Assembly (NCBI GenBank): GCA_016219965.1
Contig: JACRJM010000007.1
Coordinates: 372,294-436,293 of the forward strand
Direction: 5' to 3'
Length of the DNA: 64,000 nucleotides
Source: Candidatus Schekmanbacteria bacterium
GTDB taxonomy: Bacteria; Schekmanbacteria; GWA2-38-11; J061
Shown: piece after piece, positions 1 through 64,000 of the stretch
How positions within the stretch are numbered: position 1 is the stretch's first letter
How the letters are laid out: every line of letters starts with the position of its first letter
Program-made: the position numbers and the translations under genes
Notes under the pieces: generated by a model
Seen by the model: the letters and a program-made list of their open reading frames with translations, nothing else
Database searches by the model: none
What the model was told of the DNA's origin: nothing

Positions 1-87
1 CCACGTCTTTGTAAAGAAGATGAAAGATTAAAATAATTCAAGTGTAAACCAGAGAGCCGCAGCTTTTAGTCTGCGGCATTTTATTTT

Positions 88-1260
88 ATGGGAAATGATA
101 ATCTATATCCTGTTTTTACAGCCGGCGTTTTCCTAAAACACCTTGAAGAACCGTACATCTACAACATATTAAATGACGAGCTTTACGAGATAAACGACGA
201 AGCGCTCGAATTTCTTATTAAATGTGATGGGATAACCCCCCTTTCCTCTCTTTCCTTCGATAATGAGTTCATGGATTACTGCTTAGAGGAAAAGCTTTTA
301 GAGCTAGCTGAAATCAGAATAGATAATCCAAAAAAACCGCCGGTCAGAAAGTCCCCTGTCCCGTCATTGAGATACCTTGAGCTTCAGATAACGGACAGGT
401 GTAACCTTGCCTGCCGCCATTGTTATCTTGGAGAGCCGAAAGGGAAAGAGCTTACGATTCAAAATATAAAGGATGTCTTCACACAGTTTGAAGAATTGCA
501 GGGACTCCGGATGATAGTCTCCGGCGGAGAGCCTATGCTTCACCGCGATTTTGCCATTATCAATGAAGAGATAAAAGGGCGCGCCTTCAGAGCTATACTT
601 CTTACTAACGGGACTATTATCAATGAAGAGAAAGCCAGGAATCTCAATTTCCAGGAGGTGCAGATAAGTCTCGACGGACTTGAAGAAGCACATGACCATC
701 TAAGGGGAAAAGGTAACTTTAAGAAAGCAGTTAAGGCTGCGAAAATTCTTATTGAAATGGGAATAGACGTCTCTGCGGCAACGATGATAACAAAGATGAA
801 CGCCAATGATTTCGAACCTTTGGAAGCTATGCTTAAAGATATGGGGGTAAAAGAGTGGGCTGTCGATGTGCCTGCAGGAACGGGTTTTGCGGCGGGAGGA
901 GGAGGTGATATCTTCTTGCCATCCAAAGAAGCTTCATTATATCTAAGATACGGATATGGAGGAGGGCTTTACCAGTCTACAGGGGAATATGCCTGCGGAG
1001 CCCACCTATGTGCGATAACACCTGACGGCAGCGTATGCAAATGCGGATTCTTCGCAGACAAGCCTGCCGGCAATATCAATGCTGACAGCCTTTCTGATTG
1101 CTGGGGCAGGATAGAGAAACAGAGATTCAGCGAGCTTGAATGCGGAAATTGCGAATATATTGCCGAGTGCCGCGGAGGATGCAGGTTCAGGGCAATGCTT
1201 GAGAGTTCCATGAATGCACCAGACAGTGTGAAATGCTTTGCGTATGGAATAAAAAAATAA
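88..1260 (+). CDS. Radical SAM/SPASM-domain peptide-modifying enzyme with N-terminal PqqD-like RRE (RiPP maturase-like)
   Basis: 390-aa ORF; CxxxCxxC cluster (DRCNLACRHCY); C-terminal SPASM-type Cys motifs (CGAHLC..CKCGFF and CGNCEYIAECRGGC); N-terminal ~85 aa (LYEINDEALEFLIKCDGITPL) resembles a PqqD/RRE peptide-binding domain. Confidence 0.8.
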   Translation: MGNDNLYPVFTAGVFLKHLEEPYIYNILNDELYEINDEALEFLIKCDGITPLSSLSFDNEFMDYCLEEKLLELAEIRIDNPKKPPVRKSPVPSLRYLELQITDRCNLACRHCYLGEPKGKELTIQNIKDVFTQFEELQGLRMIVSGGEPMLHRDFAIINEEIKGRAFRAILLTNGTIINEEKARNLNFQEVQISLDGLEEAHDHLRGKGNFKKAVKAAKILIEMGIDVSAATMITKMNANDFEPLEAMLKDMGVKEWAVDVPAGTGFAAGGGGDIFLPSKEASLYLRYGYGGGLYQSTGEYACGAHLCAITPDGSVCKCGFFADKPAGNINADSLSDCWGRIEKQRFSELECGNCEYIAECRGGCRFRAMLESSMNAPDSVKCFAYGIKK

Positions 1261-1476
1261 GTGGGAAAAGAATTTTCCCTTGATTTTTTTATAATGCGGA
1301 ATAACAATAAGGCCATTCGGCTCCATTTTAAAAACTTATTCGAATGCAGCATCCGAAAAGTGCATTTGAATTTATGGGAGGAGGTGATATTAAGTGAAGA
1401 TCAGAAAGATCGCAAAGTCAGCTTCTATTACCTGCAAATGTAAGTCATCTTGTTAGTATTAGATTTAATATAAAGA

Positions 1477-1516
1477 GGGGAAACATTGTAAACATATCGA
1501 TGTTTCCCTTTTTTTA
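1477..1516 (+). terminator. Intrinsic terminator hairpin
   Basis: GGGGAAACAT..ATGTTTCCC perfect inverted repeat followed by a T7 run; lies between the convergent rSAM and holB genes, A-rich on the 5' side so could act in both directions. Confidence 0.55.
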
Positions 1517-2884
1517 TAATGCCGCTGTCACATCAAGAAGGAAGTTTTCAAGGAGGAGTTCCTGATTTTCGTTTGATTGAAGCCGCTCTAATGCATCGCA
1601 TCCGTGGAAAAAAAGTTTATCAAGAGTGCCGACTGACAGCTCCCCAAAAGCTTTACTATGGATTATCTTATCCATGCTGACACAGAATTCCCCGTCAATA
1701 CCTGACTTATAAAATATAAGGTCTCTGATTATCCTTAAAAATATCTCCATAAAGTTTCTTATTTTTTGAATCTCATATCCCCGCGATGCATCAAGAATCC
1801 CTTGTTCAAAAAGCGGGAAACATATAAAGTTCGAGAGCTTGCTTTCCCCGCTTAGCAGAGCTTCGATGAAATCCCTGACTGCGGAATAACTCGCGTAATC
1901 AAATGACAGCGCATTGGCAGGACTTCCGGAAGACAAAATTGCAGCTGAAAATGAGTGCTCTTCCTGCAAAGAGGCTGATGCTGATAAAAACTCTTTAATC
2001 TCTCCGCTCTTTAAAGGAGCAAACCTCACTGTCTCGCATCTCGATCTTATAGTCTGAAGGATAGCTGCCGGCTTCGAAGTGACAAGGATTAAGATCGAAT
2101 CAGGCGGAGGCTCTTCAAGTGTTTTAAGAAAACAGTCCGCAGCTTCCTCGGTCATCCTGTGTGCGTTATCAATGATGAAGACCTTTTTCCTGCTCTCTAC
2201 AGGCTTCATATAAATATCGCTTATTATCCCTCTCACACTCTCTCCGATACCGCTCTCTCCGATCTTTAAGCTGTTGGAGTAGAATAAAGCAGAGCTTGAA
2301 ACAAGATAGCGGAAAACAGAGTTTGCTGTCTGATTCCGGCTCAATAATTTCTGCTGGATCGCCGCCATTACCTCGTACTCAATGTAGTAGCCCTGCTTTA
2401 CCTTGTCCGAGGAGAATATTTCATCCCTGTTCAGATAAACAGCGTCAAGTGCCCCGCCTCCCTTCCCTTCGGAAAGCCTTAAAGACAGGATATTCTCTTC
2501 TTCAAGAATTCTGAGAGCATTTAAATATTCTTCTTCTGAATCTTCGCGAGGGATAAGACTTCCGCCAAAAAGAACCTCCATCACTGAACCCCGTCTTAAA
2601 TAGATGGGGTCATTGATATCCTTGAATACCTTGATGTCAGGGTGAAAGAAATGTGGAGTTCCAAGTTTAACGCAACTGCTGCACGAGCAGCACGGATCTG
2701 CCCCTTTTCTATCAATGCAGTTTAGCGCCTTTGCAAAAACAATGGCCGCAAGTTTTTTACCTACGCCTTCGGGACCGGCAAAAAGAAAGGCATGAGGAAG
2801 CCTGTCTTTTTTTATCACCCTTTTTAAGAGTTCAAGGGCTCTGTCCTGCCCTATGATGGCGCTAAAATCCATTTCCTTAATCAT
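1514..2884 (-). CDS. holB: DNA polymerase III delta-prime subunit (clamp-loader AAA+)
   Basis: Walker A GPEGVGKK; zinc module CCSCSSC; VFIIDNAHRMTEEAADCFLKTLEEPP box; start placed at MIKEMDF (ORF-track start 2962 would overlap holA); unusually long for HolB (~456 aa). Confidence 0.7.
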   Translation of the reverse strand: MIKEMDFSAIIGQDRALELLKRVIKKDRLPHAFLFAGPEGVGKKLAAIVFAKALNCIDRKGADPCCSCSSCVKLGTPHFFHPDIKVFKDINDPIYLRRGSVMEVLFGGSLIPREDSEEEYLNALRILEEENILSLRLSEGKGGGALDAVYLNRDEIFSSDKVKQGYYIEYEVMAAIQQKLLSRNQTANSVFRYLVSSSALFYSNSLKIGESGIGESVRGIISDIYMKPVESRKKVFIIDNAHRMTEEAADCFLKTLEEPPPDSILILVTSKPAAILQTIRSRCETVRFAPLKSGEIKEFLSASASLQEEHSFSAAILSSGSPANALSFDYASYSAVRDFIEALLSGESKLSNFICFPLFEQGILDASRGYEIQKIRNFMEIFLRIIRDLIFYKSGIDGEFCVSMDKIIHSKAFGELSVGTLDKLFFHGCDALERLQSNENQELLLENFLLDVTAAL

Positions 2885-3987
2885 AATGAGACCAATGACA
2901 GGATAAGTTTCTCCACTATAATACCCTTTGACATACCGAAAGATTTCAATTCCACGTCGCATTCTCTAAGCACCCTGATTGCCTTAGCTGCAGACTGGGG
3001 AGAAAAATTCAATGCCGCAAGCATGAGGTTAAAAACATAAAATGGATGCCCTGAGATGAGATTCGCCTTCCCTGAGAGATAACTTTCATTGAAGGAACGG
3101 ATAAGAGGATGAATGCTTTTCATAAACATATCGTAGTTTATATTCCCTTTGGGTTTTCTGAATTCCATTTTTTCCATGAAATCATAGAACTGCAGAAATG
3201 AATGGAACCTCCTTGAAATCATATAAACGATTTGCATTTCTTCTTCGCCGCTTCTTACGAGCGCCCTGAAAAGCTCGACAGAGCGTCCTGCCTCTTTTCT
3301 ACCTATGGAATCTAAAAGTTCAAAAACCACGGTACTTTTGTTGGAAGTAACTATGCGCTCTACATCAGCTAAGGTTACTCTTACCCCCTTTCCGGAAGAA
3401 AGAGTGAGCATCAGCTTATCTGCCTCTATCCTTGTCTTGTAATAATCAAAATCGCTTTTGATGATAAGCTGCCTTAAGGCATCACTGTTTATTGAAAATC
3501 CCTTTTCTGAAAAATATCCGTTAAGTATCTGGGGAAGTTCGGAATCACTGATCTTGGTTTCCTTTGCAAATTCGAGCAGTTCCCAGCTCTTCTTAATCTG
3601 CTTATAAAAAGTTGTTCTTTTGTCCGGAACATCTTCCGGTATCACTATAAGAAAATTCCCTTCAGGAATTCCCGTTTCAATAGAGCTGGAAAACATTTTG
3701 AGATGCCTCTCCTCAATATTCTTCATGTCCCAGTCAATGAGGGCTAATATCTTGTTCCCCGGGAAAAAAGGGCGTGTCATGATGTTTGAGATTATATCCG
3801 GGACAGCAGGATGATTTTCTCCGTAAGATTCAAGGTTTGTATCAGGGGAGCCATCCTTCAGCAAGGCATCGCAAATAATCTTAAAAGCCTCCTTCTTCAA
3901 TCCTCTGTCGTCTCCCCCAATCAATATCAGAGGATTGGCTTTCCCCTCTGATATTTTTTTAATGAGGCTTTCAATGCCGGGTATCAA
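2881..3987 (-). CDS. holA: DNA polymerase III delta subunit (putative)
   Basis: 368-aa ORF immediately upstream of and co-directional with holB; N-terminal PLILIGGDDRGL pattern typical of delta subunits; assignment by context and weak motif. Confidence 0.5.
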   Translation of the reverse strand: MIPGIESLIKKISEGKANPLILIGGDDRGLKKEAFKIICDALLKDGSPDTNLESYGENHPAVPDIISNIMTRPFFPGNKILALIDWDMKNIEERHLKMFSSSIETGIPEGNFLIVIPEDVPDKRTTFYKQIKKSWELLEFAKETKISDSELPQILNGYFSEKGFSINSDALRQLIIKSDFDYYKTRIEADKLMLTLSSGKGVRVTLADVERIVTSNKSTVVFELLDSIGRKEAGRSVELFRALVRSGEEEMQIVYMISRRFHSFLQFYDFMEKMEFRKPKGNINYDMFMKSIHPLIRSFNESYLSGKANLISGHPFYVFNLMLAALNFSPQSAAKAIRVLRECDVELKSFGMSKGIIVEKLILSLVSL

Positions 3988-4136
3988 GTTAATTTCTCCC
4001 TATCTCTGCTTTTCATGTATTAGATTTTCAATTAATAACCGAGTTCTTTTAATTTGACAAGAAAGCATAACGGATTGTAGCATATTTTAATCATTAAACT
4101 ATTGGTAACATCAGGCTAACTTATAAGGCTTAAAAT

Positions 4137-5885
4137 ATGCGGATGATACGTGTCGGTGCAGCGCAGATAAATACAACTGTAGGGGACCTTGCCGGGAATA
4201 CGTCTAAGATGACGGAAATCATAAAAAAGGCCAAGGACTTATCTATTGATATTCTGACATTCCCCGAGCTTGCAATCACAGGCTACCCTCCCAAAGACCT
4301 TCTGCTCAAGAGAAAGTTCATTCAGGACAATATCCAGATGCTTGATAAAATATGTAATGCCTCAAAAGGGATCATAGTCATTGCCGGATTCGTTAACGAG
4401 GAAAATGACATTTTCAACTCCGCTGCAGTCATACAGAACGGAAAGATAGTCGGCATCCAGAACAAGATACACCTTCCTAATTACAGTGTCTTTGATGAAA
4501 AAAGATATTTCAGGAGCGGAAAGGAAAGCCTGCTTTTTAAAGGAAAGAACATGACCTTCGGCGTCAACATCTGTGAAGATATATGGATTCCCGGATACCC
4601 GACTGAAAACCAGGCAAGTTCCGGAGCCGAGCTTATAATCAACATATCGGCTTCCCCTTATCATGTCGGCAAACCTGCGTTCAGGGAGGAAATGCTTAAG
4701 ACACGATGCACTGACAACATTGTCGCCCTTGTGTTCAACAATCTTGTAGGGGGACAGGACGACCTTGTATTTGACGGGCGAAGCATGATCATAAACTGCA
4801 AAGGGGAAATCCTCAGGAGAGGAAAGCTTTTTGAGGAAGACCTTATAATGTCTGACATAAACCTTGATGACATAAAAAGGATGAGGCTCCAGGACCCGAG
4901 GGGAAGGGAAGAACTCATGACTCCCGATGAGCATAAAGTAACGATAGTAAATATTGACGGGAAAATTTCTTCAGCAAAACAGAAGAAGAGAATCAGAGTG
5001 AACAGCAAGGCAGAGAAGGCATCTGGAAACAAGATCAGCCGCGCTGAGGAAATCTACAAAGCACTGGTCCTGGGAGTAAGCGATTATCTCAGAAAAAACG
5101 GTTTCAAACAGGTAATCCTGGGATTGAGCGGCGGGATAGATTCTTCGCTTGTAGCGACTATTGCCGTTGACGCACTTGGCAAAGAAAATGTCATTGGGAT
5201 CGCAATGCCGACTTCCATATCCTCATCACACAGCATTGAAGATGCGCGCCATCTTGCAAAGAACCTCTCCATAAGATTCGAGGTGGTTCCAATACAGTCT
5301 GTCTTTGATGAATACACAGAGATACTTTCCCCGCTTTTCAAGGGACGCAAATGGGATGTAGCTGAAGAAAACATCCAGGCAAGGATAAGAGGAAACATAC
5401 TGATGGCTCTTTCCAATAAATTCGGATACCTGCTGCTCACAACAGGGAACAAGTCTGAGCTGAGCGTCGGCTATGCGACACTTTACGGTGACATGGCAGG
5501 TGGCCTTGCCGTAATATCCGATGTCCCGAAAACATGGGTATATGAACTTGCAAGGTACAGGAACTCAGTTGCAGGAAAATCGCTCATCCCTGAAAGGTGC
5601 ATCACAAAACCACCTTCAGCAGAGCTTCGGCCAAATCAGAAAGACACGGATTCTCTTCCCGAGTACGAAATCCTGGATCAGATACTTCATCTTTATATTG
5701 AAGAGGACAACAGCCTTGAAGAGATAGTACGCCGGGGGATTGATGAAAAAACCGCACGCGATATGATACAGAGGATAGACGGGAATGAATACAAGAGACA
5801 GCAGGCCCCTCCGGGCATAAGGATAACAACAAAGGCTTTCGGTTCTGGAAGAAGGATACCAATCACTAACAAGTACAGAGGTTAA
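4137..5885 (+). CDS. nadE: Glutamine-dependent NAD+ synthetase
   Basis: N-terminal nitrilase/CN-hydrolase domain fused to C-terminal NAD synthetase with PP-loop LGLSGGIDSS. Confidence 0.9.
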   Translation: MRMIRVGAAQINTTVGDLAGNTSKMTEIIKKAKDLSIDILTFPELAITGYPPKDLLLKRKFIQDNIQMLDKICNASKGIIVIAGFVNEENDIFNSAAVIQNGKIVGIQNKIHLPNYSVFDEKRYFRSGKESLLFKGKNMTFGVNICEDIWIPGYPTENQASSGAELIINISASPYHVGKPAFREEMLKTRCTDNIVALVFNNLVGGQDDLVFDGRSMIINCKGEILRRGKLFEEDLIMSDINLDDIKRMRLQDPRGREELMTPDEHKVTIVNIDGKISSAKQKKRIRVNSKAEKASGNKISRAEEIYKALVLGVSDYLRKNGFKQVILGLSGGIDSSLVATIAVDALGKENVIGIAMPTSISSSHSIEDARHLAKNLSIRFEVVPIQSVFDEYTEILSPLFKGRKWDVAEENIQARIRGNILMALSNKFGYLLLTTGNKSELSVGYATLYGDMAGGLAVISDVPKTWVYELARYRNSVAGKSLIPERCITKPPSAELRPNQKDTDSLPEYEILDQILHLYIEEDNSLEEIVRRGIDEKTARDMIQRIDGNEYKRQQAPPGIRITTKAFGSGRRIPITNKYRG

Positions 5886-8518
5886 GCTGAAAGGCTTAAA
5901 GGTGGCGTCGTCTGCTTATGGCATATTTTTAAAAACTCATCGAAATCCACACGTTCTGTCATTTTTGAATATGTGATATTAATCTTTTCCTCGACATCCC
6001 TGTCCTTCACGATAACAGGCCTGCGGGCAAATGTTTCAAGGTAAAGATCAACATGCCCTTTGTCGCGTGTTATCACTACTTCAACGTACTTGGCTGAATA
6101 GCGTAATTTCAAACGCATAATATAGAATACAAGGACTTCGATAAAATCACCCGCCTCTATTGCAGAATCAGGAAGACCGCAAAACCTGCGGTTGTCTATG
6201 TAGTTGTCATAGAGGTCTTTAAATAAATCAAACTCATCTTCAACAGCAGAAGTTTTAATTCTGAGCCTGAAAACTTCCATGCCTGTTCCATCAGGAACTG
6301 ATGCATATGCCGGAGCTGATACGTCTGCCGGAACAGATGTAATAGGCTCTGTCTTATTTTTTCCTGCCTGAGCTTCAGATGAGATTGAAACCGGTTTGCT
6401 GATATTTGCTGCTGGAATATTCTTATTCACTCCGTATGTCTCAACATATTCACTGTTGCAAACTTCGATGAGCTGATCCAGCGTGCGTGCTTTATACTTA
6501 TCAGACTCCATCTGGAAAACTACCCTGTTAATTTCTTTAAGGGTCGTAATACCTTTAAGCGATTTGTAAATCCCATCTTCCCTCAGTGAAATGAGTTCCG
6601 CCGCCTGCCTTGCAATATGCCTGATTTCAGATGAAGGCATTCTTTGAAGAATCGCATCTCTAATCGAGTCATTCAAAACAAGAAGTTCATGGATGGCAGT
6701 CCTTCCCTTGAATCCGGTATGATTGCATTTATCGCAACCTTTTCCTTTGTAAAATTTATGATTCTGTGCATCATCGGGTGATATGTGGAAGGAAGCCAGC
6801 ACTTCAGGATCCAGATCGGTATCTTCCACCTTGCAGTATCCGCATATTGTTCTTACAAGGCGCTGGGACATAACTGACACTATTGTTGATGAAATAAGAA
6901 ATGTCTCAATACCCATATCCATGAGCCTCAGCAGTGCGCTTGTACTGTCATCGGTATGGAAGGACGAGAGGACCTTATGTCCTGTCAGCGCTGCCTGGAT
7001 AGTTGCCTCGGCAGCCACTTTATCGCGCACCTCGCCAACCATCAGCACATCCGGGTCCTGCCTCATCATGGATTTTAAGAAATCCATATAGCTCATACCG
7101 AGTTTTGGATCCAGTTTTCCCTGAACAACCCCATCAATCATATACTCAACAGGGTCTTCAACAGTGATGATAGAGTAATTTTTTTTGTTCAGATAGCAGA
7201 GAACAGCATAAAGACTTGTCGTCTTACCCGAACCTGTAGGCCCTGTTGCAAGAATAACACCTGTAGGAGAATCGACAATCTTCCTGAACCTTGAGAGATT
7301 GATAGGCGAAAGCCCCAGGCTCTCTATATCAATTAATGACGACTGCCTGTGGAGTATCCTGATGACAATGGTTTCGCCATAGACTGAAGCGTAAGTTGAA
7401 ACCCTGAGGTCTATCTCTTTACCCATTACGTTTGCATATATCTTCCCATCCTGGTGCCGCCTTTTTTCAGAGATATCAAGCTGGCATACGGCTTTTATTC
7501 TTGAAGCCACGTTGGGAGCAATGCTGGAAGGCAAATCTGTTTTATGTACCATTACACCGTCAATCCTGTATCTTATTCTTAACCTGTTCTGCTGGGGCTC
7601 AATGTGAATATCGCTTGCACCCTCTTTTACTCCATTGGATATTATATAATTTACGACTGAAACTATTTTATCATCTCCCCTGCTCAAATCCACATTACCT
7701 ATTGTAAGCTGGCTCTTGCTTAAAGATGATGATTCACTGCCGTTAAAAGAGCCCAAGTCTTTAAGATGTACTTTCTCATAGACATTCTTTATGGCAAAAA
7801 GGATCTCTTCTTTTGAAGCTATTCCTACTATGACATTATCTTTGATTGTAGACTTAATGCTGATTATTAAATTTTCATCAAGCGGGTCAGCCATCGCAAT
7901 AGTAACATTGTTCTCATCGTTAAAAACAGGGATGAAGTAGTTTGTTTCGAGGAACTTCCTATTAAAACTGTTTAACAGCGATGCCTCTATAAGAAGCGGG
8001 TCTGGTTTTATCCTTGGGATATCGAGCTGATGGCTTAAAGCCATGATAAGGTTTTCTTCGTTTATACATCCCATCTCAACCAGTGTCTCTCCGAGCTTCT
8101 TATTAAGAACCTTCTGCTTTTGAAGTGCCTCCCCAACCTGTTTTTCATTGATGAGACCCATTGAAGTGAAAAGCTCACCTATTCTCATCTCCTTGCCATA
8201 TTGCTTTATGATGTTCTTGAGCTCATGCCTTGTAATAAGACCTTCAGCAATACATATCTCTCCAATGGGGAGATGTTCAGTAGATTCTTTTTGAAGGATA
8301 AGAAGCCTTTGAAGCTCTTCTTCTTTAATTATCTTTTCCTTTACCAGAATCTCGCCAAGTTTTAGCTTTGTCTTTGCAGGAACCATCTGTTTACATGCCT
8401 TGCCATAAAAAAATTGTGAGAACGTTTCTTCGTCACCACGCGCTCTAATATTAACATATCTAACATAACTATCATCTCTGTTAATGAAACAATTATCCAA
8501 TTCCATAAGACTTGACAA
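5882..8518 (-). CDS. GspE/PilB-family secretion ATPase with four N-terminal T2SSE_N-like repeats and a ~200-aa C-terminal extension
   Basis: Walker A GPTGSGKTT; tetracysteine CGYC..CDKC motif; four tandem LGE(I/L)..(E/Q)..L repeats at the N-terminus; extra C-terminal region of unknown function; true start may be an internal Met. Confidence 0.8.
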   Translation of the reverse strand: MSSLMELDNCFINRDDSYVRYVNIRARGDEETFSQFFYGKACKQMVPAKTKLKLGEILVKEKIIKEEELQRLLILQKESTEHLPIGEICIAEGLITRHELKNIIKQYGKEMRIGELFTSMGLINEKQVGEALQKQKVLNKKLGETLVEMGCINEENLIMALSHQLDIPRIKPDPLLIEASLLNSFNRKFLETNYFIPVFNDENNVTIAMADPLDENLIISIKSTIKDNVIVGIASKEEILFAIKNVYEKVHLKDLGSFNGSESSSLSKSQLTIGNVDLSRGDDKIVSVVNYIISNGVKEGASDIHIEPQQNRLRIRYRIDGVMVHKTDLPSSIAPNVASRIKAVCQLDISEKRRHQDGKIYANVMGKEIDLRVSTYASVYGETIVIRILHRQSSLIDIESLGLSPINLSRFRKIVDSPTGVILATGPTGSGKTTSLYAVLCYLNKKNYSIITVEDPVEYMIDGVVQGKLDPKLGMSYMDFLKSMMRQDPDVLMVGEVRDKVAAEATIQAALTGHKVLSSFHTDDSTSALLRLMDMGIETFLISSTIVSVMSQRLVRTICGYCKVEDTDLDPEVLASFHISPDDAQNHKFYKGKGCDKCNHTGFKGRTAIHELLVLNDSIRDAILQRMPSSEIRHIARQAAELISLREDGIYKSLKGITTLKEINRVVFQMESDKYKARTLDQLIEVCNSEYVETYGVNKNIPAANISKPVSISSEAQAGKNKTEPITSVPADVSAPAYASVPDGTGMEVFRLRIKTSAVEDEFDLFKDLYDNYIDNRRFCGLPDSAIEAGDFIEVLVFYIMRLKLRYSAKYVEVVITRDKGHVDLYLETFARRPVIVKDRDVEEKINITYSKMTERVDFDEFLKICHKQTTPPLSLSA

Positions 8519-8566
8519 TCTCCCCGCTATTGCCGGAATATGTGCTGATTTTTTAATAGGTTAACA

Positions 8567-9985
8567 ATGGCTAATATGAGACAAAAACTTTCATCACTGC
8601 ATATTGTCACAATCCTTATCGGGTGTGTCTATATCTGTTATTTCATCCTGAAAATCAGTATGTTTGCTCAACATTCAGAATCGATAAAATACGCTTTTGC
8701 CATTAAAGAGTTTCATAAAAACATTGTAAGCTTTACCTTATTTCCCAAATGGGCTTCAGGGTTTGGGAATGGCTATGGCTATCCTCTTTTTATATTCAGC
8801 CCTCCGCTTTTCTTTTTTTTAGCTGAGCCCTTCGCCTTAAGCGGGATAAGTCCATTCTCATTATTGAATATTATTTCTGTGCTCACCGTCTTTTGCTGCG
8901 CCATTTCCATGTTCAGACTTTCTGAAGATGTTTCTGGCATAAGAGGAGGGCTTATATCATCATTAATCTACCTCTTTTCCCCATCTCTCATATCAATACT
9001 TTTTAACCGCAATAATTTTGATGATATTTACTCTTTTCTCTTCCTCCCATTGTCATGCTGCATAGCTGGAAAATCATACAAAATAGAAGAAGCGGATTTA
9101 TCAATTAATACAAAACATTTTATAAAGTTATCTTTCTGCTGCTCTCTTCTATTTCTTTCATCAAAACCGACTTTTATGATGACTTTGTCATTGCTCTTAT
9201 ACTCACTATTTTATCATTTTATAGTCTGTAAAAATAAGAGGCCGTTGAGATTCTTATTAATCAATTCAGGAGGCATATTTACAGGGCTCTGGCTTTCTGC
9301 ATTTTTCTGGTTCCAGGCAGCATTGGAAGCTAAATATATCTATGGGAATGACTCTGAAGGCAATATTTTTCTTCCTCTGATTTTACCGGCTTCTTTTTTC
9401 ATCTCATTCCTGGCAGGACTGCTGTTTAAAGATAAATCCTACAATAAGCCTTATAAATTGAGGCTTCTCACAATCATATCTGTTCTGATTATTTTTATTG
9501 GAGGAGCATGGAATATTTCTGACAATATAAACAATATCAAAGAAACTACAGAAATCTACGAATGGCAGGACACACTTCCCTATTCCGTAGGGCAGGAATA
9601 CATGCCCATAGGGGTTAAGAAGATGCCGGACAATGAACCGCGAGTGCCTCTTGAAACGATCTCCGGGAAATTAGGAGTGCTAAGGAAAGAGATATCCCCG
9701 TCAGAAAGGGGGATAAGGGTAAAGGCAGTAGCTGGAAGTGCAACAGTACGTCTTAATTTATTTTACTTCCCAGGATGGACTCTTAAGATAAAAGATATTG
9801 AACCGGTACCGGTCCCCTTCACCGTCGATGACACCGGAAGAATAATCGCTAAACTTCCAGAAGGTGTTAATTTTCTGAGAGTGACTTTTGATCCCACCAT
9901 TGCAAGGATTGCAGGAGAGCTCATATCATTTACAGGGCTACTCTTCTGCCTCTTCCTGTTCATTTACAAAAAAGAGAAAAAATAA
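8567..9985 (+). CDS. Polytopic integral membrane protein with C-terminal soluble domain (possible membrane glycosyltransferase/polymerase)
   Basis: 472-aa ORF, many hydrophobic segments, adjacent to the glycosyltransferase cluster; no diagnostic motif recognised. Confidence 0.45.
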   Translation: MANMRQKLSSLHIVTILIGCVYICYFILKISMFAQHSESIKYAFAIKEFHKNIVSFTLFPKWASGFGNGYGYPLFIFSPPLFFFLAEPFALSGISPFSLLNIISVLTVFCCAISMFRLSEDVSGIRGGLISSLIYLFSPSLISILFNRNNFDDIYSFLFLPLSCCIAGKSYKIEEADLSINTKHFIKLSFCCSLLFLSSKPTFMMTLSLLLYSLFYHFIVCKNKRPLRFLLINSGGIFTGLWLSAFFWFQAALEAKYIYGNDSEGNIFLPLILPASFFISFLAGLLFKDKSYNKPYKLRLLTIISVLIIFIGGAWNISDNINNIKETTEIYEWQDTLPYSVGQEYMPIGVKKMPDNEPRVPLETISGKLGVLRKEISPSERGIRVKAVAGSATVRLNLFYFPGWTLKIKDIEPVPVPFTVDDTGRIIAKLPEGVNFLRVTFDPTIARIAGELISFTGLLFCLFLFIYKKEKK

Positions 9986-9988
9986 AGG

Positions 9989-12052
9989 TTATCTTGAGAC
10001 AAGTACACCTTCAATCTCACGCTCTATTCCATTTATTGTTTCTGAAAAAAGATATGACATTCTCACAGTCTGAACAGCGGCTTGTCCGGTTTTTCGTACC
10101 TCTTCAGGATTTTTTAATAGTCTCATAAGTATTGATTTCAGGAGCTCGATATTTCCGGGTTTGATTATATAGCCGTTCACACCATCCCTGATAATCTCTC
10201 CAATGCTCCCGGTATCAGATGCTATAACGGAAAGCCCGCTGGCCATAGCTTCGAGAATCACAAGTGGGAACCCTTCAGCATAGGAAGGAAGGACAAAGAT
10301 ACCGCACTCCCGCAACACCTTTCTTTTCCGCTCTCCATCCACCCATCCGGTGAGACTCACCTTTTTATCAAGGTTATGGTCACTGATAAATTTTTTCACA
10401 TTCCCATCGCTATCCACACCTGCCAGAACAAGCTTCGCATCAATTCCATCTTCCCCTGAAATCTCAGCAAAAGCTTTCAGAAGGTCATATATTCCTTTGC
10501 GCTCCTCAAGTTGTCCCATAAAAAGTATCCCGCCGGCCTTGTCATATTTCTTTTCTCTTCCATCTTCTGTGAAAAGCTCAAGCTCTGGAGAGGAAGGTGG
10601 AACAATGCTTATGTCTTCTCTTCCGGAAATATAGGAAAGGCTCTGCTTCCAGCAGTCAGAAAGCGCGATAAGCCTATCTGCGCGTTTAAAGATATAGTGC
10701 ATATATTTTTTTACTAACTCATTAGACCTTGCATAAAAATGGTCAATATCAAATGAATGACAGTAAATGACGGTCTTCACCCTAAAGAAATATGCAATAA
10801 GTGCAATGATGGACTTCCTGAAAAAGCTTGCATCCCCGCTCATGTAGATTAAGAGCATATGGGGCGGATTAAGTATAAGCTTAAGCTTCAACTTTACAAA
10901 TGCAGAAAGCGCTTTAAATAATTTTGAGATCTTCCCCCCCGAGACATGTGTCTCAAGGTAATCCAAACGGTATTTTTCTGAAAGTCTGCTCTTTAGAAGA
11001 AATCCAGCCTGTCTTGAAAGCCCTCCTTTCACCGAGAGAGCGGGGCCTGCAAGCATTATGCGCATCGAAGGAATAGTGTCTGAAAACGGTCTGAATTCAT
11101 CAAAGGGAAAAACAAGGAATCTGAAGTGCCCCTTTATTCGCGCGCTCTCCCTCTCTTCATCACCTATAGAAAGAGAGAATTTCAATATAGCTGCCAACAG
11201 TCTGATGATTGTGCCGGTTTTTTTTATGGCAATAAATATCTTCCCTTTCCAGAGAGGGCTCCTTCTTATAAATGCAAGGCATCCGCTCCTCTGGAACTCA
11301 AAGTACATTCTGCCGACCCATTCCGCATCCAGCTTCCCTGACTCCGGAAATGAGCTCTGTCTGTGTCTGTGAACCATCGTGGCATCCGGCACAAAACCTA
11401 TCTTCCAGCCAAGAGCCCTTGCCTTGAAACAAATATCTTCATCGCCTGTAAATGAAGTTTCATCAAAACCCCCGGTCTTTTCTATAGCCTTGCGCCTCAT
11501 TATCATTGCTGCGCCCATTATCCAGTCAGGGTATATCTTTTCCGATGAATCGCGCTTTTCTATTTCAGCAACCGGAAACTCTGCGATATTCTTAAAAAAT
11601 CTGTCTATGAAAAATGCCTCTGCTAAAGCCCTCAAAAGCGTTCTGTCCTTAAAACAGGTCGCTTGATTTCCTCCATCAGGATAAAATAGTCTGCACCCGG
11701 CAATCCCGACATCATTATTCTCTTCCATAAATTTTATGAGCCTGTTCAGCGCCTCCGGAAGCACAATTACATCATTATTGAGCACAAAAAGGTATTCTCC
11801 GGTAGCCACTCTCATTCCGGCATTTACAGCTTTTGTAAATCCAAGATTGCTTTCATTTCTGATGACCTTTGCTTCAGGAAATTGCTGGGAAAGCATCTCC
11901 ACAGTGCCGTCAGTCGAACCATTATCTATGACTATAGCCTCAGACTGAAACGAGGAAGGAGCCCCTTTCAGTGATTCGAGGCATTGAGCGAGCATCTCTT
12001 TTCCATTCCATGTTGGAATGACTATGGATAATTTGTAATTATATTCCTTCAT
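9989..12052 (-). CDS. Bifunctional glycosyltransferase (N-terminal GT2 + C-terminal GT4/GT1-type)
   Basis: N-term SIVIPTWNGKE..IVIDNGSTDGT (GT2); C-term EGFPLVILEAMASGLSVIASDTGSIGEIIRDGVNGYI (GT4 signature); start placed at MKEYNYKL to limit overlap with the downstream gene. Confidence 0.8.
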   Translation of the reverse strand: MKEYNYKLSIVIPTWNGKEMLAQCLESLKGAPSSFQSEAIVIDNGSTDGTVEMLSQQFPEAKVIRNESNLGFTKAVNAGMRVATGEYLFVLNNDVIVLPEALNRLIKFMEENNDVGIAGCRLFYPDGGNQATCFKDRTLLRALAEAFFIDRFFKNIAEFPVAEIEKRDSSEKIYPDWIMGAAMIMRRKAIEKTGGFDETSFTGDEDICFKARALGWKIGFVPDATMVHRHRQSSFPESGKLDAEWVGRMYFEFQRSGCLAFIRRSPLWKGKIFIAIKKTGTIIRLLAAILKFSLSIGDEERESARIKGHFRFLVFPFDEFRPFSDTIPSMRIMLAGPALSVKGGLSRQAGFLLKSRLSEKYRLDYLETHVSGGKISKLFKALSAFVKLKLKLILNPPHMLLIYMSGDASFFRKSIIALIAYFFRVKTVIYCHSFDIDHFYARSNELVKKYMHYIFKRADRLIALSDCWKQSLSYISGREDISIVPPSSPELELFTEDGREKKYDKAGGILFMGQLEERKGIYDLLKAFAEISGEDGIDAKLVLAGVDSDGNVKKFISDHNLDKKVSLTGWVDGERKRKVLRECGIFVLPSYAEGFPLVILEAMASGLSVIASDTGSIGEIIRDGVNGYIIKPGNIELLKSILMRLLKNPEEVRKTGQAAVQTVRMSYLFSETINGIEREIEGVLVSR

Positions 12053-12989
12053 CAAAGCCCTTATGCAGGTGGTAGAGAAAAGCGTTCTTTGCAAAAAAAG
12101 CTAACAGACCTGACATCTCATCATCTGGATTTTTTTTTGCCAGGATTTTTTCGACTATTCTTGCTGTAAAGCGGTTCCTGATTGCCCTTTTAATGAATCT
12201 TTTTTTTAGCACAAGCTTACCATCTTTTGATTCATAACCATAAGTAGCTGCAACCTCAGGCCATTTGGATAGAAATATCCTGAGAGCTCTTCCGCTTGTC
12301 TCCATCCTCGCGAGCAATCTGGAAAGTTCCTGCCTATGATTATGTTCAACCACTGCATTCTGGTTAAAAACAATCTTCATCCCTGCTTTTTCAAGCCTGT
12401 AGCCAAACTCGATATCCTCCCATGCCGCGGCAGGAAACTTCTCATCAAAAAATATGTTATTCTTTACAACAAAACTTTTTTTAAGAGAGAGATTTGAAGA
12501 ATAAAAATTGTGAAAATCCGTTTCATAGTTTTTCGAGCCTTCAGTTTTTTTAAACTGGAATTCTGCTTCATCAAGAAAGCGATGCAGACTGTTCCGTGCA
12601 ATGGATTTTTCCCACACAACAGCTCCTACCATAGCATACTCATCCCCACAGTAATCCTTCTCATGAAACCTGAGATGCTCATTTAATGTATCCGGAGAAA
12701 CAAGAATATCATCACCCGTAAAAAAAATAATATTCGAGCTAGCCGCCCTTATCCCTGTGTTTCTTGCTGAAGCAGGCCCCCTTTTCGCTGAAGGAATATA
12801 ATTTATCTTTTCCTTAAATTTCAAACATATCTCCCTGTTCCTATCCATCACAGCAGAGTCTGATCCATCATCAACAACGATAATCTCCATTTCACTTAAA
12901 AGAACTCCGGAGGAAACCAGTTTAGAAAGAGCATCTACAAGCTGCTCCGGACGGTTCCGCGTCGGGATTATAATTGAAATGCGGTTCAT
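12039..12989 (-). CDS. Family 2 glycosyltransferase
   Basis: ISIIIPTRNRPEQL..IIVVDDGSDS motifs. Confidence 0.75.
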   Translation of the reverse strand: MNRISIIIPTRNRPEQLVDALSKLVSSGVLLSEMEIIVVDDGSDSAVMDRNREICLKFKEKINYIPSAKRGPASARNTGIRAASSNIIFFTGDDILVSPDTLNEHLRFHEKDYCGDEYAMVGAVVWEKSIARNSLHRFLDEAEFQFKKTEGSKNYETDFHNFYSSNLSLKKSFVVKNNIFFDEKFPAAAWEDIEFGYRLEKAGMKIVFNQNAVVEHNHRQELSRLLARMETSGRALRIFLSKWPEVAATYGYESKDGKLVLKKRFIKRAIRNRFTARIVEKILAKKNPDDEMSGLLAFFAKNAFLYHLHKGFDEGI

Positions 12990-13855
12990 TTATTAATCCT
13001 TTGATTAACCCTTTTTAATGAAGCGGAAACCAATGCGGTCATTTCAACTGCAAAGGCAAGTATATCTATTAAGACAAATGAGAGTCTGCATTCATCCCAT
13101 TTTTTTTGAAGAAAATATCTTAAAGGATTCTTAATTATGATCTTAAGGTAATTAATAAAAAAACTCTTCCTGTTTTTGCTTAAAGCGATTATGCCCCAGT
13201 AATACCAGCGGTAAATAGCCTTAGTTAGCGAAGATAGGCTATCATGCTTTAGATGGGAAACCGTGGCAGATGGCTCGTAGATAAGCCTGTATCCTTTGTT
13301 TTTAAGCCTGGTGCCGATTTCAATATCCTCGCCGTTCGTTCTAAAATCAATATCAAATCCCCCTAAACTGCGAAGTATGTCAACTCTATACGATGAGCAT
13401 ACACCCCAGAGGAACATGGCATCGCCCCCCGAGCTATGCTCCTGCCTCATCCTTGAGCTTCTCCATCTGTCCCATAGGGTTTCCGCTTCAGCTTCAATCG
13501 CTTTTCCTCCGACGCCTGCAATGTTTTCATCCCTGTAGCAGGCAGCAATCTTTTCGAGAAAATCTTTGCGAGGTACTGTGTCGCTGTCAAAATACGCAAT
13601 TATATCGGTGTCGCATTGTGCAAGAGCGCTGTTCCGCGCAGATGCAAGCCCCATGTTCTTTTCATGTGTTATAACCACAACATCCGGAAACTCGGCAAGT
13701 ACTTTGGGAGTATTATCTATAGAGCCGTCATCAATCACTATTATACGGGATGGCTTGGGGTCGAGGTCTTTAATACCTGAAATGTTTCTTTTTAAATATT
13801 TTTCTGCATTGCAGGCTGGAATGGCTACTGTAATTCTTAATTTATCCTGCTTCAA
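12986..13855 (-). CDS. Family 2 glycosyltransferase
   Basis: RITVAIPACNAEKYL..IIVIDDGSIDNT motifs; 4-bp overlap with downstream GT2 suggests an operon. Confidence 0.75.
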   Translation of the reverse strand: MKQDKLRITVAIPACNAEKYLKRNISGIKDLDPKPSRIIVIDDGSIDNTPKVLAEFPDVVVITHEKNMGLASARNSALAQCDTDIIAYFDSDTVPRKDFLEKIAACYRDENIAGVGGKAIEAEAETLWDRWRSSRMRQEHSSGGDAMFLWGVCSSYRVDILRSLGGFDIDFRTNGEDIEIGTRLKNKGYRLIYEPSATVSHLKHDSLSSLTKAIYRWYYWGIIALSKNRKSFFINYLKIIIKNPLRYFLQKKWDECRLSFVLIDILAFAVEMTALVSASLKRVNQRINK

Positions 13856-13861
13856 GAGATA

Positions 13862-14713
13862 TTATCTTCTTATGACCATGTTATCTATAAGCCGCGTATT
13901 CCCTATCTTTACTGCCACGGCAACGAGCACGTTTTTTTCGAGGGTATCGAGGTCTTCAAGCGTATCCGGATCACAAAGCAAGATATAATCCACAACAATG
14001 TTTTTTTCTTTTTTCACGATTTTATGCAATGCAGAGAGGACAGCCTCCGGCTCAACCTCACCATTAATAATAAGATGCTCCGCTTCCTTGATTATCTTCC
14101 TTAAAATCTTCGCCCTTCCCCGGTCTTCAGGATTCAAATACTTGTTTCGCGAGCTCATTGCCACGCAATCCGGTTCGCGGACTATGGGCATAGCAACGAT
14201 AGCTGTATCAAGATTCAGGTCATTTACCATTTTCTTTATTATCTGGAGCTGCTGATAATCTTTCTCACCAAAGTAAGCCTTGTGGGGGAAAACAATATTG
14301 AAGAGCTTTAGCACTATGGTAGCAACGCCGTCAAAATGACCCGGTCTTGAAAGACCGCAAAGGTGAGTTTGAAGCAATTTTACGCTCACCGAAGTCTGGA
14401 ATCCTTCAGGATACATCTCTTCAACAGAAGGAGCGAAAATGACATCAACCTTTTCATTCATGCAATCCTCGCAATCCTGCTCAAAGATCCGCGGGTAGGC
14501 GGTATAATCCTCTTTGGGACCAAACTGCGTGGGATTCACAAATATGCTCACTACCGTAACATCGCAATCTTCCCTTGATTTTCTTATTAGCGATAAATGG
14601 CCGTCATGGAGGCATCCCATAGTGGGGACAAGTCCTATGGTTTTTCTCTCTTTTTTCCAGCGTGCAGATAGCTCTTTCATCTGTTGTATTTTTTCAACTA
14701 CTAGCATCATCAC
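13862..14713 (-). CDS. panC: Pantoate--beta-alanine ligase (pantothenate synthetase)
   Basis: GLVPTMGCLHDGHLSLIRKS HIGH-type motif and overall PanC pattern. Confidence 0.9.
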   Translation of the reverse strand: MMMLVVEKIQQMKELSARWKKERKTIGLVPTMGCLHDGHLSLIRKSREDCDVTVVSIFVNPTQFGPKEDYTAYPRIFEQDCEDCMNEKVDVIFAPSVEEMYPEGFQTSVSVKLLQTHLCGLSRPGHFDGVATIVLKLFNIVFPHKAYFGEKDYQQLQIIKKMVNDLNLDTAIVAMPIVREPDCVAMSSRNKYLNPEDRGRAKILRKIIKEAEHLIINGEVEPEAVLSALHKIVKKEKNIVVDYILLCDPDTLEDLDTLEKNVLVAVAVKIGNTRLIDNMVIRR

Positions 14714-15276
14714 TTCCCTACTGACAGATCCAGGGACTTCCTGAAATCACTGAAGTACTGAACACCGGAGATTACTGAGATCACAGCCGTGAAAAATATG
14801 AGCCCCAGGCCTGCGTTATAAAAATATATTATTTCCTGATTAGCTCCTGCAAGGATGAGAAGCAGAATGGCTATGATCTCGAAAACAGTCTTATATTTTG
14901 CGAGAGTGCTTGCCTGTATCACCAGCCCCTGTGTTGCAGCAATACTTCTTAATCCATCAATGCAGAAATCCCTTCCGATAATAAGCACCACTATCCATGC
15001 GGGAGCTTTTTGCAGATCAACAAGTGAAATAAGCGCTGAAGATGTGAGGAGTTTATCAGCTATCGGATCGAGGAGTTTCCCTAATGTAGTAATCTGATTC
15101 CGGTTCCTCGCTATGTAGCCATCAATTATATCTGTGAGAGAAGCGATGCCGAATATCAGTGCAGCCATGAGATGCATATAATATTTGCTTGAATAGAGCA
15201 GGAAAAAAACAATAAGCGGGATAAGGAATATCCTCACCGTAGTTATCCTATTCGCCAGGTTCATCTCAAAAAATGC
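14710..15276 (-). CDS. pgsA: CDP-alcohol phosphatidyltransferase (phosphatidylglycerophosphate synthase-like)
   Basis: DIIDGYIARNRNQITTLGKLLDPIADK matches the CDP-alcohol phosphatidyltransferase D-G-A-R-G-D-D signature; start placed at an internal Met. Confidence 0.8.
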   Translation of the reverse strand, partial: AFFEMNLANRITTVRIFLIPLIVFFLLYSSKYYMHLMAALIFGIASLTDIIDGYIARNRNQITTLGKLLDPIADKLLTSSALISLVDLQKAPAWIVVLIIGRDFCIDGLRSIAATQGLVIQASTLAKYKTVFEIIAILLLILAGANQEIIYFYNAGLGLIFFTAVISVISGVQYFSDFRKSLDLSVGK

Positions 15277-15403
15277 CATTCTTTTGGCCGCCTCCTCTGC
15301 CCGTAACTTATGGGCAACACCGCTATTTGTCAAGAAATTGTTAAATTGCTCATTGAATTCGCAAAGCTCATTTAATATAGTCTACATTACACTAAAATTA
15401 TCT

Positions 15404-16807
15404 ATGGCACGAATCGCATTCTTACAGAATTTCTGGTATGAATTTTTAGGCACCATGTATATCTCAGCTTTGCTGAAAGATAGGGGGCATACCTGCGAGG
15501 TATTTATTGAATCCGGAGAGAAAAACTTCACAGAAAGCATAACTCGCTTCAAACCTGACCTCATAGGCTTTTACACGACAACCGGCACTCATGGCTGGGC
15601 ATTATCGAGAGCTTCGAAACTAAAGAAATTAACCGGAAGCCGCGTTATCCTGGGAGGTCCGCATCCAACATTTTTTCCTGAAGTCATAGAGAATGAAGCT
15701 GTAGATATCATATGCATGGGTGAAGGAGAGTATGCCATGATCGAGCTTGCAGAAAGGTTAGACAGCGGGAAATCTTTCGCCGATATTCAAAACCTCCATG
15801 TAAAATCAAATGGGGCAATTACCAGAAACGATCTCAGACCTTTGATAGATGACCTTGATACCCTGCCGCCCCCTGACCGCGCGCTCTACGACAAGTATCC
15901 ATCGCTTCAGGACAATCTGAGCGTCTTTACCGGACGCGGTTGTCCCTTCGACTGCTCATTCTGTTTCAACAGACCCTACATCAAGCTTTACAAAGACAAG
16001 GGAAAGCCAATAAGGAGGCACAGCCCCCGCTGGGTGATAGAAGAATTAAAAAGGATAATAAGACTTTATAAAACGAAGTTCATACGTTTCGATGATGAGG
16101 TTTTCATCCTCAACAATAAATGGCTTACTGAATTTCTCCCCATTTATAAAAAAGAGATAGGACTTCCATTCACGTGCCTTCTCCATGTGAAGCTTGTTAC
16201 ACCTGAGGTAGTCGAATTGCTCAAAGAATCAGGATGCCAGATGGCATACTTCGGGATTGAAAGCGGCAATGAAGAAATAAGAAATGTTGCCTTGAGAAAA
16301 GGAATAAAAGAAGAGGAGATGATGAGGTCTGCCGAGCTTCTAAACAAGGCAGGCATTAAAATTGGCACATACAATATGCTTGGACTGCCCGGAGAAACTG
16401 TGGACAAGGCATTTGAAACCGTGCATATCAATCAGCGCATCGGTGTTGAATACCCGTGGTGCTCTTTATATCAGCCATATCCGGGAACAGACCTTGAAAA
16501 TTATTGCAGGGAAAAGGGACTGCTCGGAGAGGATTATTCCTGCGATTCCATATCTGCATCATTCTTTAAGAGAAGCGTAGTTGAAAACAAAGAGAAAAAA
16601 GAACTTGAGAGATTGCAGAAGCTTTTCCACATTGCCGTGCAGTTCCCAAGCCTTGAGCCGCTCATCAGGTTTGCTGTAAGGCTTCCAATCACATCGCTGC
16701 TGGACGTAATCTTCTATGCTACTTATGGGTATAGGTATATGAAGACATATAAGGTGTCGTTGTGGAGAGTTATCATCACTGGGTTGAGGTCGAGGGAATA
16801 TATCTAG
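15404..16807 (+). CDS. B12-binding domain radical SAM protein (class B rSAM)
   Basis: N-terminal cobalamin-binding-like domain followed by GRGCPFDCSFCFN (CxxxCxxC); start at MARIAFLQ rather than the ORF-track start, which overlaps pgsA. Confidence 0.85.
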   Translation: MARIAFLQNFWYEFLGTMYISALLKDRGHTCEVFIESGEKNFTESITRFKPDLIGFYTTTGTHGWALSRASKLKKLTGSRVILGGPHPTFFPEVIENEAVDIICMGEGEYAMIELAERLDSGKSFADIQNLHVKSNGAITRNDLRPLIDDLDTLPPPDRALYDKYPSLQDNLSVFTGRGCPFDCSFCFNRPYIKLYKDKGKPIRRHSPRWVIEELKRIIRLYKTKFIRFDDEVFILNNKWLTEFLPIYKKEIGLPFTCLLHVKLVTPEVVELLKESGCQMAYFGIESGNEEIRNVALRKGIKEEEMMRSAELLNKAGIKIGTYNMLGLPGETVDKAFETVHINQRIGVEYPWCSLYQPYPGTDLENYCREKGLLGEDYSCDSISASFFKRSVVENKEKKELERLQKLFHIAVQFPSLEPLIRFAVRLPITSLLDVIFYATYGYRYMKTYKVSLWRVIITGLRSREYI

Positions 16808-16821
16808 GTTAGGACATAGGC

Positions 16822-16926
16822 AAAAAGGGGACGCAACCCTTTTTTATTTGGTAAATTCAAGTTTTGTTTGCAAGAAGAAATCAATAGTTCAATAGCGCAA
16901 AAGAAAAAGGGTTGCGTCCCCCTTTT
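16822..16926. repeat. Inverted-repeat pair (~24 bp arms) separated by ~57 bp
   Basis: AAAAAGGGGACGCAACCCTTTTTT at 16822-16845 and its reverse complement GAAAAAGGGTTGCGTCCCCCTTTT at 16903-16926; each arm is itself a weak A-run/GGG/loop/CCC/T-run hairpin. Confidence 0.7.
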
Positions 16927-17064
16927 CTCCGTCTCCGGATTCCCGCTTTTGCGGGAATCTTCAGAGAGTATATTTAGGGAAATCTTTTTTATGTATCTTT
17001 TTTAAACTTTGGCCATTGATTGTAACCAACTTCTGGATTATTCGATTCATATTGAACTGGTGTT

Positions 17065-17090
17065 ATAAAAAACGGGCGCTGTCCCTATTT
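17065..17090. repeat. 26-bp direct repeat, copy 1 (TAAAAAACGGGCGCTGTCCCTATTTT)
   Basis: Identical 26-mer recurs at 17631-17656; the pair brackets the small secreted-protein gene. Confidence 0.8.
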
Positions 17091-17347
17091 TCCCCTATTT
17101 TCCCATGTCCCCCTTTTCCAAACAAAATTTTTTTAATCTGCAAAAAAATTTGCACCATACAAAACCTGATCAAGAACCATTATTTTACCACGGATAAAAA
17201 TTATCTCATTATTTCAGCTAGATACCATCAACCAGAATTAGCCCTACTGATTGGAATGATAATTGCAAAATCATAAGGCAACGGGCAGCGAAGAACAAAC
17301 ATTAAAGCAGCATGAACTTCCATTAGCTTTAATGAGGAGGCAGAAAA

Positions 17348-17569
17348 ATGAAACACATGAAGAAAATGTTGGCTATAATATTATTATCTTTAGCAACAAT
17401 GATTGTTTCCGCAGAAGACACCAGCAAGATTGTTCCCAAGTGCATCCAAATTATCAAAGACAGAAAAGCTCCACCTAAGACAGACTGCGAAAGCTGCCAC
17501 ATATATTGTAAGGGACAGATTGAAATAGTAGAAAAATTTTTAAGTAAGTTAGGAGACTCAAAAAAATGA
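17348..17569 (+). CDS. Small secreted cysteine-rich protein (73 aa), unknown function
   Basis: Strong RBS GAGGAGG 7 nt upstream of ATG; N-terminal signal-peptide-like segment MKKMLAIILLSLATMIVSA; five Cys in the mature part (CIQ..CESCHIYC). Confidence 0.5.
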   Translation: MKHMKKMLAIILLSLATMIVSAEDTSKIVPKCIQIIKDRKAPPKTDCESCHIYCKGQIEIVEKFLSKLGDSKK

Positions 17570-17630
17570 ATAGAGGAAGACACTGGATTCCAGCTTTCGG
17601 GTCAATGACAAGAATTTCGGCAAACTCAAC

Positions 17631-17656
17631 TAAAAAACGGGCGCTGTCCCTATTTT
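17631..17656. repeat. 26-bp direct repeat, copy 2
   Basis: Exact copy of 17065-17090. Confidence 0.8.
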
Positions 17657-17685
17657 TTTTAACACCAAAAATTGAAGTTGCCCCC

Positions 17686-18498
17686 TTAATTCATGCTGCC
17701 GCGTCGATAGCCTTCCAGGTCCAGTGCAACATACTTAAACCCAATAGCCTTTAATTTCTCTATCACCTGATGCCGGGTTTCCTTATCCATCATTTTCTCG
17801 ATTGCGTCCTTTTCAAGCTCTATCCTTGCTATTTCTCCATGATGGCGGACGCGAAGCTGTTTAAACCCAAGCTCTCTCAATACTCTCTCGGCGTCATCTA
17901 CCATGAGGAGCTTTTCGCGGGTAATGTCCGTGCCATAGGGAAAGCGAGATGAAAGGCACGCCATCTCAGGTTTGTCCCATGTCGGAAGGGAAAGCTTTTT
18001 TGAAAGATATCTTATTTCTTCCTTGTTGAGCTTTGCCTCGCAGAGCGGGCTTACAACTCCAAGCTCGCATGATGCGCGCATGCCGGGCCTGTGGTCGCTT
18101 GTAATATCATTGAAGTTTGTCCCGTCTGACACAAGGGCTATACCTTCTTTTTCAGCAATCTTCTTTAACTGCGAGAAAAGTTCGTACTTGCAGTAATAGC
18201 ATCTGTCCGGGGGGTTTTCCCTGAACTGAGGTATGTCAACCTCGCCTGATTCGATAAGTACCTGCCTTACTCCTATCTGGGATGCCATTTTTTTCGCTAT
18301 CTCAAGTTCCTCTTTCGCGTATGTTTCTGAGAGTGCAGTGACAGCGAGCACTTTGTCACCGAGAACATCCTTTGCGACTTTTAACAGGAACGTACTGTCC
18401 ACACCTCCTGAAAAAGCAATAAGAAGACTCTTGTATCCTAATAGGATTTTTTTCAGATCATCAAATTTCTTTTCTGTTTCAGTAACATTTATATCCAT
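17686..18498 (-). CDS. LarE-like PP-loop ATP pyrophosphatase (TIGR00268-type)
   Basis: PP-loop LIAFSGGVDSTFLL and overall LarE/ATP-utilising-enzyme pattern. Confidence 0.7.
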   Translation of the reverse strand: MDINVTETEKKFDDLKKILLGYKSLLIAFSGGVDSTFLLKVAKDVLGDKVLAVTALSETYAKEELEIAKKMASQIGVRQVLIESGEVDIPQFRENPPDRCYYCKYELFSQLKKIAEKEGIALVSDGTNFNDITSDHRPGMRASCELGVVSPLCEAKLNKEEIRYLSKKLSLPTWDKPEMACLSSRFPYGTDITREKLLMVDDAERVLRELGFKQLRVRHHGEIARIELEKDAIEKMMDKETRHQVIEKLKAIGFKYVALDLEGYRRGSMN

Positions 18499-18499
18499 C

Positions 18500-19657
18500 T
18501 CATTTTACCAGTTCTGATGCGAATACTATTTTTGTGCCTTCTGCTTCCAGTTCAGGAATTTTCATCTTAAGTGCCATGAGCGTTTCAGGATTAGGATGTC
18601 CTATTGCAATGGCGCTTCCATTCTTATCAGCCATCTCAGCCGCCTTAGAAATATTTTTCGAAATCTCAGGGACATCTTTTATATTGTCAAGGAAGATAGA
18701 ATTCTCTGCTGTTTTCACTCCCAGCTCCTTTGCAATTTCATAGGCGCGGCTCTTAGAGTTTGTCCTGCTGTCAATGAAGAACAAACCCCGCTTTTTTAGC
18801 TCTTCTAAAACTATTTTAATTTTTTCTGCATCACCTGTAAACTTCGAACCCATGTGATTGCTTATCCCTTTGATCCCCTGTAACTCACCAATATCATCTC
18901 CGAGAATCTTTATTATCTCATCATTACTCATTGAGACTTTCAATGCTCCGGGACCCGGATCTTCATCGTTACTTATTGATTCCATCGGGCAATGAAGTAT
19001 TGCCTCTTTCCCTTTTTCTCTGGAAAGTACTACTGACTGCCGCGTATATTGAAGCCCGGGGAGAACAGCTACAGTAACCGGAAAATCAAACCCAGCAACA
19101 AGTTCTGTTTTTTTGATGTCCCCGCCTATGTCATCTATGATAATCGCAAGCCTGCCTTTAAGTTTCTTTTCTCCTCCTGTGCCTGAATCAACAGCTATCG
19201 CAATTGCCTGAAGGATTGTATTCCCTTTGCTCATGGTTACATAAATTTCGCTGCTACTTCCTTTCAGTTCACTTGTTGGCGGAGCGGAAAATTCAAGTTT
19301 GTGCTTTTCCGAAAGTTTTTTCAGCGCTTCAATTATCTGGTTTGCATCTTCAGGGGTGTAGGCTTTTAAAGATTGCTTTCTTGTGACAACCTTTGTTTTG
19401 ATATCAACGTGTTTGGTTGTATCTATGAGGATGAAAGAAGTCTTAAAACGGGAAAGAGTCTCTTCAGTCTCGCTGTCTATCCTGGATGAAAATTCTCCTG
19501 ATACGCCCCCTCCTATCAATGATGTTAATGAAGGTTTAAGAGAGGGCTTGAAATAAAAGAATGCCGCTGCTGCTACAGCTAAAATGAGAATTACAAGAAA
19601 TGCTTTTGAGCTCGAAGCAGATCTCGGCTTTCCCTCTTTTTGCTTCTTAGATGCCAT
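18500..19657 (-). CDS. Divergent polysaccharide deacetylase family protein (YibQ-like)
   Basis: N-terminal membrane anchor; hallmark LAIIIDDIGGD motif. Confidence 0.7.
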   Translation of the reverse strand: MASKKQKEGKPRSASSSKAFLVILILAVAAAAFFYFKPSLKPSLTSLIGGGVSGEFSSRIDSETEETLSRFKTSFILIDTTKHVDIKTKVVTRKQSLKAYTPEDANQIIEALKKLSEKHKLEFSAPPTSELKGSSSEIYVTMSKGNTILQAIAIAVDSGTGGEKKLKGRLAIIIDDIGGDIKKTELVAGFDFPVTVAVLPGLQYTRQSVVLSREKGKEAILHCPMESISNDEDPGPGALKVSMSNDEIIKILGDDIGELQGIKGISNHMGSKFTGDAEKIKIVLEELKKRGLFFIDSRTNSKSRAYEIAKELGVKTAENSIFLDNIKDVPEISKNISKAAEMADKNGSAIAIGHPNPETLMALKMKIPELEAEGTKIVFASELVK

Positions 19658-19665
19658 CAGCTTTA

Positions 19666-21069
19666 CTATTTCTGTGTTTCAAATATCCTGTAACCTTTTA
19701 TAAGGTCAATAGCTCTCTGAAGCTGATAATCATTAGCCGGATCTATTTCCCTAATAAGGTGAGGCACTTTCTTTTCAGAATCAGGCTGAGACTCATCCCC
19801 TTCCGGCTGCGGCGCGGTTACTTCATCTTTCTCATTTTTCATAACAGGAACCTGCTCTGTTTCGCTCTGCGGAGTTTCCTTGTTCAGGATATGTTTATCC
19901 AAATCCTTTTCCCTGAATATAGGAAGAGTCTTTGTTTTCGAATTGAGATCTATCTGTTTTACATCTATGTCCGGCTCAATCCCTGTTTCCTGAATAAGCC
20001 TTCCATTGGGCGTATAATAAAGAGCTGTTGTAAGCCTTAACGCTGAGCCGTCTTTAAGCGGGATTACGGTCTGCACCGAGCCTTTGCCAAATGTCCTTGT
20101 TCCCATTATGACCCCGCGTTTCCAATCCTGCAATGCTCCTGCTACTATTTCAGAGGCACTGGCGCTCCCGCTGTTAACAAGGATGACCATGGGAAGCTCA
20201 GGAAAATATGGATCTGATTTTGATTCAAACTTCAGGCTCTTTGTGCCGTCCCTTTCCACTGTATAAACGATAAGCCTTTTCTTAGGGAGGAATCTCTCCG
20301 CAACTTCAGAAGCCATATTGAGAAGCCCGCCGGGGTTATTCCTGAGGTCAAGGATAATCCCCTGAATATGCTCTTTCTCAAGTGCTTTTAGCGCGTTGTC
20401 GAGCTCATTAGATGTATCCTCCTGAAACTGGCTTATCCTTATGTAGCCTACAGAGTTGAACACTTTTTGTTTAACGCTCTTTATTTTTATTATGTCCCTT
20501 ACAATGTGGTAGTCTTTAAGTTCTTTAAATCCTTCCCTCATAATGGTGAGAACAACTTCAGTCCCCTTGGCACCGCGCATCATCATTACTGCATCATTAA
20601 GGGTCATGCCGCGGGTGTTCTTCCCGTCAATCTTTATTATCTTGTCCAGTTCCTTGATACCTGCAATCGCTGCCGGAGTATCATCCAATGGCGCAATCAC
20701 GGTAAGCTGTTCATCAACTATGGATATCTGGATCCCAACTCCTCCGAACTGTCCTTTTGTTTCAATCTGCATCTCCTTGAACATGTCAGGAGTCATAAAA
20801 CTTGAATGGGGGTCAAGGGATTCAACCATTCCTTTGATGGCGCTATACACAAGGTCCTTTGTCCCAACCTTGTCCGCACTGACATACTGTTGTTTGATTA
20901 TCGTGAATGCCTGACTGAAGACAGATAGGTTATCGTACGACGAATCATCCTTTTTGCCGTCTACTGCTGAATTCAGCAGAAAACCTGCAGTCAGTACAAT
21001 TACGACTAAAATAACTGCCGTAAGGCTTCTTCTAAAACGCATTGAGCTCTCCTTGGTTTTCATCCGCAA
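19666..21069 (-). CDS. ctpA: Carboxyl-terminal processing protease (S41 family)
   Basis: PDZ segment GVGIQI..; catalytic region ILDLRNNPGGLL and VILVNSGSASASEIVAGALQD. Confidence 0.9.
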   Translation of the reverse strand: MRMKTKESSMRFRRSLTAVILVVIVLTAGFLLNSAVDGKKDDSSYDNLSVFSQAFTIIKQQYVSADKVGTKDLVYSAIKGMVESLDPHSSFMTPDMFKEMQIETKGQFGGVGIQISIVDEQLTVIAPLDDTPAAIAGIKELDKIIKIDGKNTRGMTLNDAVMMMRGAKGTEVVLTIMREGFKELKDYHIVRDIIKIKSVKQKVFNSVGYIRISQFQEDTSNELDNALKALEKEHIQGIILDLRNNPGGLLNMASEVAERFLPKKRLIVYTVERDGTKSLKFESKSDPYFPELPMVILVNSGSASASEIVAGALQDWKRGVIMGTRTFGKGSVQTVIPLKDGSALRLTTALYYTPNGRLIQETGIEPDIDVKQIDLNSKTKTLPIFREKDLDKHILNKETPQSETEQVPVMKNEKDEVTAPQPEGDESQPDSEKKVPHLIREIDPANDYQLQRAIDLIKGYRIFETQK

Positions 21070-21154
21070 ATCTCACATTTGCAATGATAAATTAAATGAT
21101 AAATTAGTTTATTCTTAATTACTCCAATTTGTAACAGATATCAACAAAACTGCA

Positions 21155-22321
21155 CTAAGGATGCAGCCATTCAATCGGATTCTGCGGCTCCCCCCTGTGA
21201 TTAATCTCGAAATATAGTTTACCGGAGCCCCCTGTGTCCAGATTAATTTTTCCAAGAATCTTTCCTGTAAAAATATTCTGTCCTTCTTTTACAAAAATAT
21301 TGCCATTAAATCCATAAACAGAATAATAGCCATCTCCATGATCCACTATAACAAGATTCCCATATTCCTTAAATGGCCCTGCAAAAGATATCTTCCCGCC
21401 GAATATGGACTGAACCACATCGCCCTTTGAAACAGATATCATGATGCCCCGTAAAGCCGGGCTGTTCCCGCCGCTTATTATCCGTTTTGCCGGCAGCTCG
21501 CCTTTAACGGGCCATCCCAGAAGTTTACGATTATCAGGAAAAAGCTCGTTAACTTTAGAATCATTTGCAGTTGCCTGAACATTCTCCTCACTTCTCATAT
21601 CAACTTCCTGAACAAGCGTGCCAAGTTCCGAGACCTGCTTTTTCAGACCCGCTATCTTTTTACCTGAAAGATACTCCTGGCTTCTCAGCATAGTGATTAG
21701 TTTATTCTTCTCCCGCTTTTTGTCAGCAAGCTCTTTCCCGAGTGCTGTCTCTTTGTCATAAACTTCCTTTGTCTTTGCCAGAGAAAGAGTAAGGGAATTT
21801 TGCAGCTTGTTTAAAGACATAACCTGCTCGTTGACCCTGTTGAAGTCCTTAAGCTCCCTTGATGAAATTATTTTCACTGTCATGACGTTATTGACAAAAT
21901 TGAGATAGCCTTTTGAATTGTAGATGACTTTGAGAGGGTAATCTTTCCCTCTCATGTAAACAAACTTCACCCTGTTAGAAATGTAATCTTTCAATTCCCG
22001 GACATTCGATTCTTCTTTTTGCAGGTTATCGCTGAGCTCTCTATTCATAGATGTAAGCTTCACATATTCTGTCTTGTACTTTGCAAGCTCTTTTTCTTTT
22101 TTCCTGAGAAGTGTCGTGATGTTTTTGATTTCTCCTTCCAGCCCACTCCTTTTTTTAGACAGCGACTGAAGCTTTGTTTCTTCGTCAGCAAGTTCTTTTT
22201 TTATTTCTTCAGGGTTTTTGGGGGTCTCTGTTTTCTTTTCAGCGGCAAAAGCATAAACAGGAAACAAAAAAAACAGGACAATGACAGCAGTTATTTTAAG
22301 CCTTGATTTTAAGAGTCTCAT
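21155..22321 (-). CDS. M23 peptidase-domain protein with N-terminal coiled coil (EnvC-like murein hydrolase activator)
   Basis: Signal peptide; long coiled-coil region; C-terminal LytM/M23 domain (VIVDHGDGYYSVYG); sits directly downstream of ftsEX. Confidence 0.8.
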   Translation of the reverse strand: MRLLKSRLKITAVIVLFFLFPVYAFAAEKKTETPKNPEEIKKELADEETKLQSLSKKRSGLEGEIKNITTLLRKKEKELAKYKTEYVKLTSMNRELSDNLQKEESNVRELKDYISNRVKFVYMRGKDYPLKVIYNSKGYLNFVNNVMTVKIISSRELKDFNRVNEQVMSLNKLQNSLTLSLAKTKEVYDKETALGKELADKKREKNKLITMLRSQEYLSGKKIAGLKKQVSELGTLVQEVDMRSEENVQATANDSKVNELFPDNRKLLGWPVKGELPAKRIISGGNSPALRGIMISVSKGDVVQSIFGGKISFAGPFKEYGNLVIVDHGDGYYSVYGFNGNIFVKEGQNIFTGKILGKINLDTGGSGKLYFEINHRGEPQNPIEWLHP

Positions 22322-23220
22322 TTCCTCAGAAACTTCGCTGTAGATATGCCTCCTCCGCAGATTCCCAGCAATATGCCTCCTCCTAATATGAAAAATATCG
22401 AGAGGGGGTCAAGGAATTCAAATCTCATCCCGGAGAATATTAATGAGAACGCACCTTCAAGATTGTTCTTCAGGAATGAATAAACAGCATAGAGTATCCC
22501 GACTGAAAGGAGTGAACCTCCTAAACCCTGCCATATCCCTTCAAATATGAAGGGCCCCTTTATAAACCAGTTGGTGGCACCTATGAGTTTCATTATCTCT
22601 ATCTGCGTTGAACGGGAATGGATGGTAATCTTCACTGTGTTATAAATGATAAAGACAACGCCTACTCCTATGAGGAGCATGATTATCCCGGCAACCAGTT
22701 TTATGAAGGAAAGGAAGCCGAAAAACCTGTTAATCCAGTCACCGGTGATATTCACATCTTCGATGCCGTCGATGCGGGAAAGCCCAGCCACAAAACGCTC
22801 CATGCTCTGCACATCCCTGGTGTTCTTTTTTAATTTTATCTCAATCGAAGACGGAAGCGGGTTAGATCCAGCAAAATCAATGAGCTTGTTATAATCAGGC
22901 ATTTCTTTCCTGAATTTTGCCAGTGCTTCATCGGATGAAACGAATTTTAAGGATTCAATAACAGAGTCCTCTTTAAGGCGCAGCTCTATCTTCTTGTAAA
23001 CATCATCACCCGGCTTGATATCAGGCTTTAGATAGACAGTCACATCAATGTCTGCATATATTGAATCTACGACCCTGTTGAGGTTAAAAGCAAAAAGCAG
23101 GACGATTCCGAAGATAAAGCAGGCAAGGGATATTATCACTACAACCGACAGGTGGAGATATGGATGGTTTTTAAAATCCCTGACAGACTGGGAAAGGAAA
23201 AATCCTGCGCTACTGAACAT
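22318..23220 (-). CDS. ftsX: Cell division permease FtsX
   Basis: 300-aa four-TM protein with FtsX-type periplasmic loop, overlapping the ftsE stop. Confidence 0.8.
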   Translation of the reverse strand: MFSSAGFFLSQSVRDFKNHPYLHLSVVVIISLACFIFGIVLLFAFNLNRVVDSIYADIDVTVYLKPDIKPGDDVYKKIELRLKEDSVIESLKFVSSDEALAKFRKEMPDYNKLIDFAGSNPLPSSIEIKLKKNTRDVQSMERFVAGLSRIDGIEDVNITGDWINRFFGFLSFIKLVAGIIMLLIGVGVVFIIYNTVKITIHSRSTQIEIMKLIGATNWFIKGPFIFEGIWQGLGGSLLSVGILYAVYSFLKNNLEGAFSLIFSGMRFEFLDPLSIFFILGGGILLGICGGGISTAKFLRK

Positions 23221-23893
23221 CAGACTCCCTCCCCGTTGAATCTTCCCTTATCTTCCCATTGTCAATATGCAGTGTCCTCTTTCCGAGTTCCCGAACCATC
23301 GCCACATTATGTGTTGCGACGATAACAGTGCTCCCCTTTGCGTTTACCTGGTTGAATATATCTATTATCCTTGCTGCGTTCTCAGGGTCAAGGTTTCCAG
23401 ACGGTTCATCTGCAAGTAGAAGAGCCGGGCTGTTCACTATGGCACGGGCGATGCAGACACGCTGCTGCTCGCCGCCTGAAAGGTTTTCCGGAACATCCCT
23501 GTATCTTTTTTCAAGTCCCACCATGCGGAGCACTTCCATGACCCTGCCGTTTATCTCTGAGTGTTTCCTGCCCAGAATCCTAAGTGCAAATGCAACATTA
23601 TCAAAAACATTGCTGTCGCGCAGGAGCTTGAAATCCTGGAACACAACGCCTATGTTGCGCCGGAAATAGGGGATGCTTCTTTTCTTGAGGCGGGAAGTGT
23701 TCTTTCCAAATATCACGACCTGTCCGTCTGAAAGAGTTTCAGCCATGTAGAGAAGTTTTAAAAGAGTGGTCTTGCCTGCACCGCTGGGACCGGTCAAAAA
23801 GACAAACTCGCCTTTCTTCACACTGAGGCTTATATCCCTCAATGCCCAAAGCCCACCGTCATATACTTTGTTTACATGGAAAAGCTGGATCAT
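23210..23893 (-). CDS. ftsE: Cell division ATP-binding protein FtsE
   Basis: Walker A GPSGAGKTT; ABC signature [14 protein letters not shown]; Walker B LLLADEP; start placed at MIQLFHVNKVY. Confidence 0.9.
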   Translation of the reverse strand: MIQLFHVNKVYDGGLWALRDISLSVKKGEFVFLTGPSGAGKTTLLKLLYMAETLSDGQVVIFGKNTSRLKKRSIPYFRRNIGVVFQDFKLLRDSNVFDNVAFALRILGRKHSEINGRVMEVLRMVGLEKRYRDVPENLSGGEQQRVCIARAIVNSPALLLADEPSGNLDPENAARIIDIFNQVNAKGSTVIVATHNVAMVRELGKRTLHIDNGKIREDSTGRESDVQ

Positions 23894-23960
23894 ATTGATT
23901 TTTTTATAAATTAGTAATACCCTCTTTGCAAGCACAAAACTCTATCTAAACTTAAATGCC

Positions 23961-24305
23961 ATGTATTTCAGAAATATATATATCAGGGGATTAAAGCCCG
24001 TAAAATTAAAGGTTGCCGACAAATTTAAAAAACCGTCAGCAAAAGATAACCTTAAAATATGGCCCAAAAGCTACAAGCGCTTTTCTGTGAGCAGCAATGA
24101 AGAGGAAAATTTTAAGGTTGAACCGCAGAAACACAATTACAAACTTCTATTGATTTCAATCGGGATTCTCCTGCTTCTCTGGTTTGTATTCATTAGGCCC
24201 ATTGAAAAGATAAAGACACCACATAGTACGCCGGACAAATCAATTGCAGTGCAACTTTCTGATAACAGCGCAGCAGAAAAACCGGATGGAGAAGAGTCGC
24301 ACTGA
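23961..24305 (+). CDS. Hypothetical small single-pass membrane protein
   Basis: 114-aa ORF filling the ftsE-htrA gap; one hydrophobic segment; no clear RBS. Confidence 0.25.
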   Translation: MYFRNIYIRGLKPVKLKVADKFKKPSAKDNLKIWPKSYKRFSVSSNEEENFKVEPQKHNYKLLLISIGILLLLWFVFIRPIEKIKTPHSTPDKSIAVQLSDNSAAEKPDGEESH

Positions 24306-24313
24306 GACTCCCG

Positions 24314-25792
24314 TCAATCACCGTCGGTTGAAAGATAGACACCTTTCCCGTCCCTGATTACCAGAAAAATAAAGGCATTGCTTGGAGATAATTCCTTTAG
24401 AACCCTGCTGAATTCCTTGCTGTCTTTAACCCGCAGTGTGTTTATTTCAAGGATAACATCCCCTTCCATAACCCGCGCCTTGTAACCTATTCCGCCATCT
24501 CCGACAGATTCAACAATGACTCCGGGTTCATTGACCTTGAATTGCTTGGCGAGCAAAGGGTTAAGGTCCGAAACGACAATCCCCATCCTGTCCTCGAAAT
24601 TCCCTGAAGACCTTATTAAGAAATTCCTTGATAGCTCTACCGGCGTGATCTGCATGTTAATTGTCTTACCTTCCCGGAAAACAGTGAGCGGGTATGGTTT
24701 TCCCGGAGATGATTTCTCTATGAGGGAATAAAGGTCTCTGCATGAGCTTACAATATTGCCTCCATAGTTTACTATGATATCACCGGTTTTTATCCCCGCC
24801 CGTTCTGCTGATGTGCCTACTGCAACGTCTCCCACCAAAGCACCCATCTCATCGCTCACGCCAAAGCTTTTAGCAATCAGCTTATCAACAGGCTGGATTC
24901 TCACACCGATCCAGGAGCGTTCCAATCTGCTGTTTGAAGCCATTTCCGCTACGGACTGTTTTATGCTGTTAATCGGTATGGCAAATCCTATCCCTGTGCC
25001 ATTGGCGATAATCGCAGAGTTTATCCCGACGACTTCGCCGTTGATATTGAGGAGCGGCCCTCCGCTGTTCCCCTGATTTATAGGAGCATCTGTCTGAATG
25101 AAAGAGTTGGTAGTCCCCATGCCGAGCAGTCTTCCTTTTGCACTAACTATGCCGGCAGTGACCGTATGCCCAAGCCCGAAGGGATTGCCGATGGCAACTA
25201 CCCATTCCCCAACTTCTGCCTTGTCTGAATTTCCAAGAGTCACGAATGGAAGATCTTTCCCGGAATAGATCTTAAGAAGCGCCACATCCTTGTCAGGGTC
25301 TCTTCCGATTATCTTCGCCTCAAACTCGCGCGTGTCGGACAAGGTGACATTTATCCTTGTAGAACTCTGAATGACATGGTTGTTGGTAAGAATGTAGCCG
25401 CTCTTGTTTATTATAAAACCTGAACCAAGGCTGATTCGCTGGTAATATTTTGAATTTTTCTTCCCGTTGAAATTATTAAAGAGGTCTCCGTACGGCACCC
25501 CCTTTTCTCTTTTCTCGTACTCCCAGTGATGGACGTCATCCTCTTCCTTTGCCGTTGAATAGGTGTTGATATTCACCACCGCACTGTCAATGGCATTTAC
25601 CAGAGGAACAAAAGTAAGCGGACGGGAGGAGCTGTCAGTCTCTATAATGGGATTAGGGTTTTTAACCTCTGTCCATATCCTCTCAGATATATTGCGGTTA
25701 AGATCCGACATGCGTCCCACAGTGACTGCAATAAATATAAGAAATACTAAAACTATTGCAGAGACATGATCTCTTTTTGAAGTTCCGTTCAT
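24314..25792 (-). CDS. htrA: Periplasmic serine endoprotease HtrA/DegP family (trypsin-like + 2 PDZ)
   Basis: N-terminal anchor; catalytic GNSGGPLLN; two PDZ-like C-terminal segments. Confidence 0.9.
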   Translation of the reverse strand: MNGTSKRDHVSAIVLVFLIFIAVTVGRMSDLNRNISERIWTEVKNPNPIIETDSSSRPLTFVPLVNAIDSAVVNINTYSTAKEEDDVHHWEYEKREKGVPYGDLFNNFNGKKNSKYYQRISLGSGFIINKSGYILTNNHVIQSSTRINVTLSDTREFEAKIIGRDPDKDVALLKIYSGKDLPFVTLGNSDKAEVGEWVVAIGNPFGLGHTVTAGIVSAKGRLLGMGTTNSFIQTDAPINQGNSGGPLLNINGEVVGINSAIIANGTGIGFAIPINSIKQSVAEMASNSRLERSWIGVRIQPVDKLIAKSFGVSDEMGALVGDVAVGTSAERAGIKTGDIIVNYGGNIVSSCRDLYSLIEKSSPGKPYPLTVFREGKTINMQITPVELSRNFLIRSSGNFEDRMGIVVSDLNPLLAKQFKVNEPGVIVESVGDGGIGYKARVMEGDVILEINTLRVKDSKEFSRVLKELSPSNAFIFLVIRDGKGVYLSTDGD

Positions 25793-25825
25793 GTTATTTA
25801 TTTTTATTCTTTCATTTTTCTTCTT

Positions 25826-27100
25826 TTATTTTTCATCCCTCATCGAGCAGAAAACTCCGCACATGGTACATACGTCGGGAGCCGCGGGTTTTGACGATTC
25901 CCTTATGGCAGCAGCCTTTTCAGGATTGATTGAAAGGCTTATCTGCTTCTTCCAGTCAAGATTTCTTCTCGCCCTGGCCATTTCAATATCCCTTTCCATG
26001 GCGCCCTTCTTCCCCTTTGCCACATCGGCGGCATGTGCGGCAATCCTTGCGACTATCACGGCTTCCTTCACATCATCAACCGTTGGAAGCCTTAAATGCT
26101 CGGACGGAGTCACATAACAGAGAAAATCCGCACCATAACTTCCTGCAAGTGCACCTCCTATGGCTGACGTAATGTGATCATAGCCAGGAGCAATATCGGT
26201 AACAAGAGGACCTAATACATAAAACGGCGCTCCTTTGCAAAGCTTTTTCTCCAAAAGTATATTGGTCTCAATCTGGTTAATTGGGACATGTCCGGGACCT
26301 TCTATCATAACCTGCACACCTACATTCCATGCAGACTGCGCAAGCTCACCCAGATGGATAAGCTCCTGCACCTGCGCCCTGTCAGTGGCATCGCTAAGAC
26401 ATCCCGGCCTTAAACCATCACCAAGGCTTATCGTTACATCATACTCCTTAAGGATCTCGAGGAGCCGTCCATAGTCCTCATAGTAAGGATTCTCTTTTTC
26501 ATTATGCCTCATCCATTTTGAAAGTATGGAACCGCCGCGGCTCACTATGCCGGTAATGCGTCCCTCTTTATCAAGGGCATCAAGAGCTCTTAATGTCACA
26601 CCGCAATGGACTGTTACGAAATCAACCCCTTCTTTAAGATGGTCTTCAACAGCCTTGAAAAAATCATCTTTCTTTATATCCTTTATGGACTTTCCATTTT
26701 CAAATGCATCAACTGCCGTCATATATATTGGCACAGTGCCTACCATAACATTGCTTGCTTTAATCACCCTGCGCAAGGTCTCTGCTAAGTTGCCGCCTGT
26801 GCTTAAATCCATTACTGCATCTGCTCCGGCTTTTACCGCAACTTCAACTTTTTTTATTTCCTCATCAATGTCGTGCATCTCAGGGGAAGTCCCGATATTG
26901 GCATTCACTTTTGTGAATAGCCCTTCACCTATGCCGCGCGGCTCTATCCCCCGCTTTCGTCGATTATTAAATGGAATCGCCACTTTCCCTTCTGCTATTT
27001 TTTTAGCAAGCTCTTCGCAGTCTATCCCTTCATAAGCGGAGACCCTTTCCATTTCAGGTGTCAGTTCCCCGCTTCTTGCTTTTTCAATTAATGTCTTCAT
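25826..27100 (-). CDS. thiC: Phosphomethylpyrimidine synthase
   Basis: ThiC-like sequence throughout; C-terminal CTMCGVFCSM Fe-S motif. Confidence 0.9.
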   Translation of the reverse strand: MKTLIEKARSGELTPEMERVSAYEGIDCEELAKKIAEGKVAIPFNNRRKRGIEPRGIGEGLFTKVNANIGTSPEMHDIDEEIKKVEVAVKAGADAVMDLSTGGNLAETLRRVIKASNVMVGTVPIYMTAVDAFENGKSIKDIKKDDFFKAVEDHLKEGVDFVTVHCGVTLRALDALDKEGRITGIVSRGGSILSKWMRHNEKENPYYEDYGRLLEILKEYDVTISLGDGLRPGCLSDATDRAQVQELIHLGELAQSAWNVGVQVMIEGPGHVPINQIETNILLEKKLCKGAPFYVLGPLVTDIAPGYDHITSAIGGALAGSYGADFLCYVTPSEHLRLPTVDDVKEAVIVARIAAHAADVAKGKKGAMERDIEMARARRNLDWKKQISLSINPEKAAAIRESSKPAAPDVCTMCGVFCSMRDEK

Positions 27101-28527
27101 TTATTTCCGCCTTTTGCTTTCCCTTCCGGATATGTCTTTTTCATTTCAAATGCAATCTTTAAAACCTTTTCTGCCGCCTCTTTGGCGCTTCTGCCAAACA
27201 CCCTGATCATTGGCTCTTTGCCTTCTCCCCCTTTGTCAAAAATAATATCAGGGCATTTTCCTTTTTTCCTCAGTATCTGCTCCACTCCCCAGTCAAGGGT
27301 TCTTCCTTCCTTTGAACTGTTGCTTTTTGGTTCGCTTTTCCTTGAAAATTCCGCAACCTCAAGACCGAGTTTTTTTGCCGCAGAAACTATTGATGGAGAA
27401 TATTTTATATTCATTGAACCTGCAATGCTTTTATCAAAACTGCGCGCTGTAAGAAGGACGCGGGCAATATGGCTTGATGCTCCCATTTTGGGAGAAGACA
27501 AAACTGCAATGTCATCGCCAAGCCTTACGATCCGTCCCGGAAATGCGGCTACATCATCTATAGTATTTCCTCTCACGGTTACAGAGGCTATGTTGGTCTG
27601 GACTTCAGGGATAAGAAAACCTAATTGCCTTCCCTTTAAAATCTCAAAAGCATTCTGTGCATCTTCGATTGCTGAAAGCTTCACTGCATCGCGGACAACC
27701 CATGATGATGGATCAGGCGGGCTTATGCCGTTCCCCACTCCCTCTGAATTAATAAGTGCGTTCTCAACATATTCCTTTGCTTTGGAGACTGCACTTTTAA
27801 GGTCAAAACCACAGGCTAGTAACGATGCGATAAAAGCTGAAAACATACAGCCTATGCCATGAGTATTTTTTGACTCGATCCGCTTCCCTTCGAACAATGT
27901 AAAAGCCCTGCCATTATAAAAGACATCAACGGGTGCGCCTTTAAGATGCCCTCCCTTTACAAGTACATTTTTTGCCCCAAGTTTAACTATCACTTTTGCA
28001 GCAGACTTCATGTCATCTATATTTTTTATATTTATACCGGAAAGCACAGTCGCCTCATCAATATTGGGAGTGACAAGGATAGAGAGAGGAAATATTTTTT
28101 CGACAAGGGATTTTATAGCCTCTTTTTTAAGAAGTATGTTTCCTCCCTTTGAAACCGTTACCGGGTCAACTACGAGATTCCTCACCTTGTAATGTTTAAG
28201 TCTGGCGGCTGTCACATTTATAAGAGCGCTTGTATAGAGCATCCCTGTCTTTACAGCATCAAATTTAATATCTCTTAGGACTGCATCAAGCTGGTTTTCC
28301 ACAATGTCAGCAGGCAATGAAAAAATGCTTTCAATGCCAAGAGTATTCTGTGCTGTAATGGCAGTTATGACCGTTGCACCGTAACCACCCATGCTGTTTA
28401 CTACTCTTAAATCAGCCTGAACGCCTGCACCGCCCCCTGAGTCTGAGCCGGCAATAGTCAATACCTTAAACACTATGAAATAATCCTCCTGATTTTCCTG
28501 GCTTCTTCTTCTGCGTCTCCTGCGCAA
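27097..28527 (-). CDS. thiDN: Bifunctional HMP/HMP-P kinase ThiD fused to a ThiN-type thiamine-phosphate synthase domain (ThiDN)
   Basis: N-terminal VLTIAGSDSGGGAGVQADL (ThiD); C-terminal ~180 aa ThiN-like domain; ORF-track start overlaps thiE, so the true start is probably an internal or non-ATG codon near 28470. Confidence 0.8.
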   Translation of the reverse strand: MRRRRRRRSQENQEDYFIVFKVLTIAGSDSGGGAGVQADLRVVNSMGGYGATVITAITAQNTLGIESIFSLPADIVENQLDAVLRDIKFDAVKTGMLYTSALINVTAARLKHYKVRNLVVDPVTVSKGGNILLKKEAIKSLVEKIFPLSILVTPNIDEATVLSGINIKNIDDMKSAAKVIVKLGAKNVLVKGGHLKGAPVDVFYNGRAFTLFEGKRIESKNTHGIGCMFSAFIASLLACGFDLKSAVSKAKEYVENALINSEGVGNGISPPDPSSWVVRDAVKLSAIEDAQNAFEILKGRQLGFLIPEVQTNIASVTVRGNTIDDVAAFPGRIVRLGDDIAVLSSPKMGASSHIARVLLTARSFDKSIAGSMNIKYSPSIVSAAKKLGLEVAEFSRKSEPKSNSSKEGRTLDWGVEQILRKKGKCPDIIFDKGGEGKEPMIRVFGRSAKEAAEKVLKIAFEMKKTYPEGKAKGGNK

Positions 28528-29102
28528 AGAATAGCCCTTATCATTGCCACACCGTCTGCCCCTGCATCAATCACATCTTTGCAGTTTTCGATATCAATCC
28601 CTCCGATGGCTATGACCGGCACTGAGACGTTCTTCCTTATCAGCTTTATTCCTTCAATACCGCGCGGCTCTATCAATCCTTCTTTTGAAGGGGTCTTAAA
28701 AACAGGACCATAGGTAATATAGTCAGCGCCTTCCTTTTCAGCCGTAACTGCATCTTCAACTCCATGGCATGAAACCCCTACAATCATGGAATAGGGTTTT
28801 AACAGTTTCTTTACCTCATAAAGAGGAAGCGACTTCCATCCAAGATGTATCCCGTCAACTCCTGCTGCAATCGCGACATCAACGCGGTCGTTGATTATTA
28901 TCTTTGCTGATTTCCCTGATGCTATTTTTATTTCCTGCACAAGCTTATAAAGTTCGCGGGCATTTAAATCCTTCTCGCGCACCTGGATTGAATCAACGCC
29001 GCCGCGTACAGCATCTCTCGCAATCCCGCACAAATTCCCTTTTGCAAGCGCCCTGTCTGTTACAAGGCAAAGTTTAAATGGAGTCTCTTTCAACCCGTTC
29101 AA
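28473..29102 (-). CDS. thiE: Thiamine-phosphate synthase
   Basis: LCLVTDRAL.. and GVDGIHLG.. ThiE motifs. Confidence 0.85.
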   Translation of the reverse strand: MNGLKETPFKLCLVTDRALAKGNLCGIARDAVRGGVDSIQVREKDLNARELYKLVQEIKIASGKSAKIIINDRVDVAIAAGVDGIHLGWKSLPLYEVKKLLKPYSMIVGVSCHGVEDAVTAEKEGADYITYGPVFKTPSKEGLIEPRGIEGIKLIRKNVSVPVIAIGGIDIENCKDVIDAGADGVAMIRAILCAGDAEEEARKIRRIIS

Positions 29103-29110
29103 GATATATC

Positions 29111-29893
29111 CTATTCGATCGTGCCATCAAAAGGGCTTGAAGCCGTTGCATAAAGTTTCTTCTGTATTCGTCCGGCAAGATAGGCAAGGCGTCCTGCATG
29201 CACTGCATATCTCATTGCCTCAGCCATGAGAAGCGGCTTTTTCGCTCCCGCGATGCCTGTGTTCATAAGCACTCCATCACAGCCAAGCTCCATTGCTATT
29301 GCAGCATCCGAGGCAGTGCCAACACCTGCATCAACAAGCACCGGGACTTTTACGGTCTCAAGGATTATTCTTATATTGTAGGGGTTCCTTATCCCAAGCC
29401 CTGAGCCAATAGGGGCGCCAAGGGGCATAACCGCAGAGGCACCGGCATCTTCAAGTTTCTTTGCCATGATTGGGTCGTCGTTTGTATATGGAAGAACTAT
29501 AAAACCTTCTTTAACTAACACTTTCGTAGCTTCAAGGAGAGCCTCGTTATCGGGGAAAAGTGTTTTCTCGCTCCCTATGACCTCAAGCTTTACCATGCTT
29601 GAAAGCCCTGCTTCGCGTCCAAGGCGGGCAGTCCTTATTGCATCATCCGCTGTATAGCATGCAGCAGTGTTTGGAAGTATTGTATATTTTTTCCTGTCTA
29701 TGTAATCGAGCAGGGATTCTTTCGTTGAGTCGCTTATGTTTATCCTTCGCACCGCGACAGTCACAATCTCAGCGCCTGAAAGTTCAAGCGCCTGCTTAGT
29801 CTCTTCGAAGCTTGCGTATTTTCCTGTCCCGACAATAAGCCTTGATTTGAATTTCTTATCACCGAGTATTAGATAATCTTCTGACATGTTCAT
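29111..29893 (-). CDS. thiG: Thiazole synthase
   Basis: [19 protein letters not shown] and overall ThiG TIM-barrel pattern. Confidence 0.9.
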
Positions 29894-30090
29894 CCTCCTC
29901 CAACAAAATGTATTATCTCAACAATGTCTCCGTCTTTTAAGGACACCGACATGTAATCTTCTTTTTTAATGACTTCCCTGTTAAGCTCCACGGCAACCTG
30001 TTTTCCGGCAATTCCCAAAGATTCCAGAAGTGCGTAAACCGTAAGCTCTCCGCTGAATTCTTTCAACTCACCGTTAATTTTTAATTGCAT
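29890..30090 (-). CDS. thiS: Sulfur carrier protein ThiS
   Basis: 66-aa [12 protein letters not shown] with C-terminal Gly-Gly; the ORF-track 107-aa version extends into the riboswitch and is rejected. Confidence 0.85.
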
Positions 30091-30099
30091 CAACTCACC

Positions 30100-30262
30100 G
30101 CACCAAAAATAAAAAAACCGGAAACCTAAAAGGTCCCGGCTATTATCAATAAGGCAAATCTTTGCTCCCTTCGCTGGCATTACCCAGATCAGGTTCAAAG
30201 GGTCACCCCGCAAACCGGGATTTCTCAGCCCTCATCAGGCTCCCCTAACAACCGCATATTAG
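30100..30262 (-). ncRNA. TPP (THI-box) riboswitch with terminator-type expression platform
   Basis: Minus-strand reads UAGGGGAGCCUGAUGAGGGCUGAGAAAUCCCGG..ACCCUUUGAACCUGAUCUGGGUAAUGCCAGCGAAGGGA, matching the conserved THI-element core (CUGAGA, ACCUGAUCUGG, UAAUGCCAGCG, AGGGA); followed by CCGGGA..UUUCCGG hairpin and U7 before the thiS start. Confidence 0.85.
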
Positions 30263-30298
30263 ACTTCCTGCTTTAATAGTCAAGGATTTTATGGAGTG

Positions 30299-30338
30299 GC
30301 AATTTACTCCGTAAACCCTTTTCCCTTCATATCTTCCA
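30299..30338. repeat. Remnant copy A of the GNAT gene 3' end
   Basis: Minus strand reads ..GATATGAAGGGAAAAGGGTTTACGGAGTAA (..DMKGKGFTE*), matching the genuine GNAT C-terminus at 31500-31535; located just after the isochorismatase stop. Confidence 0.75.
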
Positions 30339-30346
30339 TCCCATAT

Positions 30347-30973
30347 TTACTTGCCGGACTTAAGCGACATATAGCTGTTGATAAGGTTGCGGTAGTCGGG
30401 GATGTGCTTAGAGAACAACATTCCCAGACCCTCAACATCATTGCGCCAGTCTCGATGCAATTCGCAGGCCACACCGAACCAGGTCATAAGTTGCGCACCT
30501 GCGGCAGACATGCGATCCCAGGCGGAATGTCGTGTAACCTCGTTGAATGTGCCCGAGGCATCTGTTACGACAAAGACTTCAAAGCCTTCCTCCAAGGCCG
30601 ACAACGCCGGAAAAGCGACACATACTTCAGTCACTATGCCGGCAACGATCAACTGCTTCTTGCCGGTAGACTTTACTGCCTTGACGAACTCCTCATTATC
30701 CCAGGCATTGATCTGGCCGGGACGGGCAATGTAGGGTGCACCAGGGAAGGTTTCCTTCAACTCTGTCATCAACGGCCCATTCGGCCCATCTTCAAAACTT
30801 GTAGTTAGGATGGTTGGTAGCTTGAAATATTTTGCGAGATCGGCCAGAGCCAAGACGTTATTCCTGAATGTATCCGGATCGATATCGCGCACTAGTGACA
30901 AGAGGCCGGACTGGTGATCTACCAACAGTACAGCGGCATTGTTTTTATCAAGACGAACATAGGATTTGCTCAT
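30347..30973 (-). CDS. Isochorismatase-family cysteine hydrolase
   Basis: MSKSYVRLDKNNAAVLLVDHQ..VAGIVTEVCVAFPALSALEEGFEVFVVTDA pattern; RBS AAAGGAG before the MSKS start; visibly higher GC than neighbouring genes. Confidence 0.8.
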   Translation of the reverse strand: MSKSYVRLDKNNAAVLLVDHQSGLLSLVRDIDPDTFRNNVLALADLAKYFKLPTILTTSFEDGPNGPLMTELKETFPGAPYIARPGQINAWDNEEFVKAVKSTGKKQLIVAGIVTEVCVAFPALSALEEGFEVFVVTDASGTFNEVTRHSAWDRMSAAGAQLMTWFGVACELHRDWRNDVEGLGMLFSKHIPDYRNLINSYMSLKSGK

Positions 30974-31110
30974 GGCATGACTCCTTTCATGGTTTGAGTT
31001 TAGTCTCAGACATGAATGGGTGAGAGATGATAACATACGTCATAAATCTTTTCCTCATTCTATACGCTTCTATTTTAAAATTAAATTATTGAAAAGAAAT
31101 TTGCAAGGAA

Positions 31111-31147
31111 TCTACTCGGTAAATCCTTTTCCCTTCATCTCATCTGG
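31111..31147. repeat. Remnant copy B of the GNAT gene 3' end
   Basis: Minus strand CCAGATGAGATGAAGGGAAAAGGATTTACCGAGTAG (PDEMKGKGFTE*) with an in-frame stop immediately upstream, so non-coding. Confidence 0.75.
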
Positions 31148-31215
31148 TTTTTAATGAACGGGAGAAACAGACTGGATTGCCCTCTATACGGGAACAATAA
31201 GAAAGACAAGTTTAT

Positions 31216-31416
31216 CTATCTTAAATCTGAAAGATTTCCTTCCCAAAGTCCTTTATGTCTTCCTGTGAGAAGCTTCTTCCTTTTTAACCGGCTCACCAAC
31301 TCACGCAGAGCCAGCTCAACCACTTCCTTTTTTGTTTTCAAGGAAGTCAATTTCTTTGCCTCGTTTATTAGTTTGTCTTCCAAAACTATATTGGTTCTTT
31401 TGGTATACATAATCAT
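31216..31416 (-). CDS. VapB-family type II antitoxin-like protein (orphan)
   Basis: MYTKRTNIVLEDKLINEAKKLT..KTKKEVVELALRELV..GLWEGNLSDLR resembles VapB antitoxins; no PIN-domain toxin gene adjacent. Confidence 0.55.
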   Translation of the reverse strand: MIMYTKRTNIVLEDKLINEAKKLTSLKTKKEVVELALRELVSRLKRKKLLTGRHKGLWEGNLSDLR

Positions 31417-31499
31417 CCTTCTTTACACATTAAAAAAGCTTATTATTTTTATGCAAGCAATAAGAAAAATAGTTTATCGATAGACAATATGCGAGTAAT

Positions 31500-31922
31500 T
31501 TACTCTGTGAATCCTTTTCCCTTCATCTCATCTGCTTTTCTGAAGAGTGCCATGCCGGTCTTCATTTTCCGCAATCCTAATTTTCTGTAAAAATCTTCTT
31601 TACCGGGAGAGGCAAAGAGGATGACATTGCACTGCGAGAGACGGGAGAGGATGTTTGTAATAATTTTAGTTCCAATCCCCTTTTTTTGGAATTCAGGGAC
31701 AACAGCTACATCATAGATAGCGGCCTGATAAGCCCCATCGGAAATTGCCCTGCCAAAACCAATCAACTGTCCGTCATGATAGACAAACACAGCGACATAG
31801 CTGTTCTCAAAGGCTTTCCTGTGTATGCCGGGCTCATGATACCCCATTCCGACACGCTTTAGCGTTTCCGATACCACTTTCCACTCCACTCCGGAACATT
31901 CAAATTTAATCTCTATTTCCAC
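31500..31922 (-). CDS. GNAT family N-acetyltransferase
   Basis: Acetyl-CoA binding motif (Q/R)xxGxG/A as QKKGIGTKI and overall GNAT pattern; the last ~12 codons are the source of the repeated tail sequence. Confidence 0.85.
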   Translation of the reverse strand: MEIEIKFECSGVEWKVVSETLKRVGMGYHEPGIHRKAFENSYVAVFVYHDGQLIGFGRAISDGAYQAAIYDVAVVPEFQKKGIGTKIITNILSRLSQCNVILFASPGKEDFYRKLGLRKMKTGMALFRKADEMKGKGFTE

Positions 31923-32000
31923 AAAGACCCCCTGAGGACTGAATGGTATCAGAGTGTAACACTGAGAGTATCATGCGATATTCAATTTGTTATTTTTTAA

Positions 32001-32249
32001 TTACTCTGCAACTTGATGGATAATCTCAGAGATATAAGTTTGATATTTTATACCTATTTTTTTTGCTTTAACTTTTATTTTTTCAATATCTTCACTATTA
32101 ACTCTTATAGTCATTGTTATATCTTTCTTTCGTGATTTAAGAGACCTCTCTATTTTTTCAAGTTCTTTACCTTTTATCTTTTTATACTCACCACGCAGTA
32201 ATGCGCTTTCAATCTCTCGTTCTTCTTTAGTTAATCTAATTTTTTTCAT
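32001..32249 (-). CDS. BrnA/CopG-like ribbon-helix-helix antitoxin-like protein (orphan)
   Basis: 82 aa; ITMTIRVNSEDIEKIKVKAKKIGIKYQTYISEIIHQ resembles the BrnA antitoxin family; no BrnT-like toxin adjacent. Confidence 0.5.
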   Translation of the reverse strand: MKKIRLTKEEREIESALLRGEYKKIKGKELEKIERSLKSRKKDITMTIRVNSEDIEKIKVKAKKIGIKYQTYISEIIHQVAE

Positions 32250-32282
32250 TGTTTATCTTTCAGGATTTTGTTTTTTTCTTCA

Positions 32283-32413
32283 TTATCCACAAACCGTTGC
32301 AATATTAGAGATAAGTTTTTTGAGTATTTTAACCTTCTGAATTTTTCACAAAGCTATTTTGTCTCTCGACTTAAACATTTATGACTTACATTTGTTAGCT
32401 ATGAAGATTTGAC
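32283..32413. repeat. ~130-bp direct repeat R1 (upstream of the 82-aa gene)
   Basis: About three-quarters identical by eye to 33361-33490 (shared blocks GAGATAAGTTTTT, TTTTTCAC, ATTTATGACTTA(C/T)ATTTGT, TATGAA). Confidence 0.7.
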
Positions 32414-32448
32414 CTTATTACCCTTTTGAACTTAATACATAGACAACA

Positions 32449-33318
32449 TCATCCTGCTCGTTTAATATCATTTTTAGTTAACTGATATATTGCTGCCTTT
32501 AAAACTTGCCAGCATATTGCAGCAGTGTGTTTATCAGGATTAAACCCACTACTAACTTGCTCATATGGGTGAATATAGTTTCTAAAATATCTTAACGAAT
32601 GACTAAATTTTCGTACATCTTCCAGTAGGAGACCTACATCATATGCTACATCAATAAAATTGTTTAATGACCAATCTGGAAATTGTTTAACTTTTCCTTC
32701 CTTATCTTTTGGTGACATCTTTGATTGATTAAATTCTTTTGGATGTTTTAAAGCTATTCCAAGTAAAATACCCTCCAGTGTACTTCCTGCAAGAAATATT
32801 ACAGAAAGTGGCGCAGTGACAGATAAACATTTTTTCATTTCTTCAAATCGATATTTCAATGTCTCGGTAATAACTCCATCAAGTCCAATTTTCTCAAGTG
32901 AAATTTCGCTAAACTCTCTTTTTAAAAACTCATCTTCTTCTGTTTCACTTGAACTATCTTCGAAGTTTATTTTATCAGCTTTTGCAAATATTATTTCTTT
33001 TTCATTCCTGACAACTTTCCAATTATCAAATGCGAGATATTGATTAAACTCTTTGATGAATTTGTCTAAATCAGCAAATCGACCAATGAAGTTTACTGGT
33101 GCAAACAATTTCTTGATACATTTGTCCAATTCAGGAGTACCGTTGATTTTGGAAAGCTTTTCATCTGTGTACATCCATCTTGAAGGGAATCCTTGTAAAT
33201 ATTGATCCTTAAATCCTAACTCATTAAAAAAACTAACTAATTGAGGGCCGGAACGATATTCCGTTTCTTCATTAATCAGGTTTCTTAATTTCTCAAGTGA
33301 TTTTTTCTGAAGAATCAT
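32449..33318 (-). CDS. Hypothetical protein with AbiJ-like N-terminal region and C-terminal HEPN-like Rx6H motif
   Basis: 289 aa; C-terminal RYFRNYIH fits the HEPN R-x(4-6)-H motif; assignment tentative. Confidence 0.4.
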   Translation of the reverse strand: MILQKKSLEKLRNLINEETEYRSGPQLVSFFNELGFKDQYLQGFPSRWMYTDEKLSKINGTPELDKCIKKLFAPVNFIGRFADLDKFIKEFNQYLAFDNWKVVRNEKEIIFAKADKINFEDSSSETEEDEFLKREFSEISLEKIGLDGVITETLKYRFEEMKKCLSVTAPLSVIFLAGSTLEGILLGIALKHPKEFNQSKMSPKDKEGKVKQFPDWSLNNFIDVAYDVGLLLEDVRKFSHSLRYFRNYIHPYEQVSSGFNPDKHTAAICWQVLKAAIYQLTKNDIKRAG

Positions 33319-33360
33319 TTTAATCCTATATTTGAAACAATAGATGGGGACAAATCTTCG

Positions 33361-33490
33361 TTATCTACAAACTGCTCACTCTGAGAGATAAGTTTTTCGA
33401 AAATTTTCACCCTCTACTTTTTTCACGCAGTCATTTCGTTTCTTGTCTCACAAATTTATGACTTATATTTGTCGTTATGAAAATTTTACA
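33361..33490. repeat. ~130-bp direct repeat R2 (upstream of the 289-aa gene)
   Basis: Paralogous to R1 at 32283-32413. Confidence 0.7.
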
Positions 33491-33660
33491 CTACTAGCCT
33501 CATCTTGTCTCCTTCGATTTTTATTGATCTAACACAGAATTGAGTAATGAGTCACTGAAAGATAACAATATGCCTACAACTAATTGGCATCCATCATAGC
33601 AATGTAAGCAAAAAAAACGACCTAACGCACTCGTTCAAGTGCAGCGTGTACTGGGGGGGG

Positions 33661-34023
33661 TCAGTCACTATATTTGGAAGTCTGCCATGAGTTAACCTCG
33701 AATAGTACGGCACAATCACCGGAATTATTCCAGACAGTTTTCTCAAGTCCCCAAAACATGAAGTGTGTTGTAGACCCATCTTGGTTCTTCTGTTCACTTG
33801 GTGTTCCCGATTTTGTATAAAGGACTACGGAGTCCCCAGCGCGTACCTCTTTTGGCTTGAACCAGTATGCGTGCCGTTGGAGGTTTGAGATTGCATTCTG
33901 AGACGTATACGTTGTGTCAAACACAATAAAGTAATTTAGGTTCGTAGTAGCAATGACTTTAAGCCACAACCGCTCTTTGTTGGCTACACCTCTGTCGACG
34001 ATATTGACTATTTCAATCTTCAT
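33661..34023 (-). CDS. Hypothetical protein (~120 aa)
   Basis: ORF starting MKIEIVNIVDRG; translationally coupled to the upstream membrane-protein gene (4-bp overlap); GC higher than surrounding housekeeping genes; no recognisable motif. Confidence 0.4.
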   Translation of the reverse strand: MKIEIVNIVDRGVANKERLWLKVIATTNLNYFIVFDTTYTSQNAISNLQRHAYWFKPKEVRAGDSVVLYTKSGTPSEQKNQDGSTTHFMFWGLEKTVWNNSGDCAVLFEVNSWQTSKYSD

Positions 34024-34484
34024 CTTTTTACAATCCTCCCGACAGATGCGCCCACTATAATGCATAAACCAACTATACCAGCGATGACGCCATATTCGGA
34101 CTTCTCTCCCCAAAAAAACGGCATCAGACCGATGATAGCGCCCCCGAGACCTACTCCTACGCCAAAAAAAATCTCTATTGCTTTTTGAGTCAGTAATTTC
34201 TCAGAGAGTACTGCTGCTTTCTTGTCGGATTCATGATAGAGGTTTATGTATGATCTTAAATACTCCCGCTCATCATCAGCTTCTTCGAGCAGGCCGAGGA
34301 TAAGCTTCTGCACGCCAGGGGAGAACAACTCTTCGTCGGTCAATTGCCTTCTAACATCTCTGAATGCTGCTCGTCGTCCAGATGGTGGCACACCAGACTC
34401 AATCGTGCCAGTTTCACGTGGTTCTGTTTCCTTTTTTTGACTGGGAGGGCCCAATGCTGAAGCCTCAGTTTTAACATCATTCAT
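34020..34484 (-). CDS. Hypothetical membrane protein (N-terminal soluble region, two C-terminal TM helices)
   Basis: 154 aa; C-terminal glycine-rich hydrophobic segments FFGVGVGLGGAIIGL and GVIAGIVGLCIIVGA. Confidence 0.45.
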   Translation of the reverse strand: MNDVKTEASALGPPSQKKETEPRETGTIESGVPPSGRRAAFRDVRRQLTDEELFSPGVQKLILGLLEEADDEREYLRSYINLYHESDKKAAVLSEKLLTQKAIEIFFGVGVGLGGAIIGLMPFFWGEKSEYGVIAGIVGLCIIVGASVGRIVKR

Positions 34485-34693
34485 TTTTCGCCTCCATCAT
34501 AATTTCAAAGACCTAACATTCCTCTTTATATTTATTCCCTGATTGTCAATTTTATACTCATCATTAAAATACTTAGTCAAGAAAAAGTGCCTATAAGATA
34601 ATTTGAACGTGTAAAAAAAGATAACAAATATTATAAAATGATTTATGATTGACAATCCATTCCATCAACTCAGAAATCTTAAAAGGTAAGATA

Positions 34694-35425
34694 ATGATAT
34701 GTCCTAAATGCAAAATAGAACAGGCTGACGGAAATACTGAATGCACAAGGTGCGGGATTATTTTCGAAAAATATGAAGAGCATCAGAATTTACTTGCTGA
34801 AGAAAAGATTCCTAAGGCTTGTGATGATGAAACAGTATCTTCTCTCATCTCATTAAAAGACTTCTTGTTCTACGTAGCTCCCGGCACCAATCCCTTTTAT
34901 CTTGGCGGGAGAATAATTGTTTTCTTATTCATTCTGGCCTGGAGCATAAACTTTTTCCGTTTTCCAATGGAGAGCAATCATTCGGGGGAAAGTTTCCTCC
35001 ATTTCATAAACATCCCCTTCCATGAAGCAGGGCATATTATATTCATGCCCTTTGGGAGATTTATGAGCGCTCTTGGCGGCACACTGGGGCAACTGCTCAT
35101 ACCGTTTGCCTGTCTTTTCACTTTCCTTATAAAAACACGTGACACCTTCGGAGGATCAGTAGCATTGTGGTGGACTGGAGAAAATTTTCTTGATATTGCC
35201 CCCTATATAAATGATGCGAGGGATTTAAATCTTTTACTCCTGGGCGGAGTGACAGGAAAGGAAGTTGAGGGGCATGACTGGGAATTCATTCTTGGCAAAC
35301 TACAGGCTCTCCGGTATGATCACACTATTGCAAATATTATCCATAATGCCGGAATCGTCGTGATGATTCTTTCGCTTTTATGGGGAGGGTACATTATTTT
35401 TAAACAGGTGATTTCAAGAGCATGA
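34694..35425 (+). CDS. Membrane protein with N-terminal zinc ribbon and HExxH motif (putative intramembrane zinc metallopeptidase)
   Basis: CPKC..CTRC zinc ribbon, then several TM segments containing FHEAGHIIF; start placed at MICPKCK after the AAGGTAAG RBS. Confidence 0.5.
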   Translation: MICPKCKIEQADGNTECTRCGIIFEKYEEHQNLLAEEKIPKACDDETVSSLISLKDFLFYVAPGTNPFYLGGRIIVFLFILAWSINFFRFPMESNHSGESFLHFINIPFHEAGHIIFMPFGRFMSALGGTLGQLLIPFACLFTFLIKTRDTFGGSVALWWTGENFLDIAPYINDARDLNLLLLGGVTGKEVEGHDWEFILGKLQALRYDHTIANIIHNAGIVVMILSLLWGGYIIFKQVISRA

Positions 35426-36099
35426 AGCTGATAAAGAATATTCCAATAAAAATTGATAAAGATGAGCTGTTAAAGATCCTGAAAATAAAAAAGGAGTCTG
35501 CGGGAAAAATCAATGACAATCTCGCAAGGCTGATAGATGAAGAAATAGCGCGGGGGATGAAACTCGCAAGGCCTCAGGCGCTTTATGAATTTAGAAAAGT
35601 AATAAATTCTGATGGTGACGGTGTTGAAATAGAAGGCGGCATAAAGATTGGCGAAAACACTTTCAAGAATTACATGACATCAATTGACCGAATCTGTTTT
35701 GCCCTTGTGACCATAGGTCCTGCCCTTGAAGAGGAGGCTGACAAGCTTCAAAAGGATGGCGAATACACCCGTGCAATGATACTCGATGCTGTAGGGTCAG
35801 TTGCAGTTGAAGATGCGGCAGGGAATTTAAACCACATGATTTGCGACAAATTAAAAGGGAAGAAAACCGGAATATCCCGCCGCTTCAGTCCTGGATATGG
35901 AAAGTTCAAGGTTAAGGAACAGAAAAAAATATCAGACATAATCCCATTCAAAAAAATTGGAGTGGCTCTCACATCATCATTCATGATGGTGCCTCAAAAG
36001 AGCATAAGCTTTTGCCTTTATACTGGAAAGCTTAAAAAAGAAATCCCCGGAACCTGTAATATATGCGGGATGAAGGATTGCCCTTACCGCAGCTGTTGA
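35422..36099 (+). CDS. Hypothetical protein with methionine-synthase-activation-domain-like RFSPGYG motif and C-terminal Cys cluster
   Basis: 225 aa; start overlaps the upstream stop (ATGA); RRFSPGYG; C-terminal CNICGMKDCPYRSC. Confidence 0.4.
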   Translation: MKLIKNIPIKIDKDELLKILKIKKESAGKINDNLARLIDEEIARGMKLARPQALYEFRKVINSDGDGVEIEGGIKIGENTFKNYMTSIDRICFALVTIGPALEEEADKLQKDGEYTRAMILDAVGSVAVEDAAGNLNHMICDKLKGKKTGISRRFSPGYGKFKVKEQKKISDIIPFKKIGVALTSSFMMVPQKSISFCLYTGKLKKEIPGTCNICGMKDCPYRSC

Positions 36100-36977
36100 C
36101 CGGTCTTATCTTTTTCCGGAATGAATGACCTTATCTGTTTGAGGCAGAAAAAATAGCTCAGGGTTTTTGTTGATACAAGAAGGAAGAGATAGAAAAGTGC
36201 GAAGGGCATATAAGACATGCCTTTAAGAAATATCTCATAAATATAAAAAACCGCCCCTGCCATGAAAAACAATTCTGTGAAAAGTCCTGCAATGCCTGCG
36301 CGGAAGAATCCAGTCTTCATATATGCGCCTCCCGGGATCAAAAGAGAATCCTGAAGAAGTTTCTTGTCATCCTTGAATTTTTTACCGCATGCCTGACAGC
36401 AAAAAACACCTTCTCTCAGAAGAGAAAGACAGTCAGGGCAGACATGATATGCAAACTTTACATTACCATTCTGTATGCTTCGCGGGGCGCTCAATATCCT
36501 GTTCTTAAGCCTTCCTGCAATATCTTCAATATCGGCTTTGCTAAGGTTCTCATAGGATAATGCAAGATTATCTCTGCATTTTACATCAAGGCTTTTCCAG
36601 ATTCCTGCTGAGCATCTGATATCTTTTATTGCAGAATATCTTACAATTCTTATCCTGTTTCCTAAGAGCAAAGGACCGCCGGTTGATATTTCAATAAGTC
36701 TCCTGTCAGTGAATACAAGAACGACTTTTTTGACAGTGTAAGCATAACAGAGAGTTATTACCGCCTCCCAGATTTTTATCTTTTCAGCGGCAGATACCAG
36801 CGCAAGGACTTCCTCATTTTTTTCGATCAGACTGGAAAGAAGCCCGGATATCTCTTCAAATGTTTTTATTTTAGACTTAGTTTGTTTATCATTTAATACT
36901 TTACTTGGCGGATCAACGAGCACCGCCCCGGGGAACTTAAAAGCTACTGTTTTAGTATTCATAATAACGTCACTCAT
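36084..36977 (-). CDS. Membrane protein with bacterial PH-like domain and CxxC zinc ribbon
   Basis: 297 aa; VVLVFTDRRLIEI bPH-like segment; CPDC..CQAC; C-terminal TM helices; RBS AGAGG before the start. Confidence 0.5.
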   Translation of the reverse strand: MSDVIMNTKTVAFKFPGAVLVDPPSKVLNDKQTKSKIKTFEEISGLLSSLIEKNEEVLALVSAAEKIKIWEAVITLCYAYTVKKVVLVFTDRRLIEISTGGPLLLGNRIRIVRYSAIKDIRCSAGIWKSLDVKCRDNLALSYENLSKADIEDIAGRLKNRILSAPRSIQNGNVKFAYHVCPDCLSLLREGVFCCQACGKKFKDDKKLLQDSLLIPGGAYMKTGFFRAGIAGLFTELFFMAGAVFYIYEIFLKGMSYMPFALFYLFLLVSTKTLSYFFCLKQIRSFIPEKDKTGQQLR

Positions 36978-37142
36978 ATAAGCCTCTATTTTTTAATTAG
37001 TCACTTTTAGAGCTATTTACAAGTGAGGGTTTCGGTTCACTGGAGGGATACTTAAGCAGTCAAATTATTTGGAGTAATTGGTAATAAAAAAGAATCGAAG
37101 GATTTAGAGATGACAAATCTGACGGCACGTTCGGGGAACGTG

Positions 37143-37246
37143 CCCTACAGAAGCGTAACATGTCCTACAGAAAATGATGCAGGGTCTGTGAGTTTATTTG
37201 TAGGGTCTGTGAGAATAGTTGTAGGGTCTGCTCCCCGAGCAGACCG
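37143..37246. promoter_or_regulatory. Array of five 21-bp-phased repeats plus a terminal palindrome (operator/iteron-like)
   Basis: CCCTACAG (37143), TCCTACAG (37163), then inverted-orientation TGCAGGGTCTGTGAG (37178), TGTAGGGTCTGTGAG (37199), TGTAGGGTCTGCTCC (37220), ending in palindrome GGTCTGCTC-CCC-GAGCAGACC; lies in the promoter region of the 36977 minus-strand gene. Confidence 0.5.
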
Positions 37247-37338
37247 GATAATTCATTAGAAAAGGAAGTGGTTTTCTATGAAAAAGTATTTATGAGCCAG
37301 TCACTGACGAAGTATAATGTTAAAATATTACGCTTGAG

Positions 37339-37638
37339 TCAGTGGTTATTGATGGGTTTAGAGGTAAGCCCGCTGATGAAATGCTTAAAACTTGCCCTCT
37401 CAATTATTTCTTCATCGGTCTGGGAGCAGTTATTCTCTTCAAGAAAAGCTTCCCAGCACTGATGCGTATAAACACATTTTGTAAAACAATACTCAGCGTA
37501 TTCTTTTTCCTCAGTCAGAAAGTCTATTGGATTATCTTCTGCCTCATTTATGGCATAATAACCATTTCCAAAGCACCAGCAACCAATACATCCGAATTTC
37601 TCAGCAAGCTGACTGGATCTGTCTTTTCTTTCACCCAT
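37339..37638 (-). CDS. Small cysteine-rich protein (99 aa), unknown function
   Basis: Strong RBS AGGAGA; seven Cys (CIGCWC..C..C..C..C). Confidence 0.5.
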   Translation of the reverse strand: MGERKDRSSQLAEKFGCIGCWCFGNGYYAINEAEDNPIDFLTEEKEYAEYCFTKCVYTHQCWEAFLEENNCSQTDEEIIERASFKHFISGLTSKPINNH

Positions 37639-37765
37639 ATTATTATCTCCTGATTAGATGTTATTTATCACTACTTCCCATGATATTCAAGAAATAATTT
37701 ATTTGAGCAATTTAGTATATTCCGCCCAGCTTTACTTTTAGTTTATTACATTGTAAAATCTGTGA

Positions 37766-38530
37766 ATGATAGATATTCATTGCCATATATTGCCTTCCAT
37801 AGATGACGGTCCTGACAATATTGACGAGTCAATTGAAATGGCTAAAATTGCCGAAGCCGACGGCATAAAAAAAATAGTTGCTACCCCACATCAGCTCGAA
37901 GGCCTGTACCAGCCCAAACCGGATTATATCCTTGCTAAAATAGAAGAGCTGAACAATCTGTTAACAGACAGGGGGTGCAATGTTGAAATCCTTCCCGGTT
38001 CCGATGCGCACATTTCCCATGATCTAATAAGCAAGATCGAGTCAAATGAAGTTTTTACGCTAAACCGGAAAAACCACATTCTCCTTGAGTTTCCAAATCA
38101 GTTTGTATCCGAAAGGATAAAAGAGCTTTTATCAAGTCTTATTTTAAAACGGATCACACCTGTAATCAGCCATCCTGAAAGAAATTTGATGTTTCAGCGC
38201 AACCCGAACCTTCTGTTTGAAATGATAGGAATCGGAGCGCTTTCTCAGATAACCGCAATGAGTGTGATTGGAGAATTTGGATATGATGCAAAAAAATCGG
38301 CAAAAAAATTCATCTCCCACAGGATGGTTCATTTTGTCGCATCTGACGCACATTCATCAGTGGGAAGGACTCCTGAAATAAGCATTTGCATCAAGCATCT
38401 TAAGAAAATCATATCTGAAGATGAAGTCGAAGAGATTCTTTTTACGAACCCGGAACTCGTTATACTGGGAAAGAGCGTCTATCCGCGCCAGGCGGAAAAA
38501 ATACGATCCTTTTTTGGCCTCTTTGGGTAA
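37766..38530 (+). CDS. PHP-family protein-tyrosine phosphatase (CpsB/YwqE-like)
   Basis: N-terminal MIDIHCHILPSIDDG and downstream His-rich PHP motifs. Confidence 0.8.
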   Translation: MIDIHCHILPSIDDGPDNIDESIEMAKIAEADGIKKIVATPHQLEGLYQPKPDYILAKIEELNNLLTDRGCNVEILPGSDAHISHDLISKIESNEVFTLNRKNHILLEFPNQFVSERIKELLSSLILKRITPVISHPERNLMFQRNPNLLFEMIGIGALSQITAMSVIGEFGYDAKKSAKKFISHRMVHFVASDAHSSVGRTPEISICIKHLKKIISEDEVEEILFTNPELVILGKSVYPRQAEKIRSFFGLFG

Positions 38531-38540
38531 ATAAAAAAAA

Positions 38541-38612
38541 GGCGGCATCCGGACTCGAACCGGAGAATAACGGTTTTGCAGACCGCTGCCTTAGCCACTT
38601 GGCTATGCCGCC
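38541..38612 (-). tRNA. tRNA-Cys (GCA)
   Basis: 72-nt cloverleaf on the minus strand GGCGGCAUAGCCAAGUGGCUAAGGCAGCGGUCUGCAAAACCGU..GGUUCGAGUCCGGAUGCCGCC; anticodon loop CUGCAAA. Confidence 0.9.
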
Positions 38613-38642
38613 GGATTGATTTCTTTCTGCCAAAAAGCAAAA

Positions 38643-38719
<77 letters not shown>

Positions 38720-38801
38720 AATAATGCAAAAAGAGATAATACAAATTCAAAGCCGTTTGTCAATCGGAAAGGGAAGCCCTAGAGTTTTCAACATTATTTC
38801 T

Positions 38802-40286
38802 TCATAGCTTGAAAATAATTATTTTTGTGTCTTGATAGCTGATTAGATACTTCGCAGCTAAAAATTTTCCAATAGGGCTAACTTTTAAAAAGTTTTTACT
38901 ATTATTTTCTTTTTTCTCAAAGGACATCACAAGAAATGCCGTGCCATTATCACTATTGTGCTTAATCCATTTCTTATTTAGCTTGCTTAAGGAGTGATGG
39001 ACTGTCTTTCTTTCACAGTAATACGTAAACTGAACCCACCTCGGTTTATCATTTACAAAAGCAACAAGTGAATCCCGCTGTGCTATTCTCTGTGTTATCA
39101 TACCTGCCTTGAGAGTTTGCTCGGAATGGAGCCTGTAATAATTTTTCACATAGACCGGAACAAGACAACAGAAAAAAAACAGAATTACTGCGACAAATGC
39201 AGTCCGGAACCGTTCGTATTTTCCAGTTTTCTGAAAGAAAACTGAAATCCAGCCAGCAGAGTAGTATATAAAAGCACCGATCATAATTGAAGCCGGCACC
39301 ATAAGAGGAACCTGATAATAATTATGCTTCATGCTTCCACGCGCAAACATGATAATAAAGACAAACATCCCGACCATCCATGCTTTAATATACCCTTGCT
39401 CCGGCTTCTCTTTTCTCAAAAAAATTCCACCTGCAAATAATAATAAACCAAGGGGAGTTAACGCATTCAAAAACATCTCAAAGATTGTAAGATAGAAACG
39501 CGGATCAATCAGAATATGAATATCAGCAAAACGCCAGGTGCCGCTCCCTTCGCTTCCGAAGATAGTTATCCCGCTCCATTTATAAGTCCAATAAGAATGT
39601 AAATACCATAAGATATTTGGAACAAGGACAATGATGGAGAAAATGACAGCTTTAGAGCTCAACAATCTTCTCTTCCTGTACCAGATGTATGCAAGCGGGA
39701 TTGCAAGATATACTGCTGCCATAAGCTTTATCAACAATGCCAGGCTTGCTGCAACCGCCGAGAACAGGAAATATCTGTTTTTCTCTTTTTCACTCCACAT
39801 TATGGAATAGAAAATTGAACATGTGGTGAAGAAAGAGAGCATCGGTTCGGGTATAAAAGCCCTGGTGAAAAAAAGATTGAGAGGAAGTATGGAGAATGAA
39901 AAAGAAGCTAAAAGAGCTATTTCCTGATTCCATAACTTCCTCGTAAGCTTATAGATAAACAATAAAGTTATGGTAAAAAAAAAGATTGATATCAATCTTC
40001 CCAAGTATTCATTTACACCGAAAAGCTTATAAAGCAGGGCAACAGCATAAGGATAAATAGGAAATTCTGTTTGTGCGTAGCCGGAAGATTTGCCTGCCCA
40101 GTCAACCTGAGGATAGAGAAAATTCATCCCATTATTAGAAAAATTCCTGGCTATCATAGCTCTGTTCGTTTGTCTCCAAGCATGTTCATCTGCAATTGGA
40201 TTGTCGATGCAAATAAAACGTATAGAAACAGAAAAGATGATAATCAGAATAAGAGCATAATTTGCTTTTTCTCTTGTCAGTAACAT
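38802..40286 (-). CDS. GT-C-type membrane glycosyltransferase (family 39/ArnT/PMT-like)
   Basis: 494 aa, many TM helices; N-terminal loop DNPIADEHAWRQ fits the GT39 acidic-loop pattern. Confidence 0.65.
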   Translation of the reverse strand: MLLTREKANYALILIIIFSVSIRFICIDNPIADEHAWRQTNRAMIARNFSNNGMNFLYPQVDWAGKSSGYAQTEFPIYPYAVALLYKLFGVNEYLGRLISIFFFTITLLFIYKLTRKLWNQEIALLASFSFSILPLNLFFTRAFIPEPMLSFFTTCSIFYSIMWSEKEKNRYFLFSAVAASLALLIKLMAAVYLAIPLAYIWYRKRRLLSSKAVIFSIIVLVPNILWYLHSYWTYKWSGITIFGSEGSGTWRFADIHILIDPRFYLTIFEMFLNALTPLGLLLFAGGIFLRKEKPEQGYIKAWMVGMFVFIIMFARGSMKHNYYQVPLMVPASIMIGAFIYYSAGWISVFFQKTGKYERFRTAFVAVILFFFCCLVPVYVKNYYRLHSEQTLKAGMITQRIAQRDSLVAFVNDKPRWVQFTYYCERKTVHHSLSKLNKKWIKHNSDNGTAFLVMSFEKKENNSKNFLKVSPIGKFLAAKYLISYQDTKIIIFKL

Positions 40287-40416
40287 TATTTATTTTTTAT
40301 ATGCTAAAATTTAGACTTCACAAATCAATATTTGCTGGAAATATTTTTTTACATTATATTTGATTCTAGTTTACACGGGAATCACAAAGATAAGCGGAAT
40401 GACATTATTTTTTGCA

Positions 40417-41658
40417 CTAATCGAAGCGCAGCACCTCCGCCGGATTAAGCTTCGAAGCATACTTAGACGGATAAAGCGTAGAAAGAAATGAAAGCGCAAG
40501 GCTTGAAACAATAATTAGTGCCACTGTGAGCGGTTCAACATCAACCGGTATTTTAGAGGTATAAAAAACCGTGTCATCAAGCTTCACTATCTCATACTTT
40601 TCGAGCAGAAATGAAAGTAAGAGTCCCAGCCCTGAACCTGCAAATGTCCCTATAAACCCTGTAAGCAGACCTTCAATCATGAATATCCTCATTATCTCGC
40701 GGCTTGATGCGCCAATTGATTTAAGGATTGCCACATCACCTCTTTTCTCGATAACCATCATTATTAGAGTATTCGCCACATTGAAGACTGCCACTATGAC
40801 GATTAAAAGCAGGATTGAAAACATGGCTATCTTTTCAAGCTTAAGCGCCGCGAAGAGATGTTTGTTCATCTCCTCCCATGTGCGCACCCTCATATTTTGT
40901 AGTGAACCGGAAAGCACAGAGGCTGTCTCACCAGCGCTGAAGATATCCTTAAGCTCTATATCAATATTCGTTACAGAGTTTGAAATGCCGAGCAGGTCGC
41001 GTGCATCATTTATATCTATATAGGCGGTCGCCATGTCATACTGATAAATGCCGCTCTGGAAAATTCCTTTTACGCGGAACTTCCTTACCGTGGGCACATT
41101 GCCAAAAGGGGTAACTCTTCCTTCGGGAAGCATTATGCGCACCATGTCGCCAGTTGAGACTGCAAGGCTTCTTGCAAGTTCCCGCCCCATGATTATTCCT
41201 TTATCATTTCCACTATTATTTTCAGAAGACTTGATGCTCTCTGCAATTGCCGAAGACGTTATCTTCTCTATTCTCTCCCTGCTAAAAGCATCAGAAGAAT
41301 CAATACCTGTGAGCTCAAGTCCCGTTGCACCTGAAATACTTAAAGCCATAGCCTGTGTCCTTATGACCGGATAAACTCCCTTTATGCCGCGAAATCCCTT
41401 TGCTTTTTTAACAACATCTTCCCAGTGGTCTATCAATCCTCCGCCCGACTTCTGTATCATGATGTGGGGTTGGGCAATCAGAATCTTTTCCCTTAAATCC
41501 CTCTGAAAGCCGTTCATCACGGAGATTATTATTATGAGGGCCATGACGCCTATAGTTATTCCAAGGACCGAGATAAGGGAAATAGCAGAGAGAAGCCTGT
41601 TCCTCTTCTTTCCCTTAAAATATCTCAAAGCCAGAAAAAGATCGCATCTAAAACTCAC
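40417..41658 (-). CDS. Lipoprotein-release ABC permease LolC/LolE family (FtsX-like domain)
   Basis: N-terminal TM, large periplasmic domain, C-terminal three-TM FtsX-like module; typical LolC/E length. Confidence 0.8.
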   Translation of the reverse strand: MSFRCDLFLALRYFKGKKRNRLLSAISLISVLGITIGVMALIIIISVMNGFQRDLREKILIAQPHIMIQKSGGGLIDHWEDVVKKAKGFRGIKGVYPVIRTQAMALSISGATGLELTGIDSSDAFSRERIEKITSSAIAESIKSSENNSGNDKGIIMGRELARSLAVSTGDMVRIMLPEGRVTPFGNVPTVRKFRVKGIFQSGIYQYDMATAYIDINDARDLLGISNSVTNIDIELKDIFSAGETASVLSGSLQNMRVRTWEEMNKHLFAALKLEKIAMFSILLLIVIVAVFNVANTLIMMVIEKRGDVAILKSIGASSREIMRIFMIEGLLTGFIGTFAGSGLGLLLSFLLEKYEIVKLDDTVFYTSKIPVDVEPLTVALIIVSSLALSFLSTLYPSKYASKLNPAEVLRFD

Positions 41659-41679
41659 GGTATGTTCCTCCTGCTAATC

Positions 41680-42894
41680 CTATTCATATCTTAAAAGCTC
41701 GACAGGGTTAAGTTTTGAAGCCTGCCACGCAGGGAAGAGGGAGAAAAAAAGGCTCACTGCAAGAGAGTATATGGATATGAGTCCGAAAGTCACAGGATTG
41801 ATTGATACAGGAAGAGTCTTTAAAAAATAAACAGTATAGTCAATCTTTATGAATGGATAGACCTTAAGCAGATAACAGCATAGAAGTCCTATGATATTCC
41901 CTGCCACCGTACCGCATATGCCTATCACCGCTCCCTTTATCAGAAAAAGCTTTAGAAGGGCACGCTTTGAAGCGCCTACAGATTTTAAGACTGCTATGTC
42001 GCGTCTTCTTTCAAGGACGCTTATGAGAAGAGTGCTCATTATGTTGAATGACGCAACAACAAGGATTAGCATTACTATTATGAAAAGCATTACCTTCTGC
42101 ACATAAAGGGCTGAAAAAAGATTGCGGTTCATCTTGCGCCAGTCGTTCATGTGATAGGGAAACGGGAACTTTGCTGACAGGGGTTCCAGGATAGAAGCGA
42201 CCTTCTCTGGGTCATCAAGCCTTATCTCAATTGCAGAAGCCTTTCCTTCTGCGCCAATTATGTTTCCTACGGTATCTATATCACCGTAGGCAAGGTTCAA
42301 ATCCCACTCGTACATCCCGCTTTCAAATATGCCCGCTACAACAAATGTGAATACTCGCGGCATGACAGTGCCTCCTCCCATTCCACGGGGAATAAGGCAG
42401 TTTACTTCGCCTCCCGGAATAACGCCCAGCTCATCAGCCAGTTCCTTTCCGAGGATTATCTTTTTCGCTCCTCCTGTAAAATTCTTATCAGCAAGATCAA
42501 GCCTTGAGAATTTCCTTATTACGTCAAGATAGGAAGGCTCCACTCCTTTAAGCACTATTCCTCTTTTCCCCTTAGAAGTTGAAAGCATTGCCTGAAGATA
42601 AAAAAATGGGTCAGCCCGTGAGACTCCGGGCTCGCTTGATATTGTGTTTGCAACATTCTGATAGCCGGAGATTAATCCGTTATCCGCTGCTTTGAACATG
42701 ATTATATGGGAATTGGATCCGAGGATCTTGTTCTTCATCTCCGCCTCATAGCCGTCTATTACTGAGATGACTATGAGGAGTACGGCAACGCCGAGCGCAA
42801 CACCAGCCGCTGACACAATGGTGATAATGGAAAGGAACCTGTTCCCCTCTTTTCCTTTGAGGAAACGAAACCCGACAAAGGTTTCAAATGACAT
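41680..42894 (-). CDS. Lipoprotein-release ABC permease LolC/LolE family (paralog)
   Basis: Same architecture as the 40417-41658 gene. Confidence 0.8.
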   Translation of the reverse strand: MSFETFVGFRFLKGKEGNRFLSIITIVSAAGVALGVAVLLIVISVIDGYEAEMKNKILGSNSHIIMFKAADNGLISGYQNVANTISSEPGVSRADPFFYLQAMLSTSKGKRGIVLKGVEPSYLDVIRKFSRLDLADKNFTGGAKKIILGKELADELGVIPGGEVNCLIPRGMGGGTVMPRVFTFVVAGIFESGMYEWDLNLAYGDIDTVGNIIGAEGKASAIEIRLDDPEKVASILEPLSAKFPFPYHMNDWRKMNRNLFSALYVQKVMLFIIVMLILVVASFNIMSTLLISVLERRRDIAVLKSVGASKRALLKLFLIKGAVIGICGTVAGNIIGLLCCYLLKVYPFIKIDYTVYFLKTLPVSINPVTFGLISIYSLAVSLFFSLFPAWQASKLNPVELLRYE

Positions 42895-42897
42895 GGC

Positions 42898-44397
42898 TTA
42901 ATTCTCAGGCTTTAGCTGCGGGAAAAATATCACATCCCTGATTGACGGGGAGCCGGTAAGTATCATTACAAGCCTGTCTATCCCTATTCCTTCTCCGGCA
43001 GTGGGAGGCATCCCGTATTCAAGGGCCCTTACATAATCATGGTCCATCTGATGAGCTTCTTCGTCTCCCTCCTGTCTTTCGCGAACCTGTTCCTGAAACC
43101 TCTCGAACTGGTCAATAGGATCGTTAAGTTCGCTGAAAGCATTGGCAAGCTCAAAGCCGGCAATGTACAACTCAAACCTCTCGACTATCGTTGTATCGCT
43201 GTCCTTCCTTCTCGAAAGAGGAGAAACCTCAACAGGAAAATCATAGATGAATGTCGGGTTGATAAGCTTTGGTTCAACGACAGTCTCGAATATGGAGAGT
43301 ATTATCTTCCCAAGCGTAGTTCCTTTTTCAAGTTTTATGCCAAGTTCACCAGCCTCGGCAGAAGCAGACCTAATGTCAGAAAGTTTTTCTCTTGTTATCC
43401 CGGTATGCTTTTCTATAGCCTCGAACATGGTCATTCGCGTCCACGGTGGAGAAAGGTTTATCTCATTTCCTTCAAAGGGAAATTTCAAATCATCAGAAAT
43501 AGTCTTAGCCACTGTTGATATGAGACGCTCCGTAAAATCCATGAGCCCTGTATAGGTCTGGTAAGCATGGTAAAATTCCATCATTGTAAACTCAGGGTTG
43601 TGATGGGTGGAAATACCCTCATTCCTGAAGTTCCTGTTTATCTCGTATATCCTGTGAAAGCCTCCTACCACGAGCCTTTTCAAATAAAGCTCGGGCGCAA
43701 TGCGGAGATAAAGGTCCATGCCGAGCGCGTTGTGATGTGTCTTAAACGGACGCGCTGCCGCACCTCCCGGGATAGACTGCATCATCGGAGTCTCAACCTC
43801 AAGGAAGCCGCTGTCATCCATGAATTTTCTTATATTTTTTATGATAAGGCACCGTTTCTCAAAGACCTCTTTCACTTCCGGATTTGCAATCAGGTCAACA
43901 TAACGCTGGCGATAGCGTATCTCAATATTCTTTAATCCATGCCACTTTTCAGGCAATGGTCTCAAACTCTTAGTGAGAATCCTTACCTTTGTACACCATA
44001 TGGTAAGCTCCCCTGTCTTTGTCCTGAAGACCTTTCCCGTTGCACCTACAAAATCTCCGATATCAAAATATTTTTTGGCAAACTGATAGTCTTCTTCTCC
44101 AAGGTCGTTGAAGCGGAGCATTATCTGGATTTTCCCTGATGAGTCCTGTATATGGGCAAAGGTGGTTTTCCCCATGACGCGCATGGTCAAAATCCTTCCT
44201 GCAACAGAAAGCGGTGGGCTGACATCATCCGACTCTTCAGGTTTCAAATCAGCATATTTAGCTACAATGCCGCTTACCAGAAGGTCCGAGACAAAATCAT
44301 TAGGGAAGGGATTTATCCCCTTCTCTCTGAGCTCCGCAAGCTTCTCTTTGCGTTTCGCTATCAGTTCATTTTCTTCAGTCACTACTTTTTCTCCCAT
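42898..44397 (-). CDS. lysS: Lysine--tRNA ligase (class II)
   Basis: OB-fold anticodon-binding N-terminus plus class II motifs (FLEVETPMMQ.., NFRNEGISTHHNPEFTMMEFY). Confidence 0.95.
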   Translation of the reverse strand: MGEKVVTEENELIAKRKEKLAELREKGINPFPNDFVSDLLVSGIVAKYADLKPEESDDVSPPLSVAGRILTMRVMGKTTFAHIQDSSGKIQIMLRFNDLGEEDYQFAKKYFDIGDFVGATGKVFRTKTGELTIWCTKVRILTKSLRPLPEKWHGLKNIEIRYRQRYVDLIANPEVKEVFEKRCLIIKNIRKFMDDSGFLEVETPMMQSIPGGAAARPFKTHHNALGMDLYLRIAPELYLKRLVVGGFHRIYEINRNFRNEGISTHHNPEFTMMEFYHAYQTYTGLMDFTERLISTVAKTISDDLKFPFEGNEINLSPPWTRMTMFEAIEKHTGITREKLSDIRSASAEAGELGIKLEKGTTLGKIILSIFETVVEPKLINPTFIYDFPVEVSPLSRRKDSDTTIVERFELYIAGFELANAFSELNDPIDQFERFQEQVRERQEGDEEAHQMDHDYVRALEYGMPPTAGEGIGIDRLVMILTGSPSIRDVIFFPQLKPEN

Positions 44398-44458
44398 GAA
44401 TAAAATGAATAAATTTCTTCGCTGTATTTTAACTTATTTGCAGATCAGATAAAACCAA

Positions 44459-45569
44459 TTACCCTTGCTTATTTCCTGAAAACTTTAAAAGGTATGTGTC
44501 TATAAACTTGTCTAACTCTCCATCAAGGACAGCGTCAGCATTGCCTGTTTCAACGTCAGTGCGGTGGTCCTTTACCATCCTGTAAGGGTGGAGCACATAA
44601 GACCTTATCTGGCTCCCCCATGCAATATCTTTTTTCTGGCTGTGGAACTCGTCCATCTTCTCTTTATCCTGTTCAAGCTTCAGCTCATAGAGCTTGGACC
44701 TCAATATCTTCATCGCCGTAACCTTGTTCTGATACTGCGACCTTTCGTTCTGGCAGGCGACAACTATATTGGTAGGAAGATGGGTTATCCTCACCGCAGT
44801 GTCTGATTTGTTTACATGCTGGCCTCCCGCACCTCCTGCCCTGAATGTATCAACTTTGAGTTCGTCATCCTTTATCTCGATCTCAGCATCATCTTCAATT
44901 TCTGGAATAACAAATACGGACACAAAGGAAGTGTGACGCCTTTTATTGGCATCAAAGGGAGATATCCTTACAAGCCTGTGTACGCCGCTTTCAGCTTTAA
45001 GATATCCATAGGCATACTCTCCCTTGATGGAGATAGTTGCGCTTTTAACACCCGCCTCTTCTCCGGGGAGCATGTCGTTTATCTCGACCGAATATCCTCT
45101 TCTCTCTGCCCATCTTATGTACATCCGCATCAGCATCTGCGCCCAGTCCTGCGACTCGGTGCCGCCTGCGCCCGGGTGAATGGTTAGAATGGCATTGCTT
45201 GAATCATGCTCACCCGAGAGGATGAATTTGAGTTCGCTTTTGGAAAGTTCTTCTTCAAGTGCGGCTATCTCAACGGCAAGCTCTTTTTCCATGACTTCAT
45301 CAGGCTCGCTGCGCACAAGCTCGTAGAGTTCTGAGGCATCCTTGTATCTTCTCCAGAGTTTGTCCCATTCCTGGACAACCCTGTCTATCCCTTTTCGTTC
45401 AGCAAGGATTTTCTTTGCCCCCTCCTTGTCCTGCCAGAAATCACCGGTGCCTATAAGGCCCTCAAGCTCTTCAAGACGGATTTTCTTGGATGGGAGGTCA
45501 AAGATGCCTCCCGAGATCATCTATTCTGCGCGCGATGTTCTCTATCATCTGTATTGTGCCGTATTCCAT
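44459..45569 (-). CDS. prfB: Peptide chain release factor 2, expressed via programmed +1 ribosomal frameshift
   Basis: GGQ motif (GAGGQHVN) and RF2-specific SPF motif; 23-codon frame-0 leader MEYGTIQMIENIARRIDDLGRHL ends at CTT TGA C (45503-45497) preceded by the internal SD-like GGGAGG; +1 frame continues DLPSKKI.. Confidence 0.9.
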
Positions 45570-45586
45570 AAACTGCTAATCCCTTC

Positions 45587-46381
45587 TCATCTTAAAAATA
45601 TTATACATATATACCATACAGGCGCTGTAAAAAGAAGCGCATCTATTCTGTCGAGTATCCCTCCATGCCCGGGGAAGATTGAGCCTGAATCCTTTACCCC
45701 AACACCTCTTTTAATGATTGATTCAAGAAGGTCGCCGGCAGTGGCTGAAACGGAAATCGCTATTCCGAAAATAACGGCCTGCCACAAGGCAATTATGCCG
45801 ATCCCCCACCATATGAGGAAAGCCGCAATAGTCAGCAATATCCCCCCCATGAGTCCCTCAATGGTCTTGTTAGGGCTTATAAGAGGAGCAAGTTTTCTTC
45901 TCCCGAATTTTTTCCCGGCAAGATAAGCGCCTGTATCGCTTGCCCATGTTGCCATGAGGAGTATGTATATGAAACTCAACCCGCCGTCTATTCTTCTGAT
46001 GTTAATCAAACATCCAACAGGGAAAGTTATATAAACAATGCTGAACAGGGAAAAAACAACGGAATAAACAGAATTCATAGGGCCTTTGTAAAAAACCATC
46101 TTCAGAACCGAGACGATTATGACGCATAAAAAATATGAAAGCAGGACAAGCCATATTCTTCCGCTGTAAAAACCATAACAGGCTCCGACTCCGCATAACA
46201 TGACCGGAGCTAAAGACAGATCAACTTCAAGATTCTTAAAAAGGGTCTTTAATTCATAAAGAGAAATGATGCTGACCAGGGTGACAATAATGGAAAATAC
46301 CGCAAAGCCCCCAAATTCAAGGAGGAGCATGAGCGCTGCCACCAATATGAGGGCTGTCGTGTACCTTCTGATTTCGCTCAT
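45587..46381 (-). CDS. cdsA: Phosphatidate cytidylyltransferase
   Basis: Polytopic membrane protein with C-terminal CTP-transferase signature (ASDTGAYLAGKKFGRRKLAPLISPNKTIEG). Confidence 0.9.
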   Translation of the reverse strand: MSEIRRYTTALILVAALMLLLEFGGFAVFSIIVTLVSIISLYELKTLFKNLEVDLSLAPVMLCGVGACYGFYSGRIWLVLLSYFLCVIIVSVLKMVFYKGPMNSVYSVVFSLFSIVYITFPVGCLINIRRIDGGLSFIYILLMATWASDTGAYLAGKKFGRRKLAPLISPNKTIEGLMGGILLTIAAFLIWWGIGIIALWQAVIFGIAISVSATAGDLLESIIKRGVGVKDSGSIFPGHGGILDRIDALLFTAPVWYICIIFLR

Positions 46382-46411
46382 AGCGCGATGATTTCTTTTA
46401 TAGGTGTAATA

Positions 46412-47161
46412 TCAGTATATGAAAACTTTTTTCTTTTCCTGTATCTGTTCACCTGTGAGCCCGAACCTTCTTTCTCTCTTTTGATAATCCTCTATGGCGG
46501 CAAACAGATGCTCTTTTTTAAAATCAGGCCAGAGGACTGGAGTGATCCATATCTCAGAGTACGCGGACTGCCAGAGAAGAAAATTGGATATCCTCATTTC
46601 CCCGCTTGTGCGTATCATAAGATCCGGGTCAGGAAGCCCGGCAGTATAAAGGTTGTCCGTTACCTCTTTCTCATCAATATCGGAGACATCAATTTCTCCA
46701 TTTTTGACCCTTGCAGCTATCTTCTTTATGGCATCAACTATCTCTGCGCGGCTGCCGTAGCTCAACGCGAGATTTAATATCATCCCATTGTTAGATGATG
46801 TCTTTGAGATAACGTTATCGAGGATAAGCCGTACATCGGAGGGGATAAGCTCAAGTCTGCCGGAAGCGATGAGCCTCACATTATTCTCCTGCATCTCTTC
46901 AAACTCTTCAATGAGGAACTGTTTTAAGAGCATCATGAGAGCCTTCACTTCGGCACGGGGTCTTTTCCAGTTTTCAAGTGAAAAAGTATACAGCGTCAGG
47001 ACATCCACATTGAGTTCCCGGCATGTCATTACGACAGTCCTCACGGTTTCCGTAGCACGTCTATGACCCTGGATGCGGTTGAGCCTCCTTTGCTTTGCCC
47101 ACCTTCCGTTCCCATCCATAATAATAGCAATATGTGACGGGATTTTCCGCTCTCCTTGCAC
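46412..47161 (-). CDS. uppS: Undecaprenyl diphosphate synthase
   Basis: HIAIIMDGNGRWAKQRRL.. motif. Confidence 0.9.
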   Translation of the reverse strand: MQGERKIPSHIAIIMDGNGRWAKQRRLNRIQGHRRATETVRTVVMTCRELNVDVLTLYTFSLENWKRPRAEVKALMMLLKQFLIEEFEEMQENNVRLIASGRLELIPSDVRLILDNVISKTSSNNGMILNLALSYGSRAEIVDAIKKIAARVKNGEIDVSDIDEKEVTDNLYTAGLPDPDLMIRTSGEMRISNFLLWQSAYSEIWITPVLWPDFKKEHLFAAIEDYQKRERRFGLTGEQIQEKKKVFIY

Positions 47162-47242
47162 TTTCTCAGTCCCCCATAAAGAAAGTCAAAAAGGGCGAAG
47201 AAAATTCAACCTTCTTCGCCCTCCTGATATATTTGCCTTGCT

Positions 47243-47431
47243 TCACGCCCCTGGCTTAATAGCATCAACCGGGCAAGACTCAACACATGTAGCGCAATCC
47301 GTACATGAATCATTGATTTTATATACATCTCCAGCTTCTTCGATAGCCTGAACAGGACATACCTCTGCACATGTCCCGCATGCGATACATTCATCTGTAA
47401 TTACGTGCATTGCATTTCCACCTCCTTCCAA
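47243..47431 (-). CDS. 2x[4Fe-4S] ferredoxin
   Basis: Two CxxCxxCxxxCP motifs in 62 aa (CIACGTCAEVCP and CTDCATCVESCP). Confidence 0.8.
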   Translation of the reverse strand: MEGGGNAMHVITDECIACGTCAEVCPVQAIEEAGDVYKINDSCTDCATCVESCPVDAIKPGA

Positions 47432-47452
47432 ATATCTTTTAAATTAACAAAA

Positions 47453-48010
47453 TCAAAACTTCATTATTTCATCTTCTTTGTTCTTCAGAATATCATCTAT
47501 TTTTTTAATATATTTGTCTGTCAGCTTTTGCATCTCATCATGCGCTCTGGTGTAATCATCTTTAGAAATTTTACTATCTTTTTCAAGCTTTTTAAGTTTC
47601 TCGTTCCCGTCCCTTCGTTCATTCCGGACTGTCACCCTTTCACGTTCCGCTATCTTTCTCACAAGCTTTACAAGTTCATGCCTTCTTTCCTCGGTAAGCT
47701 CAGGAACAGGCAGACGTATGACCTTGCCGTCACTGCTCGGTGTAAGCCCGAGGTCTGATTTCATTATCGCCCTCTCTATCTCGGGAATGACAGTAGGGTC
47801 CCAGGGTTGGAGAACGACAAGGCGGTTCTCAGGGATAGATATGGTCGCTACCTGATTAAGGGGAGTCCGTGTGTTGTAGTAGTTGACTTTTATTCCCTCA
47901 AAAAGGGTGACGCTAGCCCTTCCTGTCCTCACTCCTCCAAACTCCTTGACAAGAAAATTAAACGACTTTTCCATTAATTGTTCTACTTCATGCATGACTT
48001 CTTTATACAT
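47453..48010 (-). CDS. frr: Ribosome recycling factor
   Basis: 185 aa with typical RRF sequence. Confidence 0.95.
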   Translation of the reverse strand: MYKEVMHEVEQLMEKSFNFLVKEFGGVRTGRASVTLFEGIKVNYYNTRTPLNQVATISIPENRLVVLQPWDPTVIPEIERAIMKSDLGLTPSSDGKVIRLPVPELTEERRHELVKLVRKIAERERVTVRNERRDGNEKLKKLEKDSKISKDDYTRAHDEMQKLTDKYIKKIDDILKNKEDEIMKF

Positions 48011-48014
48011 GGTA

Positions 48015-48737
48015 TTACCCCTTGACTAATGTCCCTACACTCTCGCCTTTTATTATCCGCTTGAGGTTTCCGGGTTTGTTAAGGTTAAATACAACAATGC
48101 TTACGTCATTATCCATGCAAAGCGACACCGCTGTTGCATCCATTACAGCCAGTCTTTTCTCAAGCAGCTGGAGATATGAAAGGGTTTTGAACATCTTCGC
48201 TGATTTGTCTTTCATGGGATCGGAAGTATAAACTCCGTCCACCTTTGTTGCTTTTAGTATTATATCAGCCCTGATCTCAATGGCGCGCAGTGATGCGGCT
48301 GTGTCGGTGGTAAAAAAGGGATTTCCTGTGCCTGCTCCGAAGATGACAACTCTTTTTTTCTCAATATGCCTTATGGCGCGTCTTCGGATATAAGGCTCGG
48401 CAACATCCCTCATCTCTATGGCAGAAAGAACACGGGTAAAAACACCAACATTCTCAAGTGTGCTTTGAAGTGCAAGGGCATTTATTACTGTGGCAAGCAT
48501 CCCCATATAGTCAGCGGATGCACGGTCTTCCATTTCATGGGCTGATGCGCTGACTCCGCGGAAGATATTCCCTCCACCCACCACAATGGCAATCTCAACA
48601 CCAAGCTGATGGATGCCCTTTATCTCTAAGGCAATCTTCTTTATGCATTCAAGGTCAATACCATAACCTTTAGTGCCTGCAAGGATTTCCCCTGAAAGCT
48701 TTAGAAGTATTCTCTTATATTTTACCTTTTCAGGCAT
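48015..48737 (-). CDS. pyrH: UMP kinase
   Basis: [21 protein letters not shown] motifs. Confidence 0.95.
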
Positions 48738-48776
48738 AAAAAATTATGATGGGGTTACCCTAATGAATCTTAATCT

Positions 48777-49376
48777 TCAGCTCTCTTCGCCAAGCTGAAA
48801 ACGAACAAAACGTTTAACAGAAATATTTTCGCCTGTCTTGGCAATGATGCCGTCAATAATATCCTTAACGCTCTTTTCAGAATCTTTTATGAAAATCTGG
48901 TCAATAAGACAAACCGATTCATAATATTTTTCCAGTTTCCCGTCGGCAATCTTATCCAGTATTTTTTCCGGTTTCCCAGACTCTTTAGCCTGTTCAATGT
49001 AAATCCGTTTCTCCTTTGCCAGCTCTTCAGCGGGAACATCATCTCTTTTTACATACTTTGGTGTAGCAGCAGCGATCTGCATGGCAAGGTCCTTCACAAG
49101 TTCCTGAAACGCCTCGGTTCTGGCAACAAAATCAGTTTCGCAATTCACCTCTATGAGTACGCCTATTTTACCGCCTGCATGTATATATGAGCCGACAAGT
49201 CCGTTGGAAGTTGCCCTTGCAGACCTTTTCTGAGCTGAAGCAAGACCTTTCTTCCTCAGAAACTCGATTGCTTTTTCAAAATCTCCGCCGCTGTTCTCAA
49301 GGGCATCTTTGCAATCAAGCATACCGGCGCCTGTTTTCTCTCTTAGTTCCTTAACTGTGCTTGCTGATACTGCCAT
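48777..49376 (-). CDS. tsf: Elongation factor Ts (short form)
   Basis: N-terminal VKELREKTGAGMLDCKDAL UBA-like motif. Confidence 0.9.
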   Translation of the reverse strand: MAVSASTVKELREKTGAGMLDCKDALENSGGDFEKAIEFLRKKGLASAQKRSARATSNGLVGSYIHAGGKIGVLIEVNCETDFVARTEAFQELVKDLAMQIAAATPKYVKRDDVPAEELAKEKRIYIEQAKESGKPEKILDKIADGKLEKYYESVCLIDQIFIKDSEKSVKDIIDGIIAKTGENISVKRFVRFQLGEES

Positions 49377-49508
49377 CTTTATCTCCTGATCACATTTATC
49401 TGAAAATTGTTAATTGAAATCTTAACTGTCGTTAGAGTATTCCTGAAGAAATTCAGGATGTCCTGGCGGTTACATTTTCATAAAAGCAGAGCTGATACAA
49501 TACACTCT

Positions 49509-50318
49509 TTATTCAAAATCGCCCACACCTTTTAGCTTTTCTGTCTCCTCAATCTCATCAGTAATTTCATCTGCAATACTGTCCGCCTGCACAGCATCAG
49601 CTTCCTTTTTTTCCTCTTCGAAGGTTCTTTCAGTGATAAAAGTTCTTCCCTCAAGGACAGCATCAGCCATTTTCGATGAAATAAGTTTTATTGACCTTAT
49701 GGCATCATCGTTACCGGGGATTATGTAATCAATGAGATCAGGATCGCAGTTAGTATCAACAAGGCCTACAATCGGTATCCCCATTGTTTTGGCTTCATTG
49801 ACCGCTATTCTTTCTTTCCTCGGATCTATAACGAACAGAACATCAGGGAGCCTATCCAGAGTTTTTATACCGCCGAAGTAGCGTTCAAGCTTGATACGTT
49901 CCCTCTCAAGCTTTATCGCATCTTTTTTCGACATTGCTTCATAAATGCCCGCTGATTTCATTTCTTCTATTTCATTAAGTTTTTTTGTACTTTTCGATAT
50001 GGTCTGGAAGTTTGTGATTGTACCGCCAAGCCATCTTTCCGTTACAAATGAACAGCCGGCCCTTTCAGCTTCTTCCCTTATAATAAGGGATGCCTGCTTC
50101 TTAGTGCCGACGAAAAGGACATTACCGCCTGTTGCAACAGTATCTCTCACGAATTTAAAAGCTTCTTTAAAAAGCCTTAAAGTCTTCTGGAGATCTATAA
50201 TGTAAATATCATGCTTTGCACCGAAAATGTATTTCTTCATCTTCGGGTTCCATTTTTTTGTCTGGTGTCCGAAATGCACACCGCTTTCAAGAAGGGCTTT
50301 CATAGAGATTGTACTCAA
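49509..50318 (-). CDS. rpsB: 30S ribosomal protein S2
   Basis: [19 protein letters not shown] start; acidic C-terminal tail. Confidence 0.95.
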
Positions 50319-50444
50319 AAACTGACTCCTTTCTTTATAGTCTAGTTAAAAGGTTGCTTTTCTGCTAACTAATCTAAGTTAAAGTTTTAATCCTGTATCC
50401 CTACCACAACGATATTTTTTTGCAAGTAAAAATAGAGCCTTTAC

Positions 50445-50903
50445 TCAGTATGCTCCGTTAAAATAGTCTTCCAGTATTTTCCCATGGTCAAAAACTATCG
50501 GACTCGGAAGGGTGTTAGAGCTAAAGAGACATGCCTCCTTGGCATCGCTGTCGGCCTTGAGTTTTCCCCCCATTGCCCTGGCTATGAAAACAGTAGATAT
50601 GTTGTGCTGTCTTTCATCCCGCAATGGGTCTGAATACGTATGGAACTGCCTTATAAGTTCAACATCAAGAGATGTCTCTTCTTTGGCCTCCCTTACAGCA
50701 CATGCCTCAAGGGATTCCCCATAGTCGAGATAACCTCCGGGGATTGCCCATCCTACAGGAGGGTTTTTGCGCTTAATAAGCACAATCTTCTTTTCCCCTC
50801 CCGCGCCAGCCACCTCTATTATGATGTCAACCGTCGGTACGGGATTTTTAAAAAGCTCTACTTTCCCGCCACAATCCGGACAGCATATCCACTTCTCTGT
50901 CAA
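50445..50903 (-). CDS. NUDIX hydrolase with N-terminal zinc ribbon
   Basis: CPDCGG zinc ribbon; Nudix box [24 protein letters not shown]. Confidence 0.8.
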
Positions 50904-50905
50904 TT

Positions 50906-53749
50906 CTATTTCTTCTCTTTAAGCGTTGCCTGTGCAGCAGCAAGCCTTGCGATAGGCACCCTGAAAGGCGAACAGCTTACATAGTCAAGCCCTATCTTGT
51001 TGAAAAACTCTATTGAATCAGGGTCTCCTCCATGTTCACCGCATATGCCTATCTTTAATGTATGCTTTGTGGAACGCCCTTTTTCTACCCCTATGCGGAC
51101 AAGTTCTCCCACACCGCGCTGGTCTATTGTAGCAAAGGGATCCTTATCCATGATCCCTGCTTCCATATAGTATTTTAGGAATTTCCCTGAATCATCGCGT
51201 GAAAAGCCGAGAGTTGTCTGGGTCATGTCATTGGTTCCGAAGGAGAAGAATTGCGCCTCTTTAGCAATCTCATCAGCCGTAATAGCCCCGCGGGGAAGCT
51301 CTATCATTGTCCCTACAAGATATTCGATCTTGACCTTCTTCTCTTTCATTACCTTTTCCGCTTCATCAACAACTATCTGTTTCTGGGCTTTAAGCTCTGA
51401 AACATTGCCAACGAGCGGTATCATTATCTCAGGGACTACATTTATCTTCTCCTTTGCAAGTTCACAGGCTGCAAGAAATATTGCCCGTGCCTGCATCCTT
51501 GTGATCTCAGGATATGTTATGCCAAGCCTGCATCCCCTATGCCCCAGCATCGGATTGAACTCATGGAGTTCTTCGACTCTCTCAAGGAGAGACTCTTTTT
51601 CTTCTATCTTTGACTTGTTCTTCTTTTCTCCAAGAGCCTTTAAAGTTGCAACCTCAACCATGAGCTCTTCGCGCTTGGGAAGGAATTCATGGAGCGGCGG
51701 ATCAAGGGTCCTGATAGTCACAGGCATCCCCTTCATTTCTTTGAATATCCCGTAGAAATCCCCTTTCTGCATGGGGAGGAGTTTTGCAAGTGATTCCATA
51801 TAATCCTTTATTGAGGAACGGTATTCTGTCTCAACTTCCTTGATATTGTTCTTTATCTCTTTTGCTTTTTCATTGTTTGATTTTTCAAGCTCTTTTTTAA
51901 GTTCCTCTAATATATCAATCCCTCTTTGTCCTTTTGCAGCTGAAAGTATCATCTTTACAACGATAGGTATCCTTTTCTCTTCGAAGAACATATGCTCTGT
52001 CCTGCAAAGTCCGATTCCCTTTGCGCCGAATGCCCTTGCCACCATCGCATCAGTCGGGGTATCTGCGTTTGCCCTTACATTCATCCTCTTTACTTCATCT
52101 GCCCATGTGAGGAGTTTGTCAAAGTAACCGTATATCTTGCTTTTTTTGGCATTCAATTTTCCGGTTACAACCCTGATAATCTCAGATGGTATGGTAGGCA
52201 TATTTTCAAGGAACACTTCGCCTGTCGTACCTTCTATTGAGATAAAATCTCCCCTTTTCTTATGCATTCCGCCAATGGTGAGCTTTCCGGCTTTAATATC
52301 TATCTGAAGCCCGCCGCATCCGACAACACTGGGCTTTCCCATCTGTCTGCCGACAACAGCCGCATGTGAGGTCATTCCTCCGGTTGCAGTCAATACGCCC
52401 TCTGAAACATGCATTCCATGAATGTCATCAGGAACTGTTTCCATCCTGACAAGGACGATTCTTTTCCCTTTCTTTGCCCATTCAACAGCCTCTTCAGCGG
52501 TGAAAACTATATGGCCGGCGGCAGCACCCGGAGATGCCGGAAGACCCTTGCCTACAGCTTTTGCCCTGGCTCGTTTTACAGGATCAAAAACAGGGTGAAG
52601 AAGCTGTTCAATGGCTGAAGGATGAATCCTTCCCACAGCTTCCTCTTTTGTTATAAGTCCTTCTTCAACCATATCAACTGCAATCTTTACCGCCGCAAGA
52701 CCAGTCCTTTTCCCGCTGCGTGTCTGAAGCATGTAGAGTTGTTTATCCTGTATGGTAAACTCAAAATCCTGAATATCCCTGTAATGTTTCTCAAGCCTTG
52801 AAGTTATCTCCCTGAGCTCGCCAAATGCCTGAGGCATTACTTTTTTCAGTTTCTCGATAGGCTGGGGGGTTCTGATTCCTGCCACGACATCTTCTCCCTG
52901 TGCATTGACAAGGAATTCCCCGTAAAATTCTTTCTCACCTGATGCAGGGTTCCTTGTAAAACCAACGCCGGTCGCAGATGTGTTCCCGAGGTTTCCGAAT
53001 ACCATTGCCTGCACATTGACAGCAGTACCGAGGTCTTCAGATATGTTATTAAGCTTCCTGTAGGTCTTTGCCCTTGGGTTGTGCCATGATTTGAAAACCG
53101 CTTCAATCGCCATTGAAAGCTGTACCTTGCAGTTTTGAGGAAAGATAATTCCTGCAACCCGTTTTATCTCTTTCTTGTAATCCTTTACGATTTCCTCAAG
53201 GTCAGAAGCCGTAAGATCAACATCAAGTTTTATTTTTTTTGCATTCTTCTTTCTCATGAGTATATGTTCAAAGACATCCTTATCTATTCCAAGAACCACG
53301 TTCCCGAACATCTGGATGAATCGTCTGTAGCTGTCATAGGAAAAACGTTTGTTGCCTGTCCTGGAAACAATGCCGTCAACAGTCTTATCATTTAACCCGA
53401 GGTTCAGTATTGTATCCATCATACCAGGCATGGAAAACTTGGCGCCTGAACGAACTGAAAGCAGCAAAGGAGATTTTTCATCCCCAAGTGTAGAGCCAAG
53501 CGAATCTTCGAGCTTTTTCAATGCCTCGTCAATCTCCCACCTTATCCTCTGGCTGAGCGTCTGGTTGCTCTCGTAGTAGCTTTTACAGACCTCAGTCGTT
53601 ATTGTAAAACCTGGCGGAACAGGTATTTTTGCATTTGTCATCTCTGCGAGCCCCGCACCTTTTCCACCGAGCAGGTCCTTCATTCCGCCAGTACCCTCGG
53701 CCTCTCCATTACCAAAAAAATAAACATATTTTCCCATGCTCTCCTCCAA
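50906..53749 (-). CDS. ppdK: Pyruvate, phosphate dikinase
   Basis: 947 aa; ATP-grasp N-terminus; phosphohistidine motif [12 protein letters not shown]; C-terminal PEP-utilising TIM barrel. Confidence 0.95.
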
Positions 53750-53753
53750 AAAT

Positions 53754-55859
53754 TTAATTATTCTTACCAGGAGAAATCTGCCTGAAATCAGCTATATCTG
53801 AAAAAAGCCTGACAATACGCCGCAAGATATTGAGGCGGTTGTTCTTTAACGCCTCATCTTCGGCCATGACAAGCACCTCATCAAAGAACCTGTCAATATC
53901 TTCTTTAATACTGCACACTATCTTAAGTGCTCCGTAATAGTCAAACACAGCAAGTGCTGTGCGGCTTTTATTTTCCACCCTCTCTACTGACGCGAAAAGA
54001 ATTTTCTCACCTTCGTCCGTTAACAGTTGAGCCTTTACAGAACCCTCTCCGCAATCCCCCTGAGGTATAATTCTCATGGCTCTTTTAAAGGCAATTGAAA
54101 GAGACTCAAACCAGGGTTCAATCCGAAGTCTTTCAAGCGCTTCAACTCGTTGCGTAGCATCGTTAATATCATCGAATCTCGCGGCAATCACGGAATTTAC
54201 TATATCAGACCGGTAATTTTTAGAATCAAGGATATTCTGGTATCTTGTCATGAAGAAGCTTTTCATCTGAGCTGCTGCCTCTTTCTTTTTCCCGTCATCA
54301 ATGCCATAAAAACTGAGTCCTGCATCGATCAATTCATTGATATCCACAGAAAAGCCTTTTTCTGCGATTATATTGATTATGCCGATGGCAGCACGCCTTA
54401 ATCCGAATGGGTCCTCTGAACCGGTGGGTATAAGTCCAATCGAAAAACATCCTGAAATGGTGTCTATCCTGTCTGCAATTGCAAGAACTGCTGACTCTGG
54501 AAAACCGGGGAGACTGTCAGTTGAAAAACGGGGAAGGTAATGTTCAAACACTGCATCGGAAACTTTCCGCACCTCTCCCTGCCGGAAAAAGTATTCCCGT
54601 CCCATAATTCCCTGAAGCTCAGGAAACTCTTTTACCATATCAGTTAAGAGGTCGTTTTTGCATAATAAAGCCGCTCTTTCGCAAACTGATGAATCAAAAT
54701 TCTGAGAAAGATTTTTTATTATACCAGATGAAAGCTTTCCTGCAATTCCTTTAATGCGATGCACTTTATCATAGATGCTGCCGAGCTTTTCAAGGAATAC
54801 AACCCGCTTTAATTCATCAATCCGTTCTGCAAGAGGTACTTTTAAATCTTCCTCGAAAAAGAACATTGCGTCTGCCAATCTAGCACGAAGCACCCGTTCA
54901 TTGCCATTTTTAATATTCCCGGAAACATCCTTGTCCCTATCATAGGTTGCGGCAAAGGCATTGAGAAGGCGTCCTTCTCCATCTTTTCCGGTTCCTTTAA
55001 CTGCAAAATACATCTGCTGTTTCTGCATGGGGCACAAAAGGACTTCGTCAGGGAGAGCAAGATATTTTTCAGGAAAATGACCTGCAATGACGCCCGGGTA
55101 TTCAGCCATATAGGTTAAAAGATTTAGAAGGTCTTCATTCTCAACAAGTGTCCCCCCTGCTTTTATCGCAGCATTGTGGAGATTCTTATTAAGGATTTCT
55201 TTACGTTTATCCTGATTCAGCATCACTCCTGCTTTTTCAAGTTTTTCAGCATAATCTGCAAAGCTTGAGAATTCTATTTTCTCCGGTGCAATGAACCTAT
55301 GTCCATACGTGGCATTGGAACTTACAATATCTTCTATGCTGAAGGAGAGAACATTCCCGTCGAATATGGCTGCTATCCATTTTAAGGGACGGACAAACCT
55401 GAAATCACCATCACCCCATCTCATTGTCTTGGAAAAGCTGATACCGCAGATTATGTTCTTTGCAATTTGAGGAAGAAGCTCTGATGTTGGGCTTCCCTTA
55501 TAGAATTTTCTTGCACAGAGGACTTTTCCCTTGGGACTGTCTATGATTAACAGATCTTTAACATCAACCCCCTGTTTCTTTGCAAAACCATGAGCCGCCT
55601 TTGTTGGGTTCCCTTTATCGTCAAAGGCTATGCTTGCAGGCGGACCTGAAATCTCCTCTTCACGGTCTTTCTGGGTTTGCACTAAATCCGAGACATGAAG
55701 AGTGAATCTTCTGTGAGTTCCGAATGTATCAACCTTACCAAACTCTATGCCGGCTGCATTTAACTCTTTTTCTGCAAGAGATTTTATCTGCAAAAGCGCA
55801 TCAGGCATAAAGCGCGCAGGGATGTCTTCAGCCCCTATCTCTAAAATGAATTCAGCCAA
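53754..55859 (-). CDS. glyS: Glycine--tRNA ligase beta subunit
   Basis: 701 aa, typical GlyS; overlaps the glyQ stop. Confidence 0.95.
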
Positions 55860-56730
55860 TTTTCTTCCTCAGCAACGGGAATCCTTTTGTTTCTCTTCCT
55901 TTAACATACCCTTCAGCGCACTTCCTTGCTATTCCCCGAACTCTTGCAATGTAACCTACCCGCTCGGAAACGCTTATGGCTCCGCGCGCATCAAGTAGGT
56001 TAAAGACGTGTGAAGTTTTTAGACAATAATCATAGGCAGGAAGAACCAACCCCTTTTCAGTGAGACGAAGTGCTTCTTTTTCGTACATGTCAAAGAGAGA
56101 AAAAAGCATGTTGACATCAGCTTCTTCAAAATTATAGGTGGAAAATTCCACTTCCGAGGCAGAATGGATATCTCCATACTTAATGCCATGTGCCCATTCT
56201 ATGTCGTAAACGCTTTCAACTCCTTGTAAATATGTAGCAATTCTTTCTACGCCATAGGTTATCTCGACAGAGACCGGATTAAGATCTATCCCACCAACCT
56301 GCTGAAAATATGTAAATTGAGTTATTTCCATCCCATCAAGCCAGACTTCCCATCCTAATCCCCATGCTCCAAGTGTAGGAGACTCCCAATCATCCTCAAT
56401 AAAGCGTATATCGTGGGATGAGATATCAATTCCAAAGGATTTTAAGCTCTCAAGATATATGTTCTGGATATCAGAAGGGGATGGCTTCATAATAACCTGA
56501 AATTGATAATAGTGCTGAAGGCGGTTGGGATTCTCGCCGTAGCGTCCATCAGTTGGTCTCCGGGATGGCTCAACATAGGCAACATTCCATGGCTCCGGAC
56601 CCAGGACTCGCAAAAATGTGGCTGGGTTGAATGTACCGGCGCCCACTTCAATGTCATAGGGCTGCTGGATAATACATCCTTGTTTTGCCCAGAAATGCTG
56701 AAGGTTAAGTATTAATTCCTGAAAAGTCAT
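55852..56730 (-). CDS. glyQ: Glycine--tRNA ligase alpha subunit
   Basis: [19 protein letters not shown].. Confidence 0.95.
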
Positions 56731-56734
56731 TTTA

Positions 56735-57451
56735 TCAAACTGTCCCTGCTTTTACATCTATCTGCGTAAGCTTCCCATGCTCAAGCCGCAATACCCTGTC
56801 AGACTTACTTGCAATATCAAAGTTATGCGTTGCAATTACAAAGCTTTCGTTCTTGCTTTTATTAAGATTCCGCAAAAGTTCAAATACCTCATCCCCGGTC
56901 TCTCTGTCAAGGTTTCCGGTAGGCTCATCGGCAAGGACTATCTTCGGACTCATTGCCAGGGCCCTTGCTAATGCAACCCTTTGCTGCTCACCTCCGGAAA
57001 GCTCTGAAGGACGATGCTCAACCCTTTCGCCAAGCCCCACTTCTGAAAGGAGGTTAACCGCCAACTCCCTTGCCTCCTTCATGCTTTTCCCGTTGATCAA
57101 TTGCGGTATCATTACATTCTCAAGGCTTGAAAATTCCATAAGAAGGTGGTGGAACTGGAACACAAATCCAATGTTTACGTTCCTGAATCTTGCCCTCTCC
57201 TCTTCCTTGAACTTCCAGATGTCTTCAGAGCCGTAAAAAATCTCCCCGCCATCAGGAGAGTCAAGCAAACCAAGCAAATGAAGCAGTGTACTCTTACCAG
57301 TACCCGATGCACCGACGATGCTCACAAGCTCACCCTGTTTCAGGGAAAAGCTGAGACCCTTTAAGACCTCTATCTTTGCATCTCCCATCTGGTAGGATTT
57401 GCTGAGGTCTTTAGCTTCTAAAATAATATTATTAGACAATTCGCACTTCAT
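56735..57451 (-). CDS. lolD: Lipoprotein-releasing system ATP-binding protein
   Basis: Walker [10 protein letters not shown]; ABC signature [14 protein letters not shown]; Walker [12 protein letters not shown]. Confidence 0.85.
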
Positions 57452-58001
57452 TTGTTGATTACCTTACGACACGGCAAACAGGGCATTATATAAAAAAGTT
57501 CCGGTCATACTTTTAAGCTTCAAGCCTTACCGAAACAAATGCTTTCAACGAAAATAACAAAATAAAACAGGTATGTAAAAAGCCAAATAATTGTGCGAGT
57601 TATATAGGTCGGGGATTAAAAGTCAAGGAAAAATGGCAGCGGATAAAACCGGTACTTATGATATTTTGAAGAAAGAAAACAAGTAGAAAAAAACATAACA
57701 AGCTAAATAAAACCGTCGAATATTTGAACACTTTAAGTCGTTTAAAATCAATATGTTCTAAAAACTCACTAAAAAGTGTGCAGTTTAGTGAACAGTTTAG
57801 TAGGAGTTTATATTAACCTATCCAAGCTATACGACACATTTAAACCTAATATTTTCAAGCAAATCAGTATGTTATTATCTTCGAGTTACCTTCTGGCACA
57901 TTCTTTGCTTATTTTATATAGAATATTTTTTAAGTTTACTATTTAAGTCTTGTATATAGCCTGTAAAATTTTTTTCCACTTCAGAATAAGGGGGTATTGT
58001 G

Positions 58002-60512
58002 ATGAGGCGTAAATCAATTCTATTCATTATTGTTTTCTCAATTCTGTTAATTCCTCTTCTTGCTTTTGCAAACACATCACCTGATACATCAAAAGTTTTA
58101 GCCAAGGCCGCAAAGCTTCAGATACCTTTCATAGAGAACAAGGGACAGGTTCAGGACAAGTCTGTAAGATTTTATGCAAACACCTTCGCAGGCAATGTGT
58201 TTGTTACGGATAAAGGAGAGATAGTTTACGGGCTGGCAAACGGAGAAAGCTTTACTCCCCTTCGCGAAACTCTCCTTGGTACAATACCGTCAACTATAAA
58301 AGGCGAGAGCAAATCAGCAACACAGGTAAATTACTTCGTTGGCAATAAAGAAAACTGGAAGTCAAACATCTCCACATGGGACAGCGTAAATCTCGGCGAA
58401 GTCTATGAAGGTGTAGAGCTAAAGCTCAAAGCATATGGGAAAAATGTTGAAAAGCTTTTCTATGTAAATGAATGCGGAGATGTTGATGATATTAAACTAA
58501 CATTCGACGGCGCAGAAGATATTTCAGTTAACAAAGATGGCGAGCTTGAAATTGAAACAGCTCTCGGCACAGTGAAATTTACAAAGCCCTTCGCCTATCA
58601 GGAAATTGATGGAAAAAAGGTTGAAGTGAAATGCGACTTCGTAACTAATTCTTTCTCCTATGGCTTCCAGGTCACCTCATACAACAAAAACTATCCTCTG
58701 GTTATTGACCCATCTATTGTTTATTCAACATATCTTGGCGGAAGTAGTTTTGATTATGGTTACGGCATTGACGCTGACTGTTCAGGAAATGTTTATGTCA
58801 TAGGTGGCACCGAATCGACTGATTTTATAATTTCTTCTCCATATCAAGGGGATAGTGGTGGTTCTGCAGACATCTTTGTTACAAAAATAAATTCATCTGG
58901 TTCTGTTATCTACTCTACTTATATTGGTGGGAATGGGTATGACAGAGGTTACGATATTGCAGTTGACTGCTCAGGGAATGCTTACATCACTGGCTTTACA
59001 GAGTCTAGTAATTTCCCTACAGTTTCACCGATTCGTGCTACTAATGGTGGAGGTATGGATGTTTTTATTACAAAAATCAATCCCTCAGGCTCAAGCCTGA
59101 TATATTCAACTTATTTAGGAGGTAATTCCAGCGACGTTGGATTTGCTATCGCTGTTAACGCTTCCGGAAATGCATACATTACCGGAAGTACTTTATCATC
59201 AAACTTTCCAAAATATCATAATGTAATCCCAAATTCAAAGTATGGAACCACAGATGCAAGTGACGCTTTTATTGTAAAAATAAATTTATCCGGTACGGGT
59301 CTATTGTATTCCATGCTTCTTGGAGGAAATAATGATGATGAAGCAAAGGGCATCGCTGTTGACGGCAATGGAAACATCTATGTAGCTGGGAACACAAATT
59401 CGTCTGATTTCCCTACTGTTCTTCCTATTCAAGCTACAAAAGCAGGAACTGGCACTACAAGTGATGCTTTTGTCACAAAGATAAATGCCGCTGGAACAGC
59501 AATTTTATATTCTACCTACATTGGAGGTAGTAATATAGATTATGCTAATGGAGCTGACGTAGATAGTGCTGGTAATGTTTATATTACTGGGGCAACTAAA
59601 TCCAATAATTTCCCTACAGTCTTACCAATTAAAGGGTATGGCGGTGGGTATGATGCTTTTGTTACAAAGATTAATGAATCTGGTTCAGCTATTGTTTATT
59701 CTACTTACCTTGGAAGTGGTTATGGAGATTTTGGTAACGGCATCGCTGTTGATAATTCTGGGAATGCTTATGTTGCTGGCAATACAGGTGGGAATTTCCC
59801 TCAAGTATTGCCTGTTCAAACTACAAATTTAGACGGAGGTGATGCTTTTATTACAAAAATAAATGCATCCGGAGATGCTTTTGTTTTTTCCACACGTTAT
59901 GGAGGACAAGAAAGTGATGATGCAAGAGCGATTGCCATTGATAGCAGTGGAAATATTTACATCACAGGAAACACGTCTTCTACTAATTTTCAAATAGCTG
60001 CTCCAATACAACGCGCATATAATGGAGTATGGGACGCTTTTGTTGCAAAGATTGGAGAAGCGTCGGATAGTGATTCGGATGGGATTGCAGATTCAGCAGA
60101 TAATTGTCCTACAGTTTCAAATTCCGACCAAGCTGATTATAATAATAATGGACAAGGTGATGCATGTGACCCGCCTCCAACGTTAATAACCCTTTCCTCT
60201 TTTGAAGCCAAACAATCTGGCAAAAAAGTCTTAATAACTTGGCAGACCGCCACAGAGATCGACAACCTCGGTTTCAACATCCTGCGCAGTGAGACTGCTG
60301 ATGGAGAATATGTTAAGATAAATAAAAAACTCATCAAAGCCAAAGGTAGTTCAACAAAAGGTGCGAGTTACAAGTTCAAAGATAAGAATATCGAGGCAGG
60401 AAAGACTTATTTCTACAAACTCGAAGATATTGACAGTAGCACAGGACCAAATCTGTCTGATGCGGTGAAAGTTGAAGTGACTGCGAGGAAGGGAAAAGAG
60501 AAGAAGAAATAA
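58002..60512 (+). CDS. Secreted SBBP-type beta-propeller repeat protein with thrombospondin-type-3-like Asp-rich segment and conserved C-terminal domain (paralog 1)
   Basis: Signal peptide MRRKSILFIIVFSILLIPLLAFA; about nine tandem units of pattern (V/I)YSTY(L/I)GG..D.G.GIA(V/I)D.SGN.Y(V/I)TG.T.S.NFP; DSDSDGIADSADNCPTVSNSDQADYNNNGQGDACD; C-terminal ~110 aa ending in Lys-rich tail; ATG at 58002 follows RBS AAGGGGG. Confidence 0.8.
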   Translation: MRRKSILFIIVFSILLIPLLAFANTSPDTSKVLAKAAKLQIPFIENKGQVQDKSVRFYANTFAGNVFVTDKGEIVYGLANGESFTPLRETLLGTIPSTIKGESKSATQVNYFVGNKENWKSNISTWDSVNLGEVYEGVELKLKAYGKNVEKLFYVNECGDVDDIKLTFDGAEDISVNKDGELEIETALGTVKFTKPFAYQEIDGKKVEVKCDFVTNSFSYGFQVTSYNKNYPLVIDPSIVYSTYLGGSSFDYGYGIDADCSGNVYVIGGTESTDFIISSPYQGDSGGSADIFVTKINSSGSVIYSTYIGGNGYDRGYDIAVDCSGNAYITGFTESSNFPTVSPIRATNGGGMDVFITKINPSGSSLIYSTYLGGNSSDVGFAIAVNASGNAYITGSTLSSNFPKYHNVIPNSKYGTTDASDAFIVKINLSGTGLLYSMLLGGNNDDEAKGIAVDGNGNIYVAGNTNSSDFPTVLPIQATKAGTGTTSDAFVTKINAAGTAILYSTYIGGSNIDYANGADVDSAGNVYITGATKSNNFPTVLPIKGYGGGYDAFVTKINESGSAIVYSTYLGSGYGDFGNGIAVDNSGNAYVAGNTGGNFPQVLPVQTTNLDGGDAFITKINASGDAFVFSTRYGGQESDDARAIAIDSSGNIYITGNTSSTNFQIAAPIQRAYNGVWDAFVAKIGEASDSDSDGIADSADNCPTVSNSDQADYNNNGQGDACDPPPTLITLSSFEAKQSGKKVLITWQTATEIDNLGFNILRSETADGEYVKINKKLIKAKGSSTKGASYKFKDKNIEAGKTYFYKLEDIDSSTGPNLSDAVKVEVTARKGKEKKK

Positions 60513-60522
60513 AAGATTCTGG

Positions 60523-60583
60523 ATCCCGCATCAAGTGCGGGATGACAAAAGTGACTGTGTTGGATGCCGGCTCAAGTCCGGCA
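60523..60583 (+). other. Tandem stem-loop pair between the large gene and the small peptide gene
   Basis: ATCCCGCA-TCAAG-TGCGGGAT and ATGCCGG-CTCAAGT-CCGGCAT, each followed by GACA; same pair recurs at 63282-63342. Confidence 0.6.
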
Positions 60584-60630
60584 TGACAGATTATTAAGGA
60601 ATGACAACAGGATTAATAGGAGAATATAAA

Positions 60631-60786
60631 ATGAATAAGATGAAAAAAATTTATAAAAAACCAACTATCAGAAAAGTAAAACTTGTTCCTGAAGAAGCAG
60701 TTCTCGGTGTTTGCAAGAGCGACACAGGCGCGGGACCAAATCAGTCAGTCTGCATCATCCCACAATGCTTTAATCCGGGAAGCTGA
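60631..60786 (+). CDS. Conserved 51-aa three-cysteine peptide (paralog 1), unknown function
   Basis: MNKMKKIYKKPTIRKVKLVPEEAVLGVCKSDTGAGPNQSVCIIPQCFNPGS; RBS AGGAGA 7 nt upstream; copy 2 differs at 17 codons, 13 of them synonymous. Confidence 0.65.
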   Translation: MNKMKKIYKKPTIRKVKLVPEEAVLGVCKSDTGAGPNQSVCIIPQCFNPGS

Positions 60787-60820
60787 TTATTTTATAAAAC
60801 AAATATCTGGGGGTATTGTG

Positions 60821-63271
60821 ATGGGGCGTAAATCAATTCTATTTATTATTGTGTTCTCAATCCTGTTAATTCCTTTCATTACTTTTGCAAACACACAACC
60901 TGATACATCAAAAGTTTTAGCTAAGGCGGCTAAGCTCCAGATACCTTTCATAGAGAACAAGGGACAGGTTCAGGACAAGTCTGTAAGATTTTATGCAAAC
61001 ACTTTTGCAGGCAATGTGTTCGTTACTGATAAAGGAGAGATAGTTTACGGGTTGGTAAACGGAGAAAGCTTTACTCCCCTTCGCGAAACTCTCATTGGTA
61101 CAATACCGTCAACTATAAAGGGCGAGAGCAAATCAGCAACACAGGTAAATTACTTCGTTGGTAATAAAGAAAACTGGAAGTCAAACATCTCCACATGGGA
61201 CAGCGTAAATCTCGGTGAAGTCTATGAAGGTGTGGAGTTAAAGCTCAAAGCATACGGACAAAATGTAGAAAAGCTTTTCTATGTAAATGAATGCGGAGAT
61301 GTTGATGATATTAAACTAACATTCGACGGTGCAGAAGATATTTTTGTCAATGAAAGCGGAGAACTTGAAGTAGAGACAGAACTCGGCACAGTGAAATTTA
61401 CCAAGCCCTTCGCCTATCAGGAGCTTGATGGAAAAAAGATTGAGGTAAAATGCAACTTCATCGTCCCTTCCTCTACCCTGCGGGGAGAGGAACGAGGTGA
61501 GGGGGAACTCTCCTACGGCTTCCAGGTCGCCTCATACGACAAGAACTATCCGCTGGTCATAGATCCATCTATTGTTTATTTTGGAACATTTGGTGGAGGT
61601 GTAACAACCATCCCCTATGATGTAACTCTCGATAATTCAGGAAATGTGTACATCACAGGACAAACTTATGGCACTCTCGGTGATTTTCCACTAATTTCTC
61701 CATTATATAGTTATAATAAAGGGGACAGTGATGTGTTTGTTTTAAAAATTAATGCAAGCGGCACCGCACTTGTTTATTCAACTTTTATCGGTGGAACCGG
61801 GGTTGATGTCGGCTATGGTATCGCAGTTGATAGCTCAGAGAATATTTATATTACAGGTTCGACAACATCATCTAATTTTCCCTTAATGTCTCCAATACAA
61901 GCTTTGAAAGCTGGAACAAATGATGCATTTATTACCAAAATAAATTCATCCGGAACATCCCTTATTTATTCAACATATCTGGGAGGTAGCAATTCTGATT
62001 ACTGTACCGCAATAGCAGTTGATAACTCGGGGAATGCCTATGTTACAGGAAATACCAATTCTACAAATTTCCCCTTGTCATCTCCATTGCAGGGAAGTTT
62101 TGGGGGAGGAAGTTACGACGCATTTTTAACAAAAATTAATTCTTCAGGAAATGTTTTTGTTTATTCTACATACCTTGGTGGAAGCGACTGGGAAAGGGGG
62201 AATAGTATTGCCGTTGATTCAGCAGGCAATGCATATGTGACTGGAAGCACACAATCAACAAATTTCCCTATATATAATGCCTTTCAATCAACTATGAAAG
62301 ACAACAATGGTTATTATTCCCAACATGCTTTTATAACAAAGATTAATTCTTCAGGCACGACATTTATTTTTTCAACATATTTTGGAGGAACTTTCGGTGC
62401 TGTTGGTAAAGGCATTGCAGTTGATTCATACGGTAATATCTATGTAGGCGGTGAAACTTTTTCCTATGATCTTCCAGTTACCAACTATCTTTCAAATCCT
62501 TTCCCTATGAGCACTAATGCCTTTGTAAGTAAATTTGACACAACAGGCGCCACACTTCTTTATTCTACTTTTTTCGGTGGAAGTTGGGAACAGACAGTAA
62601 ATGACATTGCTATAGACGGAGGCGGCAATATTTATATTGTCGGTTCAACATACTCTTATGTCGATTTTCCAGTTTATAGAGCCTTCCAGCCGCAATTCAA
62701 CAATACAAGTGGTCTTAAAGATGGTTTTGTAAGCAAAATAAATCCGGCAACCCAATCTTTTGAATATTCCTCTTATTTAGGTAGTTATAGTTATGGAGTT
62801 GATAATGTGGCATATGGGGTTGCCGCATCACTTGATGGCACTGCATATGTAGCGGGAGTATCTGGTTTGCCAAGAATTAACAGTCCTTCAGGTTTAAATG
62901 GCGGGGACGCTTTTATTGCTAAAATTGCAGATATCCCAACAGCTATAACTCTTTCATTATTTGAAATAAATCAGCACGGCAAAAAAGTCCTTTTAACTTG
63001 GCAAACCGCCACAGAGATCGACAACCTCGGATTCAACATCCTGCGCAGTGAGACTGCTGATGGTCAATATGTTAAGATAAATAACAGACTCATCAAAGCC
63101 AAAGGGAGTTCAACAAAAGGTGTGAGTTACAAGTTCAAAGATAAGAATATTGAGGCAGGAAAGACTTACTTCTACAAACTCGAAGATATTGACAGCAACA
63201 CAGGACCAAATCTGTCTGATGCGGTGAAAGTTAAAGTGACCGCAAGGAAGGGAAAAGAGAAGAAGAAATAA
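60821..63271 (+). CDS. Secreted SBBP-type beta-propeller repeat protein (paralog 2)
   Basis: Start at MGRKSILF after the same GGGGGTATTGTG RBS block; N-terminal ~240 aa and C-terminal ~110 aa near-identical to paralog 1 at DNA level, central repeat region divergent; ORF-track start at 60683 rejected. Confidence 0.8.
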   Translation: MGRKSILFIIVFSILLIPFITFANTQPDTSKVLAKAAKLQIPFIENKGQVQDKSVRFYANTFAGNVFVTDKGEIVYGLVNGESFTPLRETLIGTIPSTIKGESKSATQVNYFVGNKENWKSNISTWDSVNLGEVYEGVELKLKAYGQNVEKLFYVNECGDVDDIKLTFDGAEDIFVNESGELEVETELGTVKFTKPFAYQELDGKKIEVKCNFIVPSSTLRGEERGEGELSYGFQVASYDKNYPLVIDPSIVYFGTFGGGVTTIPYDVTLDNSGNVYITGQTYGTLGDFPLISPLYSYNKGDSDVFVLKINASGTALVYSTFIGGTGVDVGYGIAVDSSENIYITGSTTSSNFPLMSPIQALKAGTNDAFITKINSSGTSLIYSTYLGGSNSDYCTAIAVDNSGNAYVTGNTNSTNFPLSSPLQGSFGGGSYDAFLTKINSSGNVFVYSTYLGGSDWERGNSIAVDSAGNAYVTGSTQSTNFPIYNAFQSTMKDNNGYYSQHAFITKINSSGTTFIFSTYFGGTFGAVGKGIAVDSYGNIYVGGETFSYDLPVTNYLSNPFPMSTNAFVSKFDTTGATLLYSTFFGGSWEQTVNDIAIDGGGNIYIVGSTYSYVDFPVYRAFQPQFNNTSGLKDGFVSKINPATQSFEYSSYLGSYSYGVDNVAYGVAASLDGTAYVAGVSGLPRINSPSGLNGGDAFIAKIADIPTAITLSLFEINQHGKKVLLTWQTATEIDNLGFNILRSETADGQYVKINNRLIKAKGSSTKGVSYKFKDKNIEAGKTYFYKLEDIDSNTGPNLSDAVKVKVTARKGKEKKK

Positions 63272-63390
63272 AAGATTCTGGATCCCGCATCAAGTGCGGG
63301 ATGACAAAAGTGACTGTGCTGGATGCCGGCTCAAGTCCGGCATGACAGATTATTAAAGAATGACAACAGGATTAATAGGAGAATATAATA

Positions 63391-63546
63391 ATGAATAAGG
63401 TAAAGAAGGCTTACAGAAAACCAACCATCAGAAAAGTAAAACTTGTTCCGGAAGAGGCAGTCCTTGGCGTATGCAAGAGCGACACAGGCGCAGGCCCAAA
63501 TCAGTCAACCTGCATCATCCCGCAATGCTTTAATCCGGGAAGCTGA
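63391..63546 (+). CDS. Conserved 51-aa three-cysteine peptide (paralog 2)
   Basis: MNKVKKAYRKPTIRKVKLVPEEAVLGVCKSDTGAGPNQSTCIIPQCFNPGS; below the ORF-track size cutoff but clearly the copy of 60631-60786. Confidence 0.65.
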   Translation: MNKVKKAYRKPTIRKVKLVPEEAVLGVCKSDTGAGPNQSTCIIPQCFNPGS

Positions 63547-63600
63547 TAGAATTATTATGAGCCGCTGCAACTTTTTATATAAATTGAATAAGGAGCGGGT

Positions 63601-64000
63601 TATGGTAAATCAAAAATTGATTTCTACCATGTTGTTTTTAATCACAGCATCCGCCTTTCTATTTACAACGAGTTCTGGCGCAGGCGAAATCACATTAGCT
63701 CCGATTGCAGACGGATCAGTGGCAAGACAATATACGACATATTCAATATTTACACCAGGTTCAGTTAAATTTGGCGAAGGAAATACTGTAGTTTCTAATG
63801 ACAATATTACAGTTCATCAACAAAGGGGTTATAGTTTCAATGATGTTGAATGTGAAGAAGGTATAATCGAGTTTGATATTACTTCTCTGAGCGAGCTATC
63901 TCCGGGTAGTTTCAATGCAGAATTAATACTCACTGTAGACAACTCAAACTGGCCTGCCGTACAATATCCTTCGACAGCGTATAACGAATTATTTGTTTAT
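63601..64000 (+). CDS. Secreted hypothetical protein, 5' partial (runs off window end)
   Basis: RBS AAGGAG then ATG; signal-peptide-like MVNQKLISTMLFLITASAFLFTTSSGAGE; open frame to the window edge. Confidence 0.5.

What the first reader, a model, noticed from the sequence alone, without database searches (positions are those of the whole stretch)
30296..38540. An ~8-kb accessory island between the thi riboswitch and tRNA-Cys/tRNA-Gly
Between two conserved blocks lies a run of small, mostly unrecognisable genes: isochorismatase-family hydrolase, VapB-like and BrnA-like antitoxins without toxins, GNAT acetyltransferase, a HEPN/AbiJ-like protein, membrane and Cys-rich proteins, and a PHP phosphatase. 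Several have visibly higher GC than the flanking core genes (the isochorismatase and the 33661-34484 pair look about 10 points higher by eye), and the region is punctuated by two families of repeats. It ends at the 3' side of a tRNA pair, a classic island insertion site. This cargo mix resembles defense or addiction-module islands.
Basis: partly seen in the sequence, partly recalled or inferred. Interest (0 to 1): 0.7.

Follow-up and report, generated by a model that had tools for sequence, protein, structure and literature searches.

The report
Patchwork variable region, not one island
The 8-kb stretch between the thiamine operon and two tRNA genes is a patchwork. Its gene backbone is shared with close relatives, and several small foreign or decaying modules sit in it: an AbiJ-like HEPN gene, an orphan VapB, and a YcaC hydrolase very like that of Proteobacteria. 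It is an ordinary but well-resolved variable hotspot, not a single island inserted at a tRNA.

Summary
The anatomy is as described: TPP riboswitch, tRNA-Cys and tRNA-Gly, 13 short genes and two repeat families.

Two metagenomic relatives (88-95% nucleotide identity) share the backbone: PHP, p99, p297, p225, p258, GNAT, ycaC, thi leader. The 8 kb is therefore not one strain-specific element. There is no integrase and no duplicate of the tRNA-Cys 3' end.

What varies:
- A 2.7-kb segment found only in the window (~31995-34692). It holds a membrane protein, a lamin-tail-fold protein, an AbiJ-NTD+HEPN protein and an RHH protein.
- A vapBC cassette, complete in one relative and absent in the other. 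The window keeps only a truncated vapB.

Repeat A is the last ~12 codons of the GNAT gene, present three times. Copies differ mainly at third codon positions, and they bracket the vapB and ycaC cassettes. I read them as scars of serial insertions at the GNAT 3' end.

GC deviates upward only for ycaC (0.51; 83-85% identical to E. coli YcaC). It deviates strongly downward for the RHH and AbiJ-like genes (0.27 and 0.32). The 33661-34484 pair has ordinary GC.

The AbiJ-like protein has homologues 73-90% identical in MAGs assigned to many phyla. Verdict: a mosaic hotspot rich in defence and toxin-antitoxin genes, and a new example of a known kind.

The parts
30149..30256 (-). TPP riboswitch, leader of the thiS-thiG-thiE-thiD-thiC operon. 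It is the left boundary of the region.
   Evidence: Rfam RF00059, 68.1 bits against a gathering score of 54.3. Its junction with A3 and ycaC is conserved in relative L085.
30301..30336 (-). Repeat A3, a remnant of a GNAT 3' coding end (reads ..MEDMKGKGFTE*). It lies just upstream of a promoter-like site that precedes the thi leader.
   Evidence: A promoter-like site at 30283-30256 follows it.
30347..30973 (-). ycaC, an isochorismatase-family cysteine hydrolase of 208 aa. It is a cassette bracketed by A2 and A3 and is compositionally foreign.
   Evidence: NCBIfam NF041461, 1.4e-120, 400 bits against a cut-off of 310. GC 0.506 and GC3 0.584. 83-85% aa identity to YcaC of E. coli, Paracoccus and Ensifer. 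Present in L085 and L128.
31077..31151 (-). Repeat A2, a GNAT 3'-end remnant plus about 45 nt of its downstream sequence. It is the same sequence type as the live GNAT end in relative L128.
   Evidence: In L085 the remnant still reads PLFKKPDEMKGKGFTE*.
31216..31416 (-). Orphan vapB antitoxin gene, lacking its last 7 codons. Its partner vapC (PIN) has been deleted. 31152-31215 is non-homologous filler.
   Evidence: PF09957, 2.7e-16. L085 carries vapB (70 aa) plus vapC (PIN, 135 aa) at the same place. L128 lacks the whole cassette.
31500..31922 (-). GNAT acetyltransferase of 140 aa. Its 3' end is repeat A1 (31465-31539). It is a resident gene of a highly conserved family.
   Evidence: Pfam GNAT domains. 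2245 homologues, 70-80% identical in Desulfobacterota and other MAGs, with the C-terminus ..M.EKGFTE/D conserved. Neighbours vary in 16 other lineages, with no RHH partner.
31995..34692 (.). Window-specific 2.7-kb segment in the divergent p258/GNAT intergenic region. It is absent from both relatives, which have about 100 nt there.
   Evidence: blastn of L085 and L128 against the window. Junction alignment. Segment GC computed over 31943-34692 is 0.352.
32001..32249 (-). Orphan RHH (CopG/BrnA/NikA-like) protein of 82 aa, very low GC.
   Evidence: Pfam NikA-like 8.4e-6, CopG_antitoxin 1.2e-5 and BrnA 1.9e-3, all just below their gathering scores. GC 0.269.
32290..32420 (-). Repeat B1, between the AbiJ-like gene and the RHH gene.
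   Evidence: No stable fold (z = 0.01). No Rfam match.
32449..33318 (-). AbiJ-NTD-like plus HEPN protein of 289 aa. It is a putative stand-alone abortive-infection RNase.
33367..33497 (-). Repeat B2, between the lamin-tail-fold gene and the AbiJ-like gene.
   Evidence: A 43-nt B-like piece also follows vapC in L085.
33661..34023 (-). Stand-alone 120-aa protein with a lamin-tail (Ig-like) fold. It is translationally coupled (ATGA overlap) to the upstream membrane protein.
34020..34484 (-). 154-aa protein with a probably disordered N-terminus and a hydrophobic C-terminus read by eye as two membrane helices. No family match.
   Evidence: Sequence. No credible hit in Pfam, PADLOC, NCBIfam or PHROGs. 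GC 0.465, which is ordinary.
34694..36099 (+). Backbone operon. p258 (243 aa from the ATG at 34694) has a zinc ribbon, a membrane region and an HEAGH motif. p225 (35422-36099) resembles the MetH activation domain and has a C-terminal Cys cluster.
   Evidence: PF02965, 4.6e-8, for p225. Both genes are in L128 at 91-93% aa. p225 is in L085, where p258 is mostly deleted.
36084..36977 (-). Backbone gene p297, with a weak bacterial PH domain match, a zinc ribbon and membrane helices.
   Evidence: PF14470, 1.4e-4, below the cut-off. 97% aa identity in L128 and 90% in L085.
37339..37638 (-). Backbone gene p99, a Cys-rich 99-aa protein.
   Evidence: 100% aa identity in L128, although the surrounding DNA is 95.5% identical. 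Called as a gene in the Logan contig.
37766..38530 (+). CpsB/CapC-type PHP tyrosine phosphatase, convergent with tRNA-Cys.
   Evidence: PF19567. NF041488, 1.7e-39, below its cut-off. Its start is present in L128.
38540..38719 (-). tRNA-Cys(GCA) and tRNA-Gly(GCC), the right boundary. They show no att-type duplication.

Best explanation
The interval is a mosaic variable region, a recombination and insertion hotspot. It belongs to a Candidatus Schekmanbacteria chromosome and was built in several independent steps on a backbone that the lineage conserves.

**Shown**
- The backbone is PHP, p99, p297, p225, p258, GNAT, ycaC and the thi leader.
- Two relatives, 88-95% identical at the nucleotide level, share it in the same order.

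**Inferred history**
1. A YcaC hydrolase gene from a Proteobacteria-like donor was inserted at the 3' end of the resident GNAT gene. This displaced the old GNAT end, which survives as A3.
2. A vapBC module was inserted at the same place, displacing the next GNAT end, which survives as A2.
3. In the window's lineage vapC was then lost, leaving a truncated orphan vapB.
4. A 2.7-kb low-GC-rich segment entered the p258/GNAT intergenic region. It carries a membrane-protein plus lamin-tail-protein pair, a stand-alone AbiJ-NTD+HEPN gene and an orphan RHH gene.

**Likely insertion mechanism (inferred)**
The most likely route is recombination anchored in the very conserved GNAT gene on one side, with an illegitimate join on the other. 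Each event then leaves a short GNAT 3' pseudogene fragment. This process is known as homology-facilitated illegitimate recombination.

**Likely functions (inferred)**
- The AbiJ-like protein probably works as described for the AbiJ architecture. An N-terminal sensor domain holds a C-terminal HEPN RNase in check until phage infection.
- The orphan VapB and the RHH protein are most likely decay products or free-standing repressors.
For: **Relatives and indels**
- L128 matches window 37844-37285, 37090-34693, 31926-31843, 31629-31474 and 31152-30576 at 88-95.5%.
- L085 matches 36924-35418, 31942-31212 and 31152-30174 at 88-91%.
- Each haplotype has private indels:
  - The 2.7-kb segment is only in the window.
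  - vapC and a B-like piece are only in L085.
  - The vapBC cassette is wholly absent from L128, where one A copy joins GNAT to ycaC.
  - L128 has a 214-nt deletion inside GNAT.
  - L085 has lost most of p258.

**Repeat A is a GNAT 3' end**
- The family C-terminus ..M.EKGFTE/D is conserved in 120 homologues.
- Across 7 copies in 3 haplotypes, 7 of 9 variable sites in 12 codons are third positions. My binomial estimate is p about 0.008.
- Between copy types the coding part is 81-97% identical, while the 45 nt downstream are only 20-60% identical.
- The left edges of A2 and A3 differ.
- 27 other GNAT loci have no such duplicates.

**Foreign origin**
- GC and GC3 z-scores.
- YcaC is 83-85% identical to E. 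coli YcaC. For comparison, the best matches for this genome's ThiG and ThiC are 77% and 63%.
- The AbiJ-like gene is 89% identical in DNA, over the ORF only, to a gene sitting in a low-GC patch of a genome with ~55% GC flanks.
- Its homologues sit among TA, defence and mobile genes.

**HEPN fold and motif:**. The architecture is as in PMC3710099.
Against: - Only two short relative contigs (3.9 kb each) were available. Neither reaches the tRNAs or the thi genes proper.
- Whether the backbone is itself accessory at deeper levels is therefore untested.
- The direction of each event, insertion versus deletion, is inferred from parsimony and composition. There is no outgroup. L128's single A copy could equally come from a deletion between A1 and A2.
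- Repeat B marks the 3' side of three different variable modules (p154-p120, the AbiJ-like gene, vapBC). The model does not explain it.
- No function was tested. The AF2 model of the AbiJ-like protein is only moderate: mean pLDDT 64.7, and below 50 around the RxxxxxxH motif.
Confidence: 0.68

Rival explanations
1. One reading: one genomic island of about 8 kb integrated at the 3' end of tRNA-Cys. It would carry defence and addiction cargo and have since lost its integrase.
For: - The region abuts the 3' end of tRNA-Cys.
- Its genes are short, on mixed strands and mostly of unknown function.
- It contains TA-type and Abi-type genes.
- No distant relative has the same neighbourhood next to thiS.
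Against: - No integrase or recombinase is in the interval.
- The tRNA-Cys 3' end is not repeated anywhere in the window.
- The tRNA-proximal 4 kb (PHP to p258) has ordinary GC and GC3. It is conserved in L128 at 93-95% with protein-level constraint.
- Composition is heterogeneous (0.27 to 0.51), which implies several sources.
- The observed indels are internal and none lies at the tRNA.
Confidence: 0.07
2. A cassette platform driven by site-specific recombination, integron-like in logic. On this view the GNAT 3' end (repeat A) is an attachment site into which small integrase-less cassettes (vapBC, ycaC) are inserted by a recombinase encoded elsewhere. Repeat B would be a cassette-end element.
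For: - The cassettes are small (0.4-0.8 kb) and all lie in one orientation. Each is followed by a repeat.
- The vapBC cassette is present or absent exactly between A1 and A2.
- B-like sequence lies 3' of three different variable modules, including one in another genome.
Against: - A is ordinary coding sequence of the GNAT gene with a synonymous-site pattern. It is not a palindromic recombination site.
- The left edges of A2 and A3 differ by about 15 nt.
- B has no stable hairpin (z = 0.0 and 0.5), and by eye has no R''/R' attC core motifs.
- No tyrosine recombinase is in or beside the interval.
- 27 other GNAT loci show no duplicated ends.
- The AbiJ-like gene's homology to its closest foreign copy stops at the ORF and does not include B.
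Confidence: 0.12
3. An ordinary core locus. On this view the small genes are lineage-specific housekeeping genes, and the repeats and GC differences are incidental.
For: - The backbone genes have normal composition.
- They are conserved with purifying selection in the relatives. For example, p99 is 100% identical in protein at 95.5% DNA identity.
Against: - Three haplotypes at 88-95% identity differ by at least five indels within 8 kb.
- ycaC, the RHH gene and the AbiJ-like gene are compositional outliers beyond every background ORF.
- Their best homologues lie in other phyla at 83-90% identity.
- A toxin gene has been lost from a TA pair.
Confidence: 0.08

Closest known systems
Defence islands and variable genomic islets: hotspots where TA, Abi and other accessory genes accumulate
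   Same: - TA-type genes (VapB, an RHH protein) and an Abi-type HEPN gene cluster with genes of unknown function.
- Content differs between close relatives.
- Composition is foreign.
- Homologues of the AbiJ-like gene elsewhere also sit among SymE, ParE/Phd, PemK, AbiEi, PLD and AAA_15 genes.
   Different: - It is small.
- No complete recognised system was detected by the PADLOC models.
- Two of the three TA-like genes are orphans.
- More than half of the interval is a conserved backbone of ordinary composition.
AbiJ-family abortive-infection proteins: an AbiJ-NTD fused to an AbiJ-type HEPN domain (Anantharaman et al. 2013, PMC3710099)
   Same: - Two-domain architecture.
- The N-terminal domain matches the N-termini of AbiJ and Stk2-type kinases. 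The paper reports AbiJ-NTD1 and NTD3 fused to HEPN domains and to kinases.
- The predicted C-terminal domain has a HEPN fold with a conserved R-x6-H.
- It is a stand-alone gene.
   Different: - No Pfam family matches at E <= 0.01.
- The PADLOC AbiJ model matches weakly (2.4e-4, 18.9 bits) and only over the N-terminal half.
- No profile match to any solved structure at E <= 1.
- The family is unusually uniform: 73-90% identity among the 120 listed homologues, in MAGs of many phyla.
VapBC type II toxin-antitoxin module
   Same: vapB matches PF09957. The intact pair, vapB plus a PIN-domain vapC with overlapping genes, is present at the same site in relative L085.
   Different: In the window vapC is gone and vapB lacks its last 7 codons. 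The module cannot act as an addiction system.
Integron cassette arrays and CALINs
   Same: Co-oriented small cassettes, each followed by a member of a repeat family. The cargo is typical of chromosomal integrons: GNAT, TA genes, an isochorismatase-family gene and an Abi-type gene.
   Different: - The repeats are not attC sites. A is a coding fragment. B has no hairpin and no core motifs.
- No IntI-type integrase is in or next to the interval.
tRNA-targeted genomic islands and integrative elements
   Same: The region lies next to the 3' end of a tRNA gene.
   Different: There is no integrase and no direct repeat of the tRNA 3' end. The tRNA-proximal part is conserved and compositionally native.
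Homology-facilitated illegitimate recombination (additive integration anchored in one conserved gene). Recalled from my own knowledge, not from a paper read here.
   Same: - A highly conserved anchor gene (GNAT).
- Foreign DNA lies immediately downstream of it.
- Truncated duplicates of the anchor's 3' end lie beyond each insert, with non-identical edges.
   Different: It is inferred from sequence scars only. No donor sequences carrying GNAT-vapBC or GNAT-ycaC were found.

Membership tests
tRNA-integrated genomic island | Integrase or recombinase gene within the island, usually next to the tRNA | tested here: not met
   Pfam and NCBIfam scans of the region's ORFs found none. The tRNA-adjacent gene is a CpsB-type phosphatase. 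The flanking genes are a PMT-family glycosyltransferase and the thi genes.
tRNA-integrated genomic island | Direct repeat of the tRNA 3' end at the distal boundary | tested here: not met
   24-mer and 17-mer of the tRNA-Cys 3' end, with up to 3 and 2 mismatches, match only the tRNA itself in 64 kb.
tRNA-integrated genomic island | Present or absent as one unit between related genomes | tested here: not met
   The relatives keep the backbone and differ by internal indels. The tRNA junction itself is not covered by any relative contig.
Integron cassette array / CALIN | attC sites: imperfect palindromes that fold, with R''/R' cores | tested here: not met
   Repeat B has fold z-scores of 0.01 and 0.48. 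Repeat A is GNAT coding sequence. No RYYYAAC/GTTRRRY pair was seen by eye. The IntegronFinder attC model was not available.
Integron cassette array / CALIN | Co-oriented promoterless cassettes, each ending in a related recombination site | tested here: inconclusive
   Seven co-oriented genes at 30347-34484. Five of the gene or operon units end in an A or B copy, but the nature of those sites is not attC-like.
AbiJ (Lactococcus abortive infection protein family) | C-terminal HEPN domain with an Rx4-6H motif | tested here: met
AbiJ (Lactococcus abortive infection protein family) | Significant match to the family profile over its full length | tested here: not met
   PADLOC AbiJ gives E = 2.4e-4, 18.9 bits, over profile positions 25-172 of 281 only. 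No Pfam Abi_C or AbiJ_NTD hit at E <= 0.01.
AbiJ (Lactococcus abortive infection protein family) | Confers abortive infection against phage | not testable with these tools
   Needs a phage challenge experiment.
VapBC type II TA system | Adjacent antitoxin (VapB) and PIN-domain toxin (VapC) genes | tested here: not met
   Only vapB is present in the window. vapC is present in L085.
BrnTA type II TA system | BrnA family antitoxin above the curated cut-off, with an upstream brnT | tested here: not met
   BrnA Pfam 19 bits against 26.1, and NCBIfam 17 bits against 60. No BrnT-like ORF lies in the 200 nt upstream.
GNAT-RHH toxin-antitoxin (TacT/AtaT type) | RHH antitoxin gene conserved upstream of the GNAT toxin | tested here: not met
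   The close relatives L085 and L128 have no RHH gene before this GNAT. Sixteen other family loci have varied neighbours and no RHH partner.
YcaC isochorismatase-family cysteine hydrolase | Score above the NCBIfam equivalog cut-off over the full length | tested here: met
   NF041461, 400 bits against a cut-off of 310, positions 2-200 of 201.

The most novel reading that the evidence does not exclude
The GNAT 3' end (repeat A) and the B element may be the attachment and cassette-end sites of a gene-cassette capture system that has not been described. It would have no integrase of its own and would stock a chromosomal hotspot with small defence and TA cassettes. That would be integron-like logic with unrelated sites and an unknown recombinase acting in trans.
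Probability: 0.08. Interest if true: 0.65.

Novelty: new member of a known kind. Interest (0 to 1): 0.3.

Why it matters
- **A worked example from a poorly sampled phylum.** It shows how a small chromosomal hotspot is assembled. Three haplotypes let the steps be read directly: gain of a Proteobacteria-like ycaC, gain and decay of vapBC, and gain of an Abi-type gene.
- **Datable scars.** The pseudogene scars of a conserved anchor gene show where each insertion happened.
- **An unannotated gene family.** The ~288-aa AbiJ-NTD+HEPN family has no Pfam model. It has thousands of members that are nearly uniform across MAGs assigned to many phyla. That makes it a reasonable candidate for experimental testing as a stand-alone antiphage gene.
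- **No new principle.** None of this requires one.

Tried and rejected
- **ThiG synteny scan.** I scanned the genome collection with ThiG. The best hits were 76-78% identical and from other phyla. None of the 50 loci scanned has a tRNA-Cys/tRNA-Gly pair beside the thi operon (five carry some other tRNA), and none shares the island genes. The hits are too distant to test synteny.
- **Glycosyltransferase beyond the tRNAs.** Apart from the source genome itself, the nearest homologue is 31% identical and sits in an unrelated context.
- **Exact-protein look-ups.** These returned only short contigs from the source sample SRR12113407.
- **GNAT 3' end as a general insertion site.** 27 other GNAT loci show no duplicated end, so I rejected it as a general phenomenon.
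- **GNAT as a TacT-like toxin paired with the RHH.** Rejected: there is no conserved RHH neighbour.
- **Repeat B as a structured RNA, a riboswitch or an attC site.**
  - It has no stable fold and no Rfam hit even at E <= 1.
  - No further copies occur in the window.
  - One 19-mer match in viral contigs is at chance level and does not extend.
- **Phage origin.**
  - The AbiJ-like protein has no match in the phage records. It has 3 matches in viral contigs, one full-length at 76% and two covering only the C-terminal part at 47-52%.
  - The lamin-tail-fold protein has no viral match.
- **Remnants of the ancestral p258/GNAT intergenic sequence inside the 2.7-kb segment.** None found.
- **Profile search of the AbiJ-like family against PDB sequences.** Nothing at E <= 1.

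Full report
**What is in the sequence**

The landmarks are real.
- A TPP riboswitch lies at 30149-30256 on the minus strand (68 bits).
- tRNA-Cys(GCA) is at 38540-38612 and tRNA-Gly(GCC) at 38647-38719, both on the minus strand.
- The interval therefore lies on the 3' side of tRNA-Cys.

Between these landmarks are 13 short genes on mixed strands. The rest of the window consists mostly of long, co-oriented genes.

Family scans give the following:

| Coordinates | Strand | Call |
|---|---|---|
| 30347-30973 | - | YcaC-type isochorismatase-family hydrolase; NF041461, 1.4e-120, above its cut-off |
| 31216-31416 | - | VapB; PF09957, 2.7e-16 |
| 31500-31922 | - | 140-aa GNAT |
| 32001-32249 | - | 82-aa RHH protein, just below the Pfam cut-offs for NikA-like, CopG and BrnA |
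| 32449-33318 | - | 289-aa protein with no Pfam match; its N-terminus matches PADLOC Stk2 (1e-11) and AbiJ (2e-4) |
| 34020-34484 | - | 154-aa protein with a hydrophobic C-terminus (read by eye as membrane helices), no family match |
| 33661-34023 | - | 120-aa protein, translationally coupled to the previous one |
| 34694-35425 | + | Zinc-ribbon membrane protein with an HEAGH motif |
| 35422-36099 | + | Protein resembling the MetH activation domain |
| 36084-36977 | - | Protein with a weak PH-domain match, a zinc ribbon and membrane helices |
| 37339-37638 | - | Cys-rich 99-aa protein |
| 37766-38530 | + | CpsB-type PHP phosphatase |

**Composition**

The background is 37 long ORFs outside the interval, with GC 0.433 +/- 0.026 and GC3 0.437 +/- 0.053.
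- Only ycaC is high (0.506 and 0.584, z = +2.8), above every background ORF.
- The pair at 33661-34484 is ordinary (0.43 and 0.465).
- The real outliers are low. The RHH gene is at 0.269 and 0.169 (z = -6.4 and -5.1). The AbiJ-like gene is at 0.320 and 0.221 (z = -4.4 and -4.1).
- Genes from p258 to PHP are unremarkable.
- The range 0.27-0.51 within 8 kb points to several sources, not one.

**Source and relatives**

The window comes from a MAG named Candidatus Schekmanbacteria bacterium, on a 516-kb contig.

Distant synteny could not be tested.
- The best ThiG matches in the species-level genome collection are 76-78% identical and come from other phyla.
- None of them has the same neighbourhood.
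- Apart from the source genome itself, the glycosyltransferase beyond the tRNAs has no homologue above 31%.

Two short metagenomic contigs from close relatives were found through the GNAT gene.
- L085 is a Logan contig from ERR12036780, 3926 bp.
- L128 is JGI contig Ga0265292_1010806, 3918 bp.

**Three haplotypes**

L128 aligns to the window in five blocks:
- 37844-37285 at 95.5% (PHP start and p99)
- 37090-34693 at 93.6% (p297, p225, p258)
- 31926-31843 (GNAT start)
- 31629-31474 (GNAT end)
- 31152-30576 at 92% (A repeat and ycaC)

L085 aligns in three blocks:
- 36924-35418 at 90.8%
- 31942-31212 at 89.7%
- 31152-30174 at 88.1%, which runs into the thi leader

The order PHP, p99, p297, p225, p258, GNAT, ycaC, thi leader is therefore a backbone common to the lineage. 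Protein identities are at or above the DNA identities. For example, p99 is 100% identical in protein where the DNA is 95.5% identical. These are real genes under selection.

The differences are internal.
1. Window ~31995-34692 is replaced in both relatives by about 100 nt of p258/GNAT intergenic sequence.
2. L085 has an intact vapB-vapC pair (70 aa plus a 135-aa PIN protein). The window has only vapB, lacking 7 codons, followed by 64 nt (31152-31215) of unrelated filler. L128 has no vapBC at all, and its GNAT runs straight into a single A copy and then ycaC.
3. L128 has a 214-nt deletion inside GNAT.
4. L085 has lost most of p258.

That is at least five structural changes in 8 kb among genomes 88-95% identical. 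The interval is a hotspot, but it is not a single element.

**Repeat A**

The three window copies (30301-30336, 31109-31144, 31497-31532; none expected by chance) are copies of the last ~12 codons of the GNAT gene.
- The family's C-terminus ..M.EKGFTE/D is conserved in all 120 homologues inspected.
- Across seven copies in the three haplotypes, 9 sites vary in 12 codons. Seven of these are third positions. My binomial estimate is p about 0.008.
- Between copy types the coding part is 81-97% identical, but the 45 nt after the stop codon are only 20-60% identical.
- In L085 the A2 copy still reads PLFKKPDEMKGKGFTE*. That is the live GNAT end of L128 with one residue changed (KEKGFTE in L128).
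- The left edges of A2 and A3 differ by about 15 nt.
- No duplicated end occurs in 27 GNAT loci from other lineages.

I conclude that A2 and A3 are displaced GNAT 3' ends left behind by two successive insertions, ycaC first and then vapBC.

The most likely route is recombination anchored in the very conserved GNAT gene, with an illegitimate join at the far side. Site-specific integration is the alternative. Uneven edges, the ordinary coding nature of the site and the absence of any recombinase speak against it. It is not excluded.

**Foreign cargo**

- YcaC is 83-85% identical to YcaC of E. coli, Paracoccus and Ensifer. For comparison, this genome's ThiG and ThiC reach at best 77% and 63% to anything found.
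- The GNAT family is 70-80% identical in many Desulfobacterota MAGs. It sits in varied neighbourhoods without an RHH partner, so it is not a TacT-type toxin.
- The 289-aa protein has 4496 homologues. The 120 listed are 73-90% identical to it. They come from MAGs labelled Syntrophorhabdaceae, Zixibacteria, Bacteroidales, Sedimentisphaerales, Cloacimonetes, Clostridia, Chloroflexota and others. All are 'hypothetical' and without Pfam domains.
- One close copy is 89% identical in DNA, with the similarity confined to the ORF plus 17 nt. It sits as a GC 0.33 patch in a contig whose flanks are about 55% GC, next to an AAA_15 ATPase gene.
- Other copies lie among SymE, PLD, ParE/Phd, PemK, AbiEi and resolvase genes.

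**The AbiJ-like protein**

- R243, R246, N247 and H250 are invariant, which gives an R-x6-H motif.
- The N-terminal ~105 residues resemble 'abortive infection family' proteins on Acinetobacter plasmids, at 34-40% identity.
- Anantharaman et al. 2013 (PMC3710099) describe exactly this architecture. AbiJ-NTD domains are fused to HEPN domains and, for NTD1 and NTD3, to protein kinases. This explains the Stk2 match.
- That paper proposes that the NTD senses a phage component and releases a suicidal HEPN RNase. I adopt this as the likely mechanism. It is inferred, not tested.
- Membership of the AbiJ family proper is not established, because the profile match is weak and covers only part of the protein.

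**Other parts of the 2.7-kb segment**

- It belongs to a family of about 890 representative stand-alone proteins.
- With its membrane partner it forms a two-gene unit. By eye, a hairpin and T-run follow its stop codon and could be a terminator; the consensus scan did not list it. Its function is unknown.
- The RHH gene has no toxin partner.

**Repeat B**

Repeat B is about 130 nt at 76% identity and is low in GC.
- It follows the p154-p120 unit and the AbiJ-like gene.
- A 43-nt piece follows vapC in L085.
- It does not fold stably and matches no Rfam family.
- It is not transferred together with the AbiJ-like gene.

It may be a shared promoter-operator for the RHH protein, or a recombination substrate. 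This remains unexplained.

**tRNA and integron readings**

- The tRNA-Cys 3' end is not duplicated anywhere in the window.
- There is no integrase in or beside the interval.
- The tRNA-proximal half is native in composition and conserved.
- The array of co-oriented small cassettes recalls an integron, but neither repeat has attC properties.

**Verdict**

- The interval is an accessory-rich, fast-changing hotspot with defence and TA flavour.
- It is a mosaic on a conserved backbone, not one island inserted at a tRNA.
- Its TA components are decayed.

It is a new example of a known kind and of modest interest. The better leads are the GNAT-end scars, the unexplained B element and the widespread unannotated AbiJ-NTD+HEPN family.

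Noticed in passing
window 32449-33318; proteins P0143-P0262: The ~288-aa AbiJ-NTD+HEPN family has 4496 detected members. The 120 listed are 73-90% identical to the window's protein and come from MAGs assigned to many phyla. The family has no Pfam domain and every copy is annotated 'hypothetical'. It looks like an unusually uniform, very mobile gene that deserves a family model.
   Followed up: partly
L176 1-8651 (JGI Ga0366834_1024132, labelled Candidatus Helarchaeota archaeon): The contig that carries the 'archaeal' homologue also encodes MotA/ExbB, OmpA-family, ParE/Phd and RNase R-like genes. It is probably a bacterial contig placed in the wrong bin, so the apparent cross-domain spread should be treated with caution.
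   Followed up: no
L128 3148-3369: In the closest relative the GNAT gene has an internal 214-nt deletion (window 31630-31842 is missing) and is probably a pseudogene. This suggests the GNAT is dispensable in this lineage.
   Followed up: partly
L141 1658-1762; L142 7001-7105: Two contigs from other metagenomes hold only the last 35 codons of a GNAT of this family (80% identical). In L142, the one inspected, no long ORF covers the fragment. GNAT 3' fragments therefore also occur outside this lineage.
   Followed up: no
window 37178-37219: A 21-nt unit is tandemly duplicated in the p297/p99 intergenic region. L128 has about 100 nt less there (window 37091-37284 against L128 559-650). The Logan assembly of the source sample breaks at 37221.
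   Followed up: no
window 33653-33660: A run of eight C (on the minus strand) starts right after the stop codon of the lamin-tail-fold gene. By eye it is followed by a terminator-like hairpin and a T-run.
   Followed up: no
window 27097-28527: The thiD gene product is long (up to 476 aa). Its C-terminal extension may be a fused ThiN-type domain. This was not checked.
   Followed up: no
window 8001-10000 and 57000-64000: Two other stretches of the window have lower GC (0.35-0.40) than the mean of 0.42. They contain long ORFs (472, 837 and 862 aa) that were not examined.
   Followed up: no
L166 6866-8688 (also L167-L170): Downstream of the 90%-identical AbiJ-like homologue lie a 239-aa gene of unknown function and then an AAA_15/AAA_21 ATPase (405 aa) with a ~200-aa partner. 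That pair resembles known two-gene ATPase-plus-nuclease defence systems.
   Followed up: no

What the first reader, a model, noticed from the sequence alone, without database searches (positions are those of the whole stretch)
30299..31535. Three copies of the GNAT gene 3' end mark serial insertions of single-gene cassettes
The last ~12 codons of the GNAT gene (..ADEMKGKGFTE*, 31500-31535) recur as non-coding remnants after the VapB-like gene (31111-31147) and after the isochorismatase gene (30299-30338). Each inserted unit is one small gene with its own RBS, followed by a copy of the target end. This is the footprint of repeated site-specific insertion at one attachment site overlapping the GNAT stop, or of integron-like cassette accretion, yet no integrase is present in the window.
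Basis: seen in the sequence. Interest (0 to 1): 0.65.

Follow-up and report, generated by a model that had tools for sequence, protein, structure and literature searches.

The report
Repeated gene-end copies bracket inserted genes
The tail of an acetyltransferase (GNAT) gene really does recur twice downstream, bracketing an inserted toxin-antitoxin remnant and an inserted hydrolase gene; this is an old, decaying footprint of serial insertion at one spot, not an integron, and it is of modest interest.

Summary
Three direct copies of ATGAAGGGAAAAGGNTTYACNGAGTAR lie on the minus strand: 31500-31526 (the true GNAT stop), 31112-31138 and 30304-30330. Chance predicts none.

They are genuine GNAT 3' ends, because about 2,200 homologues end in ...M.EKGFTE*. 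Differences between copies in the last 27 nt all fall at third codon positions. Copies 1 and 2 also share about 35 nt past the stop.

The bracketed units differ in composition: vapB GC3 0.42, ycaC 0.58.

- **Sister genome (L002, about 90% nt identity):** it has the same three copies but an intact vapB-vapC pair, so unit 1 was a two-gene module and this window has lost vapC.
- **Distant relative (L091):** it lacks the whole block, GNAT included, so the thiamine operon abuts the flanking gene directly.

No recombinase is encoded in the 64 kb. The repeats have no attC consensus and no hairpin, and 83 other GNAT loci carry only a single copy.

Best reading (confidence about 0.5): relics of two single-crossover insertions of small circular modules, each carrying a GNAT-end mimic, with the recombinase supplied in trans or lost. 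This resembles tandem accretion of integrase-less elements (CIMEs). The integron reading is rejected. Interest is modest.

The parts
31500..31922 (-). GNAT N-acetyltransferase gene (140 aa). Its last 12-20 codons form copy 1.
   Evidence: Pfam PF00583/PF13508/PF13673. 2,245 homologues, mostly 140 aa, end in ...M.EKGFTE*.
31465..31560 (-). Copy 1: the working GNAT 3' end (about 60 nt of coding sequence) plus about 35 nt of 3' flank.
31216..31416 (-). vapB antitoxin gene, now an orphan. This is module 1.
   Evidence: PF09957, E=2.7e-16. L002 has vapB plus vapC (NF047959, E=1e-42) at the same place.
31153..31211 (-). About 50-60 nt of filler. It stands where L002 carries vapC plus a 40-nt 'motif A' (L002 2400-2884).
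31077..31152 (-). Copy 2: a dead GNAT-end remnant (core 31112-31147) plus about 35 nt of flank homologous to the flank of copy 1.
   Evidence: In L002 it still reads PLFKKPDEMKGKGFTE*.
30347..30973 (-). ycaC, an isochorismatase-family cysteine hydrolase. This is module 2.
   Evidence: NF041461, E=1.4e-120. 85-92% aa identity across phyla. Similarity to other genomes ends exactly at the stop codon. GC3 0.58.
30299..30338 (-). Copy 3: a dead GNAT-end remnant of about 36 nt. It sits about 20 nt upstream of the -35 box of the thiamine (thi) promoter.
30149..30283 (-). thi promoter (TTGACT-16-TAATAT) and TPP riboswitch. This is the conserved right flank of the island.
   Evidence: Rfam RF00059, 68 bits. 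Promoter scan. The same promoter and riboswitch occur in L091.
31943..35417 (.). A 3.5-kb segment of the island found in this window only (RHH antitoxin, AbiJ-like ORF289, ORF150, ORF154, ORF258). L002 has 165 nt here instead.
35422..36099 (+). Gene resembling the methionine-synthase activation domain (Met_synt_B12-like). This is the conserved left flank of the island.
   Evidence: PF02965. Syntenic in L002 and L091.

Best explanation
The two downstream copies are dead relics of at least two successive single-crossover (Campbell-type) insertions at the 3' end of the GNAT gene. Each incoming unit was a small circular piece of DNA: one a vapB-vapC toxin-antitoxin pair, the other ycaC (the order of arrival is unknown). 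Each carried its own version of the last 36-60 nt of a GNAT gene, and in at least one case about 35 nt of the 3' flank as well. Recombination within that shared stretch placed the unit directly after GNAT. The unit's version became the gene's working end, and the earlier end was pushed downstream as a non-coding remnant. The recombinase is not encoded in the units or in this window. It acted in trans or has since been lost, so the units resemble integrase-less, att-flanked elements (CIMEs) left by tandem accretion.

The arrangement is old and fixed. A sister strain at about 90% nt identity shares it, and it is decaying: vapC has been lost here and there are several indels.

Shown directly: the copies, their GNAT-coding origin, the compositional distinctness of the modules, conservation of the layout in L002, the loss of vapC, the absence of recombinases and of attC features, and the absence of the whole block in L091. 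Inferred: the circular intermediates, the single-crossover mechanism and the trans-acting enzyme.
For: - Direct repeats of a gene's 3' end flank each inserted unit. A single crossover between a circle and the chromosome produces exactly this topology.
- The repeated stretch is the native, family-wide GNAT C-terminus.
- All differences between copies in the last 27 nt are at third codon positions, and L002 copy 2 still encodes a plausible family C-terminus. So each copy once served as a working gene end. My own estimate is that in-situ duplication followed by neutral decay would put about 44% of changes at third positions; I count 7 of 8 inferred changes there (p about 0.016).
- Both remnants begin within the last 36-60 nt of a 423-nt gene, which argues against random breakpoints.
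- The modules differ in GC3: ycaC 0.58, vapBC 0.31-0.42, GNAT 0.475.
- The modules are compact, with no pseudogene debris.
- ycaC homology to other genomes covers only the ribosome-binding site and coding sequence.
- L091 shows that the locus can be unoccupied.
- Published precedent: tandem islands separated by copies of the target gene's 3' end, some without integration genes (PMC3146451; PMC5704250; bioRxiv 10.1101/2020.12.28.424599).
Against: - No integrase or other recombinase is encoded in the 64-kb window.
- None of the 83 other loci of this GNAT family has a second copy within 10 kb or a tyrosine recombinase next to the gene's 3' end.
- The core motif was not found in the viral or metagenome collections, and a 201-nt stretch spanning L002 copy 2 and motif A matched no plasmid.
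- No relative shows GNAT with an unoccupied 3' end at this locus.
- Only one lineage (two assemblies) shows the layout, and it is identical in both, so there is no sign of recent activity.
- The units (0.4-0.9 kb) are far smaller than described CIMEs.
- Similarity of 100 nt or more at only 80% identity is not what a site-specific recombinase needs.
Confidence: 0.5

Rival explanations
1. Same Campbell-type topology, but carried out by the host's homologous recombination (RecA). Circularised fragments taken up from related genomes, in which a GNAT orthologue sat next to vapBC or ycaC, recombined through their 36-100 nt of GNAT homology.
For: The repeats include about 35 nt of apparently native GNAT 3' flank. 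A weak resemblance to that flank is seen downstream of a 78%-identical GNAT in L092/L093. No recombinase is needed, which fits its absence. The copies share a 23-nt perfect match.
Against: No GNAT locus among the 83 others has vapBC or ycaC nearby (L092-L094 by their called genes), so no donor arrangement has been seen. Homology is short and only 80-89% identical. Both remnants start at similar positions, which random fragment ends would not predict.
Confidence: 0.2
2. In-situ origin. A local duplication of the GNAT end arose by template switching, break-induced replication or tandem GNAT paralogues, and foreign DNA was captured between the duplicates. The remnants then decayed.
For: It needs no mobile element or recombinase, and only one lineage shows the layout.
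Against: Differences between copies are almost all at third codon positions, whereas neutral decay of a dead duplicate would spread them evenly (p about 0.016, my estimate). The event would have to happen twice with similar boundaries and with different cargo of different composition.
Confidence: 0.12
3. An integron-type cassette array without an integrase (a CALIN), with the GNAT-end repeats acting as attC sites.
For: The units are compact, one or two genes each, all in one orientation. The cargo is typical of integrons (GNAT, toxin-antitoxin, hydrolase). The repeats are 40-100 nt and follow each unit.
Against: No R''/R' consensus pair occurs in any inter-ORF region on either strand. Single-stranded DNA folding is no better than shuffled sequence. 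No IntI is present. The repeat is a conserved protein-coding end, not a palindrome.
Confidence: 0.03
4. The repeats are kept because they function. Either the 8-codon mini-ORF MKGKGFTE acts as a leader peptide, or TTYACN serves as a -35 box for the downstream genes.
For: All six copies keep ATG...stop intact with only synonymous differences. Two copies match a promoter pattern, TTCACA-16-TATTGT and TTTACG-18-TAAAAT.
Against: Promoter-like matches are no more frequent than in shuffles, 10 found against 10.0 expected. No Shine-Dalgarno sequence precedes the mini-ORF. Copy 3 lies upstream of the thi promoter and so outside that transcript. Gene conversion between copies can explain the synonymous pattern.
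Confidence: 0.05

Closest known systems
Tandem accretion of integrative elements and cis-mobilizable elements (CIMEs), e.g. ICESt1-related islands of Streptococcus (reviewed in PMC5704250)
   Same: Successive units sit at one target gene's 3' end. Each is bounded by direct repeats that contain that gene end, and the units lack integration and transfer genes while keeping attL/attR-like repeats.
   Different: The units here are only 0.4-0.9 kb (one or two genes) with no decayed backbone. No cognate integrase is known. The target is a non-essential, itself horizontally acquired GNAT gene. The repeats are long (40-100 nt) and only 80-86% identical.
Dehalococcoides ssrA genomic islands (PMC3146451)
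   Same: Multiple direct repeats of a gene's 3' end lie downstream of that gene and separate tandem islands. Some of those islands have no integration module.
   Different: There the repeat is 20 bp of the tmRNA gene, the islands are several kb, and many still carry a serine-recombinase module. Here no recombinase is found anywhere in the window.
Prochlorococcus islands built by tycheposons (bioRxiv 10.1101/2020.12.28.424599)
   Same: Repeated integrations at one site push older elements inward and leave partial copies of the target between cargo modules.
   Different: The targets there are tRNA genes, the elements carry tyrosine recombinases, and activity has been demonstrated. None of this is shown here.
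Integron cassette arrays and CALINs
   Same: Compact, co-oriented cassettes of one or two genes, each followed by a repeat of 40-140 nt. The cargo types are similar.
   Different: The defining attC structure and consensus are absent, and so is IntI. The repeat here is a coding gene end.
Xer-dependent elements: IMEX elements and Acinetobacter pdif modules (from my own knowledge, not tested rigorously here)
   Same: Small integrase-less modules, often toxin-antitoxin pairs, bounded by short recombination sites that a host recombinase uses in trans.
   Different: By eye I saw no 11-6-11 dif-like dyad in the repeats. The repeats here are direct rather than alternating in orientation. The locus shows no sign of being the replication terminus.

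Membership tests
Integron / CALIN | attC site: R'' (RYYYAAC) and R' (GTTRRRY) 40-140 nt apart, forming an imperfect hairpin as single-stranded DNA | tested here: not met
   No R''/R' pair on either strand in any of 8 inter-ORF regions of the window and L002. Single-stranded DNA folding z-scores are -0.7 to +1.1.
Integron / CALIN | IntI integrase and attI next to the array (needed for a complete integron; absent by definition in a CALIN) | tested here: not met
   No Phage_integrase or any other recombinase family among the window ORFs of at least 90 aa. The rest of the genome could not be searched.
Integron / CALIN | Compact, co-oriented cassettes, mostly one ORF each | tested here: met
   GNAT, vapB(C) and ycaC all lie on the minus strand with short spacers.
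Tandem accretion / CIME | Each unit is flanked by direct repeats that contain the 3' end of the target gene | tested here: met
   Three copies, chance expectation zero. The repeated stretch is the native GNAT C-terminus.
Tandem accretion / CIME | The units lack their own integration and transfer genes | tested here: met
   The units contain only vapB(C) or ycaC.
Tandem accretion / CIME | A cognate site-specific recombinase exists and uses this att site | not testable with these tools
   None is present in the 64-kb window.
Tandem accretion / CIME | The same target is used in other genomes, or an unoccupied target exists in relatives | tested here: not met
   83 other GNAT loci have a single copy each. 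L091 lacks the whole block including GNAT. No relative has GNAT with an empty 3' end at this locus.
Type II toxin-antitoxin system VapBC | Adjacent VapB antitoxin and PIN-domain VapC toxin genes | tested here: not met
   Only VapB is present in the window (PF09957). VapC is present in L002 (NF047959) but has been replaced here by about 50-60 nt.
TPP riboswitch | Match to Rfam RF00059 above the gathering score, located upstream of thiamine genes | tested here: met
   68.1 bits against a gathering score of 54.3, at 30149-30256 (minus strand), followed by thiS-thiG-thiE-thiD-thiC.

The most novel reading that the evidence does not exclude
These are a non-integron kind of gene cassette. Sub-kilobase units of one or two genes would use, as their recombination site, a 40-100-bp double-stranded mimic of a host gene's 3' end plus flank. 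A recombinase encoded elsewhere would capture them one after another. A second repeat family in the same island (32277-32424 and 33355-33500, sharing 'motif A' with the vapC flank in L002) would mark further cassettes of the same system.
Probability: 0.1. Interest if true: 0.7.

Novelty: new variant of a known kind. Interest (0 to 1): 0.35.

Why it matters
If the reading is right, small accessory genes (a toxin-antitoxin pair and a widely transferred hydrolase) can be stacked one at a time behind a protein-coding gene in a little-studied candidate phylum. The units involved are far smaller than the integrative elements normally credited with such footprints, and they carry no recombinase of their own. 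That would add a mechanism for building micro-islands. The remnants would also provide a datable record of successive acquisitions. As it stands, this is one old, inactive example in one lineage, so its main value is as a pointer to what to look for in the complete genome and in the raw reads.

Tried and rejected
- **Integron attC:** consensus search and single-stranded DNA folding were both negative.
- **Recombinases in the window:** Pfam on 54 of the 55 ORFs of at least 90 aa found none. The 55th, 38460-38750 (96 aa), overlaps the two tRNA genes and was not scanned.
- **GNAT 3' end as a general attachment site:** 80 species-representative loci plus 6 further contigs were checked with a peptide regex, an nhmmer profile and a tyrosine-recombinase motif regex. 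Each has a single copy, and no integrase is adjacent.
- **The motif elsewhere:** metagenome and viral pattern scans for both motifs, and a plasmid BLAST of a 201-nt L002 stretch, returned nothing.
- **Donor arrangements (GNAT next to vapBC or ycaC):** none found.
- **A decayed scar of the GNAT end in the empty-site relative L091:** the resemblance is not significant, p about 0.1.
- **Homology between the GNAT-end repeats and the second repeat family rep_a/rep_b:** not significant, z below 1.5.
- **Functional constraint on copy 2:** window and L002 are 97.5% identical there against about 90% overall. This is only marginal (p about 0.025, my own binomial estimate from the profile) and was not relied on.
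- **Promoter function of the copies:** matches are no more frequent than in shuffles.
- **Other Rfam families in the island:** none.
- **Exact-protein look-ups of ThiS and VapB:** nothing on record.
- **A third strain (protein P0362, 14.4-kb contig):** it could not be fetched.
- **Homology-facilitated illegitimate recombination:** rejected on topological grounds, because one template strand cannot supply the duplicated segment twice.

Full report
**Observation**

The minus strand of the window carries three direct copies of ATGAAGGGAAAAGGNTTYACNGAGTAR, at 31500-31526, 31112-31138 and 30304-30330. None occurred in 100 dinucleotide-preserving shuffles. The repeat finder gives the same three copies as 36 nt at 86% identity. 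It also shows that copies 1 and 2 align over 75 nt at 80% identity (31465-31539 vs 31077-31151), which runs about 35 nt beyond the stop codon. Local-alignment z-scores against shuffles are 12-28. Two independent assemblies repeat the layout: L001 (100% identical) and L002 (about 90% identical).

**What the copies are**

Copy 1 is the true end of a 140-aa GNAT acetyltransferase gene (31500-31922, minus strand). The gene belongs to a tight family of more than 2,200 proteins, mostly exactly 140 aa, whose C-terminus is almost always ...M.EKGFTE/D*. The repeated stretch is therefore native GNAT coding sequence. It is not an independent element that the ORF happens to run into.

Copies 2 and 3 are not joined in frame to vapB or ycaC, and copy 2 has an in-frame stop just upstream. 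Across all six copies (window and L002), every difference between paralogous copies in the last 27 nt lies at a third codon position. The variants are GGA/GGG, TTC/TTT, ACA/ACC/ACG and TAA/TAG. In L002, copy 2 still reads PLFKKPDEMKGKGFTE*, a credible family C-terminus, over about 60 nt.

I count 7 of 8 inferred changes at third positions. My rough expectation for a dead duplicate decaying next to a live copy is about 44%, which gives p of about 0.016. This is my own estimate, not a tool output. Most of the divergence therefore accrued while each copy was a working gene end. Gene conversion between copies could blur this inference.

**The bracketed units**

- **Unit 1 (copy 1 to copy 2).** It holds vapB (PF09957). 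In L002 the same position holds vapB plus an intact PIN-domain vapC (NF047959, E=1e-42) and a 40-nt 'motif A'. The window has about 50-60 nt of unrelated filler there instead. Unit 1 was therefore a two-gene toxin-antitoxin module, and this genome has lost the toxin.
- **Unit 2 (copy 2 to copy 3).** It holds ycaC (NF041461, E=1.4e-120). This hydrolase is 85-92% identical in protein sequence across many phyla. Its nucleotide similarity to other genomes begins 12-28 nt before the start codon and ends exactly at the stop codon.
- **Composition.** GC3 differs sharply between units: ycaC 0.58, vapB/vapC 0.31-0.42, GNAT 0.475, neighbouring host genes about 0.39-0.47.
- **Compactness.** Both units are compact and carry no pseudogene debris.

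**Wider context**

L002 matches the window on both sides of the region: L002 1-1508 aligns to window 36924-35418, and L002 1673-3926 aligns to window 31942-30174, apart from the vapC difference. The window also has 3.5 kb (31943-35417) where L002 has 165 nt.

A more distant relative, L091 (flank protein 53% identical), has htrA-thiC-thiD-thiE-thiG-thiS, the TPP riboswitch, 170 nt of spacer, and then the methionine-synthase-activation-domain-like gene. It has no GNAT, no vapBC and no ycaC. The thiamine (thi) promoter (TTGACT-16-TAATAT) is conserved, and copy 3 sits about 20 nt upstream of its -35 box.

The whole block, GNAT included, is therefore an islet inserted between two conserved genes. 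GNAT is not an ancient resident of this locus. A possible scar of the GNAT end in the L091 spacer is not significant (p about 0.1).

The window-specific 3.5 kb contains a second pair of direct repeats, 32277-32424 and 33355-33500 (148 nt, 75%). They bracket an AbiJ-like ORF. Their first 40 nt match the sequence just after vapC in L002 (z=13). Module boundaries marked by diverged repeats are thus a recurring feature of this islet.

**Tests of mechanism**

- **Integron.** No RYYYAAC...GTTRRRY pair occurs in any inter-ORF region on either strand. The repeats do not fold as single-stranded DNA better than shuffled sequence (z -0.7 to +1.1). No Rfam family other than the TPP riboswitch reaches its threshold in the islet.
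- **Recombinase.** Pfam on 54 of the 55 ORFs of at least 90 aa finds no integrase, transposase or resolvase. The remaining ORF (38460-38750) overlaps the two tRNA genes and was not scanned.
- **General attachment site.** Among 80 species-representative loci of the GNAT family with 10-kb flanks, plus six further contigs, a peptide regex and an nhmmer profile of the six copies find exactly one copy per locus. A tyrosine-recombinase motif regex hits only once, and not next to a GNAT 3' end.
- **Donor arrangements.** None of those loci has vapBC or ycaC nearby.
- **Other collections.** Neither motif occurs in the metagenome or viral collections as exact patterns, and a 201-nt stretch spanning L002 copy 2 and motif A has no plasmid match.
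- **Flank of the repeat.** The roughly 35 nt after the stop that copies 1 and 2 share may be native GNAT 3' flank. A 78%-identical GNAT (L092/L093) shows a weak resemblance there.

**Best explanation**

Direct repeats of a target's end flanking an insert are the signature of a single crossover between a circular molecule and the chromosome. I conclude that two small circular modules (vapBC and ycaC), each carrying a GNAT-end mimic, integrated in succession at the GNAT 3' end. Each time, the incoming version became the working end of the gene and the previous end was pushed downstream.

Several features fit this reading:

- the similar left boundaries of the two remnants, within the last 36-60 nt of a 423-nt gene;
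- the coding-type divergence between the copies;
- the distinct composition of the modules;
- the homologous flanks after copies 1 and 2.

The enzyme is unknown. A site-specific recombinase acting in trans, or since lost, is my first choice. RecA acting on short homology is the main alternative.

The arrangement predates the split of the window strain and L002, which show about 10% nucleotide divergence. It shows only decay since then, so nothing indicates current activity. Confidence in the Campbell-type reading is about 0.5, plus 0.2 for its RecA variant.

An in-situ duplication is disfavoured by the codon-position pattern and by the need for two similar events (0.12). A functional mini-ORF or promoter is unlikely (0.05). 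An integron is essentially excluded (0.03).

**Comparison with known systems**

The closest descriptions are:

- tandem accretion and integrase-less, att-flanked CIMEs in streptococci (PMC5704250);
- Dehalococcoides ssrA islands, where a 20-bp copy of the ssrA 3' end separates tandem islands, some without integration modules (PMC3146451);
- Prochlorococcus islands, where successive integrations leave partial tRNA copies between cargo (bioRxiv 10.1101/2020.12.28.424599).

This case works like those but differs in four ways: unit size (under 1 kb), the complete absence of any backbone or integrase, a protein-coding and itself acquired target, and long repeats of only 80-86% identity. It fails the membership test for integrons. 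For CIMEs it meets the structural features, but the existence of a cognate recombinase could not be tested, and use of the same target elsewhere was tested and not found.

**Verdict**

Three points need correction: the units are not all single-gene, the integron alternative fails, and GNAT is itself part of the inserted block. I classify this as a new variant of a known kind of footprint. It is seen in one lineage and appears inactive. Interest is 0.35. The most novel reading the evidence does not exclude is a non-integron cassette system that uses gene-end mimics as recombination sites. I give that about 0.1 probability.

Noticed in passing
window 32277-32424 and 33355-33500 (minus strand): A second pair of direct repeats (148-170 nt, 75-78% identical) brackets ORF289 (32449-33318), which resembles AbiJ/Stk2 N-terminal domains and has GC3 of only 0.22. 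Each repeat contains a small ORF of about 31 aa (MKIFEKLISQSEQFVDNED...; frameshifted in the copy at 32277-32424). Its stop overlaps the ATG of the next gene (ATGA): ORF289 in one case, the RHH antitoxin gene in the other.
   Followed up: partly
L002 2819-2860; window 32369-32411 and 33447-33486: A 40-nt 'motif A' (TTCATAGCTRACAAATRTAAGYCATAAAT...) lies directly after the vapC stop in L002 and at the start of both second-family repeats in the window (z=13). In all three places it is preceded by tandem stop codons (TAGTAG or TAATAA). Its function is unknown. It was not found in the metagenome or viral collections.
   Followed up: partly
window 31943-35417 versus L002 1509-1672: The window has 3.5 kb (ORF258, ORF154, ORF150, ORF289, RHH antitoxin) where the sister strain has 165 nt. 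The breakpoints fall at the GNAT ribosome-binding site and at the start codon of the Met_synt_B12-like gene. This looks like replacement rather than simple insertion.
   Followed up: partly
window 34649-35425 (+): ORF258 has an N-terminal zinc-ribbon-like CxxC...CxxC and a membrane region with an HEAGH motif. It has no Pfam, NCBIfam or PADLOC match. It overlaps the start of the next gene by 4 nt and is absent from L002 and L091.
   Followed up: no
window 30347-30973; loci L087-L090: YcaC is 85-92% identical in protein sequence across very distant phyla (Nitrospina, methanotrophs, Brucellaceae), which suggests frequent horizontal transfer of this single gene. In L088/L089 it sits next to a Y2 (IS91-type) transposase and is preceded by fragments of a decayed ycaC-like gene.
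   Followed up: partly
window 57999-63547: Two adjacent large genes encode SBBP beta-propeller / DUF7948 proteins (837 and 862 aa). They share segments of 600-770 nt at 87-91% nucleotide identity, so they are recent tandem paralogues with internal repeats.
   Followed up: no
window 16807-17686: An 880-nt stretch has no ORF of 90 aa or more. It contains an exact 26-nt repeat (17066-17091 and 17631-17656) and a 48-nt inverted repeat (16822-16869 / 16879-16926, 77% complementary) that looks like a bidirectional terminator. There is no Rfam match.
   Followed up: partly
window about 57000-58000: Cumulative GC skew falls steadily up to about 57 kb and then rises. Gene orientation switches from the minus to the plus strand at the same place. 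This may be a replication origin or simply a strand-bias boundary. No dnaA gene was seen.
   Followed up: no
window 38540-38612 and 38647-38719 (minus strand): tRNA-Cys(GCA) and tRNA-Gly(GCC) lie 3 kb from the islet but are not adjacent to it. No integrase sits next to them.
   Followed up: yes
L002 2965-3000 versus window about 31058-31068: L002 carries an extra 25-35 nt of short tandem-like repeats (GTGTGTATAGCGTATAGATAGCGTATATATA) upstream of ycaC, and an extra 37 nt between ycaC and copy 3. These are small indels that show continuing decay of the spacers.
   Followed up: partly

What the first reader, a model, noticed from the sequence alone, without database searches (positions are those of the whole stretch)
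31216..33318. Orphan antitoxin-like genes next to a HEPN/AbiJ-like protein
A VapB-like (66 aa) and a BrnA/RHH-like (82 aa) gene both lack the adjacent toxin normally found overlapping them (PIN-domain VapC or BrnT). The 289-aa gene upstream of the BrnA-like gene has a C-terminal Rx6H (RYFRNYIH) consistent with a HEPN RNase, so it may be a non-canonical toxin partner, or the antitoxins may be stand-alone regulators or anti-defense decoys. The family assignments are by eye and tentative.
Basis: partly seen in the sequence, partly recalled or inferred. Interest (0 to 1): 0.55.

Follow-up and report, generated by a model that had tools for sequence, protein, structure and literature searches.

The report
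Solo HEPN defence gene, two antitoxin relics
A small strain-variable patch of a Candidatus Schekmanbacteria genome carries a stand-alone AbiJ-type HEPN (predicted RNase) defence gene and two antitoxin genes whose toxin partners have been deleted; the parts are real but unrelated, so the finding is largely ordinary.

Summary

- **66-aa protein:** a VapB antitoxin by Pfam. Its PIN toxin gene and its last 7 residues have been cut away.
- **82-aa protein:** a CopG/BrnA-type ribbon-helix-helix antitoxin. Two close relatives' loci carry an overlapping, complete BrnT-like toxin gene upstream. Here only an 18-codon brnT stub remains.

The HEPN domain is not Pfam Abi_C. It borders DUF4145, an architecture catalogued in 2013.

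The toxin–antitoxin pairing idea is not supported. None of 84 homologue loci has a BrnA-like neighbour, and none has a conserved partner of any kind. These loci sit in restriction-modification operons and defence islands.

A contig about 93% identical lacks both the HEPN/brnA block and the vapB unit, so all three are accessory DNA.

One oddity remains. The same ~148-nt element, which includes the first codons of brnT, precedes both the HEPN gene and brnA. Shared regulation is therefore possible but untested.

Verdict: a new member of a known kind, of low to moderate interest.

The parts
32449..33318 (-). 289-aa single-gene Abi-type protein with two domains. AbiJ-type N-terminal domain: residues ~1-115, window ~32974-33318. 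DUF4145-like HEPN domain: residues ~140-285, window ~32464-32901.
32569..32592 (-). Codons for R243-Y-F-R246-N247-Y-I-H250, the putative HEPN catalytic motif. It reads as Rx6H counted from R243, or RNxxH counted from R246.
   Evidence: R246, N247 and H250 are invariant in 84/84 loci and in the 51-sequence diverse alignment. R243 is kept in 83/84. The structural model is least confident here: pLDDT is below 50 at residues 245-256.
32001..32249 (-). Intact 82-aa CopG/BrnA-type ribbon-helix-helix antitoxin gene with no functional toxin gene beside it (an orphan).
   Evidence: Sub-threshold Pfam hits to NikA-like, CopG_antitoxin and BrnA. It is 76-86% identical to relatives annotated with PF12441 and is full length against them. 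DNA homology to brnTA loci starts 4 nt before its ATG.
32246..32302 (-). Remnant of the brnT toxin gene: a TTG start, 17 further codons (QRFVDNEEKNKILKDKQ) and a stop that overlaps the brnA ATG as ATGA.
   Evidence: It is the top-ranked ungapped tblastn hit in the whole window for the BrnT N-termini of L179 and L087. The L179 hit is colinear from residue 1 to 18. The L087 hit covers residues 7-18 and contains the stretch EEKNKILK matching 8/8. The sequence was read.
32277..32424 (-). R1b: a ~148-nt non-coding element directly upstream of brnA. Its 3' end is the start of the brnT stub.
   Evidence: 75% identical to R1a over 148 nt, E 1e-21. Mismatches show no 3-nt periodicity.
33355..33500 (-). 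R1a: a second copy of the same element, directly upstream of the HEPN gene. It keeps the ...QFVDNED codons and then diverges.
   Evidence: It was not found in other loci or in the metagenome scan.
31500..31922 (-). 140-aa GNAT acetyltransferase. It is a resident gene, not a toxin-antitoxin toxin.
   Evidence: Pfam Acetyltransf_1/7/10, E about 1e-11. The PDB relatives are serotonin N-acetyltransferase and uncharacterised GNATs. Homologues have no conserved small upstream ORF. It is present, as a pseudogene, in the close relative L140.
31216..31416 (-). VapB antitoxin gene (64-66 aa) truncated at its 3' end. The vapC gene has been deleted.
   Evidence: Pfam VapB_antitoxin, E 2.7e-16. Homologues are 70 aa and overlap a 138-aa PIN gene. 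Homology ends at 31229. The last 7 conserved residues are missing. No PIN-like sequence exists anywhere in the window.
31077..31151 (-). R2-B: an extra copy of the GNAT 3' end plus its downstream sequence. Together with R2-A (31465-31539) it brackets the vapB unit.
   Evidence: 80% identical over 75 nt. The core has 3 copies against 0.01 expected by chance. The ...KGFTE tail is native to this GNAT family.
31927..34692 (.). Strain-variable block carrying the 154-aa and 150-aa genes, R1a, the HEPN gene, R1b and brnA.
   Evidence: It is absent from the ~93% identical contig L140, which has about 100 nt of unrelated spacer there instead. GC content is 27-33% across the HEPN gene, R1 and brnA, against about 43% for the window.

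Best explanation
The interval holds three unrelated accessory items next to a resident GNAT gene.

(1) The 289-aa gene is a self-contained, single-gene abortive-infection-type defence gene. An AbiJ-type N-terminal domain is joined to a DUF4145-like HEPN domain. By analogy with the AbiJ, HepT and Csm6 HEPN proteins, the N-terminal domain is inferred to sense a phage cue or to hold the enzyme in check. The HEPN domain is inferred to dimerise and use R246/N247/H250, possibly with R243, to cut RNA and stop growth of the infected cell.

(2) The 82-aa gene is what remains of a brnT-brnA toxin-antitoxin operon after an internal deletion reduced brnT to 18 codons.

(3) The 66-aa gene is what remains of a vapBC operon after vapC and the last 7 vapB codons were deleted.

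The two antitoxins are therefore relics. At most they act as autorepressors or as neutralisers of related toxins encoded elsewhere. They are not partners of the HEPN protein.

Shown: the folds, the family relationships, the breakpoints, the lack of conserved pairing, and the strain variability. Inferred: RNase activity, the defence role and the sensor role of the N-terminal domain.
For: HEPN fold and motif:
- The motif is invariant.

Domain relationships:
- The N-terminal domain is homologous to that of an Abi_C-containing plasmid Abi protein, hhalign probability 99.1%. It also matches the PADLOC AbiJ and Stk2 models.
- 7 of 51 diverse relatives of the C-terminal domain hit Pfam DUF4145, one of them above the gathering score.
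- Anantharaman et al. 2013 list AbiJ-NTD1 fused to DUF4145 HEPN domains and note their occurrence in restriction-modification operons (PMC3710099).

Genomic context of homologues:
- A type III restriction-modification operon, with the gene 3 nt after the methylase.
- Between type I hsdS and hsdR.
- Next to TIR-TPR, AAA_15/21 and ParE/Phd genes.
- Upstream neighbours include N6_Mtase/Eco57I, T5orf172, Abi_C, SLFN helicase and DUF4365.
- The domain also occurs N-terminally on an NB-ARC NTPase.
- There is no conserved partner.

Antitoxin relics:
- brnA relatives pair with BrnT, and a brnT stub survives here.
- vapB relatives pair with PIN toxins, and the breakpoint and tail loss are visible here.

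Strain variability: the close relative L140 lacks both the HEPN/brnA block and the vapB unit.
Against: - No activity data exist for this HEPN subfamily.
- The protein itself matches no Pfam HEPN model, neither Abi_C nor DUF4145, at E <= 1.
- The structural model is weakest exactly at the motif, with pLDDT below 50 at residues 245-256.
- Foldseek against the PDB found nothing significant, best E 0.3.
- The R246-to-H250 spacing is Rx3H, shorter than the canonical Rx4-6H. Only the less strictly conserved R243 gives Rx6H.
- The duplicated R1 element in front of both the HEPN gene and brnA is not explained by pure coincidence and could mean a functional link.
- Both antitoxin ORFs are still open. 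BrnA is also full length and well conserved, which pure decay does not predict. VapB has lost its 7-residue tail.
Confidence: 0.75

Rival explanations
1. Rewired regulation. R1 is the 5' control region of a brnTA operon. One copy now drives the HEPN gene and the other drives brnA. The orphan BrnA, a ribbon-helix-helix DNA-binding autorepressor, would then repress both promoters. The HEPN effector would occupy the 'toxin slot' and be under antitoxin transcriptional control.
For: R1a and R1b are 75% identical over 148 nt, in the same orientation, each ending 27-36 nt before its gene's ATG. The 3' end of R1b is a brnT 5' stub, and R1a keeps its first codons. The HEPN gene, R1 and brnA share an unusually low GC content of 27-33% and are jointly absent from L140. 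From established knowledge, BrnA-type antitoxins autoregulate their own operons.
Against: The operator-like repeat in native brnTA promoters, TGTAAATACA in L085, L087 and L179, is absent from both R1 copies even allowing 2 mismatches. The part of R1 upstream of the stub shows no similarity to those native promoters. No other HEPN homologue locus has a brnA neighbour or an R1 element. No convincing promoter was called inside the conserved core.
Confidence: 0.1
2. Hybrid toxin-antitoxin pair. The HEPN protein is the toxin and the downstream 82-aa ribbon-helix-helix protein neutralises it by direct binding.
For: The gene order, with the toxin first and the ribbon-helix-helix antitoxin second, matches the BrnT-BrnA layout. 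The two genes are adjacent on the same strand.
Against: Relatives of the 82-aa protein are absent from the first 80 HEPN homologue loci. No downstream partner is conserved across 72 loci. There is a 199-nt gap containing a separate R1 copy. BrnA relatives pair with BrnT, and a brnT stub shows that was also the case here. AbiJ-type proteins are single-gene systems in which the N-terminal domain is thought to do the regulating.
Confidence: 0.04
3. RHH-GNAT toxin-antitoxin module of the TacA-TacT or AtaR-AtaT type. The 82-aa ribbon-helix-helix protein would be the antitoxin of the GNAT gene 78 nt downstream.
For: A ribbon-helix-helix gene immediately upstream of a small GNAT gene on the same strand is the layout of GNAT toxin systems.
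Against: The PDB relatives of the GNAT are serotonin N-acetyltransferase and uncharacterised GNATs. None of the six chains at E <= 0.01 is annotated as a toxin-antitoxin GNAT toxin. The 82-aa protein gave no hit to the antitoxin domain typical of such systems, and its ribbon-helix-helix motif is C-terminal, as in BrnA. About 30 GNAT homologue loci have no conserved small upstream ORF, and none of the 80 GNAT loci fetched has a relative of the 82-aa protein. L140 has the GNAT without brnA. GC content differs, 48% against 27%.
Confidence: 0.03
4. The orphan antitoxins are retained for a function in trans. They could neutralise related toxins brought in by plasmids or phages (anti-addiction), or neutralise toxin-antitoxin-based defence.
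For: Both ORFs are open. BrnA is full length with all family-invariant residues. vapB keeps its conserved upstream region. Another brnA with only a brnT remnant occurs in L178.
Against: VapB has lost the conserved 7-residue C-terminal tail. From general knowledge of VapB antitoxins, the C-terminal region is what contacts the toxin. No cognate toxin is present in the window. Loss of the toxin before the antitoxin is the expected order of neutral decay.
Confidence: 0.1

Closest known systems
AbiJ (Abi-859) of Lactococcus lactis and the Abi_C/SadR proteins
   Same: A single ~280-aa polypeptide with a variable AbiJ-type N-terminal domain followed by a C-terminal HEPN domain. The N-terminal domain here is homologous to that of an Abi_C-bearing protein. 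These genes sit in defence islands and near restriction-modification systems.
   Different: The C-terminal domain does not match Pfam Abi_C at E <= 1. The hhalign alignment stops at residue 109. It is a different HEPN family with a KKFSHxLRDFRNYIHPYEQ signature.
DUF4145 (PF13643) HEPN family, including the AbiJ-NTD1-DUF4145 fusions listed by Anantharaman et al. 2013
   Same: Relatives of the C-terminal domain hit DUF4145: 7 of 51, with P0438 above the gathering score. The same kinds of fusion and the same restriction-modification operon context are described for DUF4145.
   Different: The window protein and most of its close relatives score below detection against the DUF4145 model. The subfamily is unusually conserved, at 72-90% identity across phyla.
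HepT/MntA and other minimal HEPN toxins (5yep, 7ae2, 7bxo)
   Different: Those toxins are ~130-aa proteins neutralised by a cognate MNT nucleotidyltransferase antitoxin. There is no MNT gene here, and the HEPN domain is fused to an N-terminal domain.
BrnT-BrnA type II toxin-antitoxin system
   Same: The 82-aa protein is a CopG/BrnA-type C-terminal ribbon-helix-helix antitoxin. Relatives show the toxin-first overlapping operon.
   Different: Here brnT is reduced to 18 codons. Scores against the curated BrnA models are below threshold.
VapBC type II toxin-antitoxin system
   Same: The 66-aa protein clearly matches VapB_antitoxin. Relatives overlap a PIN-domain VapC gene.
   Different: vapC is absent and the VapB C-terminal tail is truncated.

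Membership tests
HEPN superfamily | Four-helix up-down HEPN fold | tested here: met
HEPN superfamily | Conserved Rx4-6H motif at the start of the last core helix | tested here: met
   R243-x6-H250 is present. R243 is kept in 83/84 loci and H250 in 84/84. The strictly invariant pair R246/H250 gives Rx3H, which is atypical. Model confidence at the motif is low.
HEPN superfamily | Metal-independent RNase activity | not testable with these tools
   This needs purified protein, or in vivo RNA cleavage assays with R246A and H250A controls.
AbiJ family (Pfam Abi_C HEPN domain) | C-terminal domain matches Abi_C (PF14355) | tested here: not met
   No Pfam family at E <= 1. An Acinetobacter plasmid protein with the same N-terminal domain does hit Abi_C at 3.5e-22. 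The profile alignment to it covers only residues 1-109.
AbiJ family (Pfam Abi_C HEPN domain) | AbiJ-type N-terminal domain | tested here: met
   hhalign probability 99.1%, E 6.6e-19, 37% identity to the N-terminal domain of the Abi_C protein. PADLOC AbiJ E 2.4e-4 and Stk2 E 1.1e-11 over residues 19-152. The Pfam AbiJ_NTD3/4/5 models are not hit, so type 1 or 2 is inferred only by elimination.
DUF4145 HEPN family (PF13643) | Match to the Pfam model | tested here: inconclusive
   The protein's own sequence gives no hit. 7 of 51 diverse homologues hit the model, and P0438 scores 29.4 bits against a cut-off of 23.1, within the homologous region.
VapB antitoxin (VapBC) | VapB_antitoxin domain | tested here: met
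   59.6 bits against a cut-off of 23.4.
VapB antitoxin (VapBC) | Adjacent, overlapping PIN-domain VapC gene | tested here: not met
   It is present in L088-L090 but absent here. Homology ends at 31229, and tblastn finds no PIN-like sequence in the window.
BrnA / CopG_antitoxin (BrnTA) | Match to the curated antitoxin models | tested here: inconclusive
   CopG_antitoxin 26.4 bits against 28. BrnA 19 against 26.1. NCBIfam BrnA 17.1 against 60. Relatives 76-86% identical carry precomputed PF12441.
BrnA / CopG_antitoxin (BrnTA) | Upstream overlapping BrnT toxin gene | tested here: not met
   Only an 18-codon stub remains. Intact BrnT-like genes are present in L085, L087 and L179.
RHH-GNAT toxin-antitoxin systems (TacAT/AtaRT type) | GNAT toxin related to known toxin-antitoxin GNATs and conserved pairing with an upstream antitoxin | tested here: not met
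   The PDB hits are serotonin N-acetyltransferase and unknown GNATs. Homologues have no conserved upstream small ORF and no relative of the 82-aa protein.
Integron gene cassette (attC) | attC-like imperfect hairpin with RYYYAAC and GTTRRRY boxes flanking each cassette | tested here: not met
   Neither strand of R1 forms a shared stable hairpin, z -0.36 to -2.44 with different folds in the two copies. The boxes were not found at the R1 ends by inspection of the sequence. No third copy follows brnA.

The most novel reading that the evidence does not exclude
A brnTA operon has been rewired. Its 5' control region was duplicated, the BrnT toxin was lost, and an AbiJ-type HEPN effector now sits behind one copy while the surviving BrnA ribbon-helix-helix repressor sits behind the other. 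A former antitoxin would then gate expression of an unrelated abortive-infection RNase. This would be an example of a toxin-antitoxin regulatory chassis being reused for a different effector.
Probability: 0.08. Interest if true: 0.55.

Novelty: new member of a known kind. Interest (0 to 1): 0.27.

Why it matters
The result mainly clarifies an annotation. A 'hypothetical protein' found in thousands of genomes across many phyla can be labelled an AbiJ-NTD/DUF4145-like HEPN defence gene. The two 'orphan antitoxins' can be labelled relics of toxin-antitoxin decay, with mapped breakpoints.

The HEPN subfamily is large, with 1394 clusters at 50% identity. It is very strongly conserved, repeatedly embedded in restriction-modification operons, and experimentally untouched. 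It is therefore a reasonable candidate for a defence screen.

The shared R1 element is the only feature that could lead to something new, namely an antitoxin reused as a regulator of a defence gene.

Tried and rejected
1. **R1 as a conserved RNA or riboswitch.** Rfam gave only the TPP riboswitch and two tRNAs. The folds of the two copies differ and are not unusually stable.
2. **R1 as an attC or integron cassette boundary.** No shared hairpin and no R'/R'' boxes were found (and the sequence).
3. **R1 elsewhere.** It was not found in 84 homologue loci. An exact-pattern scan of metagenome contigs found nothing. That pattern search has low sensitivity for copies only 75% identical.
4. **R1 as a degraded coding region.** Mismatches show no codon periodicity, 12/8/10. 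A 31-codon upstream ORF in R1a ends in ATGA at the HEPN start, but its frame is not conserved in R1b upstream of a 1-nt indel.
5. **Native BrnA operator (TGTAAATACA) in R1.** Absent.
6. **A conserved partner gene for the HEPN family.** The downstream ORFs of 72 loci cluster only into small lineage-specific groups.
7. **Direct repeats flanking the HEPN gene in other genomes.** These were seen only in L055, L059, L073 and L077, which carry a different N-terminal domain; L042 gave one weaker match. In L059 and L077 the gene lies in a type I restriction-modification locus, and the repeat looks like a duplicated hsdS 3' end.
8. **Viral structural relatives.** None was significant in BFVD. PHROGs hit only residues 19-67 of the N-terminal domain.
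9. **AFDB fold search.** The library was unavailable.
10. **Sequence search of the PDB.** Nothing was found with the protein or with a family profile.
Full report
**What is there.** The window comes from a Candidatus Schekmanbacteria MAG: the 289-aa protein is identical to HZA77_10290. All genes discussed here lie on the minus strand. Reading in the direction of transcription, the order is as follows:

- a 154-aa gene and a 150-aa gene;
- a ~148-nt element, R1a;
- the 289-aa gene (33318..32449);
- a second copy of the element, R1b;
- the 82-aa gene (32249..32001);
- a 140-aa GNAT acetyltransferase gene (31922..31500);
- the 66-aa gene (31416..31216);
- an isochorismatase-family gene;
- the TPP riboswitch and the thiS-thiG-thiE-thiD operon.

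**The 66-aa gene.** It is a clear VapB antitoxin: Pfam VapB_antitoxin, E 2.7e-16, 59.6 bits against a cut-off of 23.4.

- Relatives 75-78% identical are 70 aa long. Each is followed by a 138-aa PIN gene that overlaps it by 14 nt.
- In the window, nucleotide homology to those loci runs from about 45 nt upstream of the start codon to position 31229 and then stops.
- The conserved C-terminal tail RRKRxDT is replaced by a premature stop.
- No PIN-like sequence exists anywhere in the 64 kb.

This is a vapBC operon from which vapC and the tip of vapB have been removed.

**The 82-aa gene.** On its own it scores just below the curated thresholds: NikA-like 26.3 against 27, CopG_antitoxin 26.4 against 28, BrnA 19 against 26.1.

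- It is 76-86% identical to a large set of 82-83-aa proteins that carry PF12441.
- It is full length against them, with every family-invariant residue present.
- In L085/L086 and L087, the relative is preceded by an overlapping 87-90-aa gene. One of these products gives a sub-threshold BrnT_toxin match, E 3.6e-4.
- L179 has an intact brnT-brnA pair. L178 retains only the 3' end of brnT.
- In the window, homology to these loci begins 4 nt before the brnA ATG.

Directly upstream, in the frame whose TGA stop overlaps the brnA ATG, lies an 18-codon remnant: TTG-QRFVDNEEKNKILKDKQ-stop. It aligns without gaps to the first 18 residues of BrnT. It is the top-ranked ungapped hit in the whole window for two of three BrnT N-termini tested. 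brnT was therefore destroyed by an internal deletion, and brnA survives.

**The 289-aa gene.** No Pfam or NCBIfam model recognises it, and it has no sequence relative in the PDB.

Across 84 homologue loci, R246, N247, Y248, I249, H250, P251 and Q254 are invariant, and R243 is kept in 83. In a diverse 51-sequence alignment the invariant residues are R157, E182, W216, I222, R246, N247 and H250.
- *Caveats.* The model is least confident at residues 245-256. The strictly invariant R246/H250 pair is spaced Rx3H, and only R243 gives the canonical Rx6H.
- *N-terminal domain.* Residues 19-152 match the PADLOC AbiJ and Stk2 models. Residues 1-109 are homologous, at hhalign probability 99.1% and 37% identity, to the N-terminal domain of an Acinetobacter plasmid 'abortive infection family protein' whose C-terminus is a bona fide Abi_C domain.
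- *C-terminal domain.* The two C-terminal domains do not align, so this is an AbiJ-type N-terminal domain on a different HEPN family. That family has 1394 clusters at 50% identity in 1.84 billion representatives. 7 of 51 diverse members hit Pfam DUF4145, one above the gathering score, within the homologous region.
- *Literature.* Anantharaman et al. 2013 list AbiJ-NTD1 fused to DUF4145 HEPN domains and to protein kinases. They also note the association of these proteins with restriction-modification operons. AbiJ itself is a single-gene abortive-infection system of unknown mechanism.

**Is it paired with the 82-aa protein?** No evidence supports this.

- None of the first 80 homologue loci contains a relative of the 82-aa protein, the GNAT, VapB or the 150/154-aa proteins.
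- The nearest relatives share 89% nucleotide identity with the window only from -17 to the stop codon of the ORF.
- The genes downstream of the HEPN gene in 72 loci fall into small lineage-specific groups with no common partner.

What recurs instead is defence context:

- a gene 3 nt downstream of a type III methylase;
- genes between hsdS and hsdR;
- genes next to TIR-TPR, AAA_15/21 and ParE/Phd genes;
- upstream neighbours carrying N6_Mtase/Eco57I, HSDR_N, T5orf172, Abi_C, DUF4365 and Schlafen-helicase domains;
- the HEPN domain at the N-terminus of an NB-ARC NTPase.

The best-supported mechanism is therefore a self-contained Abi-type protein. The N-terminal domain would sense or restrain, and a dimeric HEPN RNase would act as the effector. 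This is an inference from family knowledge, not a demonstration.

**The GNAT gene is not a toxin.** Its PDB relatives are serotonin N-acetyltransferase and uncharacterised GNATs. About 30 homologues sit in varied contexts without a conserved small upstream ORF.

**Strain variability.** A metagenome contig, L140, is about 92-94% identical to the window on both sides.

- It lacks window 31927-34692 entirely. That block holds the 154-aa and 150-aa genes, R1a, the HEPN gene, R1b and brnA. L140 has about 100 nt of unrelated spacer there.
- It also lacks the vapB unit.
- Its GNAT gene carries a 214-nt internal deletion.

The HEPN gene, R1 and brnA have 27-33% GC, and vapB has 33%, against about 43% for the window. 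All three items of the finding are recently gained or lost accessory DNA.

**What remains unexplained.**

- *R1.* Two copies, 75% identical over 148 nt, precede the HEPN gene and brnA. The 3' end of R1b is the brnT stub, and R1a keeps its first codons. The HEPN gene thus sits behind a duplicated brnT 5' region, which invites the idea that BrnA regulates both. However, the operator-like repeat of native brnTA promoters, TGTAAATACA, is absent from R1. R1 has no conserved fold and was found nowhere else.
- *R2.* Three copies of the GNAT 3' end bracket the vapB and isochorismatase units. The tail is native to this GNAT family, and L140 has a single copy where the window has R2-A, vapB and R2-B. 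This suggests repeated insertion or recombination at the 3' end of the GNAT gene.

**Verdict.** The family guesses are right. The proposed functional link between the HEPN protein and the antitoxins is not supported. The locus is a stand-alone member of a known but uncharacterised HEPN architecture, next to two decayed toxin-antitoxin modules.

Noticed in passing
window 30301-30336, 31077-31151, 31465-31539: There are three copies of the GNAT gene's 3' end, which encodes ...[DE][DE]MKGKGFTE followed by a stop. Differences between copies fall mostly at synonymous positions. The copies bracket the vapB unit and the isochorismatase unit as direct repeats. The tail is native to this GNAT family. 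The close relative L140 has a single copy between the GNAT and isochorismatase genes. This suggests serial insertion or recombination at the GNAT 3' end.
   Followed up: partly
L153:1658-1762, L154:3001-3105, L145:294-431: Isolated 35-46-codon fragments of the same GNAT 3' end occur inside other metagenome contigs. One (L145) lies next to a pair of small overlapping ORFs that I read by eye as a ParE/RelE-like toxin-antitoxin pair; no family search was run on them. The GNAT 3' end may be a recurrent hotspot.
   Followed up: partly
L140 (Ga0265292_1010806) against window 30576-37693: This contig is about 93% identical to the window. It lacks the 2.77-kb HEPN/brnA block and the vapB unit, and its GNAT gene has a 214-nt internal deletion. 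It is population-level evidence that this spot is hypervariable.
   Followed up: yes
P0001-P0120; L001-L049: The 289-aa protein is 72-90% identical to proteins in MAGs assigned to very distant lineages. These include Syntrophorhabdaceae, a Helarchaeota archaeon, Zixibacteria, Bacteroidales, Sedimentisphaerales, Cloacimonadota, Clostridia and Chloroflexota. For the closest relatives, nucleotide homology is confined to the ORF. This implies frequent wide-range transfer of a single gene by an unknown vehicle.
   Followed up: partly
L059:3607-3665 and 4535-4593; L077, L055, L073: Homologues carrying the same HEPN domain on a different N-terminal domain are bracketed by direct repeats of 41-59 nt. 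In L059 and L077, where ORFs were listed, the gene follows an hsdS-like gene (an hsdR-like gene follows in L077), and the repeat looks like a duplicated hsdS 3' end.
   Followed up: partly
P0426 (707 aa): The same HEPN domain sits at the N-terminus of a large protein. P0426 carries NB-ARC, winged-helix and APAF1_C domains. This fits an effector role in STAND-type immune sensors.
   Followed up: no
window 33661-34484 (minus strand): Two overlapping ORFs lie inside the variable block. One is a 154-aa protein with an apparently hydrophobic, probably membrane-spanning C-terminus. The other is a ~120-150-aa protein with a weak Lamin-tail-domain hit. Both have about 45% GC, unlike the HEPN/brnA part. 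Their function is unknown and they are not found near HEPN homologues.
   Followed up: no
L178:1348-1500; L179:1131-1391: Among the closest brnA relatives, L178 keeps only the last ~25 codons of brnT. L179 has an intact brnT that the gene caller missed. Loss of brnT with retention of brnA has therefore happened at least twice in this subfamily (here and in L178).
   Followed up: yes
window 33315-33410 (minus strand): A 31-codon GTG-initiated ORF inside R1a ends in ATGA overlapping the start of the HEPN gene. Its frame is not conserved in R1b, so it is probably not a real gene.
   Followed up: yes
window 30149-30256 (minus strand); 38540-38719: A TPP riboswitch precedes the thiS-thiG-thiE-thiD operon, directly downstream of the variable region. 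tRNA-Cys and tRNA-Gly genes lie about 4 kb on the other side.
   Followed up: no
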